From the IMG/VR virus record IMGVR_UViG_3300045747_000172: DNA of 64,000 nucleotides; one strand, written 5' to 3'. This DNA comes from an uncultured virus (IMG/VR IMGVR_UViG_3300045747_000172) (taxonomy: Duplodnaviria > Heunggongvirae > Uroviricota > Caudoviricetes). Position 1 is the stretch's first letter; each line of letters opens with the position of its first letter. Below the pieces are notes generated by a model. The model did no database searches, was not told where the DNA came from, and was given only the letters and a program-made list of their open reading frames with translations. Of the stretch, positions 1 through 64,000 are shown piece after piece. Made by a program: the position numbers and the translations under genes.

Positions 1-1
1 C

Positions 2-2035
2 CACCTCAAACTCACTGACGATCCAGTCCTTGATCGCCGGGTACTCCTGTACCATGCGCCCGGCCCAGTAGCCGTGTACGTCATACCCGGTCCAGCACGC
101 CTTGATGAGGTTCTCGTCACCGCTGGCCATGCCCGCCACGCGGAACTCGATCTGCCCGTAGTCGAAGGCTACGATCCACCGGCCGTTGCCGACGTAGATG
201 ATGCCTCTGACCTCCCGGTGCTTGCGGACTGGCCAGTTCTGGGCGTTGGGGTCCTCTGCCGCCAGCCGCCCCGTCTCAGCGGTCATGCTCGAGTACGAGC
301 AGTGCAGCATGTCGTCCGGGTACACGAACTTCCGGTTGGTGATCGGCCTGAGGTAGGTGCTGCTGATCTTTTCGATGCCTCGGTGCTCGAGGATCAGTGC
401 CGCACTCGGTACCTCGTCCTTGGGTATCAGTGCCAGTGCCTCCTCGTTCGTGGTCTCCTTGCGGTTGCCCTCGCGGTCTTCGGTGAGCACCTCGTCCCGC
501 TGGCAGATGTCGCGCATGAGCACCAGCACGTGGTCGTTGTTCGTCGGACTGAACGTGCCGTACTTGCGGGCGTACTGCTTGACCTCACTGCACGCTGCCA
601 GCCGCTCCTCGATGTCCAGGATCTTGCCGTCCATCTCCGTCTCGAGCTTCTCCGCGTAGGCGATGTCGAGAGGCAGCCCCCGCATCTGCGTGATCACCAG
701 AGTCGGGGCCAGGCGTACCTTGCGGTCATGTGCCCACTGGTTCTTCTTGTCCCGGGCGAGGATCGGGCGGAGCGTGCGGCTGAGCTTGTTCGTCCACTTG
801 CCGTCCATGCCGTTGTAGCGGAGGATCTCGAGCAGTGGGTACTCCTTCCACCAGCGAGGCCGGCTGACGTCCACCCTGCTCTGCTTCTTCAGGTTGAACC
901 CGAAGTAGACGATGGTGTTCACCTCGAGGCTCTTGGTGCCGCTCCGTTCGTCGATCGTGTGGGCCATGCTCATGGTGTCGTCCCACTCCGTGAGGCGGAG
1001 GATCCGCACGTCGATGAACACCGCCAGCCACTCCATCTCGAAGCCCAGGTGGTGGCACTCCTTGACGCCGCTGTTGAGCAGGAACTCAATGAACAGGGAC
1101 CAGGCCTGTCGCCGGAGGAATGGACTCCCTGCCCACCCGTCCTCATGGTCGAGGATGAAGGCCACCCCGTATTCGAAGGTGTTGACCGTGCAGCAAAGGA
1201 CCTGCTGCTCGACCACCTTCCGCTTGAAGCCCGACGGGTACGGCCTGAGTGCAGTGGTCTCGATGTCGAGCCCAACGCGGGGTTCGCGTGCCAGACGTTC
1301 GAGTGCTGCCTTGAGCCGGTCGAGATCACCCGCCTCGTTGCCGGTGATGTACTCGATCCCGGCGTCGTAGGGACCCTCGTGGTACTCGGGCTCCGGCAGG
1401 TGGTCCATCTCCGCCAGAAGCACCTCGATGTCGTGTTTGAAGGCGACCTCCCGTTCGTCAGGCCCGTACTTGCTCTGCTCCTTGAAGACGAACGAGGGGA
1501 ACATGACGCAGAAGTACCAGCAGACGTGGCTGCCGATCTTGACCACCATGAACCGGCCGCGCCACCGGGGACTGTACGCGTCCAGCTTTGTCGCCCAGCC
1601 CAGGGCAGCGTCACCGATGCCGAGGATCACTCTGGGCTTGGTGCGCTCGATGTCAGCCACCACGCGAGGCCGGCAGCACTCGACCTCATGCGCTGCCGGT
1701 GCGTTGTGGTCGGTCGCGCACTGGATGACGCCGCCGAACCTGGTCCATTCACCGCTGTCGCGTGGGAGCAGACGCTCTAGGTGCTTGCCCACTTTGTCAC
1801 TGAGGTAGTGCTGGGCCTTATCGTCGCGCTCACTCGGCCCGTAGGTCAGCACGTACAGGAGCGGGTCCGGTGAGCCGCTGGGTTCCATCTTGGGCGTCGC
1901 CAGGGAGTCCTTGTCCCTGGGGCAGACGCTGCATCCCAGCCTGTTCAGCGACTGGATGGGGATGACCCCACGTGGTCGCGTGTTCTTGGGCTTGGCTTTC
2001 GCCTCAGCCTTGATGTCGTTGTATAAAAACCCCAC
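2..2035 (-). CDS. DNA polymerase family A with N-terminal UDG-like domain and 3'-5' exonuclease; runs off the left edge
   Basis: Not in the ORF track; translated by hand from GTG at 2035 (MGFLYNDIK...). Contains CSVC and ECCRPRVVADIERTKPRVILGIG (family-4 UDG-like), exonuclease LDIETT, and polymerase motifs TGRLAAEDPNAQN and AFDYGQIEFRV. Confidence 0.93.
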   Translation of the reverse strand, partial: MGFLYNDIKAEAKAKPKNTRPRGVIPIQSLNRLGCSVCPRDKDSLATPKMEPSGSPDPLLYVLTYGPSERDDKAQHYLSDKVGKHLERLLPRDSGEWTRFGGVIQCATDHNAPAAHEVECCRPRVVADIERTKPRVILGIGDAALGWATKLDAYSPRWRGRFMVVKIGSHVCWYFCVMFPSFVFKEQSKYGPDEREVAFKHDIEVLLAEMDHLPEPEYHEGPYDAGIEYITGNEAGDLDRLKAALERLAREPRVGLDIETTALRPYPSGFKRKVVEQQVLCCTVNTFEYGVAFILDHEDGWAGSPFLRRQAWSLFIEFLLNSGVKECHHLGFEMEWLAVFIDVRILRLTEWDDTMSMAHTIDERSGTKSLEVNTIVYFGFNLKKQSRVDVSRPRWWKEYPLLEILRYNGMDGKWTNKLSRTLRPILARDKKNQWAHDRKVRLAPTLVITQMRGLPLDIAYAEKLETEMDGKILDIEERLAACSEVKQYARKYGTFSPTNNDHVLVLMRDICQRDEVLTEDREGNRKETTNEEALALIPKDEVPSAALILEHRGIEKISSTYLRPITNRKFVYPDDMLHCSYSSMTAETGRLAAEDPNAQNWPVRKHREVRGIIYVGNGRWIVAFDYGQIEFRVAGMASGDENLIKACWTGYDVHGYWAGRMVQEYPAIKDWIVSEFEV

Positions 2036-2039
2036 GGCT

Positions 2040-2270
2040 TCAGCCCCACCGGTCGTAGACGACAGCACCATCCTTTTTCGACTGTTCAACCAGCAGACGA
2101 TGGACGTCCTCGTCTCCAGCCTTCATGACACAGTTGAAACACATCCAGGCAGTGCAGTACTGTGTCCGGTGTACTTCAGTGTCCCGGTCAGGGTTGCAGT
2201 TCGTCCAACCGAGTGAGCATCGACCGCGTTGGGTTTCAAGCTTCGCAGGTTCCCTTGGTTTGCGGGCCAT
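2040..2270 (-). CDS. Small Cys-rich hypothetical protein
   Basis: Strong RBS (AGGAGGT) before ATG at 2270; MARKPREP...C..C..CTAWMCFNC; fills the gap between the clamp and polymerase genes. Confidence 0.6.
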   Translation of the reverse strand: MARKPREPAKLETQRGRCSLGWTNCNPDRDTEVHRTQYCTAWMCFNCVMKAGDEDVHRLLVEQSKKDGAVVYDRWG

Positions 2271-2278
2271 GTCACCTC

Positions 2279-3361
2279 CTAGGCAGCGCAGTGGGCGATC
2301 ATGTGCATGAACAGGCCGTCGCCGCTGGTCATGCAGAAGGCCTTGTCGTAGAGTGCGATGCGGGCGCACTGCTTGGAGCCGCGGATGACCAGCGCAGGGT
2401 CCACGTAAAACGCCTTGCTTGGCACGAACGCGTGCTGTGGGTACTCGAGGAGGTCCTCCACCTCGCCAAGGGCGCTACGGGAGAACATGCGGATACCGAT
2501 GTTGTCCTCACTGATCTCGGTGCTCTTGTCGGCCTCGGTGGCCAGTACCAGCAGCGCCCGCTGCCAGGCGGCGTCGAACGTCTCCGGTATCGGCACCGAG
2601 TCCTTGCCCAGCTTGTCGATGTCGAGGTACTTGGAGATGATCATGGGCATGTCCAGTGGGTTCACGTCGTCCAGGGTACGCGTGAACACCCACGCCTTCT
2701 TGCCGAAGGTGACCCTGAGCGCGCCGGCGTAGACCTGCAGGTCCACCGGGTCATTGGGGAACGCACGGCTCAGGGAGAGCATCTGGTCGCAGAAGAACGT
2801 CGGCAGGATGATGGGGGTGCCGCCGGGCAGGTCGATCTTGGACTTGGTGGCGCAGCGACTGATGGTGTGGTTGTCGGTACTGAACAGCACCGCCTTGCCG
2901 TCACTCTGGTCGAGTGTCACGCCCATCTGGGCGGGGTGGGTGGGGTCGGTACCGACGTTCGGCAGGCATTTCTTGATCGCCTCGAGCACCTCGTCCGTCA
3001 GCGGCACAGGGTCGTACTCGTCCTTGGCCGTCGGCCCCGTGAACGGGAAGTCCGTGGCGGCCAGTGCCGGCAGCTTGAGCTTGGCGCGGCCACTGGAGAT
3101 CATCATCTCGCTGCCGCCCGGCAACACGCTCACGGTCTCGGAGTTGAAGCTGGCGAGTGCCTTGATCAGGTTCTCGCCCGGCACGCACGCCTTGATGTCC
3201 AGCGGCACGTCAACCCGGATTGCGGTCACGTCGTTGAAGGCCGTTGCCCCCACGCCGTCGAAGAGGATGTGCGTCAGGGCCGGGATGAAGGACTGAGTCG
3301 ACAAGGCCGGTCGGACGAGGTTGAGGAGCTTGAGCAGGCTGTCGCGGTTGGCTGTGGTCAT
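2279..3361 (-). CDS. DNA sliding clamp, Pol III beta (DnaN)-like
   Basis: About 360 aa. N-terminus NRDSLLKLLNLVRPAL...IPALTHILF; LPALAATDFP and STDNHTIS resemble DnaN segments; lies just upstream of the polymerase. Confidence 0.8.
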   Translation of the reverse strand: MTTANRDSLLKLLNLVRPALSTQSFIPALTHILFDGVGATAFNDVTAIRVDVPLDIKACVPGENLIKALASFNSETVSVLPGGSEMMISSGRAKLKLPALAATDFPFTGPTAKDEYDPVPLTDEVLEAIKKCLPNVGTDPTHPAQMGVTLDQSDGKAVLFSTDNHTISRCATKSKIDLPGGTPIILPTFFCDQMLSLSRAFPNDPVDLQVYAGALRVTFGKKAWVFTRTLDDVNPLDMPMIISKYLDIDKLGKDSVPIPETFDAAWQRALLVLATEADKSTEISEDNIGIRMFSRSALGEVEDLLEYPQHAFVPSKAFYVDPALVIRGSKQCARIALYDKAFCMTSGDGLFMHMIAHCAA

Positions 3362-3569
3362 CGGGGTTCTCCGTGGTGGTTTCGGGAAGACCGTCCTTGT
3401 ACTTGGATCGGTCGCTGGGCTCGAAGTGCCCGTGCTTGGCGTAGTACTCCAGGTTGGCAGTGCCGCCCTCGCTGAAGTGCACAAACGAAAGCAGGCGGTT
3501 CTTCACCCCCTGCTGGTTCAGCAGCATGCTGTACTGGATCGCCAGGTTGACAGTGAAGACAATCTTCAT
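3210..3569 (-). CDS. Hypothetical protein; 3' part overlaps the clamp gene
   Basis: ATGA coupling with the upstream ORF; MKIVFTVN...NRLLSFVHF. Confidence 0.5.
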   Translation of the reverse strand: MKIVFTVNLAIQYSMLLNQQGVKNRLLSFVHFSEGGTANLEYYAKHGHFEPSDRSKYKDGLPETTTENPDDHSQPRQPAQAPQPRPTGLVDSVLHPGPDAHPLRRRGGNGLQRRDRNPG

Positions 3570-3775
3570 GGGCTCCCTACGCGGTTGAACTTGTTGTTGA
3601 GGTACTCAGCCCAGTCCCTGGCCTGCTCCGGCCCGGTGCCGAAGTAGATGCAGATGGCTTCCAGGGTGGTCAGGTCATTGGCCTGAGTGCGGGTGACGCG
3701 CAGCTTCTTGCCGTTCATCTCGAGGACGGCCGCGTCACTGCTGCCGACCTCCATGTGCACGCTGGGGAAGCTCAT
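3566..3775 (-). CDS. Hypothetical protein
   Basis: Stop/start-coupled 69 aa ORF in the leftward operon. Confidence 0.6.
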   Translation of the reverse strand: MSFPSVHMEVGSSDAAVLEMNGKKLRVTRTQANDLTTLEAICIYFGTGPEQARDWAEYLNNKFNRVGSP

Positions 3776-4059
3776 GTCATCTCCCCGATCTCGTGGGCGA
3801 TGCCGGCCAGGAGTGAGCTCTTCTCACCCAGGACGCCCTGCTCCACCTTCTTGACGTGGTGGAGCCAGTGCTGCTTGGACGGCGGGATCTGCACGCCGTG
3901 CGCCAGCTGCAGGTACTTCTGGGAGTGACCGAGAATGTGCATGGCTGCCTCGCGGAAGGCCTGGGCACGGATCTCGCCCACGGTGTAGCCGACCTTCTGC
4001 AGTGCCTCGGCTGTGTCAGCCTCTTCCGCTCGGCGGTCCAGTTCTTCAGATGTGCTCAT
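3772..4059 (-). CDS. Hypothetical protein
   Basis: MSTSEELDRR...; ATGA overlaps on both sides. Confidence 0.6.
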   Translation of the reverse strand: MSTSEELDRRAEEADTAEALQKVGYTVGEIRAQAFREAAMHILGHSQKYLQLAHGVQIPPSKQHWLHHVKKVEQGVLGEKSSLLAGIAHEIGEMT

Positions 4060-4250
4060 ACGAGTCCTTTCTCTTCTGCGAGCCATTGTGGGATGAAGAT
4101 GCTGGTGGCATCCTCCATGTCAGCGTGCCCGGGGCTCCAGTCCGTGACCTGAGAGCGCGGCACCCAGGCCTGACCCTTCTCGGTAGCCACGCGCAGGGCC
4201 ATGGGCGTGTGGACGAGCACCTGGACTTCCAGTTCGACTGAGTTAGGCAT
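4056..4250 (-). CDS. Small hypothetical protein
   Basis: MPNSVELEV...AWVPRSQV...IPQWLAEEKGL; follows dpdA directly. Confidence 0.65.
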   Translation of the reverse strand: MPNSVELEVQVLVHTPMALRVATEKGQAWVPRSQVTDWSPGHADMEDATSIFIPQWLAEEKGLV

Positions 4251-4252
4251 GG

Positions 4253-5077
4253 TCACGCATCCTCGAACAGGTGAGTGCGGCTGCGCTTGAAGGGCCCCGG
4301 CGTGAAGCCCTGCTCGAACCGCTGGAAGAAGTAGCAGCAAAGGCGTGCACGCTCCTTGTAGTCGGTCTCGGCCAGGGTGAGTGAACTACCTGCCTCCGCC
4401 AACCACTGCAGGACGTGCTCGCGCTCGCCGTCGATGTGCCGCCAGGCCGACTCCTTCATGCCTCTGAGCAGCACGTGGCCCTCGCCGAAGGGCTCACTGA
4501 TGTAGCAGATCTGCGGCTTCTTGTTGAAGTTCCAGGCTCCTTTCTCCCAGTGGGGTAACAGGATCTTGCCGCGGGCTGCGATCATGATCCAGGTGGTGCT
4601 GTCCGCCGAGTACCAGGGGTAGCGGATGAGCAGGTCAATGGCGGTGACGCCGAAGGCGTGCGTCTTCACCACCGGCCAGCCCTGTTCGTCGGTGATCTCG
4701 CTGAACACCCGGTCGAGCCACACCCGCTTCTTGTCGGTGGTGCGGTCATTGGCCGGGCTGATCCCGATGTAGGGACACCCATGCTCGACCATGCGGCGCA
4801 GCCACTTGAACTGCTCACCCATGTGGAACACTGGAATGGGCTTGAGGCCCTCCGCTTCCATGCGGAGCATGTTCGCCCAGCCCTTCTCCGCACTCTCCTC
4901 CACCTCCGTGGGGCTGGGAGTGACGCCGAAGGCACCGGGGATGACGTCCAGGTTCACGTAGCAGGAGACGTGCTCGATGTTCGCCTTGATGTAGGCGATG
5001 TAGTGATCGAGGTCGATCTCCCGGCCGACGTTCCAGGCGCTGAATGCGCCGCTGTCGAGCATGAGGTCCAGGTCCAC
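4253..5077 (-). CDS. dpdA: DpdA-like 7-deazaguanine DNA transglycosylase (TGT fold)
   Basis: LDSGAFSA, NLDVIPG, PVFH, THAFG and WYSADSTTW motifs; adjacent to queF, folE and queC. Confidence 0.85.
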   Translation of the reverse strand: MDLDLMLDSGAFSAWNVGREIDLDHYIAYIKANIEHVSCYVNLDVIPGAFGVTPSPTEVEESAEKGWANMLRMEAEGLKPIPVFHMGEQFKWLRRMVEHGCPYIGISPANDRTTDKKRVWLDRVFSEITDEQGWPVVKTHAFGVTAIDLLIRYPWYSADSTTWIMIAARGKILLPHWEKGAWNFNKKPQICYISEPFGEGHVLLRGMKESAWRHIDGEREHVLQWLAEAGSSLTLAETDYKERARLCCYFFQRFEQGFTPGPFKRSRTHLFEDA

Positions 5078-5078
5078 G

Positions 5079-5612
5079 TCAGTCTCCTGACTTGGTGACG
5101 CTCACCGTCTCACCCAGCCTGCCCCCGACTTGGTTATGCCCCGCCTGCCATTCGTAGGAGCCAGCGCCGGGGAACGGAGGTGCCGGCTTGTGGTAGTTGA
5201 AGGTCGGCCAGAATGGGATGCCGCCGCGAGGCGTGAACCGGCCCTCGACCTGGAGCCTGATCGGGTCGAGCAACGCGACCAGGTCCCTGCCGATGCGCTG
5301 CACGCACGCCTCGTGGAACTCGCCGGCCATGCGGAAGGAGCCGAGGTACAGCTTCAGCGCCTTGGACTCGACGCAGACCGTGTTCGGCATGTAGTCGATG
5401 ACGATGGTGGCGAAGTCGGGCTGGCCGGTCAGCGGGCAGAGGCTAGTGAACTCGGGTGCCTCGATGTGCACGTTCAGCGAGCTGCCAGCCACGGACAGGT
5501 CCACGGTGTGGGCTGGGTTGGGGAACGACTCGAGCAGCGCCGCGTGCGGGCCGTCGAAGCGGTACTTGGTGTCGGTACCGAGGGCCTTGAGGCCGGAAGG
5601 GTCTGAGTGCAT
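5079..5612 (-). CDS. queF: NADPH-dependent preQ0 reductase
   Basis: EFTSLCPLTGQPDFA (catalytic Cys/Asp), QueF motif ESKALKLYL, FHE and FTPRGGI. Confidence 0.92.
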   Translation of the reverse strand: MHSDPSGLKALGTDTKYRFDGPHAALLESFPNPAHTVDLSVAGSSLNVHIEAPEFTSLCPLTGQPDFATIVIDYMPNTVCVESKALKLYLGSFRMAGEFHEACVQRIGRDLVALLDPIRLQVEGRFTPRGGIPFWPTFNYHKPAPPFPGAGSYEWQAGHNQVGGRLGETVSVTKSGD

Positions 5613-5617
5613 AGGTC

Positions 5618-6319
5618 CTACTTGGTCATGGCAATGAGGTTGAAGAACTCCTGGCGCGCGCCCATCTCGTCCATGATGCAGCCGCGCAAGGCACTGGTGG
5701 TGGTCTTGACGCCGACCACGTGCACACCGCGAGTGCACATGCAGAAGTGCTCCGCGGTGATGACGACGCCGACGCCGAGGGGGCTGAGGTTGCGCTGGAT
5801 GCAGTCAGCCACCTGGTTCGTCAGCCGCTCCTGGATCTGCAGGCGCTTGGCGTAGGCGTTGACCACACGCACCAGCTTGCTCAGGCCCACCACCTTGTCC
5901 GTGGGGATGTAGGCCACGTGGGCGACGCCGACAATCGGTGCCATGTGGTGCTCGCACCAGCTGAAGATCGGGATGTTCGTCTCGAGCACCATCTGGTTGT
6001 TCAGTGGACCAGGCGCCCCGTCCTCGAACACCTTGAACAGCGTGTCCGGGTCGGTACCGTAGCCCTCGAACCACTCGCCCCAGGCCTTGGTAACGCGGCT
6101 TGGCGTTTCCAGCAGCCCGGGTCTGGATGGGTCGTCACCGATCAACGCCAACATCTGGCGGATAAGGCCCTGCTTGGCGTCTTGGAACAGGCGCTGCATG
6201 GTCACCGCATCGCTGACCGCTGAGGCGATCGGTGTCGGCGCCGAGGCCTCGGCACCCTTGGCGAAGTCTGCCTCCACGGCCTGCCCGGTGGCCGGGCTGC
6301 CCTCAGTGGCGCCGCTCAC
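5618..6319 (-). CDS. folE: GTP cyclohydrolase I
   Basis: GLLETPSRV, SWCEHH, GLSKLVR, LQIQERLT and HFCMCTRGV; GTG start overlaps the queC stop. Confidence 0.95.
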   Translation of the reverse strand: MSGATEGSPATGQAVEADFAKGAEASAPTPIASAVSDAVTMQRLFQDAKQGLIRQMLALIGDDPSRPGLLETPSRVTKAWGEWFEGYGTDPDTLFKVFEDGAPGPLNNQMVLETNIPIFSWCEHHMAPIVGVAHVAYIPTDKVVGLSKLVRVVNAYAKRLQIQERLTNQVADCIQRNLSPLGVGVVITAEHFCMCTRGVHVVGVKTTTSALRGCIMDEMGARQEFFNLIAMTK

Positions 6320-7125
6320 AGGGCCACCTTCGAGATCTGCGCCACGCCCTGGATCTCTTGCCAGAGTTCCTGGACCTGGAGCGGGTCCTGGTAGTTCGCC
6401 GTGAGTGGCAAAGGCATGAGGCCGGTCATGGCCGCCCTGACCACCAGCGGGTCGGGCAGGCCAGCCTTCTCGAAGCCGTACGCCCTGAGGATCGTGGCGT
6501 GGTCCTTGCCCAGCGGCGGGTACTGACCGTCGTAGCTGGTGTGCGTCCACGCCAATGCCGCGTACCCACCGAGCTGCCGCATCAGCTGCACCGAGGCGTC
6601 CTTGCTGAGGTCCATCAGCGGTGTGTGGATGGTGAAGTCGGCAGCCTTCGCCAGTGCCTCCTGGATCGTGTGCTGCTGGGCAGCGATGAAGCTGGCACGG
6701 CAGTCGGGGTAGTTGGCGTTGTCCGCCTGGCACACGCCGGTGACCATGTGGTCGATGCCGAGCACCGCCGCACGGTTCGCCGCCAGCGTGAGGAACAGGG
6801 CATTGCGCATCGGCACGAACGTCAGCTCCACGCGGTCGCCGATGATCTCGGCCATGCTGTCGTGGTCCTCGTAGAGCTCGAGGTTCTTGGTCGGGTCGGT
6901 CAGCGGGCTGGCGCCCTTGAGGATGGGACCGATCTCGACCACCTCGTGGCTGTGCACGCCGAAGATCGTGGCCACGTCGCAGGCGGCCTGGATCTCGCGC
7001 TCGTGGCGCTGGTTGTAGTCGAAGGTCACGGCGTGCACCTCGGGGAAGTAACGCTTGGCCCAGGCGAGGCAGGTGGTGCTGTCCTGGCCGCCGCTGAGGA
7101 CGACGAGGACTTTGGAGTTGTCCAT
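6316..7125 (-). CDS. queC: 7-cyano-7-deazaguanine synthase
   Basis: SGGQDSTT PP-loop, FDYNQRH, TFVPMRN and YPDCR. The C-terminal zinc cysteines are absent (see findings). Confidence 0.92.
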   Translation of the reverse strand: MDNSKVLVVLSGGQDSTTCLAWAKRYFPEVHAVTFDYNQRHEREIQAACDVATIFGVHSHEVVEIGPILKGASPLTDPTKNLELYEDHDSMAEIIGDRVELTFVPMRNALFLTLAANRAAVLGIDHMVTGVCQADNANYPDCRASFIAAQQHTIQEALAKAADFTIHTPLMDLSKDASVQLMRQLGGYAALAWTHTSYDGQYPPLGKDHATILRAYGFEKAGLPDPLVVRAAMTGLMPLPLTANYQDPLQVQELWQEIQGVAQISKVAL

Positions 7126-7164
7126 GGTGAGGGTTCCTGGTGAGGGTTGAGTGAGGGAACAGAG

Positions 7165-7201
7165 GAAGCCCCGTAGGGCTGGGTCAGCTATACGGGGCTT
7201 C
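7165..7201 (-). terminator. Strong hairpin upstream of queC; possible terminator or processing site
   Basis: GAAGCCCCGTA (7165-7175) pairs perfectly with TACGGGGCTTC (7191-7201), with an inner GCTG/CAGC stem. The U-tract is weak. Confidence 0.5.
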
Positions 7202-7236
7202 GAGGAGAACACGCTGCCAGGTCGGCAGCCCGGCGC

Positions 7237-8181
7237 TTACTTCAGCTTCTTGAGGTCGCGCAGGATGCCGATCAGCTTGTGGCTGTCGCCGTAGATCAGG
7301 TCCAGGGTGGCCTGCTTGAACTCGAGGCCTTCCTTCTTGAGGGTGGCCGCGATGGCGTCCTTCTTGGCTTCCATGTCCGAGCAGATCATCTCGCGCATGC
7401 GCTGGGTGGCGCTGACGCCGCCGTTGGTGGCCGCGGTGATCTTCTTCGGCTTGTCGTCGGTGGCCGTCGCGGTGCTGGTCACCGTCTTGGTCACCACGGT
7501 GGTCGTGGTCTTGTTGCCGTTGGCCGGGGCAGCGCCCTTGGCGTTCTTCACCTTCACGGTGACGCTCTTGACGTTCTCCTTGTCGAACTCGTGTTCCTTG
7601 CCGGTGGAGTCCTTGATGACCAGGCCCTTCTCGTCGATTTCGAGGATGTTGCCGACCACCGTCTTGCGGGCGGTGACCACCTCGACCGTGTCGCTGACCT
7701 CGGGCTCCATCACCTCGGGCTCGGCCGCGGTGCCGCCGCCGTTGCCGCCGACCACCGTGATGCCGCCGTCGAGGCTGTCGTGGCCCAGTTCGTGTTCCTT
7801 GCCGCTGGCCTCCTTGATGACCAGGCCTTCCTTGTCGAGCACGGTCAGCTCGCCGGTGATCTCCTTGCCGCGCTTGGTCTTCACGGACACGGTGTCGCCC
7901 ACCGCGGCTTCCTTCTTGGCCTCGGCGCGGCGGCCACGCGGGGCCAGGGGCGGCTCGACGTCGGGGTACGGGGCGATGGCCTTGCCCGCCTTGACGTTGT
8001 CGCTGTTGTCGTTGTACCAGTCCTGCGCCGGCACCGGGAGCTTCTTCCACTCGGCGTCGGGCAGGTCGGCGATGGCGCTGAGCAGGCGCAACATGTAGTC
8101 CTGGTCGGTGATGCTCTCGTTCTTGCGCTTGGACGGCGTGCAGTCAGTGGCGGCGCTCAGTTGCTCTTGGATCTTGGACAT
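7237..8181 (-). CDS. Hypothetical protein with two tandem small beta-barrel-like repeats
   Basis: VGDTVSVKTKRGKEITGELTVLDKEGLVIKEASGKEHE and VSDTVEVVTARKTVVGNILEIDEKGLVIKDSTGKEHE; strongly biased codons; GGAG RBS. Confidence 0.8.
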   Translation of the reverse strand: MSKIQEQLSAATDCTPSKRKNESITDQDYMLRLLSAIADLPDAEWKKLPVPAQDWYNDNSDNVKAGKAIAPYPDVEPPLAPRGRRAEAKKEAAVGDTVSVKTKRGKEITGELTVLDKEGLVIKEASGKEHELGHDSLDGGITVVGGNGGGTAAEPEVMEPEVSDTVEVVTARKTVVGNILEIDEKGLVIKDSTGKEHEFDKENVKSVTVKVKNAKGAAPANGNKTTTTVVTKTVTSTATATDDKPKKITAATNGGVSATQRMREMICSDMEAKKDAIAATLKKEGLEFKQATLDLIYGDSHKLIGILRDLKKLK

Positions 8182-8247
8182 GATCGAAATCTCCATACGG
8201 GGTTTAGGTGAGTGGGAAAAGACCGACGTCAATGCGGCGGCTGGGCG

Positions 8248-8254
8248 AATTATA
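8248..8254 (-). promoter_or_regulatory. TATAATT -10-like element
   Basis: Intergenic cgTATAATT on the minus strand, the same core as at 16861-16913. Confidence 0.5.
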
Positions 8255-8270
8255 CGTGGCGTGGGTTGAA

Positions 8271-8831
8271 TTACTCCTTCGAGAAGTAGTTGATAGTGTT
8301 TGTCATCGGCGTACTGCCAGGCGGGAGCCCCAGCATACGAGACACGCTCTTGTCGCCGTCTGGGCGGTAGCGCCCGTTCGCACGCCAGGTGGCCAGCGCC
8401 AGTTCCAGCAACTCCTGCGGGGCCCGTAGGAAGAGCATTAGGACCAGCTGCACATCCTGCGGTGCCTGCTCGATCATCACCGCCAACTGGCCGTCATTCT
8501 CGAGGTCACCGGCCATCGCCGCCAGGCGGTCGATGCTGTACCCCTCCTCCCCCTCCTCCTCGTAGGACACGTCCAGACTCGAGGCCTTGGCGGCGGTGGC
8601 GAGATGACTAAGGTCAGTGAATTCGTGCTCCCAGGTGGTCTTGAACAGACTCATGAAGTGGGCGGGCTCAGTGACACTGGTGTAGCGGCCAGCACACACC
8701 AGGAACACCTTGTGCGCCTCTTGCATGGCGTCCTTGAAGTCGTGGGTCCTGGCGATGCGCCAGAGGTGCTTCTTGAGGTAGTTGACCACGTACCCCTCGA
8801 TCGCACCTTTGAACTCAGGCATGAACGGCAT
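8271..8831 (-). CDS. Putative sigma-factor-like transcription regulator
   Basis: DFKDAMQEAHKVFL...Y...HFMSLF resembles sigma region 2; possible C-terminal HTH (KSVSRMLGL). Confidence 0.5.
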   Translation of the reverse strand: MPFMPEFKGAIEGYVVNYLKKHLWRIARTHDFKDAMQEAHKVFLVCAGRYTSVTEPAHFMSLFKTTWEHEFTDLSHLATAAKASSLDVSYEEEGEEGYSIDRLAAMAGDLENDGQLAVMIEQAPQDVQLVLMLFLRAPQELLELALATWRANGRYRPDGDKSVSRMLGLPPGSTPMTNTINYFSKE

Positions 8832-8834
8832 GGC

Positions 8835-9221
8835 TTACCTCCGGCGGAGAATGACTGTGGGGGCAGAGGGTGCCGCGACGACCAACGGCTTGCGAATGCG
8901 CGGCTGATCGGGCTCGGGTGGTACGATCGGGGCAGCGACAGTCAACGCCCGCCTTGCGCGTGGCGTATTCGACCCTGACGAGGTCTTCGGCGGTATGCCC
9001 GTCCGAGCGAAGTCATCGAGCAGGCGGCTGATGTTCACGCTGAAGGGGTCATTGACCACCGGCGCGACCCAGGCGTCAACGCCGTCCCAGACGCCCACGA
9101 GGGCGAACTCTCCGGGAATGGCCCTCAACTCGACTTCGCGGCCCCGGTGGGGGTCAAACGCCTTGGTCAACAGGACGCAGGACTGCCAGCCCGTGTTCAT
9201 GTGGTTGTTGTAGCGGCTCAC
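8835..9221 (-). CDS. Hypothetical protein with Pro/Arg-rich tail
   Basis: 128 aa coupled ORF ending PRIRKPLVVAAP...RRR. Confidence 0.65.
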   Translation of the reverse strand: MSRYNNHMNTGWQSCVLLTKAFDPHRGREVELRAIPGEFALVGVWDGVDAWVAPVVNDPFSVNISRLLDDFARTGIPPKTSSGSNTPRARRALTVAAPIVPPEPDQPRIRKPLVVAAPSAPTVILRRR

Positions 9222-10240
9222 TTGAGTTCCTTTGCTAGTTGTTGTGCCCAGGCCGTAGCCTGGCGGGGGCTCATCTCGGCGGCATCCTTGAGCCCGTAGG
9301 GGACCGGGATGATAGCCGAATTCTTGATCCTGGCGAACTGAGTGCGCATCCTCATGGAGTCCACGATGCCGAGTTCGCTGGCCATGTCCATCATGATCAG
9401 GACCTGGTCAAACTCGCTCGCCATCTCCTCCAGCAGGTAACACTGGGCGTCACTCGCACTGTTGGTGCTGAGGGCCACAGCGCGGACCTTAGCGTCTCGA
9501 CCGAACACGTCGATCTTGAGTGCGTCAATCGGCCCTTCGCAGACCACCAGTGCCACTCCGCCATCTGCTCGGCAATCGAGGTTGAACAGGGTCTCCTTAA
9601 TGGGGACGATGCAGTCCTCCCGTTCCAAGTCTCGATAGCGGACACTAGACTTGCCGATGGCTCGGCCAGTCCACGCCACCAGTTCACCATCCGCCCAGTA
9701 GGGGAGAATGATGCGACTACGAAATGGTCCACGGTAGGTGAACTGAAGTCCATGCCAATCAATCGCATCTCGAGTGCCGGCAGATCCAAATCCTCGGGTG
9801 TCACGGAGGTAGTCGTAGAAGATTGGGGGTGCGTCATGGAGGCTCCTGAAGTCGGGGTCAAACGCCAGGAACTCCCGGCGAACGTGCTCTGGCTTGGTCA
9901 GCCCGTCCCTGCCCATGACGCGGGCTGCCACCGCGTCGAAGCCGTCGGGGTCAAGCCACTGGTCCTCGGTCAGGCCAGCGATCTGGCGGGCCTTCCAGTA
10001 GGGGATGCCGAGCAGTTGGACCAGCAGGCGGAGTGGGGACTTGCCCCGGTGCTCGTTGTTCCGCCAGCAGGCCCAGAAGCCGCTCTCAAGGTTCATGCCC
10101 AGGTGGTAGCTGGGGTCTGCGGTGCCGCAGAAGGGGCAGCGGATGTTGATCTCGTTCCGCTTGACGTTCGCCCCCTTCTCGATGAAGGGGACGCCGTGCT
10201 CACTCAGCACCTGGCGCCAGTCGAGTACCGAGTGACTCAT
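9218..10240 (-). CDS. DNA primase (zinc finger + TOPRIM)
   Basis: CPFC...H...CW zinc finger, RIILP, GRAI and VVCEGPIDALK. Confidence 0.9.
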   Translation of the reverse strand: MSHSVLDWRQVLSEHGVPFIEKGANVKRNEINIRCPFCGTADPSYHLGMNLESGFWACWRNNEHRGKSPLRLLVQLLGIPYWKARQIAGLTEDQWLDPDGFDAVAARVMGRDGLTKPEHVRREFLAFDPDFRSLHDAPPIFYDYLRDTRGFGSAGTRDAIDWHGLQFTYRGPFRSRIILPYWADGELVAWTGRAIGKSSVRYRDLEREDCIVPIKETLFNLDCRADGGVALVVCEGPIDALKIDVFGRDAKVRAVALSTNSASDAQCYLLEEMASEFDQVLIMMDMASELGIVDSMRMRTQFARIKNSAIIPVPYGLKDAAEMSPRQATAWAQQLAKELK

Positions 10241-10464
10241 GGCACGAGCCGAGCGTAGCCCAGCTGAAACCACCTCCAGTCCCGGGCAATTGCCGGGTTG
10301 ACATAGGTGCCCTTGCGGGAACGCTTGAGGTGGTAGGAGTCCCGGTCACCGACCAGCTGCTCGAACACCACGCGAGCTTTCTCGGTCTCGGTGATGGTCA
10401 GCAGCCTATCCCGGATGCCATTGATGGTGATCCAGGGGACGCCATTGATCTGGGTCACGTTCAT
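10237..10464 (-). CDS. Hypothetical protein
   Basis: 75 aa ORF with ATGA coupling on both sides. Confidence 0.6.
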   Translation of the reverse strand: MNVTQINGVPWITINGIRDRLLTITETEKARVVFEQLVGDRDSYHLKRSRKGTYVNPAIARDWRWFQLGYARLVP

Positions 10465-11060
10465 GGGCGGGTCCAGACGTCGTTGAGCAGGATCTGGCGC
10501 TTGACCTCGGCCACGTTGCTCTTGGGATCAGGGTCCTCACGGATGTCCTGGCGGCTGAGGCATTGGACTGGCCAGACGATGACATCCCCTGGCTTGCCAG
10601 TGATCGAGTACAAGCGGACTGCCGCGGCGCTGAGTGCCCAGTTGACGTTCACGATGACCACCGCATTCATGCCCCAGGCACGGGAGTAGACCAGGTCCCC
10701 CTCCTTGAGGCTGTAGTCGGTGCCGTCGTTGTCGTCCTCGGAGTTCTGGATCCGGCCCGTCTCCTCGAGCTCCTTCCGCTTGAGCACGTTGTCCGGGGGA
10801 CGGTGGACGTACACGCCTTGCCCGGTATCCGCCGCATCGCGGCGCTTGGTGTCGGCGTCAGTGGTGAGGCACCAGCCCTGGAGCGACCAGCCAGCTGCGG
10901 CCGGAGGGGCCGCAGGGTGGAGTGCGATGGTGCGCGGAGTGAGTTCCTCCCACTCGCACTCGAAGTAGAGGTGGCAGGCGTTCTTCCACTCGTAGAGGGC
11001 CTTGCGGCCCTTTGCACGGTCGAGACGGCGGTTGAAGCCGGCGTTGATGGTGACGCTCAT
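10461..11060 (-). CDS. Hypothetical protein
   Basis: 199 aa ORF with coupled start and stop. Confidence 0.6.
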   Translation of the reverse strand: MSVTINAGFNRRLDRAKGRKALYEWKNACHLYFECEWEELTPRTIALHPAAPPAAAGWSLQGWCLTTDADTKRRDAADTGQGVYVHRPPDNVLKRKELEETGRIQNSEDDNDGTDYSLKEGDLVYSRAWGMNAVVIVNVNWALSAAAVRLYSITGKPGDVIVWPVQCLSRQDIREDPDPKSNVAEVKRQILLNDVWTRP

Positions 11061-11260
11061 TGGCCGTCCTCCACTGCGTAGTCGGGGCAGCCATCCACTT
11101 CCATCCTCGAGGCGGCCTGGCGCAGGGCGTCAGCGGCGTTGGCGTGGAAGGTCTCGATGGACTTGAACGCGGCCGAGTCACTGTGGTGGTTGCCGACGAA
11201 CACCCAGGCGCGGATGGTCTCGATGTTGAGGGGCGTGATGGACTGGAGGTGGTTGGACAT
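11057..11260 (-). CDS. Hypothetical protein
   Basis: GAGG RBS, then MSNHLQSITP... Confidence 0.6.
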   Translation of the reverse strand: MSNHLQSITPLNIETIRAWVFVGNHHSDSAAFKSIETFHANAADALRQAASRMEVDGCPDYAVEDGQ

Positions 11261-11270
11261 GGTGGTTTCC

Positions 11271-11483
11271 TCAGGCTTGGCCGTTGCGAACAGTTTGCAG
11301 GTCGTCCTCGGGGGAGCTGACGTCGACATTTTCCTCAGCGTCAGCGACAGGCACGGCGCCCCGGTAATCGGCACCGTCACCGATGGCGGCGCAAGCATCG
11401 GCATGGGCTTGGCAGGCCTCAGGTGAGTCGAACGGGCCGGTGTAGTGCAGAGTGCAGTCGAAGAAGGCGGCGTAGAAGGACAT
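11271..11483 (-). CDS. Small acidic hypothetical protein
   Basis: CAGGAG RBS; MSFYAAFF...; first gene after the promoter at 11519-11547. Confidence 0.65.
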   Translation of the reverse strand: MSFYAAFFDCTLHYTGPFDSPEACQAHADACAAIGDGADYRGAVPVADAEENVDVSSPEDDLQTVRNGQA

Positions 11484-11518
11484 ATTGGTCTCCTGTGAAT
11501 GCCATGGCGGCACTCCGC

Positions 11519-11547
11519 ATGCTAGACAGTTTGTCTCATTCTGTCAA
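11519..11547 (-). promoter_or_regulatory. Sigma70-type promoter
   Basis: TTGACA-N17-TAGCAT on the minus strand. Confidence 0.75.
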
Positions 11548-13109
11548 GCCCCGAGCAAGCTACGCTGGATGCGCCTGCCGTTGAGGATGGTATTGAACAG
11601 GTCCTCACCCTCCGCGATGCTGTCGAGGATGCCCTGGTCGGTGCTGCGCCTCAGCACTAGGTCTACGACGAACGCACGCTCCCGCTGCCCCGGCCTGTGG
11701 ATGCGCTTGACCACCTGCTTGCGCGTGTCGGGAGGTGTAGGCCCCTCGTAGATGAACATGTACCGGCTGACCTTCTGTAGCCCGTCATTGCCCGTGCCGC
11801 CGGTCTCAGTGTTCATGACGATCGCCTGGCACGCTGGATCCCTGAGGAACGAGTCCCGCACGCCGGCCTTGTCCTTGGTGCCACCGTACAGCCACACCGC
11901 CTTGATCTTCATCGCAGCCAGCTTGTCCATGAGCATGCGGCCGGTCTCCTGGTAGTAGTGCACGATGATGACCTTCTTGTCACCCACCTCGTTCAGGCAC
12001 GCCTCGAGCAGGTCCAGCTTCGGGTTCTCCTTGAAGCGTACCAGGTGGTCTCCGTGCTCGTCCTTCCAGACCAGGTACCCGCTCGAAATCTGCCTCATGC
12101 GGATCCAGGGTGCCTCCATGGCCTGCGCATCCCCGGTGCCCTGGACACTGAGGAGACCGTCCACAGCCCTGAGGTAGTGCTCCCTCTGCTCCTCACTCAT
12201 GTCACACTTCCTGACCAGAGGCACGAGCTTGGGCAGGTCGATCTCCGGGACTTCGTCCTCGTCGTAGCGGATGCTCCGGTGTTGCATCATCCGGTGGAGC
12301 TCAGGGGCAGTACGCTTGTTGAACACCCACGCCTTGCCGAATGCCTCGGTGCTCAGCCCGAAGAAGCTCTCCCGGAACAGGCCGAGGTTCTCGCCGAAGG
12401 TCTCGCCGCGGTCCACCAGGTAGAACTGACTCCACATGGCTTCAGGGTCCTTGCTGAACGGCGTGCCTGTGTTCGCGTAGACGAAGTCCGCCGCGTGGGT
12501 GATCTCACGCATCATGGCGAACCAGAGGTTCTGGTGGTTGCGCAGCTTGTGGCTCTCGTCCATGTCCACGAAGCCGTACAGCTTGCGGACAATGCGGAGG
12601 CGCTTCTCGTTGAGCACCATCTTGCCCTTGACCTTCTCGCACAGTGCCAGGGTCAGCCCGTGGTAGTCGATGATGGTGACGTCACCCTCGGGGTCCGCGA
12701 GGCGCTCCCACTTCTCTTGGGTGTTCTGCACGGCGCAGGTCCAGGGCTCGAGGTCGCTGTGCACGACCAGGTCCTCCTCCCACGACGCCATGTTGACCAC
12801 GTTCGGCACCGTGATGAGTGCCCTGCGCCTCAGCGTCTTGTCGCGCAGTCGGTGCATGATCAGGTCCGCAACGATCTTGGACTTGCCGAGTCCCATGTCC
12901 AGGAGGAAGAGGAACTCCGGGTGACACAGTCCAATGTAGAAGCAGACCAGCTGGTGCAGCCATGGGACGGTCTTGAACCGAGGCTTGACGCTGAAGCGGT
13001 CAAGCTCTGCCATGATCGTGCGGCGTGACAGGTCCTTCATCCACAGGAAGGAGTCACGCGGCCGATCTAGGTACTCATAGAGGGCGACGCGGCTGATGGT
13101 CATTGACAC
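11544..13109 (-). CDS. SNF2-family helicase/ATPase
   Basis: LDMGLGKS, MDESH, NTGTP, RMRQISSG, GGTGNDGLQ and RIHRPGQ. Confidence 0.92.
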   Translation of the reverse strand: MSMTISRVALYEYLDRPRDSFLWMKDLSRRTIMAELDRFSVKPRFKTVPWLHQLVCFYIGLCHPEFLFLLDMGLGKSKIVADLIMHRLRDKTLRRRALITVPNVVNMASWEEDLVVHSDLEPWTCAVQNTQEKWERLADPEGDVTIIDYHGLTLALCEKVKGKMVLNEKRLRIVRKLYGFVDMDESHKLRNHQNLWFAMMREITHAADFVYANTGTPFSKDPEAMWSQFYLVDRGETFGENLGLFRESFFGLSTEAFGKAWVFNKRTAPELHRMMQHRSIRYDEDEVPEIDLPKLVPLVRKCDMSEEQREHYLRAVDGLLSVQGTGDAQAMEAPWIRMRQISSGYLVWKDEHGDHLVRFKENPKLDLLEACLNEVGDKKVIIVHYYQETGRMLMDKLAAMKIKAVWLYGGTKDKAGVRDSFLRDPACQAIVMNTETGGTGNDGLQKVSRYMFIYEGPTPPDTRKQVVKRIHRPGQRERAFVVDLVLRRSTDQGILDSIAEGEDLFNTILNGRRIQRSLLGA

Positions 13110-13365
13110 GGCCCTGGAGAATAAGCTTGTAGAGCACCTCGGTGCTGTCGTCGATCGAGACCCCTGCCATTGGGTAGTACCAGAAGCCGTGGCCGGGCTT
13201 CGTGTACCACCACATCTTCATGTACATGACATCGGTGACATAGTGGTCCGTGACGATCTCGTACGGCGCCGGGCACACGATGTGAATCCAGGTCGGCAGC
13301 AGCGTCACGGCCGGTTCAGGTACAGGCTTGCCGTGGCAAGGGCCAAGGATGAAGAGTGGGTCCAT
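13075..13365 (-). CDS. Hypothetical protein
   Basis: GGAGG RBS; MDPLFILGPCHG... Confidence 0.5.
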   Translation of the reverse strand: MDPLFILGPCHGKPVPEPAVTLLPTWIHIVCPAPYEIVTDHYVTDVMYMKMWWYTKPGHGFWYYPMAGVSIDDSTEVLYKLILQGRVNDHQPRRPL

Positions 13366-13366
13366 G

Positions 13367-14791
13367 TCATTCCTCCTGCGCACGTCCGCGCTTCTCGAGG
13401 TATTCCCAGTAGCTGCCGTTGCCCAGGTGTGCGCTGTCGAGTGCGAACTGCCCCATGGCGTAGGACTGCGTGATCAGGCTGACGAACTGCCCCTCCTCGC
13501 CCCGCACCGCCGCGGCAAACAGCCGCGCCAGCCCCAGCTTGTGCTCTGCTGGCGTCTGGCTGTAGGTGAGCACCGTGTCAGCGGTGGCGATCTTCGAGTA
13601 GTCCTCTGCCGCGTGTGTCGCCTCGACCTGGCGGGCCTGGGCGCCGGTGCGGTTGGCCTGGGAGGCGATGGCCATGGACAGGTTGCGCCTCACGGCAACG
13701 CCGCGCAGTCCCTTGACCACCTGACCGATGCTCACGCGCAGGTCTGTTCCCTCCAGGTACATCAGGTCTGGGTAGTCGATGATCAAGACATCCGGGATGA
13801 TCTTGTGGAACCGCTCCAGGCCGTCGAGGTACGCCTCCAGCTGCGTGATCGTGAGGCTACTGGTGGGGAACTCCTTGATGATCAACGGCTTGTGGCGGCG
13901 GAACTCCCGGTCAATCTTGCTCCGCAGCAGCGACTTGATGTTCGGGTCACGCATCGTGGCACGCATGACCCGGTCGTAGAACACGTCGGTCATGCTGCCC
14001 CGGTCGTCCTTCTTCATCGTGGGCAGCATCAGTTCCGCGTCCCGGGAACTGATGGCGAAGAAGGACTGGAGGTACCGCTGGGTGGTCATCTCCTCACTCA
14101 TCTCCAGAGTGATGTGCACCACGCATTGCCTCTGCAACAGGGCTAACTTGCCCAGATGGATGAGTGCCCAGGACTTGCCCGCCTTCGCTGGCGCCATGAT
14201 CACGAACTGGGTCTTACGGCGTAGACCCACACCGCGCCGGTCGAGCTCCTCGATGCCGGTGAGGAGCACGTCATCCCTGTGGTCGAGGAACCGCAGTGTG
14301 TTGTCGTCACTGCCGACTACCGTGCCCACCTCAAAGGACATGACCTGCGTGTTCAGGCCCTTCTGGAGCTCGACCTCCGCCGCGTCAATGCGGCCATCCT
14401 CGATCGCCTCCACCGCTCGGATCACCGCCGTCTTGAGGTTCTGCTGGCGTACAAAGCGGTGTAGCTGGCTGACCACGTACTCGACCTTGACGTCCTCCTT
14501 CTCCTGCTCCATCTGGACGAGCAGCCGCCTGAAGCTCGCGGCACGCCGTGGCTCCTTCTCGTCGGTGAGGATCACCTCGAGGCTGTCCACGATGTGCGCC
14601 TTGGGTGCCTCGTGGAACTGGTCGATGTAGTCGATGGCATGTTCCGCAATGGTGCGGAACACGGCACTCTCGAACAGGCGCGGCGTGACCGCGCTGCGGA
14701 TGATCTTGCACCCGTCGTCGCTGTGCACGAGCAGCGTCAGGATGTTCTCCTGGAGCGCGCCTGACAGCTTCTCCTCCTCTTTGGCGTTCAC
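13367..14791 (-). CDS. DnaB-like replicative helicase
   Basis: APAKAGKS (Walker A), HITLEMS, IIDYPDLM, ASQANR and AEDYSK. Confidence 0.92.
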   Translation of the reverse strand: MNAKEEEKLSGALQENILTLLVHSDDGCKIIRSAVTPRLFESAVFRTIAEHAIDYIDQFHEAPKAHIVDSLEVILTDEKEPRRAASFRRLLVQMEQEKEDVKVEYVVSQLHRFVRQQNLKTAVIRAVEAIEDGRIDAAEVELQKGLNTQVMSFEVGTVVGSDDNTLRFLDHRDDVLLTGIEELDRRGVGLRRKTQFVIMAPAKAGKSWALIHLGKLALLQRQCVVHITLEMSEEMTTQRYLQSFFAISSRDAELMLPTMKKDDRGSMTDVFYDRVMRATMRDPNIKSLLRSKIDREFRRHKPLIIKEFPTSSLTITQLEAYLDGLERFHKIIPDVLIIDYPDLMYLEGTDLRVSIGQVVKGLRGVAVRRNLSMAIASQANRTGAQARQVEATHAAEDYSKIATADTVLTYSQTPAEHKLGLARLFAAAVRGEEGQFVSLITQSYAMGQFALDSAHLGNGSYWEYLEKRGRAQEE

Positions 14792-15039
14792 GGGTAGACC
14801 CTCACTTGTCCTTGGCAGTTGAATCCCGGGTGCTGCGGCTTCATGCGGGCGTTGAGGTCTGCCGCGAAGTCGTGGGCCTTGCGTGCGTCGGCAGACCGCC
14901 TCATGTCCTTGCCGACACGGTGCGTGTCAGGAGGCAGGATGACACCATCGACGCGGTCACGCCAGGCAACACGGTAGAACCTGAGACCACTGTCCCAGCG
15001 GTGCAGGAAGATGTGGGGGAAGTAGCGGCTGCTGCTCAT
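14788..15039 (-). CDS. Hypothetical protein
   Basis: 83 aa coupled ORF. Confidence 0.55.
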   Translation of the reverse strand: MSSSRYFPHIFLHRWDSGLRFYRVAWRDRVDGVILPPDTHRVGKDMRRSADARKAHDFAADLNARMKPQHPGFNCQGQVRVYP

Positions 15040-15878
15040 GGGCAGATCCTCTCGAAGGCGTTGAGCATGGGGTTGGTCACGGTGATGTCGTACTTGACCA
15101 TGAAGCGGTAGAGCGTCCGTGCGTCGAACCGCCGGGTGGGTCCAGGCAGCTCGAGGTCACGCGGAAAGCCCTCGTACGGCAACGCGATCAGCCGCTTGTT
15201 GCGGTCGATCATGGCGCCGTGACGCTCCCGATACATACGCAGCGCGCTGGCGTTCTTGACCGCCGCGCAGGCGGTCTTGATGCCCACCTTGGGTATGCCC
15301 TCCACGTCATTGTGCGTACCCATGAGTGCAGTGGCGAGGCTGAACTCCGCGGGACTGAGCCCCGTATCCTCGAGCAGCCGCTGCCGGTTGATGATGTCGT
15401 GCTCGTCCTTGCGGTACACGCGGAAGGTGTCGTACTCGAGCAGCTGGAACAGGTCACTGTCGTTACTGGCAGCGTAGATCAGGTCAAAGCGGTGCCGGTG
15501 CCGGCCAGCGTAGTGGGCGATCACGTCATCGCTCTCGTAGCCCGGTACACCCACCACGGGAATACCAATGACCGCCAGCGTCTCCATGATCTGCGGCTTG
15601 CTCACCTCGACCTTCGCCTTGAGCTTCTCGTCCATGGTGCTCTTGCGAATGAGCTTGTACTCCGGGTACAGCTTACTGCGGTGGTACGGCTTGCGGTCCT
15701 CGGTGACCACCACGTGCGTTGCACCACTGTCGTTGATGATCTTCGCCACCATGACCAGGAAGCCGTACAGCCCTCCAGTGAAGACCCCATCGGCGTTGGT
15801 GAGGTCCTGGTGGCTACTGGCAGCCCGGTACGTCTGGTACGACAGGTCAACGGCGAGGAGGATTCTTCTTGGGCGCAT
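15036..15878 (-). CDS. 5'-3' exonuclease / flap endonuclease
   Basis: LAVDLS, YPEYK, YESDDVIA, SNDSDLFQL and the H3TH segment GIPKVGIKTA. Start codon uncertain (15878 or 15917). Confidence 0.92.
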   Translation of the reverse strand: MRPRRILLAVDLSYQTYRAASSHQDLTNADGVFTGGLYGFLVMVAKIINDSGATHVVVTEDRKPYHRSKLYPEYKLIRKSTMDEKLKAKVEVSKPQIMETLAVIGIPVVGVPGYESDDVIAHYAGRHRHRFDLIYAASNDSDLFQLLEYDTFRVYRKDEHDIINRQRLLEDTGLSPAEFSLATALMGTHNDVEGIPKVGIKTACAAVKNASALRMYRERHGAMIDRNKRLIALPYEGFPRDLELPGPTRRFDARTLYRFMVKYDITVTNPMLNAFERICP

Positions 15879-16023
15879 TCTTGATAAGCTGCTTGGCAGC
15901 CTCCTCGTAGTTCTCACGGCAGCCCCAGCACATGAACCGGCCGCCGTACTGAGTCATCGCGGGCTTGCCGCAGGGTGCAGGGCGATCCATGGGGTGCCCG
16001 CGCTCGTTGCACACCTTGCTCAC
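15847..16023 (-). CDS. Small putative zinc-binding protein (58 aa, below the ORF track cutoff)
   Basis: GTG overlaps the queE stop: MSKVCNERGHPMDRPAPCGKPAMTQYGGRFMCWGCRENY...PPRR. Confidence 0.5.
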   Translation of the reverse strand: MSKVCNERGHPMDRPAPCGKPAMTQYGGRFMCWGCRENYEEAAKQLIKNAPKKNPPRR

Positions 16024-16832
16024 GGCAGACCCACCAGCTTGTGCATCTGGAGCGTCAGGCGGTAGCCGTGCCGCAGTGCAATCTCGGCAGCGGTGCGCGT
16101 GTTGCGCTGCCAGATGTCCGCGAGGGTGAGGCTGCCATTCACACCCAGTACCATGCCCGGGACAGGCTTGCCCGGATCCATGGGACTGACCCAGATGGTG
16201 ATGTTACGCATCTTGAAGTCACTGTCATGCCAGGGCCGGTACAGCTCGTGATGCACGTGCTCGTTGCCGTGCTGAGTGCCGCCCACCGGCAGACCGTCGG
16301 ACTTGGCTACACGGTCCGCGTCGATGACGTACTTGTAGTGGTCGCAGTAGCGTGCCACCATCGGGTGGATCTTGGGCGTCTTGGGACTGCACACGAGCAC
16401 CACCCTGGGGTCCTCGTGATGGGGCCGGGCAAGGTAGTGCTCGAGGTCGGGCTCCCACAGTGTGCCTGCCGTCTCGATCTGCACCACCTTCACGCCCGCG
16501 TTGAACAGGGCTGCGATGGTTGGAATCACGGACTGCCGCAGAGGCTCGCCGCCGGTGAGCACCACCACCTTCATCGCCTCGGCAGGGTACTTGCAGACCT
16601 GGGAGACGAGATGCACGTGCGCCACCACCTCCGACGGTGTGTAGCGTTGCCCGATGTTCGTCTCGAAGTCGGTGTCGCAGAACGTGCAGGCGAGATTGCA
16701 CCCTGCCAGCCTGACGAACGGGGCAACGTGACCTGCGAACGGACCCTCGCCCTGGAGGGTGTAGAAGATCTCCTGCACGGCGACACTGGCAGGGTCGCGC
16801 TCCACTTCACGGATGGGGTTCTTGCCGAACAT
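16020..16832 (-). CDS. queE: 7-carboxy-7-deazaguanine synthase (radical SAM)
   Basis: EIFYTLQGEG, RLAGCNLACTFCDT, TGGEPL, IETAGT and C-terminal QMHK. Confidence 0.93.
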   Translation of the reverse strand: MFGKNPIREVERDPASVAVQEIFYTLQGEGPFAGHVAPFVRLAGCNLACTFCDTDFETNIGQRYTPSEVVAHVHLVSQVCKYPAEAMKVVVLTGGEPLRQSVIPTIAALFNAGVKVVQIETAGTLWEPDLEHYLARPHHEDPRVVLVCSPKTPKIHPMVARYCDHYKYVIDADRVAKSDGLPVGGTQHGNEHVHHELYRPWHDSDFKMRNITIWVSPMDPGKPVPGMVLGVNGSLTLADIWQRNTRTAAEIALRHGYRLTLQMHKLVGLP

Positions 16833-16860
16833 AATGGCTCCTGTTGCCGGGTTGATGGTG

Positions 16861-16913
16861 CGCCAATTATACGAGGCCCTGGTGATATCTAGAAGGGATG
16901 CCTATAATTGGCG
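16861..16913. promoter_or_regulatory. Back-to-back divergent promoters forming an inverted repeat
   Basis: CGCCAATTATA (16861-71) and TATAATTGGCG (16903-13) lie at the point where the coding strand switches. Confidence 0.7.
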
Positions 16914-16953
16914 TGCCATTCTCATCAACCCTCTCTCGAAAGGAGACTCCTAA

Positions 16954-17331
16954 ATGGCCACCTCGAAGACTCCCCTGCTGACCATCCGCCAAGTCATGGC
17001 GGGCTTTGCGATCAGCGACATGACCGTGTACACGTACCGCCAGGGCACGGCCACGAAGGACCCCATGCCCAGCCACAAGGACGGCGCCCGCGTCGGCTTC
17101 AAGGAGGCCGAGCTGGTTAAGTGGGGCAAGAAGTACGACCTCGCGTGGGACGCGGCCGCGGCGGCGAAGGCACTCCACGTGCCCGCGACCGTGGCGGCGA
17201 AGAAGTCCCTGCCCAAGCCCGCGGCCAAGAAGACCGCCGCGAAGAAGGCTGCGCCGGCCAAGAAGGTCTCGGCGAAGGTGGTTCCGTTGAAGCCCAAGGC
17301 GCAGCCGGCACAAGCCGCTGCGGCCGGTTAA
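16954..17331 (+). CDS. DNA-binding protein: HTH-like N-terminus plus Lys/Ala histone H1-like tail
   Basis: LLTIRQVMAGFAISDMTVYTYR; KPAAKKTAAKKAAPAKK; AAGGAG RBS. Confidence 0.75.
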   Translation: MATSKTPLLTIRQVMAGFAISDMTVYTYRQGTATKDPMPSHKDGARVGFKEAELVKWGKKYDLAWDAAAAAKALHVPATVAAKKSLPKPAAKKTAAKKAAPAKKVSAKVVPLKPKAQPAQAAAAG

Positions 17332-17359
17332 CGCCTACTGAGGCGAGGAGGTACTGCTC

Positions 17360-18013
17360 ATGGTTGCCAAGCGCGTCATCGTTGCCCGACCGATTCACCG
17401 TCGGCCGGTAACTGACCACGGCAGTACCTCCACCAACACCACCGCATCGCATGCGAGCGCACGCGAGCGCGAAGTACATCCCCCTTTAGGGGGTGTACGC
17501 CGCGTGAGCATGGGCGTGAGTGCACGCGAGCGCGACCCCGAGGAGATCCTCAAGGGACTCGACAGCACGGCGAAGAAGGAACTACTCGACCGGCTACTCC
17601 TCGAACAGCAGATGAACCCCGACCGCGGGCAAGACCGTGACAAGGATATGTGGGCGGCTGCCGTTTACAGGGAGCTATCTCGCATCGGTGGGGGTGCCGA
17701 TGGTGGGTTGATGCCTCAGGGTGTCATACGCAAGGCGGTGGCGGTTGGTACGTCTTGGCAGCATGTCGAGAGCTTCATGAAGAACAGCCGCCTGGCGGAG
17801 ATGACTGTCACGGAGAAGCAGGCAGTGTACTACCTGCTCGCCCAGTTGCTGGTTGAGCATGCACGGTACGTCGCACGCAACAGCGGCGCACCGCTTGGTG
17901 TCAAACTGGTGACTCAGTGCACTGGCAACCTCGCCGGTGTGTTCGAGAACGCCTTCCCCGGGTACCTCGAGGCTGGACTAGCCCGAGTGGTCGCCCGTGC
18001 CCGACTGGAGTGA
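17360..18013 (+). CDS. Hypothetical protein
   Basis: 217 aa; GAGGAGG RBS. Confidence 0.7.
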   Translation: MVAKRVIVARPIHRRPVTDHGSTSTNTTASHASAREREVHPPLGGVRRVSMGVSARERDPEEILKGLDSTAKKELLDRLLLEQQMNPDRGQDRDKDMWAAAVYRELSRIGGGADGGLMPQGVIRKAVAVGTSWQHVESFMKNSRLAEMTVTEKQAVYYLLAQLLVEHARYVARNSGAPLGVKLVTQCTGNLAGVFENAFPGYLEAGLARVVARARLE

Positions 18014-18016
18014 CTC

Positions 18017-18229
18017 ATGTCGAAGTATTACACGGACGAGATGCGGGCGTGGCTGGGCGGCTACACGCCCACGATCGCTGACGAGATGACGAAGCCAAAG
18101 GCCGGCGTGCCCCAGGACCCTGTACGCCGGGAGGAGGTGAAGATCGCCGCCTCGAAGCGTGCGAGCGAGTCCTGCGGCTTCAACCCACGCTCGAAACCGC
18201 TGGGGTGGCAGATCAAGGACAAGCGGTGA
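18017..18229 (+). CDS. Hypothetical protein
   Basis: 70 aa; GGAG RBS. Confidence 0.6.
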   Translation: MSKYYTDEMRAWLGGYTPTIADEMTKPKAGVPQDPVRREEVKIAASKRASESCGFNPRSKPLGWQIKDKR

Positions 18230-18447
18230 GCGTGCAGCGCCACCTCCCGAAGCGCATCCCCACCCTGAGGACCAGCACCGTCTGGCCCTTCCTCTACACC
18301 TGCACTTCGCGGGGTATCAAGCAGGTGGTTTTTGACGCGGATGCGCCGTTGATGGAACACCCACCGGCGAGTGCATCACCTGCTCGTGTTCGACGCCAGC
18401 TTGAAGTTCCCACCGGGATACGCCGTAGACCGACGAACGGGGGTTGA
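18226..18447 (+). CDS. Hypothetical protein
   Basis: GTGA coupling to the previous gene; Arg-rich tail. Confidence 0.45.
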   Translation: MSVQRHLPKRIPTLRTSTVWPFLYTCTSRGIKQVVFDADAPLMEHPPASASPARVRRQLEVPTGIRRRPTNGG

Positions 18448-18472
18448 CATCTTTCTATCTTCTGTCTAGGAT
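18444..18472 (+). promoter_or_regulatory. Sigma70-type early promoter
   Basis: TTGACA-N17-TAGGAT. Confidence 0.8.
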
Positions 18473-18508
18473 AGGGCTTCGCCCGTTCACCTCACACAGG
18501 AGATACCG

Positions 18509-18880
18509 ATGCTCACCACATTCAAGCCCTTCGCCTTCTCCGGCGTCAACGACGCCGTGCTGCTGGCCGCAGCCGGGTACGTTCACCAGTTCTTCCCGGC
18601 CACCTGGGAAGACATCGGCGGTCCCGAGAGCGGCCCCAAGCTCTCCGGTCACCCGGACACGCATGTCTGGTTCCTCACCGGCGCCACCAGCACTCACGAG
18701 ATCATCGTGGTGGATGGGATGGTCGTCGAAGTCCAGGACACGCCACTCAGCCCCGAGGAGGCCGAGTGGGCTGTCATGACCCAGGAAGACCGCGCCGCCT
18801 TCGGGGGCACCTTCGACGGGTACCTGGCCTACACCACTGGCCACTACGACGAGTTCTTCAGCCAGCACCACACTGCCTAA
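18509..18880 (+). CDS. Early hypothetical protein (acidic)
   Basis: CAGGAG RBS; 123 aa with C-ending codons. Confidence 0.75.
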   Translation: MLTTFKPFAFSGVNDAVLLAAAGYVHQFFPATWEDIGGPESGPKLSGHPDTHVWFLTGATSTHEIIVVDGMVVEVQDTPLSPEEAEWAVMTQEDRAAFGGTFDGYLAYTTGHYDEFFSQHHTA

Positions 18881-18905
18881 CACCACGCCACCACAGGAGA
18901 CCAAC

Positions 18906-19442
18906 ATGACCCGTGCTACTCACCAACGCGCCACCAAGGACTACCCCAACAACGGCATCAAGAAGGGTGACATGTACTACAAGTGGGAGTTCCGCTTCGG
19001 CGGTACCTTCCGCAGCCTCACGCCCCCGCGTCCGAGCCAGCTGACCCAATCCAAGATGAGCGGTGCCCTGGCCGCCGGTGAGGCCCTCGACGACGCCCTG
19101 GGCGCTGCCACCACCATCGAGGACATCATCAGCGCCATCGAGGAGGCCATCGGCTCCATCGAAGAGGTGCGCGACGAGTACCAGGAAGGCCTGGACAACA
19201 TGCCCGAGGGCCTCCAGCAGAGCTCCAGCGGCGAGGCCATCCAGGAGAAGATCGACGGCCTCCAGGGCTGGGTGGACGACCTCGAGAGCGCCAAGGGCGA
19301 GGTCGAGCAGCTGGACGCCTCCGACTACGAGGCCAAGGAGGGCGTCAAGGAAGCCACCACCTTCGATGACCTCAGCGAGGACGGCCAGGGCGAGATGCTC
19401 GACGCTGCCCGCAACGAGGTCGACACCAGCTGCCCCGTCTGA
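18906..19442 (+). CDS. Early, highly acidic helical protein
   Basis: CAGGAG RBS; EYQEGLDNMPEGLQQS; D/E-rich C-terminal two-thirds. Confidence 0.8.
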   Translation: MTRATHQRATKDYPNNGIKKGDMYYKWEFRFGGTFRSLTPPRPSQLTQSKMSGALAAGEALDDALGAATTIEDIISAIEEAIGSIEEVRDEYQEGLDNMPEGLQQSSSGEAIQEKIDGLQGWVDDLESAKGEVEQLDASDYEAKEGVKEATTFDDLSEDGQGEMLDAARNEVDTSCPV

Positions 19443-19507
19443 CACCCATGAAGCAACTCCGTAACTCACTCAGCTCCTACTTCAACCCCGACCACAAGGA
19501 CACTGCC

Positions 19508-20557
19508 ATGACCACCGCCAACACCCCCGTCGCCGCCCTCGCCGCTGCCGTCGCTGCCACTGTCCCGGCCGCGAAGACGCCCACCGTGCACTCGACCCTG
19601 CCGAGCGGCATCACCAAGAAGACGACCAGGTACAACGCCGACCCCCGCCGCATCACGTTCCGCGCTGACTGGAACAACCGCTTCGACATGGGTGACATCC
19701 GCGCCCTGGCCGACGGCATCCGCACGACGCTGGAGCGTGACCCCGCCCGGCCGTTCGCCAGCGACATGGACGTCAAGCGCATCCCCGCCGGCGACCCGCG
19801 TGCCAAGAAGCACGACTTCGAGGTCGTGGCTGGCCATCGCCGCCTGCTCGCCACGCAAATGCTGATGAAGGACGGTGTGTTCTTCCCGGAGGGGGTGAAC
19901 ATCAACCTGGTTGCCGCCAACCAGAGCGACCTGGACAGCACCATCATGCTGTTCAACGAGAACAACCAGAAGCCGCTCCTGCCGCTCGAGGAGGCAGCCG
20001 CCTTCAAGCGCCTGCGCGACTTCAACATGACCATCCTCCAGATCGCCAAGGCCGTCGGCAAGTCGGATGTCCACGTGACCGACACGCTGGCGCTGCTCGA
20101 GGCCGACCAGGAGGTCCAGGACGCGATCAAGGACGGCAGCGTGGGTGCCACCATGGGCAAGGCCATCGCCGCCACCGCCCGTGGCGACAAGGAACTCCAG
20201 AAGGACATGCTCAAGGATGCCAAGGCCGCTAAGGGCAAGGACGCCAGTGCCAAGGCCGCGAAGGCCCGCCTGCTGAAGAAGCTGGAGGCCAAGAAGCAGG
20301 CCAAGGCCGCAGCCAAGGGCAAGGTGCTCAAGCTGAAGCCGATCGACGCGGTGGACCTCAGCGACCTCGGGCTGAAGATGGCCCATCTGCTCGAGGCGAA
20401 GGCCAAGGAAGCCAAGTGGGCGTACGACGGCAAGGACTGGGCTGCCCTGTTCGAGCTCGTCAAGAAGGATGAGGGCATGGCCGCCGCCTTCACTCTGGGT
20501 GCCCTGGCCGCCTGCCACGTGGTCGCCGGCACCAAGGGCATTGACCTCGACATCTAG
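19508..20557 (+). CDS. ParB/Spo0J-like protein
   Basis: VVAGHRRL, ENNQKPLLPLEEA and HTH TILQIAKAVGKS. Confidence 0.85.
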   Translation: MTTANTPVAALAAAVAATVPAAKTPTVHSTLPSGITKKTTRYNADPRRITFRADWNNRFDMGDIRALADGIRTTLERDPARPFASDMDVKRIPAGDPRAKKHDFEVVAGHRRLLATQMLMKDGVFFPEGVNINLVAANQSDLDSTIMLFNENNQKPLLPLEEAAAFKRLRDFNMTILQIAKAVGKSDVHVTDTLALLEADQEVQDAIKDGSVGATMGKAIAATARGDKELQKDMLKDAKAAKGKDASAKAAKARLLKKLEAKKQAKAAAKGKVLKLKPIDAVDLSDLGLKMAHLLEAKAKEAKWAYDGKDWAALFELVKKDEGMAAAFTLGALAACHVVAGTKGIDLDI

Positions 20558-20566
20558 TCTCCTCCT

Positions 20567-20630
20567 GTGGCCCCCTCGGGGGGCACTTCACACCCACCGC
20601 GCGGTCCTGCTGCCCGGTGGGTTTTTTTTT
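20567..20630 (+). terminator. Tandem hairpins ending in a rho-independent terminator
   Basis: GCCCCC/GGGGGC hairpin, then ACCCACCG...CGGTGGGT followed by T9. Confidence 0.85.
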
Positions 20631-20632
20631 GC

Positions 20633-20662
20633 TTGCGAACTGTCTCCTTTCTGTCTTATCAT
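20633..20662 (+). promoter_or_regulatory. Sigma70-type promoter
   Basis: TTGCGA-N18-TATCAT; flanks (TTCTGTCT, GGCTTCGCC) are shared with the promoter at 18444. Confidence 0.65.
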
Positions 20663-20698
20663 CGGCTTCGCCGATTAGGCAACACAGGAGAAACCAAC

Positions 20699-21037
20699 AT
20701 GACCACCGCCACCGCCACCCGCAAGCCGCTGCCCTCGCAACTCCGCGCCATCGCCCAGTTCAAGGCCTTCATGGAGTCGCAGCTGGACAAGAACCCCGAG
20801 CGCAAGGACACGCTGGTCAAGTTCGAGACCACGCCCACCGACTACGGGTGCTTCTGGGTCCTGGCCGAGACGGACATGCTGGGCCTGGGCGAGAACAACC
20901 TCCTCCGCTTCCTCGACCGCCAACACTGGTACGTCCAGATCGGCCGCGGGGGCAGCATCACCGTCTGGTCCTCGCCCAAGCACTTCCACCAGTTCAAGGG
21001 CAAGCGCGCCTACTGCATGAACTTCAAGAAGATCTGA
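20699..21037 (+). CDS. Early hypothetical protein
   Basis: CAGGAG RBS; MTTATATRKPLP... Confidence 0.75.
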   Translation: MTTATATRKPLPSQLRAIAQFKAFMESQLDKNPERKDTLVKFETTPTDYGCFWVLAETDMLGLGENNLLRFLDRQHWYVQIGRGGSITVWSSPKHFHQFKGKRAYCMNFKKI

Positions 21038-21066
21038 ACCCCACCTAGCCACCACAGGAGCACACC

Positions 21067-21738
21067 ATGAGCCGCCAAACCACTTCCGACCTCACCGTCT
21101 TCATCCCCGAGTTCGACGCCTTCCACGCCGGCAGCGGGTCCATGCACATCCCAGTCAGCGTCCACGGGTTCTGGAGCGACACCATCAGCATCTACGTCCG
21201 CCGCAACAGCCACTGGACTGTGGACCGCGACGTGCGCCCGGCAGCCACCTGGGAGGTCGAGATCACCCACAGCAGCGGTGGCCGCGACACCGACGAGGTC
21301 AAGGATGACGTCCTCGCCCATGAGTACTTCGCCCACGCGGTGCTGGCCGCCTGCCACCTGGCCCGCAAGATCCGCAGCGACGTCGACCGCCTCGAGAAGG
21401 TGTACCAGGAGCGTCAGGCCAAGGAGCAGGAGGCACTGGATGCTGAGAAGGCAGTCCAGGCAGCTGCCGCTGCTGCTGACAAGCCGCTCGGCCTGGGCAC
21501 TGCGACCTCCTGGGTGGACGACATGGCCGACAGCTGCCTGAGCGCGCGTGGGCCCCAGCCCGCTGTCAAGACCTACGACCTGGGTGAGCTCAAGCGCGCC
21601 GAGAACTTCGTCGCCAAGAAGGGCCGGGACGGCACTGTCCGCTTCTTCACCAGCTACGGCACGAGCATCGCCCGCAAGGCGCTGATCACCAAGCTCGCCG
21701 CCAGCAGCGCCCGTAGCGTCCGTTTCGCGCAGGAGTGA
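21067..21738 (+). CDS. Early hypothetical protein
   Basis: CAGGAG RBS; 223 aa. Confidence 0.75.
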   Translation: MSRQTTSDLTVFIPEFDAFHAGSGSMHIPVSVHGFWSDTISIYVRRNSHWTVDRDVRPAATWEVEITHSSGGRDTDEVKDDVLAHEYFAHAVLAACHLARKIRSDVDRLEKVYQERQAKEQEALDAEKAVQAAAAAADKPLGLGTATSWVDDMADSCLSARGPQPAVKTYDLGELKRAENFVAKKGRDGTVRFFTSYGTSIARKALITKLAASSARSVRFAQE

Positions 21739-22019
21739 GCACCATGACGCACCATCGCTTCCTGCGCGTCGTCGCCAACCCTTCAGCCGACCAGATCGTC
21801 CGCGCCAGTGGCGGTCTGTGCTGCACGCTGCCGATCGGCCATGAGGTCCAGTGCTGGCACCACGGGGAGGACGGGCCGATGCTCGAGCTCCACGATCTCC
21901 GGGGGCCGACGTATATCCGTGACCAGTTCTTCTTCTCCTGGGGCCACATGGCCGAGTGGTTCCAGCTGGAGATGATGTCCGACTTCCACCTCGAAATCAA
22001 CCAGGAGTGAGCACCATGA
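21730..22019 (+). repeat. Exact 18 bp direct repeat CAGGAGTGAGCACCATGA
   Basis: Copies at 21730-21747 and 22002-22019. Confidence 0.9.
21735..22010 (+). CDS. Hypothetical protein flanked by 18 bp direct repeats
   Basis: Start at GTG 21735 or ATG 21744; repeats at 21730 and 22002. Confidence 0.6.
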   Translation: MSTMTHHRFLRVVANPSADQIVRASGGLCCTLPIGHEVQCWHHGEDGPMLELHDLRGPTYIRDQFFFSWGHMAEWFQLEMMSDFHLEINQE

Positions 22020-22312
22020 GAACAGCCGCCAAGATCATCCGCCTCAAGCCCACCGAGGGCTTCGAGAAGCGCGTAGCACGCCGCCGTGCCCGCTTCGCCA
22101 ACATCACCCTCGCGCAACTCCGCCAGCGTGAGCTCGCCTGGGTGCTCTACATCAGCGAGGGCTACATCGCCAACCTGGAGCACGCCCTCCGCGTCAACTG
22201 CGTCACCTTCGAGAACGCAGACCACGACGCGGTCACCGACCTCATCTCCACCGTCCGTGACGCCACGGACACCTTCCGCGCTTCCCTCAACTCCATCACC
22301 AAGGACCTCTGA
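22016..22312 (+). CDS. Hypothetical protein
   Basis: MRTAAKIIRLKP... after an AGGAG RBS. Confidence 0.65.
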   Translation: MRTAAKIIRLKPTEGFEKRVARRRARFANITLAQLRQRELAWVLYISEGYIANLEHALRVNCVTFENADHDAVTDLISTVRDATDTFRASLNSITKDL

Positions 22313-22314
22313 TC

Positions 22315-22620
22315 ATGGCCACCAAGCTCACCGCTTCCCTCCAAGTCGAGACCGTCACCCTCGGCCTCCGCCTCGCCATCCAGCACGCCTCCGAGGCGTT
22401 CATCGAGTCACCCAGTGCCAGCAACTGGACCAGGCTCGAACACGCCATGCACGCCTGGCAGCAGTACAACGGTCCCGAGAAGACCATGCACGCCGAGCAC
22501 CTCTACGTCAAGGTCGGCATCGGCCAGTGGGTCGAGCACCTCCACGGGGTCCAGATGCGCGAGATGAAGGCGCTGAAGGGTGCCCTGAGCGCCACCATCA
22601 CCGTCGGCCGCAAGGCCTGA
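22315..22620 (+). CDS. Hypothetical protein
   Basis: 101 aa with operon-like spacing. Confidence 0.65.
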   Translation: MATKLTASLQVETVTLGLRLAIQHASEAFIESPSASNWTRLEHAMHAWQQYNGPEKTMHAEHLYVKVGIGQWVEHLHGVQMREMKALKGALSATITVGRKA

Positions 22621-22655
22621 GCCCCCCCCCCTCACCAACTTCCCTAGGAGATACC

Positions 22656-23735
22656 ATGAGCCACGAACTCTACCGCGCCAAGGCCACCGGCAAGATCGAA
22701 ATGGCATACGCTGGTGCCACGCCCTGGCACAGTCTCGGCCAGCTGGTCCAGCCCGGCGCCACCATCGACCAGTGGCTGGAAGCCACGGGCATGGACCAGT
22801 GGACTGTCCGCCGTGTCAAGCCGCACTACTACGCAGACCGCGCCGGCACGGACCTGCGCACCGACGATGACATGGTCTTCCTGATCCGCAGCGACAGCGG
22901 TGAGAAGCTGGGCTACGTCAGCGCCGACTACAACGTCGTCCAGCCCCGGGAGATGCTGACCTTCTTCAATGACCTCGTTGCCGGCAGCGGCTTCGAGCTC
23001 GAGACGGCTGGGATCCTCTTCGGTGGCAAGAAGTTCTGGGCACTCGCCAAGATCACCCAGGCGGTGCTCAGTGGCTGGGACAACATCGGTGCCTATGTGC
23101 TGCTCAGCAGCAGCGCCGACGGCAGCCGGGCCACCGAGGGCCGGGAGACGGTCACGCGTGTGGTCTGCCACAACACGATCTCCATGGCGTGGGCGGAGGA
23201 GACCGACAAGATCATCCGCATCAGCCACCGCGAGCGGTTCGACCACAAGAAGGTCCAGGCGAAGCTGGGCTTGGTGGCAGACCACTTCGACCAGTTCGTC
23301 GAGGCAGCCAATGCCCTGTCCAAGGCCAAGGTGAGCGAGGCCGCCGCCGAGGACTTCATCCTCCAGCTGCTCCGCCCCTCGAAGGATGCCATGGCGATGA
23401 TCGCCAGCGAGGCGCCTGCTGACTCGCTGCAGGCGTTGTTGCAGCGCGAAGGCTACAAGCCCAAGGACGAGGCATCAGACGACCTCGAATCGCTGCTGCG
23501 CCGGCCGCGTGGCGCTGACGACATTCTCAACCTGTTCCTGGGTGCCGGGGAAGGGTCGAGCCGCAAGGGTGCCAAGGGCACGGCCTGGGGCCTCGTCAAC
23601 GCAGTCACCGAGTACGTGGACCACCACGCCTCGGCCAAGTCCGTGGACCACCTGCTGGAGCGCGCCTACTGGGGCAGTGGCGCGGAACTCAAGCAGGACG
23701 CGATGACCTTGGCAGTCGCCGAGTTCGGCGCCTAA
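22656..23735 (+). CDS. DUF932-like phage/plasmid protein
   Basis: MSHEL...MAYAGATPWHSLG, YNVVQP, ETAG, RVVCHNT and GTAWGLVNAVTEYVDH. Confidence 0.85.
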   Translation: MSHELYRAKATGKIEMAYAGATPWHSLGQLVQPGATIDQWLEATGMDQWTVRRVKPHYYADRAGTDLRTDDDMVFLIRSDSGEKLGYVSADYNVVQPREMLTFFNDLVAGSGFELETAGILFGGKKFWALAKITQAVLSGWDNIGAYVLLSSSADGSRATEGRETVTRVVCHNTISMAWAEETDKIIRISHRERFDHKKVQAKLGLVADHFDQFVEAANALSKAKVSEAAAEDFILQLLRPSKDAMAMIASEAPADSLQALLQREGYKPKDEASDDLESLLRRPRGADDILNLFLGAGEGSSRKGAKGTAWGLVNAVTEYVDHHASAKSVDHLLERAYWGSGAELKQDAMTLAVAEFGA

Positions 23736-23793
23736 CATCAACCCCGGGCAGCGTATGTATGCGCTGCCCATTCCTTTGTTCCAGGAGAACACC

Positions 23794-24330
23794 ATGACCA
23801 TCACACTCGCTGAACCCGACGCCCTGCCGCCGCTGCACAAGGCGATCTACAGCACCAAGACCTACCCCAACGACCGCGGCCTCTCGTGCTGCTTCCGCCA
23901 GTGGAGGGCTGAGAGCCACTGCCGCCTGCTGCACGGCTACAGCCTCGGCTTCAAGTTCACCTTCGCTGCCAATGCGGTGGATGAACGCGGCTGGGTGGTG
24001 GACTTCGGTGGCCTCAAGGACCTGTGGGCGCTGCTCGAGGGCCAGTTCGACCACGTGCTGCTCGTGGCGGAGGACGACCCCGCCCGTGCGTACCTCGAGG
24101 TCCTCGGCGGCCTGGGCATGCGCCACTCGCCCAACTTCGATGACGACAAGCGCATCCCACCGGCTGCCAAGGTGCTAATCGTGCCGGCCACGGGCTGCGA
24201 AGCCTTTGCCCGCATGGTCTATGACGCCACCGAGCAGTGGCTCAAGGACGCAGGCTTCTCGCCACGGTGCTGGCTGCACAGTGTCGAGGTCAGCGAACAC
24301 GGCGCCAACAGCGTCATCTGCTTCGGTTGA
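23794..24330 (+). CDS. queD: 6-carboxytetrahydropterin synthase (PTPS fold)
   Basis: SHCRLLHGYS, WVVDFG, FDH, GCEAFA and EHGANS. Confidence 0.88.
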   Translation: MTITLAEPDALPPLHKAIYSTKTYPNDRGLSCCFRQWRAESHCRLLHGYSLGFKFTFAANAVDERGWVVDFGGLKDLWALLEGQFDHVLLVAEDDPARAYLEVLGGLGMRHSPNFDDDKRIPPAAKVLIVPATGCEAFARMVYDATEQWLKDAGFSPRCWLHSVEVSEHGANSVICFG

Positions 24331-24348
24331 ACAACCCAGGAGTCTCCC

Positions 24349-25221
24349 ATGAACAAGTTCTCACGCCTCCGCGACTTCGGCCTGGTCCTGGCCGCGTCCA
24401 ACCTGACCCTCCTCGGCGTCAGTGCCGGTTACGGGTCAGTCACCACCCTGCCCGCTGCCGTCAGCGCCACCCTGGCACTCATTGGCGTCGCCATGGTCAT
24501 CACCTCCGCCATCATGGCCCCACCGCCTGCCGTCGACATCTGGCAGTACCAGAGCAAGCTCATGGAGATCAGCGACCAGCGCCTCCCTGGCCTGCCTGAG
24601 GTCAACGAGCACACGCTGCTCTACTTCGCGCTGACGCTGGAGGAGCTCGGGGAGACTGCTACGGCACTCCACCGCGCCTTTGCCCGGGACTTCTCCCAGA
24701 AGCACGGTGAGTCCTCCATGCACGAGTTTGCCCTGGTCAACACCGTGATGCGGCTGAACGACCTCAACACGATCCTGACAGAGCAGGCTGGTGGGCTGCG
24801 CAAGAACGCCAAGCGCATGCCGGGAATGCGCATCGAGATCAGCCATGACGAGGCACGCCAGCTACTCGACGGCACCACCGACACCGCAGTCACCCTCGCG
24901 GGCCTCGGCCTGGCCTCAGGCCTGCCCAACCCTGAGGGCTACGTGGAGGTGGTGAGCAGCAACTACTCGAAGGCCAACCCGGACAGTGGCAAGATTGACA
25001 AGGACGCCACCGGCAAGTGGATCAAGGGCACCAAGTACTGTGAGCCCAATCTCGCCAAGGTGCTCGAGGCGCAGCAGCAGGCTTACTTCCGCATGCACGG
25101 CCGCGACATCGACGAACTGAACGCCCGCATGGCCGTGGAACATGCAGCGCACCGCTACGCCCACACGCGGATCACGCAGGACCGCCGCCACTACGGCATC
25201 GAACCCAAGCAGGAGGGCTGA
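24349..25221 (+). CDS. MazG-like NTP pyrophosphohydrolase with two N-terminal hydrophobic helices
   Basis: LEELGE, LLDGTTD, EVVSSNYSK and KDATGKWIKG..Y.EPNL. Confidence 0.7.
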   Translation: MNKFSRLRDFGLVLAASNLTLLGVSAGYGSVTTLPAAVSATLALIGVAMVITSAIMAPPPAVDIWQYQSKLMEISDQRLPGLPEVNEHTLLYFALTLEELGETATALHRAFARDFSQKHGESSMHEFALVNTVMRLNDLNTILTEQAGGLRKNAKRMPGMRIEISHDEARQLLDGTTDTAVTLAGLGLASGLPNPEGYVEVVSSNYSKANPDSGKIDKDATGKWIKGTKYCEPNLAKVLEAQQQAYFRMHGRDIDELNARMAVEHAAHRYAHTRITQDRRHYGIEPKQEG

Positions 25222-25223
25222 CC

Positions 25224-25523
25224 GTGGCCACCATTGCCGAACGGGACGACCTCTTCCGCCGCTGCTGGCGTGACACCAAGTACGTCGTGCCCGACACCGA
25301 TGCCCGTGGTCCCGCCTTTGGGGTCACTGTGCTCGGGGTCATCCAGGATCGCATCATCCGCGTCAGCGACGCTGAGCACTACATCGACTGGGTGACGTGG
25401 TGGCCAGCAACGAGGAAGTGGACGGTCACGCACACAGGCCTCGCCACTGACCCCGACGCCACTGTCGACTTCCCCGTCAACGTGACGTTCTGGCAGCCCA
25501 TGCTGCCCTTGCCCTGGATCTGA
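25224..25523 (+). CDS. Hypothetical protein
   Basis: GGAGG RBS and GTG start; ends VTFWQPMLPLP, similar to DUF551-type tails. Confidence 0.6.
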   Translation: MATIAERDDLFRRCWRDTKYVVPDTDARGPAFGVTVLGVIQDRIIRVSDAEHYIDWVTWWPATRKWTVTHTGLATDPDATVDFPVNVTFWQPMLPLPWI

Positions 25524-25550
25524 TTCGATCAGAGCCAAGCAGACCGGTAT

Positions 25551-25575
25551 ACGGCGCCTTCGTGGCGCCGTTCTC
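25551..25575 (+). terminator. Hairpin after the early operon
   Basis: ACGGCGCC-ttcgt-GGCGCCGT followed by TCT. Confidence 0.55.
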
Positions 25576-25622
25576 ATGTGCGAATTGGACATCCGCTATG
25601 CTTGAGGCGTGCGCAGGCTCTG

Positions 25623-25766
25623 GGTCTGCACGGGCAGCGCACGCAACGCTAGAGGCAGCGCGGGGCAAAGGGTTGACCGCGCTGAACCGTCTCCTCCCGC
25701 CTCTAGTGACTGAGCAGACCACCCAGCGCGCCATGCACGGCGGTTCGGCGCCTGGGTTCTTTTTCG
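25623..25766 (+). ncRNA. Candidate structured small RNA ending in a terminator
   Basis: Nested stems GGTCTGC/GCAGACC, CTAGAGGC/GCCTCTAG and CAGCGCGG/CCGCGCTG, then ACCCAG...CTGGGT plus TCTTTTT. Confidence 0.45.
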
Positions 25767-25787
25767 TACTGCCACTGAGCCACCACG

Positions 25788-26192
25788 ATGGAACTATCAC
25801 CTGCTGAGCGCGAGGAACTGAAAGGACGCTACGGCTACCGCTGCGCTTACTGCGGCAACACCCTCGGCGCCAAGTGGCACGCTGACCACGTCAAGCCGGT
25901 ACGCCGCACCATGAGCGGCAAGATGACGCTGCCCAAGCGCCACCACAAGGACAACATGATGCCTGCATGCGTGCCATGCAACATCCACAAGAGCGACTTC
26001 AACCTGGAGTCCTGGCGCAAGTGGCTAGAGGACAGCCACGACCGCTTGCAGCGCAACTACAGTGCCTTCAGGCACGCTTCTCGCTTCGGCCTCATTGAGG
26101 TCAAGCGGTCCAAGTTGGTGTTCTGGTTCGAACAGTACCAAGCACCGCGTATCCGTAACCCACTGGTGCTACCTAAGGAGCCACCGCAATGA
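25788..26192 (+). CDS. HNH endonuclease
   Basis: CAYCG, DHVKP and NMMPACVPCNIHK. Confidence 0.9.
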   Translation: MELSPAEREELKGRYGYRCAYCGNTLGAKWHADHVKPVRRTMSGKMTLPKRHHKDNMMPACVPCNIHKSDFNLESWRKWLEDSHDRLQRNYSAFRHASRFGLIEVKRSKLVFWFEQYQAPRIRNPLVLPKEPPQ

Positions 26193-26707
26193 ACATCTAC
26201 CGTCAACTCACGCAGTATGACAGCCTACTTGCTTGCATCGCCACGACGCTACAAGCGCCGATCGAGGACCTCTTCCCGAGTGAGTTCCGTGCGTACATCG
26301 AACAGGTGAAAGGCTGCTACGGGCGTGAGGTCAACCAGGCCTTCAACTTCGCTGCACTCAATCCGGGCACGGACTATCACTGCGTGCACATTCCCAGCGG
26401 CATGGCCAACAGCCGCACTGTGATTCAACTGCTCCAGGGCCGCCGTGCGATCATTCAGGTACCGTCCTTGAACATCGTGGGCAGTGTGCACCACGTGTTC
26501 TGGGCTGGTGAGGTACTATACGACCTCAGCCGACTCCAGAACTACAGCACGCTCGACCAGCTGGTCATGCAGTTCGTGTGGGTGTTCGAGGAACGTCCCA
26601 TGTGGCGTAAGCCTGCCCTGGCACACCCGAACGAGCTCGCACCGAGTGCGGCCAGCTACGCGGCAGAGGCGGCGCTGCGTGCCCAGATGGGACCGAGCAC
26701 TTCCTAA
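26189..26707 (+). CDS. Hypothetical protein, C39/papain-like peptidase-like
   Basis: RQLTQYDSLLACIA and HHVFWAGEVLYD resemble C39-type Q..DC..AC and H...D motifs. Confidence 0.5.
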   Translation: MNIYRQLTQYDSLLACIATTLQAPIEDLFPSEFRAYIEQVKGCYGREVNQAFNFAALNPGTDYHCVHIPSGMANSRTVIQLLQGRRAIIQVPSLNIVGSVHHVFWAGEVLYDLSRLQNYSTLDQLVMQFVWVFEERPMWRKPALAHPNELAPSAASYAAEAALRAQMGPSTS

Positions 26708-26773
26708 GTACCAGAAGTACCACCACCCGGTACACCCGGTACACCATTTCCTTTACCGCCTAGGAAAATTCCA

Positions 26774-27289
26774 ATGGAACGTAAGCCACTGATACTGCCG
26801 AATCAGGTAACAGCTGATCTGCCGCCGCCTGTGAAGAGAGGCAGAGGAAGGCCCCTGGGCAGTAAGTCCAAGCGCACACTCGGCAACCGCAACATCGCCA
26901 AGGCGATTGAGAACGGTGAGCCACTGCCGCATGAGATCCTACTGCAGCTCGCACGTGGCAAGCCGGTACAGCAGTGGGTGCCGGATCTCGAGACCGGGGA
27001 ACTGAAGCCTAACCTGCTCGTGCCTGACATGGACGTCATCCGGGACTGTGCCAAGGCGGCGGCACCGTACTTCGCACCCAAGCTCAGTACCGTTGAAGTG
27101 ATCCAGGGAGTAGCCGATGACGATCTCGATAGCCTCATTACGAGCCTTGCCGCCGAAGCAGGCATTAGCCTTGGCCCTGATGGAGAAGGCGAGGAGGATG
27201 AAGAGGGAGAAGGAACGCCAGGCAGCCTCAGCACTGGCCAGGAACTCCTCGGTACTGGAATTCGCCGACGTACCGTCACTGGTACTTGA
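26774..27289 (+). CDS. Terminase small subunit
   Basis: RGRGRPLGSK, AKAAAPYFAPKL; directly upstream of the large subunit. Confidence 0.75.
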   Translation: MERKPLILPNQVTADLPPPVKRGRGRPLGSKSKRTLGNRNIAKAIENGEPLPHEILLQLARGKPVQQWVPDLETGELKPNLLVPDMDVIRDCAKAAAPYFAPKLSTVEVIQGVADDDLDSLITSLAAEAGISLGPDGEGEEDEEGEGTPGSLSTGQELLGTGIRRRTVTGT

Positions 27290-28535
27290 CCCGAACCACA
27301 AACTCCACCTACTGACGAAGCCGGCACCCTACAAGATCCTCTGGGGTGGCCGCTCCAGTACCAAGTCCTGGGGTGTTGCCGAACACCTGGTCCGCAAGCT
27401 CGCAGCTGGACCGTACCGCTGGCTGTGCACTCGGGAGTTCCAGATCAGCATCAAGGACAGTGCCCATCGCCTCCTAAAGGACACCATCACGCGGTTGGGC
27501 CTGGATCACTGGTTCGTGGTCACCAAGGACAACATCATCAGCCGTGCAGGCGGTGAGTTCATCTTCAAGGGCCTCCACAACAACGAACAGGGCATCCGGT
27601 CCACTGAGGGCCTCGACGGGGTGTGGGTCGAGGAAGGCCAGAGCGTGAGTGAGACCTCATGGCAGTCCCTACTGCCCACCATCCGCAAGGACGACTCGGA
27701 ACTGATCGTCACGTTCAACCTGATCGACGAAGACGACGCCACCTACCGCAGGTTCGTGCTCAACCCACCGACTGGCGCGGTGGTGATGAAGTTCACCTAC
27801 GAGGACAACCCGTACCTCAGCCAGCGCACGCTACAGGAGATCGAGGACGACAAGGCCCGTGACTTCCACCTGTACGAGCACATCTGGCTGGGCATGCCGC
27901 TGAAGATCACCGACGCGATCATCTTCAACCGCAAGTACGTGATCCGGGAGTTCGACGACGACATCTGGACCAAGTGGGAGCACCTGGGCACTCGACCGTT
28001 CTACGGGATGGACTTCGGGTTCAGCCAGGACCCATGCGCCCTGGAGCGGTACTTCCCTGTGGAGCACGACGACGACGGCAAGCGCCGCCTGTACGTCAGC
28101 CACGAGGCGTATGGCACTGGGGTCGAGCTCGACGAGATGCCCGAGTTCATGGACAGCGTACCGGGCGCCCGTGACTGGCCCATCCATGCGGACTCCAGCC
28201 GCCCCGAGACCATCAGCCACCTGCGCCGCAAGGGCTTCAACATCGCCGCCGCCGAGAAGTGGGAAGGCTGTGTCAAGGACGGCATCACCCACCTCAGGGG
28301 CTTTGATGAGATCGTCATCCACCCACGCTGCACTGGACTCGCCAAGGAGGCAAGACTCTACCGCTACAAGACCGATCCCAAGCAGCTGGACGACAAGGGC
28401 CAGCCCAAGGTACTGCCCATCATCATCGACGCCCACAACCACGCCTGGGACGCCATACGCTATGGCTTCGACGGCTACATAATGCGATCCGGGGCCCTCG
28501 GCACCTGGGTCAAACTCGGTCAACAACCTGGATAG
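27117..28535 (+). CDS. terL: Terminase large subunit (PBSX-like)
   Basis: GGRSSTKS, REFQISIKDS, WVEEG, GMDFGFSQDP and DAHNHAWDAIRY. Start codon uncertain (27117 or 27180). Confidence 0.95.
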   Translation: MTISIASLRALPPKQALALALMEKARRMKREKERQAASALARNSSVLEFADVPSLVLDPNHKLHLLTKPAPYKILWGGRSSTKSWGVAEHLVRKLAAGPYRWLCTREFQISIKDSAHRLLKDTITRLGLDHWFVVTKDNIISRAGGEFIFKGLHNNEQGIRSTEGLDGVWVEEGQSVSETSWQSLLPTIRKDDSELIVTFNLIDEDDATYRRFVLNPPTGAVVMKFTYEDNPYLSQRTLQEIEDDKARDFHLYEHIWLGMPLKITDAIIFNRKYVIREFDDDIWTKWEHLGTRPFYGMDFGFSQDPCALERYFPVEHDDDGKRRLYVSHEAYGTGVELDEMPEFMDSVPGARDWPIHADSSRPETISHLRRKGFNIAAAEKWEGCVKDGITHLRGFDEIVIHPRCTGLAKEARLYRYKTDPKQLDDKGQPKVLPIIIDAHNHAWDAIRYGFDGYIMRSGALGTWVKLGQQPG

Positions 28536-28541
28536 GACACC

Positions 28542-29963
28542 ATGAACCTCCTCAATCGACTCTCTCAGCGGCGCCTCCTGGTGCCATCCCGGATGCGCCG
28601 GGCCATGACCCATGACGGGCAGTTCATGCCCAAGCTCAACGCCGGAGGCACCGCCTGGCAAGACCAGGACTGGGAGGCAGCCGCAGCCGCTGAGATCTCG
28701 GCCAAGCGCAGCGCCACCCTGGCGGGTGATTCGATCATGGGCTACGGGGATAACACAGGCGCAGGCGGCAGCACGATCGGTGAGACCTCGCAGTCGCATG
28801 TGGCCTGGGCGAACTCTGCGATGCCCGGGACCGCCTTGAGCATCATTGCCAACCGGGGTGTGGGCGGTACGCTGATCGACGGTGCTGCTGTCAGCTCTCT
28901 GATTGGCTCCGGCGGGTCACCGCAACTGCCCCTGGCCGCCGTTGACAATTCCGACATCCTCTGGATCCACTCGGGCGTCAACCACTTGAACCCAACCATC
29001 GACGCGAGTGCACCCACTGTGGCGAAGATCGTGACGAAGTACCGCCGCCTGTTCGACCTTGCAGCGCCCATGAAGGGGCTTGTGTTCGTCGACGCCATTA
29101 CCCCCCTCAACGCAGCAGCCCTCACGCCCAGCGGCGCCGCAGCACGCCGCGCTGACATCCCGCTGATCAACAGCCAGATCGCGGCTCTGTGCGCCTCCTA
29201 CCGAAATGTCAAGTTCAATGACATCTACTCGCCCTTGGCTGTGGACCAGGCCGGGAACGCCAACCCCAACTACTTCACGCTCCTCAACGGCATCCACTTC
29301 ACCACGTGGGGCGCCCAGGTGGCAGGCATCGTATCAGCGGCCAACCTGCTGAAGTACCTACGCCCGGCTGCGGCCTACCGTGTGACCAAGACCATACTGA
29401 TGATGGACTTCACAGGCTCCGCGGGAACCAAGACTCCTGGGTCGGGCACGATCAACGGCAATGTCGCCACCAGCCTCGCCTTGACCATTGCGGCGGGCAC
29501 GGGTGTGGTCACCGCCAGCGTCGCTGACAACAAGCAGCGCCTGGTGATTGATAACAGCGCCGGGGGCGCCACCTGCACCGTGCAGCTGAACTTCAGCAAC
29601 ACGACCGCCTGGAACGGCACACTGGCAAATGGTGATGTGGTGCAGTCGTACACCAAGATCGAGTGTGCATCCCAGACTGGCATGCGGAGGTGCAACCCGA
29701 CGTTCATCCAGAACCCCGCCGGCACTCCAGTCACCGTGGACGGACTCTCGAGGAGCACCCAGGAACTCGTTGACTCCGGTGCGCAGGGTGTCGCGCTGCC
29801 GCTCTTCCCGCCCAGCTTCTCGGGCATCTTCCCCACCAGGCCCTTCACCCTCAACGCCGTGATCGCCTCGATCAACATTGCGGTAACCATTGAGGTCGCT
29901 GCCGGTGGGTCTGCCGATGTGCAGATTAGCGGATACGAAATCAACGGGCAAGTAGCGGTTTAA
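28542..29963 (+). CDS. SGNH/GDSL hydrolase with capsid-like leader and beta-rich C-terminal domain
   Basis: Blocks GDSI, NRGVGG, GVN and NGIHF; leader RLLVPSRMRRAMTHDG. Confidence 0.8.
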   Translation: MNLLNRLSQRRLLVPSRMRRAMTHDGQFMPKLNAGGTAWQDQDWEAAAAAEISAKRSATLAGDSIMGYGDNTGAGGSTIGETSQSHVAWANSAMPGTALSIIANRGVGGTLIDGAAVSSLIGSGGSPQLPLAAVDNSDILWIHSGVNHLNPTIDASAPTVAKIVTKYRRLFDLAAPMKGLVFVDAITPLNAAALTPSGAAARRADIPLINSQIAALCASYRNVKFNDIYSPLAVDQAGNANPNYFTLLNGIHFTTWGAQVAGIVSAANLLKYLRPAAAYRVTKTILMMDFTGSAGTKTPGSGTINGNVATSLALTIAAGTGVVTASVADNKQRLVIDNSAGGATCTVQLNFSNTTAWNGTLANGDVVQSYTKIECASQTGMRRCNPTFIQNPAGTPVTVDGLSRSTQELVDSGAQGVALPLFPPSFSGIFPTRPFTLNAVIASINIAVTIEVAAGGSADVQISGYEINGQVAV

Positions 29964-30040
29964 CTGACTCCTCTACAATTGAGGCGCTCCTAGTCCTCAA
30001 TGACCCCCGTGGCGCCGCCACCAACCCACCTGGAGAAAGC

Positions 30041-30412
30041 ATGAGTTCCAAAGTCACTGTCGTCCTCTCACTGGCACTGTCCGCAGTCGCGGCCGGTGTC
30101 GTGTTCGGGGGCATTCGCATCACGCTGGCAGACACCAGTGGCAACCCGCCCGCGGTCGAGACCTTCACCTCCGCTGAGGTCATGGTCAGCCCGGACGGCA
30201 CGGTCGCCCAGATCACCGCGGAGTTCCAGGATGTCGCCGTGGGCTCCTTCAGCGTCGTGGCCACCAGCTTCGACGAGCAGGGCGTGGACATCCCCGACTT
30301 CATCCTCAGCGGCAGTGGCACGGTGCCCGACACCCTGCCGCCTCCCCCGCCTCCCCCGCCCCCGCCCGTGATGATCCCGAAGCCGAACAGCATGAGCATC
30401 ACTGTCGGCTGA
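30041..30412 (+). CDS. Beta-rich hypothetical protein with a poly-proline tract
   Basis: GGAG RBS; run of consecutive prolines; TACAATT upstream at 29974-80. Confidence 0.65.
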   Translation: MSSKVTVVLSLALSAVAAGVVFGGIRITLADTSGNPPAVETFTSAEVMVSPDGTVAQITAEFQDVAVGSFSVVATSFDEQGVDIPDFILSGSGTVPDTLPPPPPPPPPPVMIPKPNSMSITVG

Positions 30413-30532
30413 CGTGGCCAGGCTGCGCCACTTCCTGGTGCTGCTCTGGTTGCTTCTGCTACGCCGCCACAAACGGCGTAGCATGGTGCCCAAGCCCACC
30501 GCCCTCGACCTTCACGTTCACTAGGAGGCCAC

Positions 30533-32578
30533 ATGGCCCGTCACATCCACATCCACTTCCTCCCTGCCCGAGTGAGGGACCAAGCCCTGGGGTCAGTACC
30601 AGCCGGCGACGACATGATGAAGCTGGTCAACGTGCTCATGCAGGCCATCGCGGACCGGCAGGGCATGACGCAGACCGCAGACGCCATGTTCCTGTTCACA
30701 GACCTCGCAGCAGCGGTGAAGACGCTCACGAGGGACGCCACCTACGTCGAGCAGGACCATCCGCGAGATGAGGGCGGCCGCTGGTCCGCAGGCGCACACC
30801 AGGCCGCGGCAGAAGCCCACGAGGGCATGGGCACGCCCGATCACCAAGAGGCAGCCGAGGCGCACCACGCTGCCGCCAAGCACATGACCTCGCAGACCGG
30901 CCTTGGTGCGCACATGAGCCAGGCCGCACAAGCCGCCTCGAAGAAGCTGGGCGGTGTGCCAAGTGCCCAGAACAACAGCATGGGCGCCGCGTACGGCAAG
31001 CTCAAGGCCATCGCCGCCGACCCCAGTGCCCCGGTCCTCAAGCGCAGCGAAGCCATCAAGCAACTCGGTGCCATCGAGAAGGCTGCCGGGGAAGTGGCAG
31101 AGAGCCCGCACGCGGTCGTGCCACCGAAGCCCGTCGCAGCAGGTCCCGCTGGCGCCCCAGGTGCACCGGCCGGTGGCAATGCGGTCGGGGCCAAGCCTAC
31201 CCAATCCACGGCCAAGGGTGCCAAGCCCGCGGTACACCAGTTGCTCAGCAGCGGACATCCGTTCAGCGTGGATGAACTGATGAAGGCGACAGGCGTCACG
31301 AACAAGGTGACGATCATGACCGCCTTGAGTGACCTGAAGAACCCGAAGTACGCCGGCCAGCTGGGTGCCCTCACGATCGAGAAGGGCGCGGACGGCATGT
31401 ACAAGGTCACGAAGGCGCCTGCTGGCGGATTCAAGGCGGTTGGCGCAGCGAATGCCCCCGCTGGCGCCGCGGGAGCCAATCAAGCCACTGCTGTCGGCGA
31501 TCCGACAGGTCCCATGGTCGGTGAGGCGGACCCGAACAAGGTCGTCCACGGCAGCCACCCACTCAGCGACTTCATGCCCGGCCAGATGCTCACTGCGAAG
31601 GGTGTCAAGGGCAACCAGTACAAGGTACTCGGCCACAACGACGCAGGTGGTGTCGTGGTCGAGGGCCCCGGCGGTGTCAAGCACAACATGGAGCCCTCGG
31701 CACTCAAGGCCGCAATGCAGCCGCCTGCTGCCAAGGCTGATCTGCCTGCTCAGCCTCCCGAGTCCGCCCACACTATCAAGGAAGCACCCTCGGCTGGCCT
31801 CAAAGACGGCCCGGGCACACCTGACCCTTCGATCAAGACCGCCACCACAAGCACCGAAGCCCGGTCCATGCGAGCGAAGGCCGTCGTCGCCTCCAAGGCC
31901 AAGGCCAAGCAGGACGCACGCAGCGCCGCCAACATCGCTGACCCCAGGTACGGGGCCACACCCGAGATGAAGGCTGCCCATGAGAGGGCGAAGGTGCACG
32001 CTGCCGAGCATGACGAGCAGGTTCGGGCAGCCACGGGTGCAGCCAAGCCTGGCCCAGCTGGTGGCTCTGCCCTGCCCTTGCGCGCCACGCCCAAGGGTGA
32101 CGTGAACCCGGTGCAGAACGTCCAGGCCCGCATCGACTCCAAGGCAGCAGGCAAGGGCCGCATCGACCGTGCACTCGGCAACCACTCCAGCACCTTCGTC
32201 GCCCAGGCACTCGGCCAGCCCAAGCCGGGCCCGGGGCAGACGCCCGCGGAGAAGGCTGTCGGCAAGACCAAGGTGGACGCGGCGCTGGGCAACCACTCGC
32301 AAGGCTTGGTCAAGAAGGCACTGGGCGCCAAGCCCGGCCCCGACGGCAAGCCCATGGGCACGCACCCAGCACTCGCCGCTGCACAGAAGGCCGTGGCTGC
32401 CAACCCACGCACCATGAATGTCGACCCCATCAGCCACCGCACCTCGATGGCCGGCGGTGTGCCGCACTCTAACACCTCGAAGATGACGCCTGAGCGCGCT
32501 GCTGCCAATGCGAAGCACATGGCCGGCCTCGAGGCGGCACGCACCCCCGCCGCCAAGAAGACGCCGGGAAAAGCCTGA
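30533..32578 (+). CDS. Large Ala/Pro/Lys-rich putative internal virion protein
   Basis: AGGAGG RBS; HIHIH, VRD, TRD and EQDHPRDEGGRW; C-terminal ALGNHS and KPGP repeats. Confidence 0.7.
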   Translation: MARHIHIHFLPARVRDQALGSVPAGDDMMKLVNVLMQAIADRQGMTQTADAMFLFTDLAAAVKTLTRDATYVEQDHPRDEGGRWSAGAHQAAAEAHEGMGTPDHQEAAEAHHAAAKHMTSQTGLGAHMSQAAQAASKKLGGVPSAQNNSMGAAYGKLKAIAADPSAPVLKRSEAIKQLGAIEKAAGEVAESPHAVVPPKPVAAGPAGAPGAPAGGNAVGAKPTQSTAKGAKPAVHQLLSSGHPFSVDELMKATGVTNKVTIMTALSDLKNPKYAGQLGALTIEKGADGMYKVTKAPAGGFKAVGAANAPAGAAGANQATAVGDPTGPMVGEADPNKVVHGSHPLSDFMPGQMLTAKGVKGNQYKVLGHNDAGGVVVEGPGGVKHNMEPSALKAAMQPPAAKADLPAQPPESAHTIKEAPSAGLKDGPGTPDPSIKTATTSTEARSMRAKAVVASKAKAKQDARSAANIADPRYGATPEMKAAHERAKVHAAEHDEQVRAATGAAKPGPAGGSALPLRATPKGDVNPVQNVQARIDSKAAGKGRIDRALGNHSSTFVAQALGQPKPGPGQTPAEKAVGKTKVDAALGNHSQGLVKKALGAKPGPDGKPMGTHPALAAAQKAVAANPRTMNVDPISHRTSMAGGVPHSNTSKMTPERAAANAKHMAGLEAARTPAAKKTPGKA

Positions 32579-32609
32579 CCCCTGCTGCACCGGCTCCAGC
32601 AGCAGGGGG
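32579..32609. terminator. Hairpin
   Basis: CCCCTGCTGC...GCAGCAGGGG immediately after the stop codon; no U-tract. Confidence 0.4.
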
Positions 32610-32616
32610 TGGACGA

Positions 32617-32874
32617 TTGAGTGATCTCAGCACCACTGAGATCTCGAGGCGCCTGAGTGAGAACTACTCCAAGCGCCCGAGTAGCGTGGCCAAGCGGTTC
32701 GGTTCCAACGGTCCCACGCCCGAACAGGCAGCGGCCTACAAGAAGGAAGTGAACGCCCACCAGAACGAACGGACCAAGCTCATGGCGGCGCACAAGGTAG
32801 CACTCGCCCGTTCGAACGCGGAGCACATGGCAGCCTATCACGCCAAGGGCCCGTCACCAGGCAACAGGAAGTAG
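32617..32874 (+). CDS. Small basic hypothetical protein
   Basis: 85 aa ORF (TTG start) filling the gap; resembles the A/K/H-rich helices of the upstream gene. Confidence 0.5.
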   Translation: MSDLSTTEISRRLSENYSKRPSSVAKRFGSNGPTPEQAAAYKKEVNAHQNERTKLMAAHKVALARSNAEHMAAYHAKGPSPGNRK

Positions 32875-32877
32875 GCC

Positions 32878-33849
32878 ATGGCGATCATCATCCACTACCA
32901 CCTCACCAAGGGCGTGCCCGTCGCACGCTACTCGGTCAGGGACGACGACACCTTCCGCGAGGCAGAGCACCCGCGTGAGCCCGACGGTCAGTTCGCGCCC
33001 AAGGGACAGGGCAGCACCACCAAGGCGCCGGCAGCACCCAAGGCCGCACCCAAGTGGACCAAGGCGGGAGGCGGTGACTTCACTCCCGCGGAGCATGCTC
33101 GCCTGCGTGCCCTGAAGGTGCCGCCTGCCTGGACCAGTGTCAAGCTCTACCCGGAGCACAGTGCGATCCAGGTCACCGGCGTGGACGTCAAGGGCCGCAC
33201 GCAGCGCAAGTACAGTGCGGAGCACAGTGAGAAGGCCGCTGCGGAGAAGTTCGCTCGCCTCAAGAGCTTCAACGCTGTCGTGGGCACCATCGTGACCAGC
33301 GCCAGCAGCGACATGAACAACAGCCGTCTGGCGCCCGTAACCCGGGATGCCGCCGCTGTTGTCAAGCTCATCGCACTCACGGGCTTCCGCATCGGATCAG
33401 AGCGCGATACAGGCGCTGACAAGCAGGCCTACGGTGCCAGCACATTGAAGCCCGAACACGTGAAGGTCAAGGGGAACGACATCACCTTCGCCTTCACCGG
33501 CAAGAAGGGTGTCGAGCAGGGCAAGACCATCACCGACGCTGGCCTGGCCAAGTACATCCGCAGCCGCCGGGGCCAGGAGAAGCTCTTCAACGCCAGCCCC
33601 ATGGCGATCCGCTCCTACCTCAAGTCACGCGGGGGCACGGAGTTCAAGCCCAAAGACTTCCGCACCTGGAACGGCACCAATGCGGCGCTCAAGGTCATCT
33701 CCACGATGCCTGTGCCCAAGAATGAGAAGGAGTTCGCCCGGCAGCGCCTCGAGGTCGGCAAGGCCGTGGCCAAGCACCTGGGCAACACCCCGATCGTGGC
33801 ACTCGCCGCGTACATCGACCCTGCCGTGTTCGGCCAATGGAGGCACTGA
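32878..33849 (+). CDS. DNA topoisomerase IB (bacterial/poxvirus type) with N-terminal leader
   Basis: VPPAW, GVDVKGRTQRKY, GFRIG, FTGKKG, KDFRTW, LGNTP and YIDP supply the R-K-R-N-Y catalytic set. Confidence 0.93.
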   Translation: MAIIIHYHLTKGVPVARYSVRDDDTFREAEHPREPDGQFAPKGQGSTTKAPAAPKAAPKWTKAGGGDFTPAEHARLRALKVPPAWTSVKLYPEHSAIQVTGVDVKGRTQRKYSAEHSEKAAAEKFARLKSFNAVVGTIVTSASSDMNNSRLAPVTRDAAAVVKLIALTGFRIGSERDTGADKQAYGASTLKPEHVKVKGNDITFAFTGKKGVEQGKTITDAGLAKYIRSRRGQEKLFNASPMAIRSYLKSRGGTEFKPKDFRTWNGTNAALKVISTMPVPKNEKEFARQRLEVGKAVAKHLGNTPIVALAAYIDPAVFGQWRH

Positions 33850-33850
33850 C

Positions 33851-34387
33851 ATGAACCAGGAAGACATCGCTCGCATGAACGCCTTCTTCGAGACCAACCA
33901 CTACGACGCTGATGGGGATGCCCACAGCGTCGCCGCTGCGTTTGACCCGGAGGATGACGAGCCCAAGACCCGGGCGGCGGGCATCGCGTACCACGACCCC
34001 GACGGTAACGTGCTGCTCGTCAAGCGGCACAGCAGTTCCAAGGACTACCCCGACCACTGGGCATTCCCGGGTGGGCACCTCGAGGAGGGCGAGACCGCCA
34101 AGCAGGCCGCCACACGCGAGACCCAGGAGGAGTGCGGGCACACGGTCCAGGACTGCCAGTGGATGCACGAGCACCACACCGACGACGGCGTGCACTTCAC
34201 GACGTTCAAGACCACCGGCCCTCGCTTCAAGCCCGTGCTCAACGAGGAGCACAGTGCGTTCACCTGGGCCAGCCCAAGCGCCATGCCATCGCCGCTGCAT
34301 CCCGGCGTACCGGCCGCGCTCGACGCTGACCCGGAGGAAGAGGACGGCGAGGGCAATCAACCCGACATCTGCGCTTGCAAGCACTAG
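33851..34387 (+). CDS. NUDIX hydrolase
   Basis: Nudix box PGGHLEEGETAKQAATRETQEECG. Confidence 0.92.
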   Translation: MNQEDIARMNAFFETNHYDADGDAHSVAAAFDPEDDEPKTRAAGIAYHDPDGNVLLVKRHSSSKDYPDHWAFPGGHLEEGETAKQAATRETQEECGHTVQDCQWMHEHHTDDGVHFTTFKTTGPRFKPVLNEEHSAFTWASPSAMPSPLHPGVPAALDADPEEEDGEGNQPDICACKH

Positions 34388-34396
34388 GAACAGACC

Positions 34397-35215
34397 ATGA
34401 CCATTACCACCCGGGACCTGCTGATCGACGGCCTCGCCAACAACAGTGAGCGGCTGCTCATTAACAAGGCCTCGCTTGCCAACGCCGCCGCCGGGCAGTT
34501 CTTCAGCCTGTGGGCGGCCGGCGGAACGCCCGGCGCCGGTGCAGCGCCCACAACGGCCGCAGTGTGCACGTCAGCGTTGACCGGGGCGCTGAGCTTCACC
34601 AACCAGACAGCGCCGGTTACCAGCTACATCGGGTGGCTGGCGATCATGAACCAGACCAACAGCGGCAGCAATCTGGACATCCACGACCGCATTGCGCACA
34701 TGGGCGGCCTGTCAGGAACCGTCACCACAGCGCAGGGCGCGCTGGACTTGAACGCACTGGCACCCGCCGCAGCACGCCTGGGCGCGGCTGACTACAGCGA
34801 CGTGCAGTGGTGGCTGGAGATTTACACCGCGCTGGGCGCTACGGGCGTGAATGCCACCGTGGCAGTGACCTATGATGACGCCAGCACGGGCAATCTGGCG
34901 GCTGTGGCGCTGGGCGCAACGCCACGGGCTGGGCGCCTGTATCCTCTGCTGCCGGCCGTGGCGGGCCGTAGCATCCGGGCGGTGACGGGTGTCACCCTGT
35001 CGGCCACCACCGGCACGGCCGGCAACTTCGGCATCACGGCCACGCGCCAGCGCACCAGCGTGAGCATGCCGCTGCTGAACAAGACCGAGACGTTCGACTG
35101 GGCCCAGCTGGGCCTGCCTATCGTGCCGAACGATTCGTGTCTGGTAATGGTGGTGCCGTGCATCACCACCACAACGGGCGCGTACGTCGGCTGTGGCAAG
35201 CTGGCGCACGGGTAA
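34397..35215 (+). CDS. Putative virion structural protein
   Basis: 272 aa, rich in A/G/T and beta-strand-like. Confidence 0.6.
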   Translation: MTITTRDLLIDGLANNSERLLINKASLANAAAGQFFSLWAAGGTPGAGAAPTTAAVCTSALTGALSFTNQTAPVTSYIGWLAIMNQTNSGSNLDIHDRIAHMGGLSGTVTTAQGALDLNALAPAAARLGAADYSDVQWWLEIYTALGATGVNATVAVTYDDASTGNLAAVALGATPRAGRLYPLLPAVAGRSIRAVTGVTLSATTGTAGNFGITATRQRTSVSMPLLNKTETFDWAQLGLPIVPNDSCLVMVVPCITTTTGAYVGCGKLAHG

Positions 35216-35218
35216 AGC

Positions 35219-36619
35219 ATGGCTTCGGTTCAGTATCCGCAAACCGACCTCCCCAGGGGGGTAAGCGGTGGTGCGGACAAGTGGGACGATGCAGCGGGCG
35301 CCATCATCGCCCTCGACTTTTTCGCCGTCGTCGCGGGCGGTGACACCTCAGTTTCTGTAGCAGACTCAGGTGCAGCGTCGAGCGCCATCACTGTCGCCGT
35401 CTCGCTGAGTGTCACAGCAGACACCGGCACAGGCACCGACAGCACCTCTGGCGCAGTCGCATTGGCACTCGCGGATGTAAGCACCGCTACGATCGAAGCA
35501 CTGGCGGTTGCAGCCGCCACAGCCCTGGCAGACACAGGCGCCGCCACAAGCACCATCGCAGCCACCATCGCCGCCGCCTTGAGTGATGCGGGTGTAGGTG
35601 CCGATGCCATTGCGGTGATCGTCGCCCTGGCGCTCTCGGACACCGGAACAGGGACTGACGCAAGCTCCAGCCTGATCGGGGCAAGCCTCACGGACACAGG
35701 CACCGGTACCGATGCGCTGTCAGCACTCGGCGTCTCAGTGCCCCTGGCGGACACAGGCACTGGAGCTGACGCCATTGCAGTGGCAGCAGCACTGGCCCTC
35801 GCTGACACAGGCACCGGCACAGACGCGAGCAGCAGCCTCATTGGTGCGAGTCTGTCGGATACAGGCACTGGCGCAAGCACCGTGGTGGCCAATGTCGCCT
35901 TCACCCTCGCGGACACGGCAGTAGGTGCTGATGCACTGACCATCGCGGTTGCAGCCAGCGTGGCTGAGACGGGTGCCGGTGCCGACACGATCATCTCCGC
36001 GCTAGGGGCGGTGTTGGCGGATGCAGGGTCTGGGCTGGACTCTGTCACCATCAATGTCGCGCTGAGCCTATCTGACGCCGTTACGGGCGCGGATTCAACC
36101 ACCCCCGCCGTCGCGATCGCGCTGACTGACACGGGCGTGGGTGCAAGTGCACTCGCCGCTGGCGGCACTGTCATCCTCGCCGACACAGGCACTGGGGTTG
36201 ACTCACTCAGCACTGCGGTGTCTGTGCTGCTGGCAGACCTGGCGTCCAGCCTGGACACGCTGGACGTGGCGGGATCTAACGCCAAGTCCGCTGCTGACAC
36301 TGGTACAGGCTCCGATACAATTGCGGTCACGGTCCGAGTCAATCTGACTGACACAGGCTCAAGCACAAGCGCACTGCAGTCACCCACTGTGCGCTTGACG
36401 GTGAGTGATGCGGGCACGGGTGCCACGCTACTGTCCAGGTCGGTACGGCTCGAACTGATCGGCATCAACTTCGCACTCACCCAACGCACAGCCACCTTCT
36501 CAACAGCCGCGAGATCAGTGGCGCTTTCCTGCACCCAACGCACAGGCACCTTCTCAACAGCCGCGAGATCGGCTAGGCTCGCACTGGCCTCGCGGTCAGT
36601 CTCTTTCATCCTCCACTAG
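35219..36619 (+). CDS. Repetitive fibre-like protein
   Basis: Many L[AST]DTGTG[TA]D-type repeats with a period of about 19 aa. Confidence 0.7.
   Translation: MASVQYPQTDLPRGVSGGADKWDDAAGAIIALDFFAVVAGGDTSVSVADSGAASSAITVAVSLSVTADTGTGTDSTSGAVALALADVSTATIEALAVAAATALADTGAATSTIAATIAAALSDAGVGADAIAVIVALALSDTGTGTDASSSLIGASLTDTGTGTDALSALGVSVPLADTGTGADAIAVAAALALADTGTGTDASSSLIGASLSDTGTGASTVVANVAFTLADTAVGADALTIAVAASVAETGAGADTIISALGAVLADAGSGLDSVTINVALSLSDAVTGADSTTPAVAIALTDTGVGASALAAGGTVILADTGTGVDSLSTAVSVLLADLASSLDTLDVAGSNAKSAADTGTGSDTIAVTVRVNLTDTGSSTSALQSPTVRLTVSDAGTGATLLSRSVRLELIGINFALTQRTATFSTAARSVALSCTQRTGTFSTAARSARLALASRSVSFILH
36478..36570 (+). repeat. 39 bp near-perfect direct repeat (1 mismatch, period 54 bp)
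   Basis: CACCCAACGCACAG(C/G)CACCTTCTCAACAGCCGCGAGATC at 36478 and 36532. Confidence 0.85.
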
Positions 36620-36629
36620 GGGCATCACC

Positions 36630-37100
36630 ATGCACGACTCGATCAAGTACAAGACGCACTGGACCATCCGCAAGTACCTGGACGACCAGGCGTTCGCCGA
36701 CGACACGCCGTACGACACCGCGGAGATCGACGGCAACCTGCTGCTCAACGCAGGCATCACCCTGGCACTCCAGCTGGTCATCGGCGCGGGCGGCACCACG
36801 TTCGCCAATGCCAATGCCCGCATCGGGGTGGGTGACTCAGCCACCGCAGAGGCGGCCAGCCAGACGGGCCTCGTCGCCGCGACCAACAAGACCTATCAGG
36901 CTGCTGCTGCCACCTACCCGAGCGTCGCCGCACAGACCCTGACTGCCCAGGCCGTGTTCGGCTCCGCCGCAGCGAACTACGCCTGGAACGAGTTCACGCT
37001 GGACAACGGCACCACGTCCCTGAACCGCAAGGTCAGCGCCCAGGGCACCAAGACCAGCGGCCAGACCTGGACCGTGACCATGACCATCACGCTGAGCTGA
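36630..37100 (+). CDS. Putative structural protein
   Basis: IGVGDSATA...ANYAWNE...LNRKV...KTSGQTWTVT, a pattern typical of fibre-base proteins. Confidence 0.65.
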   Translation: MHDSIKYKTHWTIRKYLDDQAFADDTPYDTAEIDGNLLLNAGITLALQLVIGAGGTTFANANARIGVGDSATAEAASQTGLVAATNKTYQAAAATYPSVAAQTLTAQAVFGSAAANYAWNEFTLDNGTTSLNRKVSAQGTKTSGQTWTVTMTITLS

Positions 37101-37102
37101 TC

Positions 37103-37423
37103 ATGGCTGCTGTCAACTCAGGCAGCGCGTGCTGGGTCACCATCGCCCTGCTCGACCGCTTCGGCAACGCAGGGGTCCCGACGGCGGCCCAGTACCGCAT
37201 TGACTGCCTCACCTCGGGGACGTCAGTGCTCGGCTGGACCAACTTCCCCAGCCTCGCTGCCTCGGTTGACATCGAGGTCACCGCTGCACAGAACGTCATC
37301 GTCAACGCCAGTCACCCCCAGGAGACCAAGCGCATGACGATCAAGGCGCAGTACAGCGGTGACGCGAGTGACCAGATCACCGGGCACGTGGAATGGCCCG
37401 TCCTCGCACATCAATTCACCTAG
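37103..37423 (+). CDS. Hypothetical protein
   Basis: 106 aa ORF in the operon. Confidence 0.6.
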   Translation: MAAVNSGSACWVTIALLDRFGNAGVPTAAQYRIDCLTSGTSVLGWTNFPSLAASVDIEVTAAQNVIVNASHPQETKRMTIKAQYSGDASDQITGHVEWPVLAHQFT

Positions 37424-37430
37424 GGCGATC

Positions 37431-39086
37431 ATGGCACGCAAGGTATCCGTCAAGTCCGCTCGCAACGACCTGATCCGTGAGGAGAAGCGGACCCTCGACA
37501 CGATCAGGAAGAACCACGTAGGCGGGGACGGCAAGCCGCTGGTGGGTGCGGTCACCACTGACTCCTTCCAGAACCTCCAGCACCGCCTGGGCATCGGTGG
37601 CGACAATGCCCTGAGCAGTGGCAGCTACGGGTTCAACCCGATCACGCGCAACCGCACGCTGCTCGAATGGATCCACCGTGGGTCCTGGATCGGGGGCATC
37701 GCGGTGGACACGGTCGCGGACGACATGACCCGGGAGGGCATCGACTACGTGAGCGAGATGCGGCCCGAGGACCAGACCCGGCTCGACCGCACCATGACCG
37801 GCCTCAACACCTGGCCGAGCGTGAACGAGGTCATCCGCTGGGGACGCCTGTACGGTGGCTGCCTGGGCGTGGTGCTGGTGGACGGGCAGGACATGCGCAC
37901 GCCGCTCCGCCTCGAGACTGTCGGCCAGGGTCAGTACAAGGGCCTGCTCGTACTCGACCGGTGGATGGTCGAACCGACGCTAGAAGACCTCGTGACAGAC
38001 CTTGGGCCGCATCTGGGCCTGCCAAGTTACTACCGCGTGAGTTACAACGCCCCTGCGCTGCGTGGGGCGGTCGTACACCACACTCGCATCGCCTTCCGTC
38101 ACGTCGGCCTCGAGCTGCCCTACAACCAGCGCCTCATGGAGAACCTGTGGGGCATCAGTGTGCTGGAGCGGCTCTATGACCGCATGGTCATGTTCGACAG
38201 CGCCACCACCGGCGCTGGACAGCTCGTCTACAAGGCCTACCTCCGCACGCTCAAGATCAAGGGCCTACGCGACATCGTATCCGCTGGTGGGCAGGCCATG
38301 AACGGCCTCGCACAGTACGCTGACACCATGCGCCGCTTCCAGACCCTGGAAGGCCTCACCATGATCGACGGTGAGGATGAACTGGAGATGCAGTCCCACA
38401 CCGCCTTCAGCGGCCTGGGTGACGCCCTGATCCAGTTCGGCCAGCAGATCAGTGGTGCCCTGCAGATCCCACTCATCCGCATGTTCGGTCAGAGCCCTGC
38501 CGGCCTGAACAGCACCGGGGAGAGTGACCTGCGGATGTACTACGATGGCATCAACCAGCAGCAGGAGAAGAACATCCTCCACGGCACCACGCTGATCTAC
38601 AAGCTGGGCGCCCGGAGCATCGGGGTACAGCTACCGCCTGACTTCGCGGTCAAGTTCAAGAGCCTCTGGAAGCTCACCGACGTTGACAAGAGCAGCGTCT
38701 CCAAGAGCACGGGAGACGCGGTCCAGGCGGCGTACGAAGGTGGCCTGGTGGGCAGGCAAACCGCACTCAAGGAACTGCGCCAGAGCAGTCGCGTGACAGG
38801 CATCTGGACGAACATCACCCAGGACATGATCGAGGCGGCGGATGACGAGCCTCAAGTGCCTGGTGCCGAGGACATGCTGAGCAGCCTGGTGGGTGGCGGC
38901 GGTGATAACGAAGGAGCCTCGCATGGCGCGTTTGGATCGGAAGGGGAAAAGAGCCCGCTGGACAATGGCCCTCGCGAGCGAAAGCCGCTACAACTCCCAA
39001 CTGCGGGCGGTAGCCCGCCAAGTGGGGGTGATAGTCAAGGGGCTGGCGCCGGACGGGCACCTGAGCGCCGTCCCACGACTGCTTGA
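37431..39086 (+). CDS. Portal protein (DUF1073/HI1409-like)
   Basis: ADDMTREG, WGRLYGG, WGISVL, IPLIRMFGQSPAGLNSTGESD..YYD. Confidence 0.9.
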   Translation: MARKVSVKSARNDLIREEKRTLDTIRKNHVGGDGKPLVGAVTTDSFQNLQHRLGIGGDNALSSGSYGFNPITRNRTLLEWIHRGSWIGGIAVDTVADDMTREGIDYVSEMRPEDQTRLDRTMTGLNTWPSVNEVIRWGRLYGGCLGVVLVDGQDMRTPLRLETVGQGQYKGLLVLDRWMVEPTLEDLVTDLGPHLGLPSYYRVSYNAPALRGAVVHHTRIAFRHVGLELPYNQRLMENLWGISVLERLYDRMVMFDSATTGAGQLVYKAYLRTLKIKGLRDIVSAGGQAMNGLAQYADTMRRFQTLEGLTMIDGEDELEMQSHTAFSGLGDALIQFGQQISGALQIPLIRMFGQSPAGLNSTGESDLRMYYDGINQQQEKNILHGTTLIYKLGARSIGVQLPPDFAVKFKSLWKLTDVDKSSVSKSTGDAVQAAYEGGLVGRQTALKELRQSSRVTGIWTNITQDMIEAADDEPQVPGAEDMLSSLVGGGGDNEGASHGAFGSEGEKSPLDNGPRERKPLQLPTAGGSPPSGGDSQGAGAGRAPERRPTTA

Positions 39087-39672
39087 AGCCTTGAACCAGT
39101 ACGCCTCCTATATCGAGCCCTGGGCGAACGCGGTGGCGTCGTTCATGCTAGCTGACGTGGCACGGAAAGACGGTGCCATGTGGAAGCGGCACTCGAAGGA
39201 CATGGCAGTGGCGCTACGCCAGGAGCTCCTCAACGCTCCCACGGGTCACGTGCTCCGCGAGCTCCAGGCCGAGCAGGTGGAGTTGATCCAGTCCATCCCG
39301 ACCGCCGCCGCCGAGCGCATACAAGGGTTCGCGCTCGAGGCTACAATAACCGGGAAACGCGCCACCGAGATCGCAAAGGACATCCTCGCCAGTGAGCAGG
39401 TCAGCACAGCCAAGGCGGCACTGATCGCCCGCACTGAGGTGGCCCGAGCGGCGAACAACCTGGTCCAGGCCCGCGCTGTCTACGCAGGGAGCGATGGCTA
39501 CATCTGGAGAACGTCGGGCGATGCCAACGTCCGGCCAAGCCACGAGGAAATGGAAGGCAAGTACGTGAGGTGGTCATCGCCACCGACTCTCGACAACCTC
39601 AAGGGCCATGCTGGGTGCCTGCCTAACTGCAGGTGCTTCGCGGAACCCGTCTTCCCCAACGACGACATCTAA
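38923..39672 (+). CDS. Head morphogenesis protein (SPP1 gp7/MuF-like)
   Basis: IARTE, YIWRTSGDANVRPSH and PNCRC. Confidence 0.9.
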   Translation: MARLDRKGKRARWTMALASESRYNSQLRAVARQVGVIVKGLAPDGHLSAVPRLLEALNQYASYIEPWANAVASFMLADVARKDGAMWKRHSKDMAVALRQELLNAPTGHVLRELQAEQVELIQSIPTAAAERIQGFALEATITGKRATEIAKDILASEQVSTAKAALIARTEVARAANNLVQARAVYAGSDGYIWRTSGDANVRPSHEEMEGKYVRWSSPPTLDNLKGHAGCLPNCRCFAEPVFPNDDI

Positions 39673-39682
39673 GGACTGAGCA

Positions 39683-41764
39683 ATGAACCTCACCACCAAA
39701 TTCATCCAGCGTTTCCGTCGCCTGCTGCCCTCGCGGCTGGAGCGGGCGATGACGCATGACGTGAACGCGTCAGGCCTGCCCGCCATCTACCAGGACATCA
39801 AGTACCTGCAGGATCTGGGTTACTTGCCCTCCAAGGCGCAGATGGTAGCCTTGTCGTCGACCATCTCCCTCACGAAGAATGACCAGGCAGCCGCGGCCGC
39901 CAACCTGACCGCGTTGCAGGCGGCACTGGATGCAGGGGGTCTGGTGTCGCTGGTCGGCTCAGGGACAGCGTACCTCAGCGCCACCCCCCTCATCAACAGC
40001 GACACCACGCTCAGGGTGGCGGCCGGGCTCAGGCTGAAGTCGGTTGACGGCACGCACATGAACCTGCTGGCCGCCAAGTACCAGGACAGCCCGAAGGTCA
40101 CGCTGACGAACTGGACGGTGGGCGCTGACATCCAGGCCAGCGGCTCAGGCAACCTCGTCATCATCACCTGGGACACGTCGGCAGCTCATGGCTGGTCGGT
40201 CGGTGATTACATCCTCATCAAGGGCGACACGACCGACCAGTACGTCGGTGGGCACAAGGTCTACGCCGTGCCCAGCACTACCCAGGTGTCAATTCTGATG
40301 CCCGCGGCCCTAGTCACCTCGGGCTACAACATCGCCATCCCGGCACCGGCAGGCACCGTTACTGCTCAGCAGTGCATCAATAACGTGGTCATCGAGGGTG
40401 GTATCTGGGACGCCAACGGGCCGAACCGACCCGTGAGTGGCGGCGACTCCTACCTGGCGTTTGCCATCCAGCTGAACAAGGTCACGAACCTCACCATCAA
40501 GGACGTCTCGGTATTTGACGCCAGCAAGTACGCCCTTGCCCTGACCAATTGCTTTGGTGTGCTGGTGGACACACCAACCTTCCGGTCCGCCTCGGACGGC
40601 TTGCACTTGCAAGGCCCTTGCCGCAACGTCGTGGCGCGCAACCTGCGGGGCCTGTGCTACGACGACATCTTCAGCTACACGGCGACGAATGAAGGGTACC
40701 TGCAGTACAACTTCCCGGGCTACGTCAGCAGCGCCAGCCCTGGCCTGTGGGATCAGGATGGCGAGCTCATCAACTGCACCATCGAGGGTGTGAACACGCA
40801 GCGGCAAAACTTCCGCATGTTCTTCGGGCCCAAGAGCGGCTTCAGGATGGCGGGTGTCACCATCCGTGACTACAAGCCCAACTACGCACAGAGCACGGAC
40901 AACATCGTCGTCAGCAGTGAGGTCGCCACGCTCGCCACGGTCGAGGACTTCACGATCATCGGTGCCAATGGCGCGTCCCATGCCACTGGTGGCCGCCTGA
41001 TGTCGTTCGGCAAGGGCGGTGCATCCTCCAACACCTACATCAAGAACCTGACAATCCAGAACCTGATCATCGCCAACATGGACGGCGACGTGATGGCGAA
41101 CGAAGCCCAGATCGACTTCCTGACAGTCAAGGACTGCGACATCAACATTGACACGACGGCCGCTGCCGCACGGTACCTGATCAACTCAGGACCGACCGCT
41201 GCGAGAACGATCAAGCGCGTGATGTTCGACAACGTGCGTCTCCGCCGTTCTGCAGGCACTCAGGCAGTCACGTTCTTCGCCGGGAACACCAACCTGACGA
41301 TCAACGAGGTAGTGTTCGACCGCTGCTGCTTTGGCGCCGGGACAGGCGGCATTGCCGGTGCCTTCGCCAACGGTCCGACGATCAGGTACCAAGGCTGCAC
41401 GAACGACGGTGGCACGCCATTCGGCATGGGTACGCTGACTGCCCCAGTCACGGTCATCATGGATGACATGCTGCAGATCAGTGCCGCGGCGGGTGGGCTG
41501 CTCAACCTGTTCGCGGCCACGGGCACGTACAACCTGTACCTGTCGCGCCTGAAGATCCTGGCTGGCAACTTCGTCGTCAACAACACGTCAGCCAGCACCA
41601 AGAACCTGTTCATCGGCGACGGCACGGTGGCGATGGACTTCTCGACGCTGACCGGGTTCGCGCCGCAGAACGGGGCGATCTTCTACAACACTGGGGCCGC
41701 CTACAGCGTGGGCATCGGCTTGTACGCCAAGGCGGCTGGCGGCGTGACGCGGATCGCAGCCTGA
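39683..41764 (+). CDS. Parallel beta-helix (pectin-lyase-like) protein with capsid-like leader
   Basis: NLTALQAALD, IEGGIWDANG, SDGLHLQG and DD motifs; HGWSVGDYI insert; leader RLLPSRLERAMTHD. Confidence 0.75.
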   Translation: MNLTTKFIQRFRRLLPSRLERAMTHDVNASGLPAIYQDIKYLQDLGYLPSKAQMVALSSTISLTKNDQAAAAANLTALQAALDAGGLVSLVGSGTAYLSATPLINSDTTLRVAAGLRLKSVDGTHMNLLAAKYQDSPKVTLTNWTVGADIQASGSGNLVIITWDTSAAHGWSVGDYILIKGDTTDQYVGGHKVYAVPSTTQVSILMPAALVTSGYNIAIPAPAGTVTAQQCINNVVIEGGIWDANGPNRPVSGGDSYLAFAIQLNKVTNLTIKDVSVFDASKYALALTNCFGVLVDTPTFRSASDGLHLQGPCRNVVARNLRGLCYDDIFSYTATNEGYLQYNFPGYVSSASPGLWDQDGELINCTIEGVNTQRQNFRMFFGPKSGFRMAGVTIRDYKPNYAQSTDNIVVSSEVATLATVEDFTIIGANGASHATGGRLMSFGKGGASSNTYIKNLTIQNLIIANMDGDVMANEAQIDFLTVKDCDINIDTTAAAARYLINSGPTAARTIKRVMFDNVRLRRSAGTQAVTFFAGNTNLTINEVVFDRCCFGAGTGGIAGAFANGPTIRYQGCTNDGGTPFGMGTLTAPVTVIMDDMLQISAAAGGLLNLFAATGTYNLYLSRLKILAGNFVVNNTSASTKNLFIGDGTVAMDFSTLTGFAPQNGAIFYNTGAAYSVGIGLYAKAAGGVTRIAA

Positions 41765-41766
41765 CC

Positions 41767-43302
41767 ATGCTGCTCGTCAACTCTCTACTCAGGAGGATCC
41801 TGGCCATGAAGCGCCACCGCACACTCGACCGTGGGGACATCCCGGTGTTTACCACGGAGAAGATCGGACCCAAGCGGTCCATGACGCCGGAAGGCTTCAT
41901 GTTCTGCGAGGACGTGCCCATCGCTCGCACGGGCATGATGCACTACGGGCCCAAGGAGACGCCCATCGACACCGGACCCGACGGTGTCGCCTACGTCACC
42001 CGTGATGCCTCCGCCCTGTTCGCTCGGGACACTCTGGCAAGCTTCAACGGCAAGCCGGTGGTGAACGATCACCCGGATGTTGACGTGAACCCTGACAACT
42101 GGCAGAAGTTGGCAGTGGGTGTGTGCATGAACGTCCGCCGCGGTACCGGGGCTGACGAAGACGTGATTCTCGCCGACTTGTTGCTGACCGACAAGCAGGC
42201 GATCAGGGATGTCAAGGCTGACAAGCGGGAGGTGAGTGCCGGCTACGAGGCCGACTACGAACAACTCGAACCAGGCCGCGGCAGGCAAGCCAATATAATT
42301 GGCAACCACATTGCGCTGGTCGACAGAGGTCGCTGTGGCCCGCGTTGTGCAATCGGCGACCATCAACTGGAGAGTACCACGATGACCAAGGCGACCCAAA
42401 CGCAAACGCGTGAGCGTCGCCCACTCCCCGAAGCGGTCCGGAAGCTGTTCCGGGACTTTGCCGAGGAGCTGGGCAACAACCCCGCAGTGATCCCCGAGGA
42501 CACTGGCGGCAGCACTGACGGCTACGTCCCCGAGGGCGGCCCGACCGAGACCTCCAGTGGCGGCGGCGGTGACACGCACATCCACATCCACGCGCCGGGT
42601 GCCGGTGGTGCTGCTCCCGCCGCCCCGGACGGCGTCACGGACGACGGCACGATGACGCAGGATGACCCGAACGCCGGGGGTGACCCCATCGAGCAGCGGC
42701 TGGCCGCACTCGAGGCAGCGGTCGGACAGATCATGGCCATGCTCTCGGGTGGCGATGACCAGGGCGGTGACGAGGGCGCTCCTCCCACCGGTGACGAGGA
42801 CAGTGGCGGAGGTGACGTCGATGAGACCCCACCGCCTGACGACAACCCCACGAAGGACCACGCGATGACCACAGACAGCGCAGCCCTCGAGACGGCCTTC
42901 ACCTCAGTGGTGGCCGACGCCGAGATCCTCGTCCCCGGCTTCCGCATCCCGACGTTCGATGCGAAGGTGACGCGCAAGGTGACCATGGACACCATGTGCG
43001 CGCTGCGCAAGCGGGTCCTCGAGCACCTGATGACCACGCAGGACGGCTCGCAACTGGTCACCAGCGTCAACGATGGTGCCCTGTTCGACGCCCAGGGCGC
43101 GGACTGTGCAGCAGCCGCGGTGGTCTTCCGCGCTGCGGCCGGGGCCAAGAAGGCGATCAACAACTCCAAGTTGACCGCCGACAAGCGCCCGCAGCCCGTG
43201 GTGCCGTTGGGTGCCGGCCCCGTGGGCAAGATCACGAGCCTCGCCCAGCTGAACGCCCTGTACGCCGACCTCAACGCCAAGGCGTCGACCGGCTCCAAGT
43301 AA
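41767..43302 (+). CDS. Prohead protease/scaffold (DUF2213-like)
   Basis: TPEGF..CEDVPIARTG, SFNGKPVVNDHP, EVSAGY, NHIALVDRGRCGPRC; acidic scaffold-like C-terminus. Confidence 0.9.
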   Translation: MLLVNSLLRRILAMKRHRTLDRGDIPVFTTEKIGPKRSMTPEGFMFCEDVPIARTGMMHYGPKETPIDTGPDGVAYVTRDASALFARDTLASFNGKPVVNDHPDVDVNPDNWQKLAVGVCMNVRRGTGADEDVILADLLLTDKQAIRDVKADKREVSAGYEADYEQLEPGRGRQANIIGNHIALVDRGRCGPRCAIGDHQLESTTMTKATQTQTRERRPLPEAVRKLFRDFAEELGNNPAVIPEDTGGSTDGYVPEGGPTETSSGGGGDTHIHIHAPGAGGAAPAAPDGVTDDGTMTQDDPNAGGDPIEQRLAALEAAVGQIMAMLSGGDDQGGDEGAPPTGDEDSGGGDVDETPPPDDNPTKDHAMTTDSAALETAFTSVVADAEILVPGFRIPTFDAKVTRKVTMDTMCALRKRVLEHLMTTQDGSQLVTSVNDGALFDAQGADCAAAAVVFRAAAGAKKAINNSKLTADKRPQPVVPLGAGPVGKITSLAQLNALYADLNAKASTGSK

Positions 43303-43331
43303 CCCCTCCTCACCCACAAGGAACTCCCACC

Positions 43332-43976
43332 ATGAAGACGAACCTGGGCTACAAGGCCCGCCTCCTGCTCTCGGCAACGGCCAGCCTGTTGTCGGGCCTG
43401 GCCGAACTGGCCGCCGCGGCGCTGCTCCTGGGCCCCATGCCCGGCCGCTCCTTCACCAAGGACGTCGCGTTCACGTTCCGCATGGCGACCGGCTTCCCCG
43501 GCGATGTGAACCGCACGCACCCGTTCTCGATCCTGCCCGGCCTGATCAGCGCCACCCAAGTGCCCCGTCGCTACGGTGACCCGTGCCTGTTCGATGCCGC
43601 CAACGGCTATCGCGGCATCATCACCGGTGACCAGAGCGCGACCGCAGTGGCCATCGCCGGTGCGATCGTCCGCGCATACCCGACGCAGCAGTCCTCGGGC
43701 GGCATGTCCGCGAGCATCGGTGCCGCAACCCCGCCCACCAGCGGCGTCGCGGACTTCCTGCGCGAAGGCTACATGATGGTCCAGCTGCCTGCCGGACAGA
43801 CGGTCATCAAGGGCCAGGCGGTCTGGATCTGGGCAGTGGCCACCAGCGGCGCGCACATCCAGGGCGGCTTCGAGTCGCTGGTCAGCGCGGGTAACACCGT
43901 GCCGGTCAGCAACGCTCGCTTCACCGGCCCCCCGGATGCCACCGGCATCACCGAGATCGAAATCTGGACGGCCTAA
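43332..43976 (+). CDS. Capsid decoration/cement protein
   Basis: Between the protease and the major capsid gene; RMATGFPGDVNR and LREGYMMV. Confidence 0.75.
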   Translation: MKTNLGYKARLLLSATASLLSGLAELAAAALLLGPMPGRSFTKDVAFTFRMATGFPGDVNRTHPFSILPGLISATQVPRRYGDPCLFDAANGYRGIITGDQSATAVAIAGAIVRAYPTQQSSGGMSASIGAATPPTSGVADFLREGYMMVQLPAGQTVIKGQAVWIWAVATSGAHIQGGFESLVSAGNTVPVSNARFTGPPDATGITEIEIWTA

Positions 43977-44014
43977 TCCGCTGACCGCAACCTCCTTTGA
44001 AGGAACAACGCACC

Positions 44015-45178
44015 ATGAAGAACCAATCCCTGGCGCAGCGGCTGGCCCTGTCCTGCCTGCTCCTCCCCCGCAAGTCGATCGTGCGTGCCACCACGCACGA
44101 CGGCTTCCAGACCTTCGACGCGGCCGGCATGGTCGCGGTGAACGAGTTCGGCGACCAGCGGGGGCGTGCCCTCGACCACGCCTACCGCACGCACGATGGC
44201 CGCACGGTGGACAGCACCGGCGCCTTCCTGGTCGGTGAGCTCGAACGCCTCGACCAGACCCTGCACATGCCGCTGGTGATGGTGTCGTACCAACGCGACA
44301 TCGACATGCGTGAAGACGTCAGCCTCGCGGACGAGGTCTCCAGCTACACGCTGAGCACCTTCGCCAGCGCCGGCAACCTGGGCACCGGCCAGGGCATCCG
44401 CAACTCCAAGGCCTGGATCGGCAAGGCCACGGACCAGATCGGCGGTGTCGCGGTCGACATCGGCAAGATCCCGAACCCGCTGACCCCGTGGGGCCTCGAG
44501 GTCAAGTACTCGATCCTGGAACTGGAATCGGCAGCCAAGGCCGGCCGGCCCATCGACGCGCAGAAGTACGAGGCGCTGAAGATGAAGCACCAGATGGACA
44601 TCGACGAGATGGTCTACGTCGGTGACTCCAGTCTCGGCGTTGGTGGCCTGGTGAACAGCGCCAGCGTCACCAACGTCAGCAACTTCCCGAACGGCGCCGC
44701 TGCCAGCACGCTGTGGTCGACCAAGACCCCGGCGGAAATCCTGGCCGACGTGAACGCACTGATCCAGAGCACCTGGGCTGCCAGTGCCTGGAAGGTGATG
44801 CCGAACCGTCTGCTGCTGCCGCCGGCCCAGTTCGGCTACATCAGCACGCAGGTGGTGAGCACCGCAGGCAACCAGTCCATCCTGAAGTACCTGCTCGAGA
44901 ACAACGTGCTGAAGGCCTCGGGCGCTGGCGAGCTGACCATCCAGCCGGCCAAGTGGCTGATCGGTGCGGGCTCGGGCGGCACCTACGGCGTGTCGGGCAC
45001 GGTTGACCGCTGCGTGATCTACACGAAGGAGAAGCAGTACGTCCGCTACCCGATGACGCTGCTGCAACGCACCCCGGTGCAGTACCAGAGCATCTTCCAG
45101 ATGAGCACGTACTACTGCCGCCTGGGCGTCGTCGAAGTCGTGTACCCCGAGACCATCGGCTACCGCGACGGTCTGTGA
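44015..45178 (+). CDS. Major capsid protein (DUF2184-like)
   Basis: DSTGAFLVGELERLD, YVGD...GLVN, PNRLLLPP and YRDGL. Confidence 0.92.
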   Translation: MKNQSLAQRLALSCLLLPRKSIVRATTHDGFQTFDAAGMVAVNEFGDQRGRALDHAYRTHDGRTVDSTGAFLVGELERLDQTLHMPLVMVSYQRDIDMREDVSLADEVSSYTLSTFASAGNLGTGQGIRNSKAWIGKATDQIGGVAVDIGKIPNPLTPWGLEVKYSILELESAAKAGRPIDAQKYEALKMKHQMDIDEMVYVGDSSLGVGGLVNSASVTNVSNFPNGAAASTLWSTKTPAEILADVNALIQSTWAASAWKVMPNRLLLPPAQFGYISTQVVSTAGNQSILKYLLENNVLKASGAGELTIQPAKWLIGAGSGGTYGVSGTVDRCVIYTKEKQYVRYPMTLLQRTPVQYQSIFQMSTYYCRLGVVEVVYPETIGYRDGL

Positions 45179-45184
45179 TCCAGG

Positions 45185-45248
45185 TGCGCCGCAAGGCGCA
45201 GTTCGTGTGAAGGCCCGCCAGCACCCGCTCGCGGGCCTCACGTTTTTC
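45185..45248 (+). terminator. Two hairpins after the capsid gene, the second with a T-tract
   Basis: TGCGCC-gcaa-GGCGCA; AGGCCCGC...GCGGGCCT followed by CACGTTTTT. Confidence 0.7.
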
Positions 45249-45266
45249 TACCAAGGAGCCACGCAC

Positions 45267-45608
45267 ATGGCAACCGCTGCCCCCAAGAAGATCGCTGTCA
45301 AGACGCTGCCGAGCCGCCGCGCCACCAGCGTTCCCAACGCCGTCTCGAACGCCACCGACGATGCCGCCCAGGTCATCGAAGAGGCGGATGAGGTCAAGAT
45401 CAGCCTGGACCAGTCCCTGGCCGCTGCGACGCCGCAGGTCGAGGAACTGGTGACTGTGATCGTGCCCAAGCCGTTCAAGCTGACGCTGGACGACCACAGC
45501 GAGAAGAACTACCCCCAGGGTATCTACGAGATGCCCGTGGACCACGCCGGCCACTGGTGGGCCCGCGTGTCGGGTGTGAAGGTCTACACCAAGCAGCCGG
45601 CAGTCTGA
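45267..45608 (+). CDS. Hypothetical virion-associated protein
   Basis: AAGGAG RBS; VPKPFKLTLDD...HWW. Confidence 0.7.
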   Translation: MATAAPKKIAVKTLPSRRATSVPNAVSNATDDAAQVIEEADEVKISLDQSLAAATPQVEELVTVIVPKPFKLTLDDHSEKNYPQGIYEMPVDHAGHWWARVSGVKVYTKQPAV

Positions 45609-45609
45609 G

Positions 45610-46068
45610 ATGACCGTCACCCCCGCTTCGCTCCGGGCCCTGTACCCGGAGTTCACTGACCCTCCGTACGCTGACGCCACGATCAATGCGTGGCTGGTGT
45701 TCGCGGTGCAGTTCGTGGATCCCGGTCGCTGGGGCAACCTCGCGGACCTGGGGGTGACGCTGTGGACCTGCCACAACATTGCCCTGCTGCCGCTGAACAC
45801 CAAGGACACCGCCTTTGGCAAGACCCCAGGGCAGCGGGTGGGTGTGCTCACGAGCAAGAGCATTGACGGCGTCAGCGTCAGCTACGACGTCTCGAAGACG
45901 CTGGAAGACAACGCCGGCTTCTTCAACCTCACCACCTACGGCATGCAGTTCATCCGCTTCGCTCGCATGATGGGCGCGGGTCCAGTGCAGATCGGCACGG
46001 ACCAGGACCTGCCCAGTACCGGTGGGTCGGTCAGCATGGCCTGGCCAGGCCCGTACGTCAACTTCTAG
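45610..46068 (+). CDS. Head-tail adaptor (DUF4054-like)
   Basis: YPEF, VSVSYD and TTYGMQF. Confidence 0.85.
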   Translation: MTVTPASLRALYPEFTDPPYADATINAWLVFAVQFVDPGRWGNLADLGVTLWTCHNIALLPLNTKDTAFGKTPGQRVGVLTSKSIDGVSVSYDVSKTLEDNAGFFNLTTYGMQFIRFARMMGAGPVQIGTDQDLPSTGGSVSMAWPGPYVNF

Positions 46069-46078
46069 CCGGTGAGCA

Positions 46079-46657
46079 GTGGCAACATCAGGCCGTCCTC
46101 CGCGCCTACGTCCCATCCAGGATAACGTGGCAGACCTCAAGGCAGCGTTGATGACGCTGCTCGAGAATGAGGTACTGGTGGGCGTGCCTGATGACACCAC
46201 TGACCGCAAGGATGACGACACGCCACTGACCAACGCGGCACTCGCCTACATCCACGACAACGGGATGCCCGAGCAGAACATCCCTGCTCGCCCGTTCATG
46301 ATCCCCGGCATGACCGAGGCGGAGAGTGATGTCGCGGATCAGCTGGCAGGCGCGGCACGTGCTGCCCTGCGCGCCCAGGGACCCGGTGAGGTCGAGAAGC
46401 GACAACATCGGGCTGGAGCCGTGGCGGTCACCGCCATCAAACGCAAGCTCAACGAGGGCATTCCCCCTCCGCTGAAAGACTCGACCCTACGGGACCGCTT
46501 ACGCCGCCACCCGGACCGCTTCGGTGAGACCTGGGAACTGGCCTGGCGCGGTGCAGGCGCACCAGCGGGCACTGAACTGGCCAAGCCGCTGATCGACACC
46601 GGTGAGATGCGGAACTCGATCAAGTACGTGATCCGCGCTCGCAAGAAGAGGAAGTGA
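46079..46657 (+). CDS. Neck/tail completion protein
   Basis: NIPARPF and KPLIDTGEMRNSI. Confidence 0.8.
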   Translation: MATSGRPPRLRPIQDNVADLKAALMTLLENEVLVGVPDDTTDRKDDDTPLTNAALAYIHDNGMPEQNIPARPFMIPGMTEAESDVADQLAGAARAALRAQGPGEVEKRQHRAGAVAVTAIKRKLNEGIPPPLKDSTLRDRLRRHPDRFGETWELAWRGAGAPAGTELAKPLIDTGEMRNSIKYVIRARKKRK

Positions 46658-46658
46658 C

Positions 46659-47045
46659 ATGGCACTGCTGGACGTATCGGAACTCCTGTTCGACCCTGAC
46701 CTGTGCGACCTGGTGACAGTCACCCGCCGCACGAACGTGGTCAGCACTGACACGGGGCGCAACACAGTCACCACGGTGCCGTACACCGGTGTCGTCATGT
46801 TCGTGCTCATCTCGGACCCGAGTGACGAACAGCGGAGCCCCGAGAGCACCAACATCCCCAGGTCGATCGAAGTGGTCACGAACTTCCGCCTGCGCGGGCC
46901 ATCTGAGGGCGTGCTCGCGGATGTAATCACCTACATGGGGTCTGACTACACCCTTACCGAAATCAAGCCGCACACGAAGTGGGGCGCCGGCTTCGTGAAG
47001 GCCAAGGCGACCTCGATGAACGCCTCCGATCCGTCACCCACCTGA
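46659..47045 (+). CDS. Head closure protein
   Basis: Position in the neck module; LLDVSELLFDPD and WGAGFV. Confidence 0.7.
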   Translation: MALLDVSELLFDPDLCDLVTVTRRTNVVSTDTGRNTVTTVPYTGVVMFVLISDPSDEQRSPESTNIPRSIEVVTNFRLRGPSEGVLADVITYMGSDYTLTEIKPHTKWGAGFVKAKATSMNASDPSPT

Positions 47046-47050
47046 ACGCC

Positions 47051-47623
47051 ATGGCCACCGACAGCACCGCCGCAGGCTACCTCAGCCCGTCCTCGCTCCC
47101 GGCCGAGGACGACACACTAGACGACGTGGTGCATGACGCGATCGTCGGCATCACGGGCATCACCGGCGACCTCGTGCGGCCCAGGTGGCAGCCCGAGCCC
47201 CCGACCCAGCCCGACTTCTCGGTGGACTGGATCGCGTTCGGCCTGACCAGGTCGGAGGAGGATGTCTTCACCTACGACAGCACCGATGGCACGACCTACA
47301 CCGTCCAGCGGGACGAGATGCTGTACTTCCTGGTCAGCGCCTACGGTCCCAATGCTGGCCGCACGCGCAAGGTGCTCAGCGACGGCCTGGCAGTGAACCA
47401 GAACCGTGACGCCCTCTACTCGAATGGTCTGGCACTGGTAGAGGTGCAGGAGATGACAAAGGTGCCTGCCCTGTTCAAGGAAAAGTGGGTGTACCGTGTG
47501 GACTCGGTGGTGGTGTTCCGCCGTCGGACTCGCACTGTGTACCCAGTGGTTACAATTACCTCTGGTCAGATGGGGCTCAACAACGAGCTCTACGTGACTC
47601 CCATCAACGTCACCCACCCATAG
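47051..47623 (+). CDS. Tail terminator/neck protein
   Basis: VRPRWQPEPP and YGPNA; precedes the sheath gene. Confidence 0.7.
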   Translation: MATDSTAAGYLSPSSLPAEDDTLDDVVHDAIVGITGITGDLVRPRWQPEPPTQPDFSVDWIAFGLTRSEEDVFTYDSTDGTTYTVQRDEMLYFLVSAYGPNAGRTRKVLSDGLAVNQNRDALYSNGLALVEVQEMTKVPALFKEKWVYRVDSVVVFRRRTRTVYPVVTITSGQMGLNNELYVTPINVTHP

Positions 47624-47626
47624 GGG

Positions 47627-49117
47627 ATGATTGCTATGAACTCGTTGCCTGTTTCCAACCTCATCTCCGTCGCGGTCAATCTCAGCCCGGCGGGCGCCCA
47701 GGCGCAGAACCTCTCCAACCTGCTCCTGCTCGGCAGTTCGACGGTGATCGACACCGTGGAGCGCCAGCGCATCTACACCAGCATCGCGCAGCTGGCAGCG
47801 GACTTCGGCACCTCAGCGGCCGAGTACCTCGCGGGCCTCCTGTGGTTCGAGCAGGTGCCTCAGCCCACCACGCTGACCGTCGGCCGCTGGGTTGCCTCGC
47901 CGAGTAACGGGAAGCTGGTGGGCGCCACGCTGAGTGCAGCGCAGCAGGCCCTGGCCAACTTCACCGCGGTCACCAGCGGCGGCTTCACCTACACGAAGAA
48001 CGGCGGCAGTTCCACGAACGTCACAGGCATCAACCTGAGCAGTGCGCTGAACCTCAATGGTGTGGCGTCCCTGATCCAGGCCGCGCTCACGGGCACGAAC
48101 GTGGTCTGGAACGCGAACTTCAGCCGCTTCGAGTTCACGAGCACCACCACGGGCGCCACGAGCTCGATCAGCTTCCTCACGGCCCCGGGCACCGGCACTG
48201 ACCTGAGCAGCGCACTGGGCGGCACCGCGAGTTCCAGTGGCGCCTATCTCGTCCAGGGCCAGACCAGCGAGACTGCGGTCCAGGCGGTCACCCTGTTCGA
48301 CAACAACTACGGCCAGGCTTGGTACGCAGTCATGGTGCTCGGTGCGGTCGATGCCGACCACCTGGCCTGCGCAGCCTACATCGAGGCCACGAGCACCAAG
48401 CACCTATACGGTGTCAGCACCCAGGCCGCGGGCGTGCTCGTGGCTGCGGACACCTCGAACATCGCGTACCAGCTGAAGCAACTGGCCTACAAGAAGACCG
48501 TGGTCAACTACTCGAGCAGCAACGCGTACTCGTGCGCCTCGCTGCTGGCGCGTCAGCTCACGGTGGACTACACGGGCAACAACACGGCGATCACCTTGAT
48601 GTACAAGCAGGAGCCCGGCATCGTGCCCGAGTCCCTGAACACCACGCAGGCCGCCGCGGTCGATAGCTTCAACTGCAACGTGATCGTCAACTACAACAAC
48701 GGCACCGCGATCGTCCAGTATGGCAAGACCAGCAGCGGCCTGTTCGTGGACATCGTGACGGGCACCGACTGGCTCGCGGTGACGCTCCAGAACGCACTGT
48801 ACAACCTGCTCTACACGAGCACCACCAAGGTGCCTCAGACCGATGCGGGCACGCAGCTCATGACGACCACCTGCGAGAGCGTGTGCGCTCAGGCGGTCAA
48901 CAACGGCCTGCTCGCACCCGGCACGTGGCAGGCGACCGGCTTCGGGCTGCTCAACTACAACGACTACATGCCCAAGGGCTTCTACGTCTACGCGCCGAAG
49001 GTCTCGACGCAGAACCCAGTCGACCGGGCAGCCCGCAAGTCCGTCCCCATCCAGATCGCGGCGAAGCTGGCCGGCGCGGTCCACTCGGTGGCGATTGCCG
49101 TCACCGTCAACCAGTAA
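47627..49117 (+). CDS. Contractile tail sheath (DUF3383-like)
   Basis: YKQEPG, DWL, KVPQTDAG, NGLLAPG and LAGAVH. Confidence 0.92.
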   Translation: MIAMNSLPVSNLISVAVNLSPAGAQAQNLSNLLLLGSSTVIDTVERQRIYTSIAQLAADFGTSAAEYLAGLLWFEQVPQPTTLTVGRWVASPSNGKLVGATLSAAQQALANFTAVTSGGFTYTKNGGSSTNVTGINLSSALNLNGVASLIQAALTGTNVVWNANFSRFEFTSTTTGATSSISFLTAPGTGTDLSSALGGTASSSGAYLVQGQTSETAVQAVTLFDNNYGQAWYAVMVLGAVDADHLACAAYIEATSTKHLYGVSTQAAGVLVAADTSNIAYQLKQLAYKKTVVNYSSSNAYSCASLLARQLTVDYTGNNTAITLMYKQEPGIVPESLNTTQAAAVDSFNCNVIVNYNNGTAIVQYGKTSSGLFVDIVTGTDWLAVTLQNALYNLLYTSTTKVPQTDAGTQLMTTTCESVCAQAVNNGLLAPGTWQATGFGLLNYNDYMPKGFYVYAPKVSTQNPVDRAARKSVPIQIAAKLAGAVHSVAIAVTVNQ

Positions 49118-49130
49118 GGAGCTCCAGACC

Positions 49131-49571
49131 ATGCAGACCTACAGCTTTCTCGACATCGTGGCCGCCTTCGTCGGCCCGGGCATCGCGGTCAGCCTCGGCA
49201 ACGGGGCGGGCAACAGCGAGGAGGGCATCAGCATCGACCCGGCTGGCGACAAGGACACCATGACCATCGGTGCCGACGGCAAGGGCATGCACTCACTCCA
49301 CGCGGACAAGAGCGGCCGCGTGGTGGTGCGCCTGATGAAGACCAGTCCCATCAACGGCATCCTCAGCGCCGCCTACGCCTTCCAGACCAGCAGCGGCAGC
49401 ACCCATGGCCAGAACACGCTGACCATCACCGACATGAACCGCGGTGACGTGATCACGTGTCGCCAGGTCGCGTTCGCCAAGGCACCGAACATCACCTACG
49501 GCAAGGAGGCGGGCATCTACGAGTGGGACTTCAACTGCATCGAGATCGACCGCACCCTGAGCGCCGCCTGA
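49131..49571 (+). CDS. Tail tube protein (DUF3277-like)
   Basis: TYSFLD, EEGI, MTIGADG and SPIN. Confidence 0.88.
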   Translation: MQTYSFLDIVAAFVGPGIAVSLGNGAGNSEEGISIDPAGDKDTMTIGADGKGMHSLHADKSGRVVVRLMKTSPINGILSAAYAFQTSSGSTHGQNTLTITDMNRGDVITCRQVAFAKAPNITYGKEAGIYEWDFNCIEIDRTLSAA

Positions 49572-49601
49572 CCTTCGTTCCGTCAACCCTAGAGAGCCAC
49601 C

Positions 49602-50030
49602 ATGGACCAGATCGAATACAACGGCAAGCAGTACTCCTTCACCAAGCTCGACGCCTTCACCCAACTGCACGTCGCTCGACGCATCGCACCGATTCTCACG
49701 AGTCTAGGCACGAGCATCAGTGACATGGTCTCCGCGGGCAAGCAGCTCTCGGGTGACGACCAGATGATGATGATGGTCGGCAAGGCCACCGAGGTCGTCG
49801 CCCGGATGACCGACGATGACGTGAACTACGTCATCAAGGCCTGCATGAACGTCACGCGGCGCCAGGCGGAAGACGGCCGGTGGACGAAGGTGCTCCAGGG
49901 CAGCCAGTTGATGTTCGACTCGGACATGGACATGCAGGTACTCCTGCGGTTGACGGTCGAGGTCATCAAGGTGAACATGGGTGGTTTTTTTCCGATGCTC
50001 CCAGGCGGTCAGCAGTCGCAGGAAGGCTGA
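49602..50030 (+). CDS. Tail assembly chaperone
   Basis: Between tube and tape measure genes; KLDAFTQLHVARR; ends near NMGGFF. Confidence 0.85.
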   Translation: MDQIEYNGKQYSFTKLDAFTQLHVARRIAPILTSLGTSISDMVSAGKQLSGDDQMMMMVGKATEVVARMTDDDVNYVIKACMNVTRRQAEDGRWTKVLQGSQLMFDSDMDMQVLLRLTVEVIKVNMGGFFPMLPGGQQSQEG

Positions 50031-50242
50031 GACACCTGGGAGCGAAGTCGCTCCAGGATCCAATGTCGATGGAAGGCGGCGAGGACTGGATCATGCGTCC
50101 AGTCCTCGCTGGCTTGTGCCGCTACGAGAGCCTGGTGGACGGCACGGTGGGCCTGCGCGACCTGAGCCTTATGAACGAGGCATTGGACGTACAGGCAGAG
50201 AACGACTACAGGTGGCGACAGGAGAACCCAAGTGGCAAGTGA
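49985..50242 (+). CDS. -1 frameshift extension of the tail assembly chaperone
   Basis: Slippery T TTT TTT at 49985-91; the -1 frame stays open to 50242 (EDWIMRPV...MNEALD). Confidence 0.7.
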   Translation, partial: FFSDAPRRSAVAGRLRHLGAKSLQDPMSMEGGEDWIMRPVLAGLCRYESLVDGTVGLRDLSLMNEALDVQAENDYRWRQENPSGK

Positions 50243-51656
50243 TTCCAAGATCCTACGTGAGTACCTGCTGTCGCTCGGGTTCAAGATCAACACCACCGAG
50301 ACCAAGAAGTTCGACGACACCGTAGGCAAGCTGGACAAGGGTGCCCAGCGCCTCGCCCTGTCCCTGGGTAGCGTGGCCGCCTCGGCACTGGCCATGGTGA
50401 CCGTCTTCGCACGGTCAATGGAGAAGCTCTACTACTCCACCCAGAGGGCTGAGAGCAGCGCCGGCAACCTCCGGGCCCTCGAGTACGCCGCGAACAAGAT
50501 CGGCATCGGCGGCGATCAGATGCGGGCTTCGATCGAAGGCATGGCCCGCGCTATGCGCATGAATCCGGGCCTTGTTGGCTTTGTAGAAGGATTGGGGATA
50601 CCTGTCCAAGGCCGCGACAAATCAAAGGTCATGTTGGACCTGCTTGGGGTCCTGAAGCAGATGCCGTTCTACGTCGGCGCTCAGTACGCCGGCATGTTCG
50701 GCATCGGCCCTGACGAGTACCTGCTGCTCACCCAGGGCCTCGACAAGATGAAGGAGGCCGTCTCGGTACGCGACGAGATGGCACGCCAGGCTGGCCTCGA
50801 CCAGACCGCAGCCGCCAAGGCCGGCGTCGAGTACATGAACCAGCTGGACATGATCACTGAGAAGCTCAAGATCATGAAGGACACGGCGATGATCGCCTTC
50901 CTGGAGCCGATGAAGGCTGCCGGTGGGTACGTGAACTCGCTGATCGACCAGCTGACGCAGACCATCAAGAAGGTGGGTGAGGTCAACAAGACCGACACCC
51001 GCAGCGTACCCGAGGTCATGCTCGGCAACGCCAAGGCCATCAACCGGGACCTGGGGCTGAGTCACCTGCCCGGCGCTGCCGCAGACCTGCTCCGGGACGG
51101 CATCCTCGAGTACGGAGGCGTCAAGAAGTACCGCAAGACCTTGGGCATGGCGCACAATAACCCCGGCAACATCATGTCGGGCAAGGGTGGGACGATGGGC
51201 ACGTACAGGGACAACCAGGAAGGCCTGGATGCCATGGCCGGCCTGCTCTTGCGTTACCAGCAGATGGGGTTGAATACGATCGAAGGGATTGTCAGCCGCT
51301 ACGCCCCGCCCAAGAACCCGGACGGCACGGTCGCCAACAACACCAAAGCCTACATCGCCAACATGGCCGCTGCGCTGGGAGTAGGAGCCAGGGACATGCT
51401 CGACCTCAAGGATCCCGCGGTGCTCGCCAAGCTCATGGGCGCCATGATCAAGCAGGAGCAGGGCTACAGTCCCTTCACGCCCATGGACCTGCTCGACAGT
51501 GCGCAGATGCGCCTGGGCGGTGGGTACACCTTCAACCAGACGACGCAGATCACAGTCACCGGCACCGGGGCTGAGGAGACCGCACGCGCAGTCGCTGGCC
51601 ACCAGGATCGAGTCAACGCGACACTACTGCGCAATGCGCAAGGAGCAGTGCGATGA
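50232..51656 (+). CDS. Tape measure protein with C-terminal lysozyme-like domain
   Basis: REYLLSLGF; HNNPGNI...IVSRYAPP...NNTKAYI. Confidence 0.85.
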   Translation: MASDSKILREYLLSLGFKINTTETKKFDDTVGKLDKGAQRLALSLGSVAASALAMVTVFARSMEKLYYSTQRAESSAGNLRALEYAANKIGIGGDQMRASIEGMARAMRMNPGLVGFVEGLGIPVQGRDKSKVMLDLLGVLKQMPFYVGAQYAGMFGIGPDEYLLLTQGLDKMKEAVSVRDEMARQAGLDQTAAAKAGVEYMNQLDMITEKLKIMKDTAMIAFLEPMKAAGGYVNSLIDQLTQTIKKVGEVNKTDTRSVPEVMLGNAKAINRDLGLSHLPGAAADLLRDGILEYGGVKKYRKTLGMAHNNPGNIMSGKGGTMGTYRDNQEGLDAMAGLLLRYQQMGLNTIEGIVSRYAPPKNPDGTVANNTKAYIANMAAALGVGARDMLDLKDPAVLAKLMGAMIKQEQGYSPFTPMDLLDSAQMRLGGGYTFNQTTQITVTGTGAEETARAVAGHQDRVNATLLRNAQGAVR

Positions 51657-52291
51657 GTGAGCCCGCACTCGGGATCGTCACCGCTGCCGCCCAGATCGGG
51701 CTGAGCAGCATCATCGTTCGTCCGTACCGGGCGATCGGCGACTTCGTGGCACAGGTGACGCTGGAAGAGCAACACCACGACGAACTGGAGATCACGGACC
51801 ACCCGGTCGAGCAGGGCAGCGTCATCAGCGATCACGCGTACCGCCGCCCGTCCAGCGTGATCATCAAGTGCGGCTGGAGCAATAGCCCGAGCATCAGTGG
51901 GCTGATCGACGGCATCGTGGGCGGGGTCAAGGCCACGGTCACCGGCGCCCAGTCCCTGGCCAGCGGCAACAGCGTGAACCAGGTACGGGACGTTTACGCC
52001 AAGCTCCTCAAGCTCCAGGCCTCTCGAGTGCTGTTCGACATCTACACCGGCAAGCGGGTGTACAAGAACATGCTCATCAAGTCCCTCTCCCAGACCACGA
52101 ACCCGCAGAGTGAGAATTCTCTGATGATCACTGCGGAGTGCCGGGAGGTCATCATCGTCCAGACACAGACCGTGGCGATCCAGGCCGACCCCTCCAAGCA
52201 GAAGAACCCAGGAGCGACACAGGCGCCCGTGAACACCGGCGTGCAGTCCCTGGGCCCGGGTGAGAAGTTCGTTACCCCAGGAACACCATGA
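51653..52291 (+). CDS. Tail tube initiator / Dit-like baseplate protein
   Basis: ITDHPVEQG..ISDHAY and TGKRVYKNMLI. Confidence 0.8.
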   Translation: MSEPALGIVTAAAQIGLSSIIVRPYRAIGDFVAQVTLEEQHHDELEITDHPVEQGSVISDHAYRRPSSVIIKCGWSNSPSISGLIDGIVGGVKATVTGAQSLASGNSVNQVRDVYAKLLKLQASRVLFDIYTGKRVYKNMLIKSLSQTTNPQSENSLMITAECREVIIVQTQTVAIQADPSKQKNPGATQAPVNTGVQSLGPGEKFVTPGTP

Positions 52292-52599
52292 GCACCCCCT
52301 ACGAGATCCCCCTGAGCGCGCAGCCGTCGATCTTCCAGATCGCGCTCGCTGGCACCACCTACGCCTGCAAGGTCTACTGGTGCCCACCGTCGGCCTCATG
52401 GGTTCTCGACATCGCAGGTGCTGACGAGACGCCTATCATCTCGGGCATCCCGCTGCTGACCGGGTGCGACCTGCTGTTCCAGCACAAGTACCTCAACCTC
52501 AAGGGCGGCCTCTGGGTGCAGAGCGATGTCGACCTCTACGCCGTGCCTGACTTCACGAGCCTCGGCACGCAGGGCCACCTCTACTTCCTGGCGGACTGA
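52288..52599 (+). CDS. Baseplate protein
   Basis: EIPL...GIPLLTGCDLL..YL. Confidence 0.75.
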   Translation: MSTPYEIPLSAQPSIFQIALAGTTYACKVYWCPPSASWVLDIAGADETPIISGIPLLTGCDLLFQHKYLNLKGGLWVQSDVDLYAVPDFTSLGTQGHLYFLAD

Positions 52600-52602
52600 C
52601 CC

Positions 52603-53532
52603 ATGAGTGACAGTCAGTTCCTACGCAAGGCAGTCCTAGTCGTCTTCAAGGGTGACAAGGGACTGGACCTGAGTGAGATGCAGTTCAGCTTCAGCACCTC
52701 GCAGCAGGACGTGGAGAGCCCGAACAACTGCACCATCCGCGTGTACAACCTGAAGAAGGAGACGGTCAAGCGTGTCCAGGGTGAGTTCACGGATGTGGTC
52801 GTCCAGGGCGGCTACGACAACAACTACGGTGTCATCTTCCAGGGCACGATCAAGCAGTTCAGGGTGGGCAAGGAGAACGCGACTGACTCCTACCTGGACA
52901 TCCTCGCGGCGGACGGTGACATCGCCTACAACTGGGCAGTGGTGAACAAGACGCTGGCAGCCAAGAGCACGCCCGCAGACCGCATCAAGGTGGTCATTGA
53001 CGCGATGAATCCTCACGGGGTCAGCGCAGGGTACATGTCACCGATCACCGGCGGCGTGCTGCCCCGGGGCAAGGTGCTCTTCGGTATGGGCCGGAGTGTG
53101 CTCCGTGACGAGATGGGCACTGCGGGCTACACCTGGGACATCAGCAACGGCCAGGTCAACATCCTGCCCACCACGGGTTACTTGCCGACCACCGCCGTGG
53201 TGCTCAATGCTCAGACCGGCCTCATAGGCATCCCGGAGCAGACGAACGACGGTATCCGGGTCCGCTCCCTGCTCAATCCGCGCATTGCGGTAGGCGGTCG
53301 AGTGCAGATCGACAACAAGAGCATCAACCAGACGATCCAGGCTAACGCCACGGCACCGCCTGTTGCGTTCAACACCTACGCAGGCGTCCAGTTCCTCGCC
53401 GACGTCAGCGCGGACGGGTTCTACCGTGTTTACGTGGCGGAGCACAGCGGTGACACACGCGGCCAGAAGTGGTACACGGACATGATCTGCCTGCGCATCA
53501 ACGTGGACACCAAGAAGGTAATCGCGCCATGA
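52603..53532 (+). CDS. Baseplate hub
   Basis: VYNL, GGY, IFQG, TGLIGIP, LLNP and GDTRG. Confidence 0.82.
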   Translation: MSDSQFLRKAVLVVFKGDKGLDLSEMQFSFSTSQQDVESPNNCTIRVYNLKKETVKRVQGEFTDVVVQGGYDNNYGVIFQGTIKQFRVGKENATDSYLDILAADGDIAYNWAVVNKTLAAKSTPADRIKVVIDAMNPHGVSAGYMSPITGGVLPRGKVLFGMGRSVLRDEMGTAGYTWDISNGQVNILPTTGYLPTTAVVLNAQTGLIGIPEQTNDGIRVRSLLNPRIAVGGRVQIDNKSINQTIQANATAPPVAFNTYAGVQFLADVSADGFYRVYVAEHSGDTRGQKWYTDMICLRINVDTKKVIAP

Positions 53533-54290
53533 ACCGCCAGGAACGACTCGACGACATCAATGCGGCGGTACTTGCCGCCCTGACCGGGTGGCAGGCGGAG
53601 ACCTGGAGCGCCATGCCCGCCCGCATCCTCAGCTACGACGCGACCAAGGAAACGGTCAGTGCGGAGATCACCATCAAGTGCAAGGTGGTCAAGCCCGACA
53701 ACTCGGTCGAGTGGCAGACCATCAGCCCGTGCGTGGACTGCCCGGTCATCTTCCCGAGTGGTGGTGGCTTCACGCTCACCTTCCCCATTGCGGTGGGTGA
53801 CGAGTGCCTACTCATCTTCGCCAGCCGCTGCATCGACGCCTGGTGGCAGAGCGGTGGAGTGCAGCAGCAGGTGGACATTCGCATGCACGACCTCAGCGAC
53901 GGCTTCGCGCTGATCGGCCCGCGCAGCATCCCTCGCGTGCACAGCCCCCATCCTCGTACCGATCGCGTGGAGCTCCGCAGTGACGACCGCAGCGCCTACA
54001 TTGCCATCCGCTCAGGCACCAACGTCATCGACCTGAACACGACCGGGGACGTCCAGGTCCAGTGCGAGGGTGTCGCCTACGTGAGTGCAGGCACCGGATT
54101 GGTCGCCTCAGTCGTCGGGGATGCGTCAGTGACGGCCACGGGTACAATGACCCTGACCGCACCGACCGTGAACATCGTGGGCAACGTGAGCATCACGGGC
54201 ACCCTTAGCAACAACGGAGTCAACGTCGGCAGCACTCACGTTCACGGTGGTGTCCAGACGGGCGGTGGCAACTCCGCTGTGCCCCACTAG
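53529..54290 (+). CDS. Baseplate central spike
   Basis: FPIAVGDECL, RMHDLSD and C-terminal HVHGGV. Confidence 0.88.
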   Translation: MNRQERLDDINAAVLAALTGWQAETWSAMPARILSYDATKETVSAEITIKCKVVKPDNSVEWQTISPCVDCPVIFPSGGGFTLTFPIAVGDECLLIFASRCIDAWWQSGGVQQQVDIRMHDLSDGFALIGPRSIPRVHSPHPRTDRVELRSDDRSAYIAIRSGTNVIDLNTTGDVQVQCEGVAYVSAGTGLVASVVGDASVTATGTMTLTAPTVNIVGNVSITGTLSNNGVNVGSTHVHGGVQTGGGNSAVPH

Positions 54291-54299
54291 GAAGCAAGC

Positions 54300-54659
54300 A
54301 TGCGATACCGTACATTGTCTCCAACCGGCGACTACGCATTCGGAGGAATCGGCCAGTTCCTGGTCAATTCCTCCGAAGCTGTGGCGCAGGCCATCTACAC
54401 CAGGCTCATGCTCTGGACGGGTGAGTGGTTCCTCGACACGGATGAGGGCACGCCGTACACGCAGCAGGTGCTCGGCTACGGCACTCAGGACACGCGGGAC
54501 ATCGCCATCAAGCAGCGAGTGCTCGACACCCCAGGGGTTGACCAGATCCTCTCCTATGCGAGCTCCGTGGACGCCCAGCGCCGGATGAAGGTCAGCATGA
54601 CCGTCCAGACCCTCTACGGCACCACCCAAGTCACCGCCAACCTGGGAGTCACCCAATGA
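54300..54659 (+). CDS. Baseplate wedge protein
   Basis: GDYAFG, GEWFLD and TPGV. Confidence 0.8.
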   Translation: MRYRTLSPTGDYAFGGIGQFLVNSSEAVAQAIYTRLMLWTGEWFLDTDEGTPYTQQVLGYGTQDTRDIAIKQRVLDTPGVDQILSYASSVDAQRRMKVSMTVQTLYGTTQVTANLGVTQ

Positions 54660-55846
54660 CCACGACCTACCCGCTCCCCACCCTGGCCGCGACCGTCGGC
54701 CTGACGGGGATCACCGCGCCCTCGTTCAACGACATCCTCCTGAGTCTACAGGCCACCTTTCAAGGCATCTACGGGGCGGATGCTTACATTGGCGCGGACA
54801 GCCAGGACGGTCAGCTCCTGGGCGCGGTCGCCAGTGCCATCAACGACTGCAATTCGATGGCGGTGAGCATCTACAACGCCTTCAGCCCGCAGACCGCAGT
54901 GGGTGTCGGCCTGAGCAGCGTGGTGAAGATCAACAACATCACGCGGAACGTGGCCACGAACTCCCAGGTGAACCTGGACATCGTCGGCATCGTCGGCACG
55001 ACCATCATCGGTGGCCAGGCCGGGGACGCCAACGGCAACAAGTGGAACCTGCCGGCCTCAGTGGTCATCCCAGGCAGCGGCACCATCACTGTGACCGCGA
55101 CCGCTGACCAGCTGGGCGCGATCAACGCCCCGATCAGTAGCGTCAACCAGATCCTGACGCCGACGGCGGGGTGGCAGACCGTCAACAACACCACCACCGC
55201 AACGCCCGGCCAGCCTGTCGAGAGTGACGCCCAGTTGCGCATCAGGCAGCAGATCAGCCAGCCGCTGAACTCGAACACCGTGCTCCAGTCCCTGGCCGCG
55301 AACCTCAAGGCGATCCCAGGCGTCACCTACGGCACCATCTACGAGAACGACACGGGCTCCGTTGACACCAACAGCCTGCCGGCGCACAGCATCTCGTGCG
55401 TGGTCAAGGGTGGCGACGCTGCGGTCATTGCCAGCACCATCTACACCAAGAAGGGCAACGGGGTCACCACCTACGGCACGAGCAGTCAGACCATCATCGA
55501 CATCAGCGGTGCCGTGCGAACGATCTACTTCAGCATCCCCACCGAGATCCCCATCCGGGTCAACATCAGCATCTCGGCACTCACGGGCTACACCAGTGCG
55601 ATCGGGGTCGAGATCCAGAACCAGATCACCAACTTCATCAACGCCTTTGTCATCGGTGAGGACCTGGTGGTCAATCGCATCTACCAGGCGGCGCTGCTCA
55701 ACGGTGACCCGCTCAACCTCACCTTCAAGATCACCGACCTGCAGGCAGGCCCGGTCAGCGGAGCAGTGGGCACCACGGACGTGACCATCGCCTATACCGA
55801 GAAGGCCACCTGCACGCCCGCTGACGTCCACATTACCCTGGTGTAA
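54656..55846 (+). CDS. Baseplate J-like protein
   Basis: SQDGQ, ESDAQLR, YEND, HSI and GVTTYG. Confidence 0.9.
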   Translation: MTTTYPLPTLAATVGLTGITAPSFNDILLSLQATFQGIYGADAYIGADSQDGQLLGAVASAINDCNSMAVSIYNAFSPQTAVGVGLSSVVKINNITRNVATNSQVNLDIVGIVGTTIIGGQAGDANGNKWNLPASVVIPGSGTITVTATADQLGAINAPISSVNQILTPTAGWQTVNNTTTATPGQPVESDAQLRIRQQISQPLNSNTVLQSLAANLKAIPGVTYGTIYENDTGSVDTNSLPAHSISCVVKGGDAAVIASTIYTKKGNGVTTYGTSSQTIIDISGAVRTIYFSIPTEIPIRVNISISALTGYTSAIGVEIQNQITNFINAFVIGEDLVVNRIYQAALLNGDPLNLTFKITDLQAGPVSGAVGTTDVTIAYTEKATCTPADVHITLV

Positions 55847-55849
55847 GAC

Positions 55850-56512
55850 ATGGCAACCGACTACACCTCACTCATCACCAGCCTCCACGCTGACAAGCCC
55901 AACTTCGTGGCCACCGTGGCTGCGCTGACCAAGCCCTTTGGCGACATCACGGACAGCATCCAGGGCCTCACGGTGGCGTTCGATATCGACTCCGCAGTGG
56001 GCGTGCAACTCGATGTCATCGGGCTATGGGTGGGCGTCCCCCGCAACCAGCTGGTGCCCGTGGCGAACTCCTACTTCACTTGGGACCTTGCAGGCCTAGG
56101 CTGGAACCAGGGCAGCTGGAAGGGCCCGTACAGCCCGACGGAGGGCATCACCACACTCGACGATGACACCTATCGCGTGGTGCTCAAGGCCCAGGCTGCC
56201 AGCAACTACTGGAACGGTGCCAATGACACCCTGAACGTCATCGGTGAGACGGTCGTGTCGAGTGTCGGCGTGCAGTGCTTCGTGATCGACAACATGGACA
56301 TGACCTGCACGGTCTACATCCTCGGTGCACCTACGCCCGTGCTCATTGCCATGATCCAGCGCGGCCTCGTGCCTCCCAAGACCGCGGGTGTCCGCATCAC
56401 CGGGTACATCCTTGCGAGTGACCCAGGTGCACCGTTCTTCGCGCTCGACGTCTACACCACCACCGAGGTCGCTGGACTCGACTTCGGGTCCTTTGGCGAT
56501 CCGCTTCCCTAG
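55850..56512 (+). CDS. Baseplate wedge protein (DUF2612-like)
   Basis: AVGVQLDVIG, LDDDTYR and DNMDM. Confidence 0.85.
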   Translation: MATDYTSLITSLHADKPNFVATVAALTKPFGDITDSIQGLTVAFDIDSAVGVQLDVIGLWVGVPRNQLVPVANSYFTWDLAGLGWNQGSWKGPYSPTEGITTLDDDTYRVVLKAQAASNYWNGANDTLNVIGETVVSSVGVQCFVIDNMDMTCTVYILGAPTPVLIAMIQRGLVPPKTAGVRITGYILASDPGAPFFALDVYTTTEVAGLDFGSFGDPLP

Positions 56513-56520
56513 GAGCTTTC

Positions 56521-57291
56521 ATGTCTGGAACCAATCAGTATCTCGCCTTCGGCACCGGGGGCGCCGCGAACACCCTCTCCTACGCTGCCTACTCCGCGCT
56601 GACCACGGTCATCGCCAATGGCTTTCAGCCGGGCATCGCACTCAGCGAGCAGGTCAACACGGTCCTGCGGCAGGCGACGGTTGCCTCCTCAGGGCTGGCC
56701 AAGTTCTCGACGGACAATGGCACGCTGGACTGCCTGGACGACGGAAGTCCCGCGAACTTCGCGGCGGCGCTGCTCAACGCGATCCAGGCTGTCATCAACT
56801 CTACCCAGGGGTGGAAGACCGGGGACGTGAAGGGCACGACAGACTCGAACATGGCGCACCACCCGGGCTGGCTCAAGCTCAACGGGCAAGTGGTCAGCCG
56901 CAGCACGTACTCGGCACTGTTCACCCTCTACGGCACCACGTTCGGGGCAGGGGACGGCAGCACGACATTCGGCCTGCCGGACACACGCGGTGAGTTCCTG
57001 CGCAACTGGGACGACGGTCGAGGCATTGACGGCAGCCGCGCACTCGCCACCTTCCAGGCCGCCCAGCTCCAGGCCCACAAGCACGTGATGGCTTGGGGTG
57101 AGGCGGGCTCAGGCGCTTTCGGCCAGACCACAAACACAGGCCACGCCGGATCGAATGCCACGGACTTCGACAACTACTTCTTCAACACCAACGACGGCAC
57201 GGCATTCGACGGGGCACCCGGCAACGGCTCAATCGTTGGTGCTGAGACGCGCCCCCGCAACTTCTCGGTCCTGCTGCTCGTTCACATCTAA
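56521..57291 (+). CDS. Short tail fibre with collar domain
   Basis: GWLKLNG..VSRSTYSALF, LPDTRGEFLR, HKH and ETRPRN. Confidence 0.88.
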   Translation: MSGTNQYLAFGTGGAANTLSYAAYSALTTVIANGFQPGIALSEQVNTVLRQATVASSGLAKFSTDNGTLDCLDDGSPANFAAALLNAIQAVINSTQGWKTGDVKGTTDSNMAHHPGWLKLNGQVVSRSTYSALFTLYGTTFGAGDGSTTFGLPDTRGEFLRNWDDGRGIDGSRALATFQAAQLQAHKHVMAWGEAGSGAFGQTTNTGHAGSNATDFDNYFFNTNDGTAFDGAPGNGSIVGAETRPRNFSVLLLVHI

Positions 57292-57302
57292 GGGGCACGG
57301 CC

Positions 57303-59831
57303 ATGCCGTTCACCAATGAATTCAAAGCCTTTGCGGTAGGCACGGGCAACGACAACACCTCCCAGGCTGACTACGTCACCGCTGCCTGGCGTGAGACCGG
57401 CTTCGTCAGCGGCATCCTGTCGCACCAGAAGATCAACAAGGTACTACGCCAGGCGACGTTCTGGGCTGCGGCACACGCGCAGACCATGAGTGACTTGCTC
57501 CAGATTGACGTCACGGACAACGGGGATGTCGGAGCACTCGTCACCCAGATGAAGGTGCTCCTGAGCGCAGGCTTGGTCTACAACCCGGGCATCACGTATC
57601 CCGCAGGAAGCATCGGAGCGAAGCTCAGTAACCTGGACACCACAGGCGGCTCGGCATTCAACGCGGACAACATCAAGGCGCTTGTTGCCGGCGCGTTGTC
57701 CGAGGACCAGTTCACGATCGCGCTCAAGAACCGGCTGAGCCAGATCGACGCGCCAGTGACGGGTTTGGTCACGCAGGTGTCGACCCTGATCGCCACCTAC
57801 GGCACCACGGTGAGTGCTGCTCAGAGTGCCGCTGACGCTGCCACCGCTGCCGCCAGTGCGATCGCTGCGCAGAACGCCGCCGCGATCAGTGCAGGCGCTG
57901 CGTTCACGAGTCAGTCCAACGCTGCCACGAGTGCCACCACCGCCGCCACCCAGGCCAGCAATGCGAGCACGAGTGCATCCCAGGCCGCCACGAGCTCCTC
58001 GAGTGCGGCAGGCAGCGCCTCGAGTGCTTCAGGGAGTGCTACCGCAGCGGCGAACAGTGCGTCACTGGCGGGAACCAAAGCGACAGCAGCCGCGACGAGC
58101 GCATCTGCAGCCAGCACCAGTGCAACGGATGCAGCGGGCTACGCCACCGCGGCCAACACCAGTGCGACCAACGCTGCCACGAACGCAGGCAGTGCCTCGA
58201 CCAGTGCTTCGTCGGCCAGCACCAGCGCCAGCACTGCGACCACGAGCGCCAACACTGCGGTCACGCAAGCGAACCTGGCTAGCACCAGCGCCAGCAACGC
58301 GGCCACGAGTGCATCCGCAGCGGCGACCAGTGCAACGGCGGCGAACAGCAGTTCCAGCACTGCAACGACGCAGGCAACGAATGCAGGGAACAGTGCCACC
58401 GCAGCGAACACCAGTGCGCTGAATGCAAGCTCGAGTCAGACCGCAGCAGCGGGCAGTGCAACCGCTGCATCAGGTAGTGCGACTTCCGCAGCGGGCAGTG
58501 CCACTACGGCGACCAATCAAGCCAATGCGGCCAACACCAGTGCCAGCAACGCGAACACATCAGCCACCAACGCTGCCAGCAGCGCCTCGAGTGCTTCGGG
58601 CAGTGCCACCAGTGCTAGCACCAGCGCGGGTAATGCAGCCACGAGCGCGGGCACTGCAACGACGCAGGCAGGCAATGCCTCGACCAGTGCATCCAATGCA
58701 AGCAGTTCCGCGAGCAGCGCCAACACCAGTGCACTCGCAGCCGCCTCGAGTCAGACCGCAGCGGCGGGGAGTGCTTCAGCTGCATCAGGCAGTGCCAGCA
58801 CCGCGAGCACTCAGGCCAGCAACGCAGGCACGAGTGCGTCCGCGGCCGCAACCAGTGCTACCGCCGCAAGCACCAGCGCCTCCAGCGCCAGCACGAGTGC
58901 TAGTAACGCCAGTACTAGTGCCAGCAACGCAGCGGGCAGCGCAAGTACAGCCAGCACCGCCGCCGGCAACGCAAGTACGAGTGCCACGAACGCAGGGAAC
59001 AGCGCGACAGCAGCGAACAGCAGTGCCAGCACCGCGAGCACATCGGCCACCAACGCCTCGAACAGTGCCACTGCCGCTGCTCAGTCCTACACGGACACGG
59101 TCAGCGCCACCGGGGCCCTCACCGCATCCGTCTCGACCCTGAGCAGCACGGTCGCATCGCTGAGTGGGACAGTCGGCACGGTCTCGGCCAACTACACCCT
59201 GAAGGTTGCAGCCACACGCAGCGACGGCAAGCTGGTGCTCGGAGGCATCGGTGTCGCCAGTACCGCTTCCGGGACCATCGGTCAGTCCGAGATCCTCATG
59301 CAGGCGGACAAGCTCGTCTTTGTGCCGTCTAGCAACCCGAATGCGGCGCTGACGAACCTCATGGTGGTGGGCACCATCAACGGCGTCACCACGCTGACCA
59401 TTCCTGGGAGCATCATCGGGGACCTGACGGTAGGCACCCTGAGCATTGCGAACAACGCGGTGACCATCCCGGTGGCGGTGGACATGACCAGCGCCGTCTC
59501 GATCAACACCTATGACACGACAATCATGTCAGTACCGCTAGACCCAGGCGGTGCGCCAATGTTGGTGTTGTTTGACAACGCGAATTACTTGCAGTTCATG
59601 GGGTCGTATTGCACCTACAAGATCAAGGTCAACGGCACCACCGTAAAGACAGTCGCTGCTCCTCCCACCATCTCCAATGGTTCGACGCAGCGCATGTCCT
59701 TCCAGGCCTACGTCCCGGGCGGCTATTCGGGAACAACCACTATCACCGTCACTGCCTCCAGTCCCTCAGGGTTCAGTTATGCAACTGCACTAGCTGACGG
59801 CTTCCTCGTAGTCATCGGGTTGAAGAAATGA
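57303..59831 (+). CDS. Long tail fibre with Ser/Ala/Thr heptad stalk
   Basis: Baseplate-anchor N-terminus, roughly 450 aa of A/S/T repeats, YTLKV...GGIG...ADKL segment and a variable tip. Confidence 0.85.
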   Translation: MPFTNEFKAFAVGTGNDNTSQADYVTAAWRETGFVSGILSHQKINKVLRQATFWAAAHAQTMSDLLQIDVTDNGDVGALVTQMKVLLSAGLVYNPGITYPAGSIGAKLSNLDTTGGSAFNADNIKALVAGALSEDQFTIALKNRLSQIDAPVTGLVTQVSTLIATYGTTVSAAQSAADAATAAASAIAAQNAAAISAGAAFTSQSNAATSATTAATQASNASTSASQAATSSSSAAGSASSASGSATAAANSASLAGTKATAAATSASAASTSATDAAGYATAANTSATNAATNAGSASTSASSASTSASTATTSANTAVTQANLASTSASNAATSASAAATSATAANSSSSTATTQATNAGNSATAANTSALNASSSQTAAAGSATAASGSATSAAGSATTATNQANAANTSASNANTSATNAASSASSASGSATSASTSAGNAATSAGTATTQAGNASTSASNASSSASSANTSALAAASSQTAAAGSASAASGSASTASTQASNAGTSASAAATSATAASTSASSASTSASNASTSASNAAGSASTASTAAGNASTSATNAGNSATAANSSASTASTSATNASNSATAAAQSYTDTVSATGALTASVSTLSSTVASLSGTVGTVSANYTLKVAATRSDGKLVLGGIGVASTASGTIGQSEILMQADKLVFVPSSNPNAALTNLMVVGTINGVTTLTIPGSIIGDLTVGTLSIANNAVTIPVAVDMTSAVSINTYDTTIMSVPLDPGGAPMLVLFDNANYLQFMGSYCTYKIKVNGTTVKTVAAPPTISNGSTQRMSFQAYVPGGYSGTTTITVTASSPSGFSYATALADGFLVVIGLKK

Positions 59832-60196
59832 AAACTTACGCAGCATGCACACCGTCGGGCGTCATTCAGTACACGGTAACCACGAATGTCGTACCTGACA
59901 ACACTCCCGAATTCACGTTCGTTGAGGTTTCGAGAGACTTTGATGGAACAGCGCACCATTTCGACGCTGCCAACAACAATATCATGCCGGGCAGTCACCC
60001 GGGCATGGAAGCGCACACGGACACACTGGACAAGTCTGACTTGCTAACGAAAATCACCGTGCTTGAACGGGGGCAGTACCGTGCTATGCGCGAACTGCTC
60101 ATTTCACTGTCGACGGGAACTGAGTGCTCGCAAAAGGCGCTCGACCAGCTGGTCGAGATTGACGACCAAATTGTGGCACTGAGATCCAAGCTCTAG
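59828..60196 (+). CDS. Putative tail fibre assembly protein
   Basis: Coupled to the fibre gene; ITVLE..QYRAMRE...IVALR. Confidence 0.65.
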   Translation: MKTYAACTPSGVIQYTVTTNVVPDNTPEFTFVEVSRDFDGTAHHFDAANNNIMPGSHPGMEAHTDTLDKSDLLTKITVLERGQYRAMRELLISLSTGTECSQKALDQLVEIDDQIVALRSKL

Positions 60197-60213
60197 AAAA
60201 AGGACACAGGACC

Positions 60214-60552
60214 ATGCCTTCTGACAACAAGGATGAAGGTTTCGTAACGCACCACGAGCTCGCCCAGTGCCTGACGCACTCGGAGCGGCGCGTGAGGGAT
60301 GACCTCGAGGAGCACATCATCACCATGATCAACACCCATGTGGACTCCGCGCTCGAATCCCGCCTGCTCACGGAAGAGGAGCGGCAGTGGGTGAAGCTCG
60401 CAGTAAAGCACCAGTCCCAACAGATCGCATTGCGTCAGGCAATCATCGACAAGACCCTGACCGCACTGATCTGGGCAACAATCGTCGGTATCGGAACCTT
60501 CATCTGGCAGGTGGGTATCGAGTGGGCTACCAAACACGGGTTCAAACCCTAA
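60214..60552 (+). CDS. Putative holin
   Basis: Single C-terminal hydrophobic helix; lies upstream of the endolysin. Confidence 0.55.
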   Translation: MPSDNKDEGFVTHHELAQCLTHSERRVRDDLEEHIITMINTHVDSALESRLLTEEERQWVKLAVKHQSQQIALRQAIIDKTLTALIWATIVGIGTFIWQVGIEWATKHGFKP

Positions 60553-60566
60553 CCAGGAGAGCTACT

Positions 60567-61358
60567 GTGGATGCACGACAACAAGCAATCGCCCGACTGA
60601 AGGCCAGGAACTACGCCTGGCCGATACCCTGGGAGATCGTCTACGAGATGGCGTTCAACGAAGACTGCCGGCTCGTGGCCTACAAGTGCCCGGCAGGGGT
60701 CTGGACCATCGGCTGGGGTGACACGGACAACGTGGTGCCCGGCCAGATTGCCACCGCGGACCAGGTGGACCTGAAGTTCTTCCACGACACCTGCATCTAC
60801 GCAGGCCAGGTGAGGAACATGTGCACGAGTGCCACCAACGAGAACCAGCTGGGAGCACTGGTCAGCCTCGCCTACAACATCGGTCTCGGGGGCAAGAGCA
60901 CCAAGAAGGGCCTCTACGCAAGCCCGGTGCGGTCGCTCCACAACCAGGGGAAGTACCTCGATGCGTCACGTGCCTTCAACCTGTACAACAATGCAACGGT
61001 CAACGGTGTCTTTTCGGAACTACCCGGCCTCACCGCACGCAGGGCAATGGAGGGGGCGCTCTACCTCAGGCCGATCCCGGGTGACCTGCCAACCCAGGCG
61101 CCCGTGCAGGAAGTGGCCCCACCGAGCAACCTCACGGTCAGTCCGATTGCCGTCGCCGGCGGGGCGACTGGTGTGTCTGGTGTCGTGAAGGTCGTCACCG
61201 AGTACAGTGACCAGGCGAAAACTGTCCTCGACCAGGTCGCATCCACTGCCACGACCTTCGGCCTCAACCCGGGCATGGTACTGGGTGTGGTGCTTCTGGT
61301 GGCAGGTGCGGTGGCCGTGTACTATCGCTACAAGCAGCGGAGCGGCGGGTGGGCCTGA
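60567..61358 (+). CDS. Endolysin (GH24 lysozyme) with C-terminal transmembrane segment
   Basis: EDCRLVAYKCPAGVWTIGWG, SLAYNIG and GLTARR; GGAG RBS before GTG. Confidence 0.9.
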   Translation: MDARQQAIARLKARNYAWPIPWEIVYEMAFNEDCRLVAYKCPAGVWTIGWGDTDNVVPGQIATADQVDLKFFHDTCIYAGQVRNMCTSATNENQLGALVSLAYNIGLGGKSTKKGLYASPVRSLHNQGKYLDASRAFNLYNNATVNGVFSELPGLTARRAMEGALYLRPIPGDLPTQAPVQEVAPPSNLTVSPIAVAGGATGVSGVVKVVTEYSDQAKTVLDQVASTATTFGLNPGMVLGVVLLVAGAVAVYYRYKQRSGGWA

Positions 61359-61855
61359 CCCTGCTCCTGGGGCTCGGCCGCGGTGCCCTGGGATGGCTCA
61401 CGAAGGTCCCTCTGTGGGTCTACGCAGCGTTGGCGGTACTGATCTGGGGTGCTGTGGGGTACCACCAGGCCGCCAACCTGAAAAGGGAGAAGCAGGCCGC
61501 GGCAGTCGCCGTGATGCAGGAAACCTCACGCCTCGAGGCTCAGGCCCGGGCAAAGGAGAAGCAGGATGGAATCGTCAACCAGGCCGTCACGGACAGTCTC
61601 GTCCGCACTATGGCGAGGGCTGCCACTGAGCGTAGTGCTTCTGAGCAGCGGCTGCGCGCTGTGGCAGCAGCCTGGGCCGCAAGTCAAGCCAGCGGCGACG
61701 CCTGCGCCGGCAGAGGAGGTGATGGTGCCCCCACCGTCGCAGTCCTTTCGGAGTCGGTACGAGGAGATCTTGATGCGCTCGTGGCCGACGCGGATACCGT
61801 CGCAGGGCGCCTCAGCGCCTGCCAGCGGTACATCAGGGAAGTAGTCAAACCCTGA
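61349..61855 (+). CDS. i-spanin (Rz-like)
   Basis: N-terminal transmembrane segment, coiled coil and ACQRY. Confidence 0.8.
   Translation: MGLTLLLGLGRGALGWLTKVPLWVYAALAVLIWGAVGYHQAANLKREKQAAAVAVMQETSRLEAQARAKEKQDGIVNQAVTDSLVRTMARAATERSASEQRLRAVAAAWAASQASGDACAGRGGDGAPTVAVLSESVRGDLDALVADADTVAGRLSACQRYIREVVKP
61566..61844 (+). CDS. o-spanin (Rz1-like) embedded in the i-spanin gene
   Basis: Lipobox-like VVLLSSGC and a Pro-rich mature region, in a different frame inside the i-spanin gene. Confidence 0.7.
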   Translation: MESSTRPSRTVSSALWRGLPLSVVLLSSGCALWQQPGPQVKPAATPAPAEEVMVPPPSQSFRSRYEEILMRSWPTRIPSQGASAPASGTSGK

Positions 61856-62129
61856 TCACTGGCACACCACGTTCATCGGCGGCGTTGTAGCCTTCCTGGA
61901 AGAACGTGGTCTGCTGGGGGATCTGCCTGACCCCCTTCATCACCGGCTTCACCACCGTGTGCCCCAGCCTGGGCAACGCTGCGTTGTGCACGCCGCGTGC
62001 GGGCATCCACTTCTTCACGATCAAGCCAGGGCCGTGCTCTGCGATGAGGCGCTGGAGCTCGGCCACGTATTCCTCGGCCGTGATTGCGGGGAAGCGCCAG
62101 GGGTCGGTGGGGAAGAAGTCGTCTGACAT
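61845..62129 (-). CDS. Hypothetical protein
   Basis: AAGGAG RBS; MSDDFFPTDPW...; convergent with the lysis cassette. Confidence 0.6.
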   Translation of the reverse strand: MSDDFFPTDPWRFPAITAEEYVAELQRLIAEHGPGLIVKKWMPARGVHNAALPRLGHTVVKPVMKGVRQIPQQTTFFQEGYNAADERGVPVIRV

Positions 62130-62548
62130 GTGGGCTCCTTGGTGACGAACAGGCGGTAAGGGTAGCGGTCGGGATGGCGCGCCGCCAGGCCACACCACTC
62201 GATCTGGTGGAGAGCGTACTTGGACCGGCAGGCCCGCGCAAGCTCCGTGTCTTCGTCGGGCATGTCCACGTCCGAGAGGCTGCTCCAGTACTCACCGTTC
62301 CACCAGCGCCGGCAGAGCAGCGCGATCCCCGTGACCTTCCGGGTGAGATACCACCCGACCATGGGTGGGGCGTGTGTGGAGGTCAAGGCCCAGGGTGTCG
62401 TACCAACGAGGACCTCGGCGACGACGGTAGGACTCTCGCTGGGCAGCGGTAGGTCGAGTTGCTTCATGGGATCTCTTCTTGGGTTGAGGCGTTGCAGGGT
62501 GTCGGCCATCTGCTTCCGCACGGCCTTCTCGGTGGTCCAGGGTTGCAC
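62021..62548 (-). CDS. Hypothetical protein
   Basis: GGAG RBS before GTG; PPMVGWY...RWWNG..W...IEWCGL. Confidence 0.6.
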   Translation of the reverse strand: MQPWTTEKAVRKQMADTLQRLNPRRDPMKQLDLPLPSESPTVVAEVLVGTTPWALTSTHAPPMVGWYLTRKVTGIALLCRRWWNGEYWSSLSDVDMPDEDTELARACRSKYALHQIEWCGLAARHPDRYPYRLFVTKEPTCQTTSSPPTPGASPQSRPRNTWPSSSASSQSTALA

Positions 62549-62562
62549 GGTAGTTCTCCGAT

Positions 62563-63999
62563 TCAGGCGGTGCGGGCTCTGCGCCGAAGCTCAGGAGGTG
62601 CCGCTGCACCATTTGGATTCGCATCTGTGGGGGCATCGGCACTTCCTTTCAAACATAGGCCGGATAGATCGAAACGGGTGCCGTGCTCCTTGGTCTTGAT
62701 GGCACCCACTTGACCCCTGAAGCCGCTGAAGCCCAGGGTCCTGTGGTCGAGCACCCAGATCTGCCGATGCTCGTCCTCTGCACGCTGCTCGAGGGCCTCC
62801 ATGAGGTCCTGCACACCCTGGGGACTGAGCCACTGGGTGGGTTCGTCCCAGACCTCGAGTGCCAGGGGACTGTTCGTCCGCTGCCGGATGAGGTTCGAGA
62901 GCCCCATGTTCGCCGCCAGGCGCAGGCGTTGGCTCTCACCACCACTCCACGCCTCCCAGGGCACCGCCTTGTCGTTGTGGGGGCTGAGCACACTCACGCT
63001 GAAGCCCCGGGACAGGGTACCGCTCTTGGTCTCCTTGTCAACGTCGAACAGGAGTGTCCAGTCCTGTAGCCCGAGCCGGGTGATGCAGGAGTTGACCTCG
63101 AGCTCCAGCTGGTCGAGTGCCTCCGAGATCAGGCCCAGGCGGATCTCCTTGAACCACGTCGCCCAAGAGCTCGCCAGACTCTCCTCCTCCTCCGCCTTGC
63201 GCTGCTCCTGTTCCAGCGAGTAGATCTGGCTGTGCAGGTCCGCCAGGAATTCACGGTCACGGTGGGCGCGGTCAGCGTAGGGGTTCACTTCCTTCTCGAT
63301 GCCCTCACTCCGGGACTCCAGCTGGTCCAGCGTCTTGTCGATCGCCGCGATGTCACGCTCGGTCTGCCGGACACCGGTCTGCGCGTCACTCAGGGCCAGC
63401 AGGCACTCCTTGGCCTGCGCCTTCAGCTGCACCACCAGTTCAATGGCACCGTGCATGGTGGCCTTGATGGCACTGCCGCATGTAGGGCAGACACGAGGCA
63501 GGTTGTCAGCGAACCCGCGGCTGGGCTCGGCCTTGCGCTGCTCGCGGTGGTGCTCTGCCGACAAGACCATCTGCTCGACGCGGTCGTACTCCACCTGCTT
63601 GACCTTGACCTCCCCACGCCGATCGGTGAGGCGCTGCTCGAGGTCCTTCTGACGCCGTATCAGGCCCAGGTACTCCTGCTCGATGCTCTTCAGGCGCAAC
63701 TCACGCTGGGCTTCCCAGTCGGCAACAGGGTCCGTCTTCTGGGCTTCCAACATCACCGCCAAACGCCCTTGTAAACCTGAGAGGGTGGAATCGGACCTGT
63801 CGAGCCATCTTCGTGTCTCAGACGCCTTGTCTGACGCCTTCTTGGCGTATTCGAGCCACTTGTCCAGACCCATCACCTCAGCGAACAGTGCGGCCTTGGG
63901 CTCAGCCTTCATGTCGAGGAACATGTCACGGCCCTGGGCCATGAGGATGCTGCTCAGGAAGGTACTGAACTCCAGCCGCAGTGCCGCCAGCAGCGGATT
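62563..63999 (-). CDS. SbcC/Rad50-like ATPase; 5' end outside the window
   Basis: Q-loop AQG, coiled coil with CPTC hook, signature WSGGE, Walker B VWDEP and H-loop LDH; the frame is open to the window edge. Confidence 0.92.
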   Translation of the reverse strand, partial: NPLLAALRLEFSTFLSSILMAQGRDMFLDMKAEPKAALFAEVMGLDKWLEYAKKASDKASETRRWLDRSDSTLSGLQGRLAVMLEAQKTDPVADWEAQRELRLKSIEQEYLGLIRRQKDLEQRLTDRRGEVKVKQVEYDRVEQMVLSAEHHREQRKAEPSRGFADNLPRVCPTCGSAIKATMHGAIELVVQLKAQAKECLLALSDAQTGVRQTERDIAAIDKTLDQLESRSEGIEKEVNPYADRAHRDREFLADLHSQIYSLEQEQRKAEEEESLASSWATWFKEIRLGLISEALDQLELEVNSCITRLGLQDWTLLFDVDKETKSGTLSRGFSVSVLSPHNDKAVPWEAWSGGESQRLRLAANMGLSNLIRQRTNSPLALEVWDEPTQWLSPQGVQDLMEALEQRAEDEHRQIWVLDHRTLGFSGFRGQVGAIKTKEHGTRFDLSGLCLKGSADAPTDANPNGAAAPPELRRRARTA

Positions 64000-64000
64000 G

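Follow-up and report, generated by a model that had tools for sequence, protein, structure and literature searches.

A candidate capsid-targeting leader on a type IB topoisomerase encoded among the head genes of an uncultured tailed phage

In the 64,000-nucleotide stretch of DNA from an uncultured virus analyzed here (IMG/VR record IMGVR_UViG_3300045747_000172; hereafter the window), a gene for a type IB topoisomerase (TopIB) lies within the late head module, and its product begins with a segment of a type also found on a neighboring protein. This arrangement raises the question of whether the segment could direct the enzyme into the capsid.

The topoisomerase and its genomic setting

The TopIB gene (positions 32878..33849, + strand, 323 aa) was identified from the open reading frame (ORF) list, Pfam, an AF2 model, Foldseek, and phmmer. 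Pfam matched the catalytic core to PF01028 (aa 119-307, E 4.7e-21, 75.6 bits with a cut-off of 23.7) and a bacterial TopIB N-domain to PF21338 (aa 70-103, 29.4 bits, cut-off 27); a disordered leader occupies aa 1-~60. The fold of the AF2 model (mean pLDDT 80) matched solved TopIB structures, Foldseek returning 3m4a_A as the top match (E 7.5e-16), 2f4q with an E value of 3.8e-15, and variola TopIB 3igc_A with a TM of 0.65, and phmmer aligned the protein to the Deinococcus radiodurans TopIB 2f4q (E 4.6e-32, ~30% identity). Residues R171, K209, R262, N303, and Y312 were unchanged across 23 homologues and paired in the alignment with positions 137, 174, 239, 280, and 289 of 2f4q, which we take to be the catalytic residues of the D. 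radiodurans enzyme. The Arg-Lys-Arg-(His/Asn)-Tyr catalytic set is thus present, in agreement with a preliminary description of this DNA in which the catalytic residues had looked intact, and both the two-domain fold and the R-K-R-N-Y set resemble those of the D. radiodurans (2f4q/3m4a) and variola/vaccinia enzymes. On the basis of these sequence and model comparisons, the 323-aa protein is apparently an intact and active TopIB. Unlike cellular TopIB, it carries an extra ~60-residue leader and is encoded in a tailed-phage head module. The alignment with 2f4q began only at query residue 64, and pLDDT was <50 for residues 1-32 and 40-55, which supports the earlier suggestion that the first ~60 aa are a phage-specific addition; the segment is disordered and is not part of the cellular enzyme.

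The gene is flanked by those for terminase (27117-28535) and portal (37359-39086), whereas the replication genes (family A polymerase, beta clamp, SNF2 and DnaB-like helicases, and 5'-3' exonuclease) occupy 1-17 kb on the opposite strand; its assignment to the late head module rather than to the replication genes therefore stands. The portal (PF06381) and a MuF-like minor head protein (PF04233) together span 37359..39672 (+ strand) and provide the head-module context 3' of the putative cargo genes. The second of these, found in the ORF list and bearing the same leader type as TopIB, encodes a 681-aa protein (30533..32578, + strand) that is basic (pI 9.7), devoid of cysteine, rich in Ala, Gly, and Pro, and matched no known family in domain searches. 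Its N-terminus reads M-A-R-H-I-H-I-H-F; gene callers and an ESM Atlas record place the start at M28 and so miss the leader. A Shine-Dalgarno AGGAGG is located 4 nt upstream of ATG 30533, and AGGAAG lies 6 nt upstream of ATG 32878. When the window was searched for ORFs opening M-(≤10 aa)-H-x-H, nine rows were returned, of which only TopIB and the 681-aa protein were judged to be real genes (the region's coding strand, first start). Both genes begin, with their motifs, as the preliminary description had claimed. A 178-aa NUDIX hydrolase gene (33851..34387, + strand; PF00293, E 4.1e-19; phrog_15528, a portal fusion) starts 1 nt past the TopIB stop and lacks a leader; among relatives, NUDIX is joined to TopIB via the HPR motif described below, or to the portal.

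Three elements of the leader

The first element is an H-x-H-x-H tag, which regex scans located as H-I-H-I-H at residues 4-8 of the 681-aa protein (30542..30556, + strand) and in a weak, degenerate form, H-Y-H, at residues 6-8 of TopIB (32893..32901, + strand). As had been reported for the scaffold region of the protease, the motif recurs there (H-I-H-I-H, as T-H-I-H-I-H; residues 271-275; 42577..42591, + strand), in a Gly/Asp-rich linker; 30542-30556 and 42577-42591 are the only H.H.H sites in the long + strand frames of the late region. The protein concerned (41767..43302, + strand, 511 aa) combines a DUF2213 prohead protease with a scaffold part (PF09979, E 5.8e-53; annotated as head maturation protease in PHROGs), with a protease domain at aa ~31-190, a disordered linker, a helix at 307-327, and a helical C-domain at 371-509 in the AF2 model. 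The motif falls in the low-confidence linker of this monomer model, docked on nothing. At the equivalent position, in an acidic, glycine-rich setting, 118 of 120 DUF2213 protease-scaffold homologues carried H-x-H-x-[HY] and the remaining two H-I-H, with H271 and H273 invariant and H275 at least 90% conserved (alignment A2).

Among the matches listed, 24 of 120 TopIB homologues had H-x-H(-x-H) inside the first 25 residues; most of the 24 were among the 31 best-scoring matches, and one (P0093) looks like chance. Eleven of 19 homologues of the 681-aa protein opened with an H-I-H-I-[HYF]-type tag followed by R-x-T-R-D (R-V-R-D in one). We collected 67 distinct tagged N-termini on unrelated cargo, including ADP-ribosyltransferases (ARTs, PF03496; L127 and P0284), TopIB (L146 and the window), and many proteins without a family, so that one phage group has a short conserved N-terminal peptide common to unrelated cargo. 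Across 80 related loci, 23 ORF starts on the + strand carried the tag (five of them fragments of the protease gene), and 0 did so on the - strand. Of 82 loci, 18 had both the scaffold motif and tagged cargo, 31 the motif alone, 33 neither, and 0 tagged cargo alone. With kinship considered, only two supported independent pairs remained (sign test p = 1), and this co-occurrence cannot be separated from shared ancestry; the 31 loci with the motif and no tagged ORF are weak evidence either way because many are incomplete.

The second element, [TV]-x-D, is present as V-R-D at residues 20-22 of TopIB (32935..32943, + strand), a candidate prohead-protease cleavage site, and at residues 14-16 of the 681-aa protein (30572..30580, + strand). 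The latter has a second copy, T-R-D, at residues 66-68 (30728-30736, + strand), 7 residues ahead of its HPR core, and its homologues keep the same order of [TV]-x-D copies and HPR core. The earlier description of V-R-D as the leader motif was correct in that both proteins contain it, but V-R-D is only a variant of the [TV]-x-D common to capsid, cement, and protease leaders; the window TopIB bears this variant, not T-x-D. A [TV].D lay ≤28 aa past the tag in 60 of the 67 distinct tagged N-termini, compared to 15% of control windows, at a median distance of 5 aa.

T-x-D also closes the leaders of head proteins. The N-terminal leader of the protease ends in T-L-D (residues 19-21; 41821..41829, + strand; T19 at least 90% conserved and D21 invariant in alignment A2), and some protease homologues are leaderless, starting at the conserved F-Y-T-T-E-K-[IL]-G-P-K that opens the protease domain. 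T-H-D (44093..44101, + strand) closes the ~29-residue leader of the major capsid protein (MCP; gene 44015-45178), and T[RKLHMN]D, typically as R-A-R-T-R-D, stood ahead of the conserved core in 50 of 54 distinct MCP N-termini from related loci. In the cement (decoration) protein (gene 43332-43976; PF23982, PF22758), a leader of 44 residues ends in T-K-D (43455..43463, + strand); 22 of 61 distinct cement homologues had a leader ending in T-x-D, and many others began M-(x)-A-F-x-Y-R-M, directly past the T-x-D point. Within the scaffold part, T368, D370, and S371 were invariant or nearly so (alignment A2), and T-x-D occurred ≤40 aa past H-x-H-x-H in 51% of 119 homologues versus 25% after shuffling. 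With [TV]-x-D closing the leaders of the MCP, cement protein, and protease, and with leaderless homologues of the latter two beginning just past it, the motif is likely to be a site of cleavage during maturation. Because cement proteins work on the outside of the capsid, removal of their leader by an internal protease would be awkward, and T-x-D could instead serve for binding and not for cleavage.

The Pfam families matched by the cement protein are named for XM1 gp53 and E217 gp24/Pam3 gp6, and the MCP profile matched one solved "Major capsid" chain, 8hdt_A. According to the available portions of the capsid papers, 30 N-terminal residues of the XM1 MCP are missing from the map (PMC10457771), and in Pa193 a helix-turn-helix (residues 286-326) of the putative scaffolding protein gp24 stays under the 5-fold vertices, while an unassigned ~16-residue trimer lies under the hexons (PMC11456595). 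No H-x-H-x-H, T-x-D site, or tagged cargo is described in those portions of the Pa193/E217 and XM1/Pam3 papers (PMC11456595, PMC10457771).

The third element is a header of the form [WF]xExxHPRxxxGx[FW]. A six-frame regex search for HPR[DE]..G.[FW] found exactly two sites in the window: H-P-R-E-P-D-G-Q-F in TopIB (32968..32994, + strand) and H-P-R-D-E-G-G-R-W in the 681-aa protein (30758..30784, + strand). E28, H31, P32, R33, G37, and F39 of TopIB were invariant in the 23 homologues. A search with a profile of the leader retrieved 2142 representative proteins at E≤1e-3, and the full leader stood at residue 1 in 20 of the best 149 matches.

A proposed route into the capsid

We favor, with a probability of roughly 0.55, the reading that TopIB and the 681-aa protein are head cargo with a cleavable, three-motif capsid-targeting leader comparable to the CTS of T4. 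TopIB is probably loaded into the capsid and its leader trimmed there, since the enzyme is apparently active, its gene stands among the head genes, and the leader has three parts. The H-x-H-x-H at the cargo N-terminus, copying the linker motif of the protease-scaffold, would draw the cargo into the scaffold core during its assembly, whether through pairing with a scaffold strand or through a receptor that binds both. The [TV]-x-D located ~5 residues past the tag would be cut by the DUF2213 (T4 gp21-like) prohead protease, and on that proposal the tag would be removed after assembly, leaving the HPR header and a glycine-rich linker as the new N-terminus. Mature TopIB would remain packaged alongside the DNA and be delivered into the cell together with it, and the adjacent NUDIX enzyme may do likewise. 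Several observations weigh against this reading: the degenerate H-Y-H tag and the V-R-D of the window TopIB, the leaderless NUDIX neighbor, a scaffold H-x-H-x-H that docks on nothing in the monomer model, T-x-D following that scaffold motif in only 51% of homologues, the awkwardness of an internally cut cement leader, and a co-occurrence of motif and cargo that cannot be told apart from shared ancestry. Poxviruses carry TopIB inside the virion and, in functional terms, are the nearest parallel to a packaged TopIB.

In T4, the CTS leader terminates in the motif at which the prohead protease cuts, and capsid and scaffold proteins are cut at this motif as well; gp21 cuts the capsid, scaffold, and cargo leaders. 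The system proposed here resembles that of T4 (internal proteins IPI-IPIII, Alt; gp21) in its short conserved N-terminal leader on unrelated cargo and in a protease fold that is nearest, weakly, to gp21 (top Foldseek match 5jbl, E 0.011, followed by herpesvirus proteases). It differs in sequence and protease family (DUF2213, with a candidate P1 Asp and P3 Thr/Val), in a tag that copies a motif of the scaffold protein itself, and in a third element, the HPR header, that is predicted to remain on the mature protein. The T4 precedent is a conserved CTS through which internal proteins of diverse kinds reach the scaffolding core (PMC3012670). The H-x-H-x-H and T-x-D parts of the leader appear to be new. 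Whether they make up a new class of propeptide, which would mimic the scaffold strand motif (through strand pairing or a histidine/metal bridge) and be cut after Asp by the DUF2213 protease, is a more tentative proposal that we hold to be somewhat doubtful. If true, it would provide a simple, portable address by which enzymes of any kind (TopIB, ADP-ribosyltransferases, NUDIX-linked modules) could be sent to the heads of a large, mostly uncultured myophage group, and would define a previously unknown cleavage specificity of the DUF2213 prohead protease family.

Fusions, module headers, and alternative explanations

In polyvalent proteins, effector modules (ART-PolyVal, InPase, NUDIX, GNAT) occur in linkage with genes for MuF, portal, or protease, and such proteins have been predicted to accompany the DNA (Iyer, Burroughs, Anand, de Souza, and Aravind, 2017; PMC5512222). 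TopIB relatives share this character: homologues are joined to InPase PF18823, and fusions include portal-TopIB (P0117), NUDIX-TopIB (P0006, P0026), InPase-TopIB, and ART-TopIB. The window gene stands beside portal and MuF genes, relatives are fused to portal and protease (P0244 is a NUDIX-GNAT-HisPhos-DUF2213 protease fusion), and the leader has elements in common with chains bearing ART-PolyVal PF18760 and InPase PF18823, the leader profile retrieving P0241 (ART-PolyVal PF18760; 7 regex HPR sites, 9 profile stretches). Several effector domains in one chain were found in relatives (P0003, P0006, P0013, P0034, P0090, P0117, P0244, P0246), whereas the window TopIB is a single-enzyme protein; unlike in polyvalent proteins, the modules here are distributed over individual genes that carry a leader apiece. 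A term search of the main text of PMC5512222 found "topoisomerase" only in the reference list and "HPR" absent, and the H-x-H-x-H and T-x-D elements likewise lie outside its polyvalent description.

These fusions bear on an alternative that we consider unlikely, namely that TopIB is not carried in the mature virion but is docked for a short time through its leader, on the prohead, portal, or scaffold, and there relieves torsion during packaging or concatemer processing before leaving with the scaffold fragments. The gene's place between terminase and portal fits such a role, as do a tag that mimics a scaffold motif, scaffolds being normally expelled, and a putatively cleavable tag whose removal would free the enzyme. 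The covalent joining of TopIB to the portal and to polyvalent chains (ART, InPase, NUDIX) in relatives fits stable residence better, however, and the same tag is found on ARTs and on numerous small proteins that have nothing to do with DNA topology.

A quite unlikely explanation is that the motifs are inert junctions left by the shuffling of polyvalent modules, that is, recombination-tolerant linkers, with TopIB an ordinary late cytoplasmic enzyme whose head-module position reflects co-transcription only. The HPR motif does mark the borders between modules, with Gly-rich linkers after it; modules appear in a variety of orders and fusions, and no binding partner was identified for the motifs. 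The logo of 437 HPR sites was nevertheless near-invariant (H 97%, P 98%, R 100%, G 100%, F/W 100%), which points to selection on the peptide itself, and the two window copies differ in synonymous codon choice (CAT/CAC, CGA/CGT), so that the conservation is at the level of protein and is not that of a DNA repeat. The tag, moreover, keeps its place at residue 3-8 where proteins stand alone, 118 of 120 scaffolds retain it, and leadered and leaderless forms of the cement protein and protease differ exactly at T-x-D.

Judged from these sites, the HPR motif heads modules widely among the polyvalent head proteins of phages, where one protein can have up to 17 copies. It is not tied to this protease family: T-x-D lay upstream in only 42 of the 437 sites, and none of the giant multi-HPR proteins had an N-terminal H-x-H-x-H. 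The proposal of a second targeting signal survives in part, since the leader fronts unrelated proteins and its H-x-H-x-H is common with the protease-scaffold, but the three elements have different distributions and do not form one signal.

It is very unlikely that H-x-H-x-H is instead a prohead protease recognition or cleavage element, or a metal-binding switch, that frees the scaffold and fused cargo, with the N-terminal copies being fusion relics: although the motif lies between the two functional halves of the protease-scaffold, H-L-H-V-H stands exactly at the joint of a portal-InPase fusion (L050), and a full leader follows the portal domain in P0357, a relic would not be expected to persist at residues 3-8 of 67 different N-termini belonging to unrelated cargo, and the borders of the dispensable leaders in MCP, cement protein, and protease are marked by T-x-D, not by H-x-H-x-H.

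A cultured relative of the window is Edwardsiella phage vB_EpM_ZHS. A literature search found no proteome paper for this phage, and because it is cultured the packaging model is open to experiment.

TopIB and its genomic setting

The 323-aa protein encoded at 32878-33849 (+) is a type IB topoisomerase (TopIB) whose matches to PF01028 and PF21338 exceed the Pfam cut-offs. Its AF2 model, for which 23 homologues served as input, has a mean pLDDT of 80 with values below 50 for residues 1-32 and 40-55, and the top Foldseek matches of the model were D. radiodurans TopIB (3m4a_A, 7.5e-16; 2f4q) and also variola TopIB. The preliminary description took the catalytic residues to be intact and the first ~60 aa to be an addition not found in cellular TopIB, and both statements were borne out. 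The five catalytic positions are conserved in the alignment of the 23 homologues and in that with 2f4q, and the enzyme is apparently active; residues 64-321 were aligned by phmmer with residues 29-298 of 2f4q. Because this alignment starts at residue 64 and the pLDDT is low in the preceding stretch, we regard the first ~60 residues as an added, disordered leader, within which E28, H31, P32, R33, G37, and F39 are invariant among the 23 aligned homologues. The TopIB homologue search yielded 5264 proteins at E ≤ 0.001 among 8000 scored. Among the 120 listed, 49 carry a motif of the [HQ]PR..G.[FW] type and 24 have H-x-H(-x-H) in the first 25 residues; most of these 24 belong to the nearest relatives, and the match in P0093 resembles a chance occurrence.

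The TopIB gene had also been placed correctly in the late head module, away from the replication genes: it lies between the terminase and portal genes, and the replication genes (family A polymerase, clamp, SNF2 and DnaB-like helicases, and 5'-3' exonuclease) occupy 1-17 kb on the opposite strand. The late series on the + strand begins with the terminase large subunit (27117-28535), a 473-aa protein, and a 123-aa protein, and continues with the 681-aa protein (30533-32578), an 85-aa basic ORF, TopIB, and, directly after it, a NUDIX protein (33851-34387). Four proteins without a Pfam family follow, then the portal (37359-39086), a MuF-like protein, a 693-aa protein, the DUF2213 prohead protease fused to a scaffold part (protease-scaffold, 41767-43302), the cement protein (43332-43976), and the major capsid protein (MCP). 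The sequence record behind the window is a contig of ~71 kb. The closest cultured phage is Edwardsiella phage vB_EpM_ZHS (71,070 bp), with 66.8% MCP identity across 93% of the query.

Cysteine is absent from the 681-aa protein, the 85-aa ORF, and TopIB (30533-33849), all of them basic (pI 9.7-10.2); the NUDIX protein after them is, by contrast, acidic (pI 4.7) with 4 cysteines. In a 466-aa acidic protein without a family (35219-36619, +; pI 4.1), a unit rich in Ala, Asp, Thr, and Gly (A-D-T-G-T-G-x-D) recurs as many near-repeats; this protein may function as a head fibre or in decoration. Amid the replication genes are those for QueF-like (5079-5738, -), GTP cyclohydrolase I (5618-6733, -), QueE-like radical-SAM (16020-16832, -), and QueD-like PTPS (23755-24330, +) proteins, a set that suggests 7-deazaguanine modification of the phage DNA. 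The N-terminal part of a family A DNA polymerase fragment (2-2089, -) contains a uracil-DNA-glycosylase-superfamily domain (PF03167, E 1.5e-6).

A three-part leader on diverse proteins

The leader motifs described for the window were recovered as reported. HPR[DE]..G.[FW] occurs exactly twice in the six frames, in the TopIB and 681-aa proteins; the 681-aa protein has H-I-H-I-H at residues 4-8, the protease-scaffold has it at residues 271-275, and TopIB has H-Y-H at residues 6-8. Shine-Dalgarno sequences precede both starts. The motif copies differ in synonymous codons, for which reason a DNA repeat was rejected as their explanation. Of 67 distinct tagged N-termini pooled, 60 had [TV].D in the 28 residues that follow the tag (15% of control windows), at a median distance of 5 residues; 47 had T.D in the same stretch (7% of controls), and 53 had the HPR motif in their first 110 residues. 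A typical leader reads M-A-K-H-I-H-I-H-x-H-R-x-x-T-[KR]-D-A-G-x-W-E-E-S-K-H-P-R-x-x-x-G-x-F-G-S-G-G-G. The leaders of the window had no Pfam match at E ≤ 10.

The best-supported model reads the leader of these tagged proteins as a cleavable capsid-targeting signal. In this view, cargo would enter the scaffold core by means of its histidine strand and be cut after [TV]-x-D by the DUF2213 protease; the HPR-headed enzyme would stay with the DNA. A precedent is the T4 capsid targeting sequence (CTS), by which internal proteins of diverse kinds are encapsidated in the scaffolding core (PMC3012670). After entry, TopIB might relax incoming or host DNA, or work jointly with the NUDIX enzyme; in a rival reading the docking of TopIB is transient and serves packaging.

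The putative capsid-targeting leader is found on varied proteins. Pfam analysis of 17 tagged proteins returned one ADP-ribosyltransferase (ART; PF03496, E 1.2e-24), one TopIB, and 15 proteins without a significant family. P0284 is a further tagged ART. For the 681-aa protein there was no Pfam or PHROG family, no phage-database match, and no usable ESM Atlas match (TM ≤ 0.23). The search of its own family gave 19 matches, 11 of which start with the tag followed by R-x-T-R-D (R-V-R-D in one). The leader-bearing start of this family is often missed in annotation: in its public database entry as in the ESM Atlas, the 681-aa protein begins only at M28, without the conserved tag (30533-30613), despite an AGGAGG 4 nt upstream of the ATG at 30533, and the same mis-call affects the homologues P0391, P0392, P0394, and P0403. 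In phage vB_EpM_ZHS, the DUF2213 protein ZHS_11 has T-H-V-H-I-H, and R-A-R-T-R-D is found in the cement protein ZHS_12 as well as in the MCP, ZHS_13. It also encodes a tagged 114-aa protein with a T-Q-D and HPR leader (ZHS_5, OM621816.1, 2727-3071) that is mislabelled as 'putative portal protein'. The small C-terminal motif of ZHS_5, A-D-F-x-Y-L-K-x-K-G-Y...W-D-R-D, is common to other tagged proteins.

The HPR header and the histidine tag

Around the TopIB relatives (84 loci), 72 copies of the HPR motif lie on the TopIB strand as against 4 on the opposite strand, and several are inside giant ORFs. A 38-position profile built from ten leaders retrieved 2142 representative proteins at E ≤ 1e-3, of which 277 reached E ≤ 1e-10. 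Among the 149 new proteins in the best 150 of the 2142, the whole leader stands at residue 1 in 20 small proteins (81-712 aa), and the remaining proteins are chains that reach 7334 aa, contain as many as 17 regex matches, and lack an N-terminal histidine tag. Consecutive HPR motifs are separated by a median of 261 residues (n = 298). The logo of 437 sites is [W54/F38]-D-E92-S-K-H97-P98-R100-D-E-D-G100-K-F88/W12, then G-S-G-G-G, and T.D stands just upstream at only 42 of these 437. Judged by this distribution, the HPR header is a general element. A Pfam scan of 26 profile-retrieved proteins showed ART-PolyVal, portal...ART, portal followed by a full leader, and a NUDIX-GNAT-HisPhos-DUF2213 protease chain; in TopIB relatives, the enzyme occurs in fusions with InPase, NUDIX, ART, and portal domains. 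In PHROGs the leader matches only junction regions of the portal-fusion families phrog_30637 and phrog_15528. A second rival reading takes the motifs to be inert junctions. As separate observations, the 1584-aa representative protein P0244 consists of NUDIX, GNAT, and histidine phosphatase modules and, at its C-terminus, a DUF2213 protease domain, separated by HPR headers; in this chain the protease itself carries the cargo as a fusion. One related locus (L050, 2017-4023) encodes a portal joined through an acidic linker to a domain whose motifs, by eye, look InPase-like, and H-L-H-V-H marks the exact joint; further downstream is a TopIB gene that bears its own tag.

Unlike the histidine pattern, which is shared with the protease-scaffold, the HPR header is general and not tied to this protease family. 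H-x-H-x-[HY] is present in 118 of the 120 listed protease-scaffold homologues, at residues ~207-295 (150 in one truncated entry) and with Gly/Asp/Glu-rich flanks, and H-I-H stands there in the remaining two. An alignment of 45 sequences shows H271 and H273 to be invariant. In 80 related viral loci, ORF starts with the five-residue pattern (start codon at most 8 codons before it) numbered 23 on the + strand and 0 on the - strand; 5 of these belong to fragments of the protease gene, and the others are separate genes in 16 loci. Across 82 loci including the window, 18 have both the scaffold motif and a tagged gene, 31 the motif alone, 33 neither, and none a tagged gene alone. The association is not separable from common descent: the scaffold motif changes state 8 times on the FastTree tree, and co-evolution is not claimed because only 2 independent pairs lie on supported branches, which leaves the sign test without power.

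The remaining rival reading makes the histidine strand the protease site itself. The AF2 monomer of the protease-scaffold was uninformative on a docking of H-x-H-x-H on the protease domain, as the motif stays in a low-confidence linker, directly before helix 307-327. A nested scaffold gene with an internal start at H-x-H-x-H was discarded as a general explanation: in most homologues this place reads D-[ST]-H and offers no start codon. In the related phage Pa193, residues 286-326 of the putative scaffold gp24 are reported to form a helix-turn-helix retained beneath the 5-fold vertices, and an unassigned trimer of ~16 residues is described beneath the hexons (PMC11456595).

The candidate [TV]-x-D border and its consequences

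The [TV]-x-D motif looks like the border of removable leaders. In the MCP, T[RKLHMN]D stands directly before the conserved core in 50 of 54 distinct N-termini of related loci (five further sequences without the anchor had been left out beforehand), typically as R-A-R-T-R-D. The cement protein has a leader ending in T-x-D, then V-A-F-x-Y-R-M, in 22 of 61 distinct homologues, and many others are leaderless and start with M-(x)-A-F-x-Y-R-M exactly at that border; the protease homologues are split in the same way. The protease-scaffold alignment contains two T-x-D sites, with T19 and T368 conserved at ≥90% and D21, D370, and S371 invariant. In the window, the leaders close with T-H-D in the MCP (ending at residue 29), T-K-D in the cement protein, T-L-D in the protease, and T-H-D in both the 473-aa and 693-aa proteins. 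Two points were counted against a cut site: of 119 homologues, only 51% have T-x-D in the 40 residues that come after the histidine strand of the scaffold (25% after shuffling), and cement proteins act outside the shell. The closest solved fold to the protease domain, a weak match, is T4 gp21 (E 0.011, prob 0.97), with herpesvirus proteases next. The Pfam family matched by the cement protein takes its name from the XM1 decoration protein; for XM1, the first 30 MCP residues are reported to be absent from the map, and the authors suggest cleavage (PMC10457771).

By term search, the main text of Iyer et al. 2017 on polyvalent proteins has 'topoisomerase' in the reference list only and no 'HPR' (PMC5512222). 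Searches of the non-subscription literature on DUF2213, vB_EpM_ZHS, phage virion TopIB, HPR, and HxHxH scaffolding returned no description of the leader motifs, and those on TopIB with bacteriophage and virion and on polyvalent proteins returned no case of a phage delivering a DNA-relaxing enzyme with its genome. Poxviruses deliver such an enzyme with theirs, and if the capsid-targeting model is correct, a tailed phage would do likewise. The loading rules (tag, cut site, and header) would then be legible in sequence and cargo predictable in metagenomic phages, and a short peptide would be at hand for loading foreign proteins into capsids beyond the T4 system. The widespread DUF2213 prohead proteases would cut after Asp with Thr/Val at P3, a specificity that would account for the leaders on capsid and cement proteins of DUF2213 phages.

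The 473-aa protein (28542-29963, +) has, by eye, a GDS-type esterase-like N-terminal motif, and the 693-aa protein (39683-41764, +) has a weak tail-spike PHROG match. Both open with an amphipathic leader of ~25 residues ending in A-M-T-H-D, common to the MCP and the protease. Such an MCP-type leader is odd on proteins that look like polysaccharide-degrading tail or neck enzymes, and the two may also pass through the prohead.
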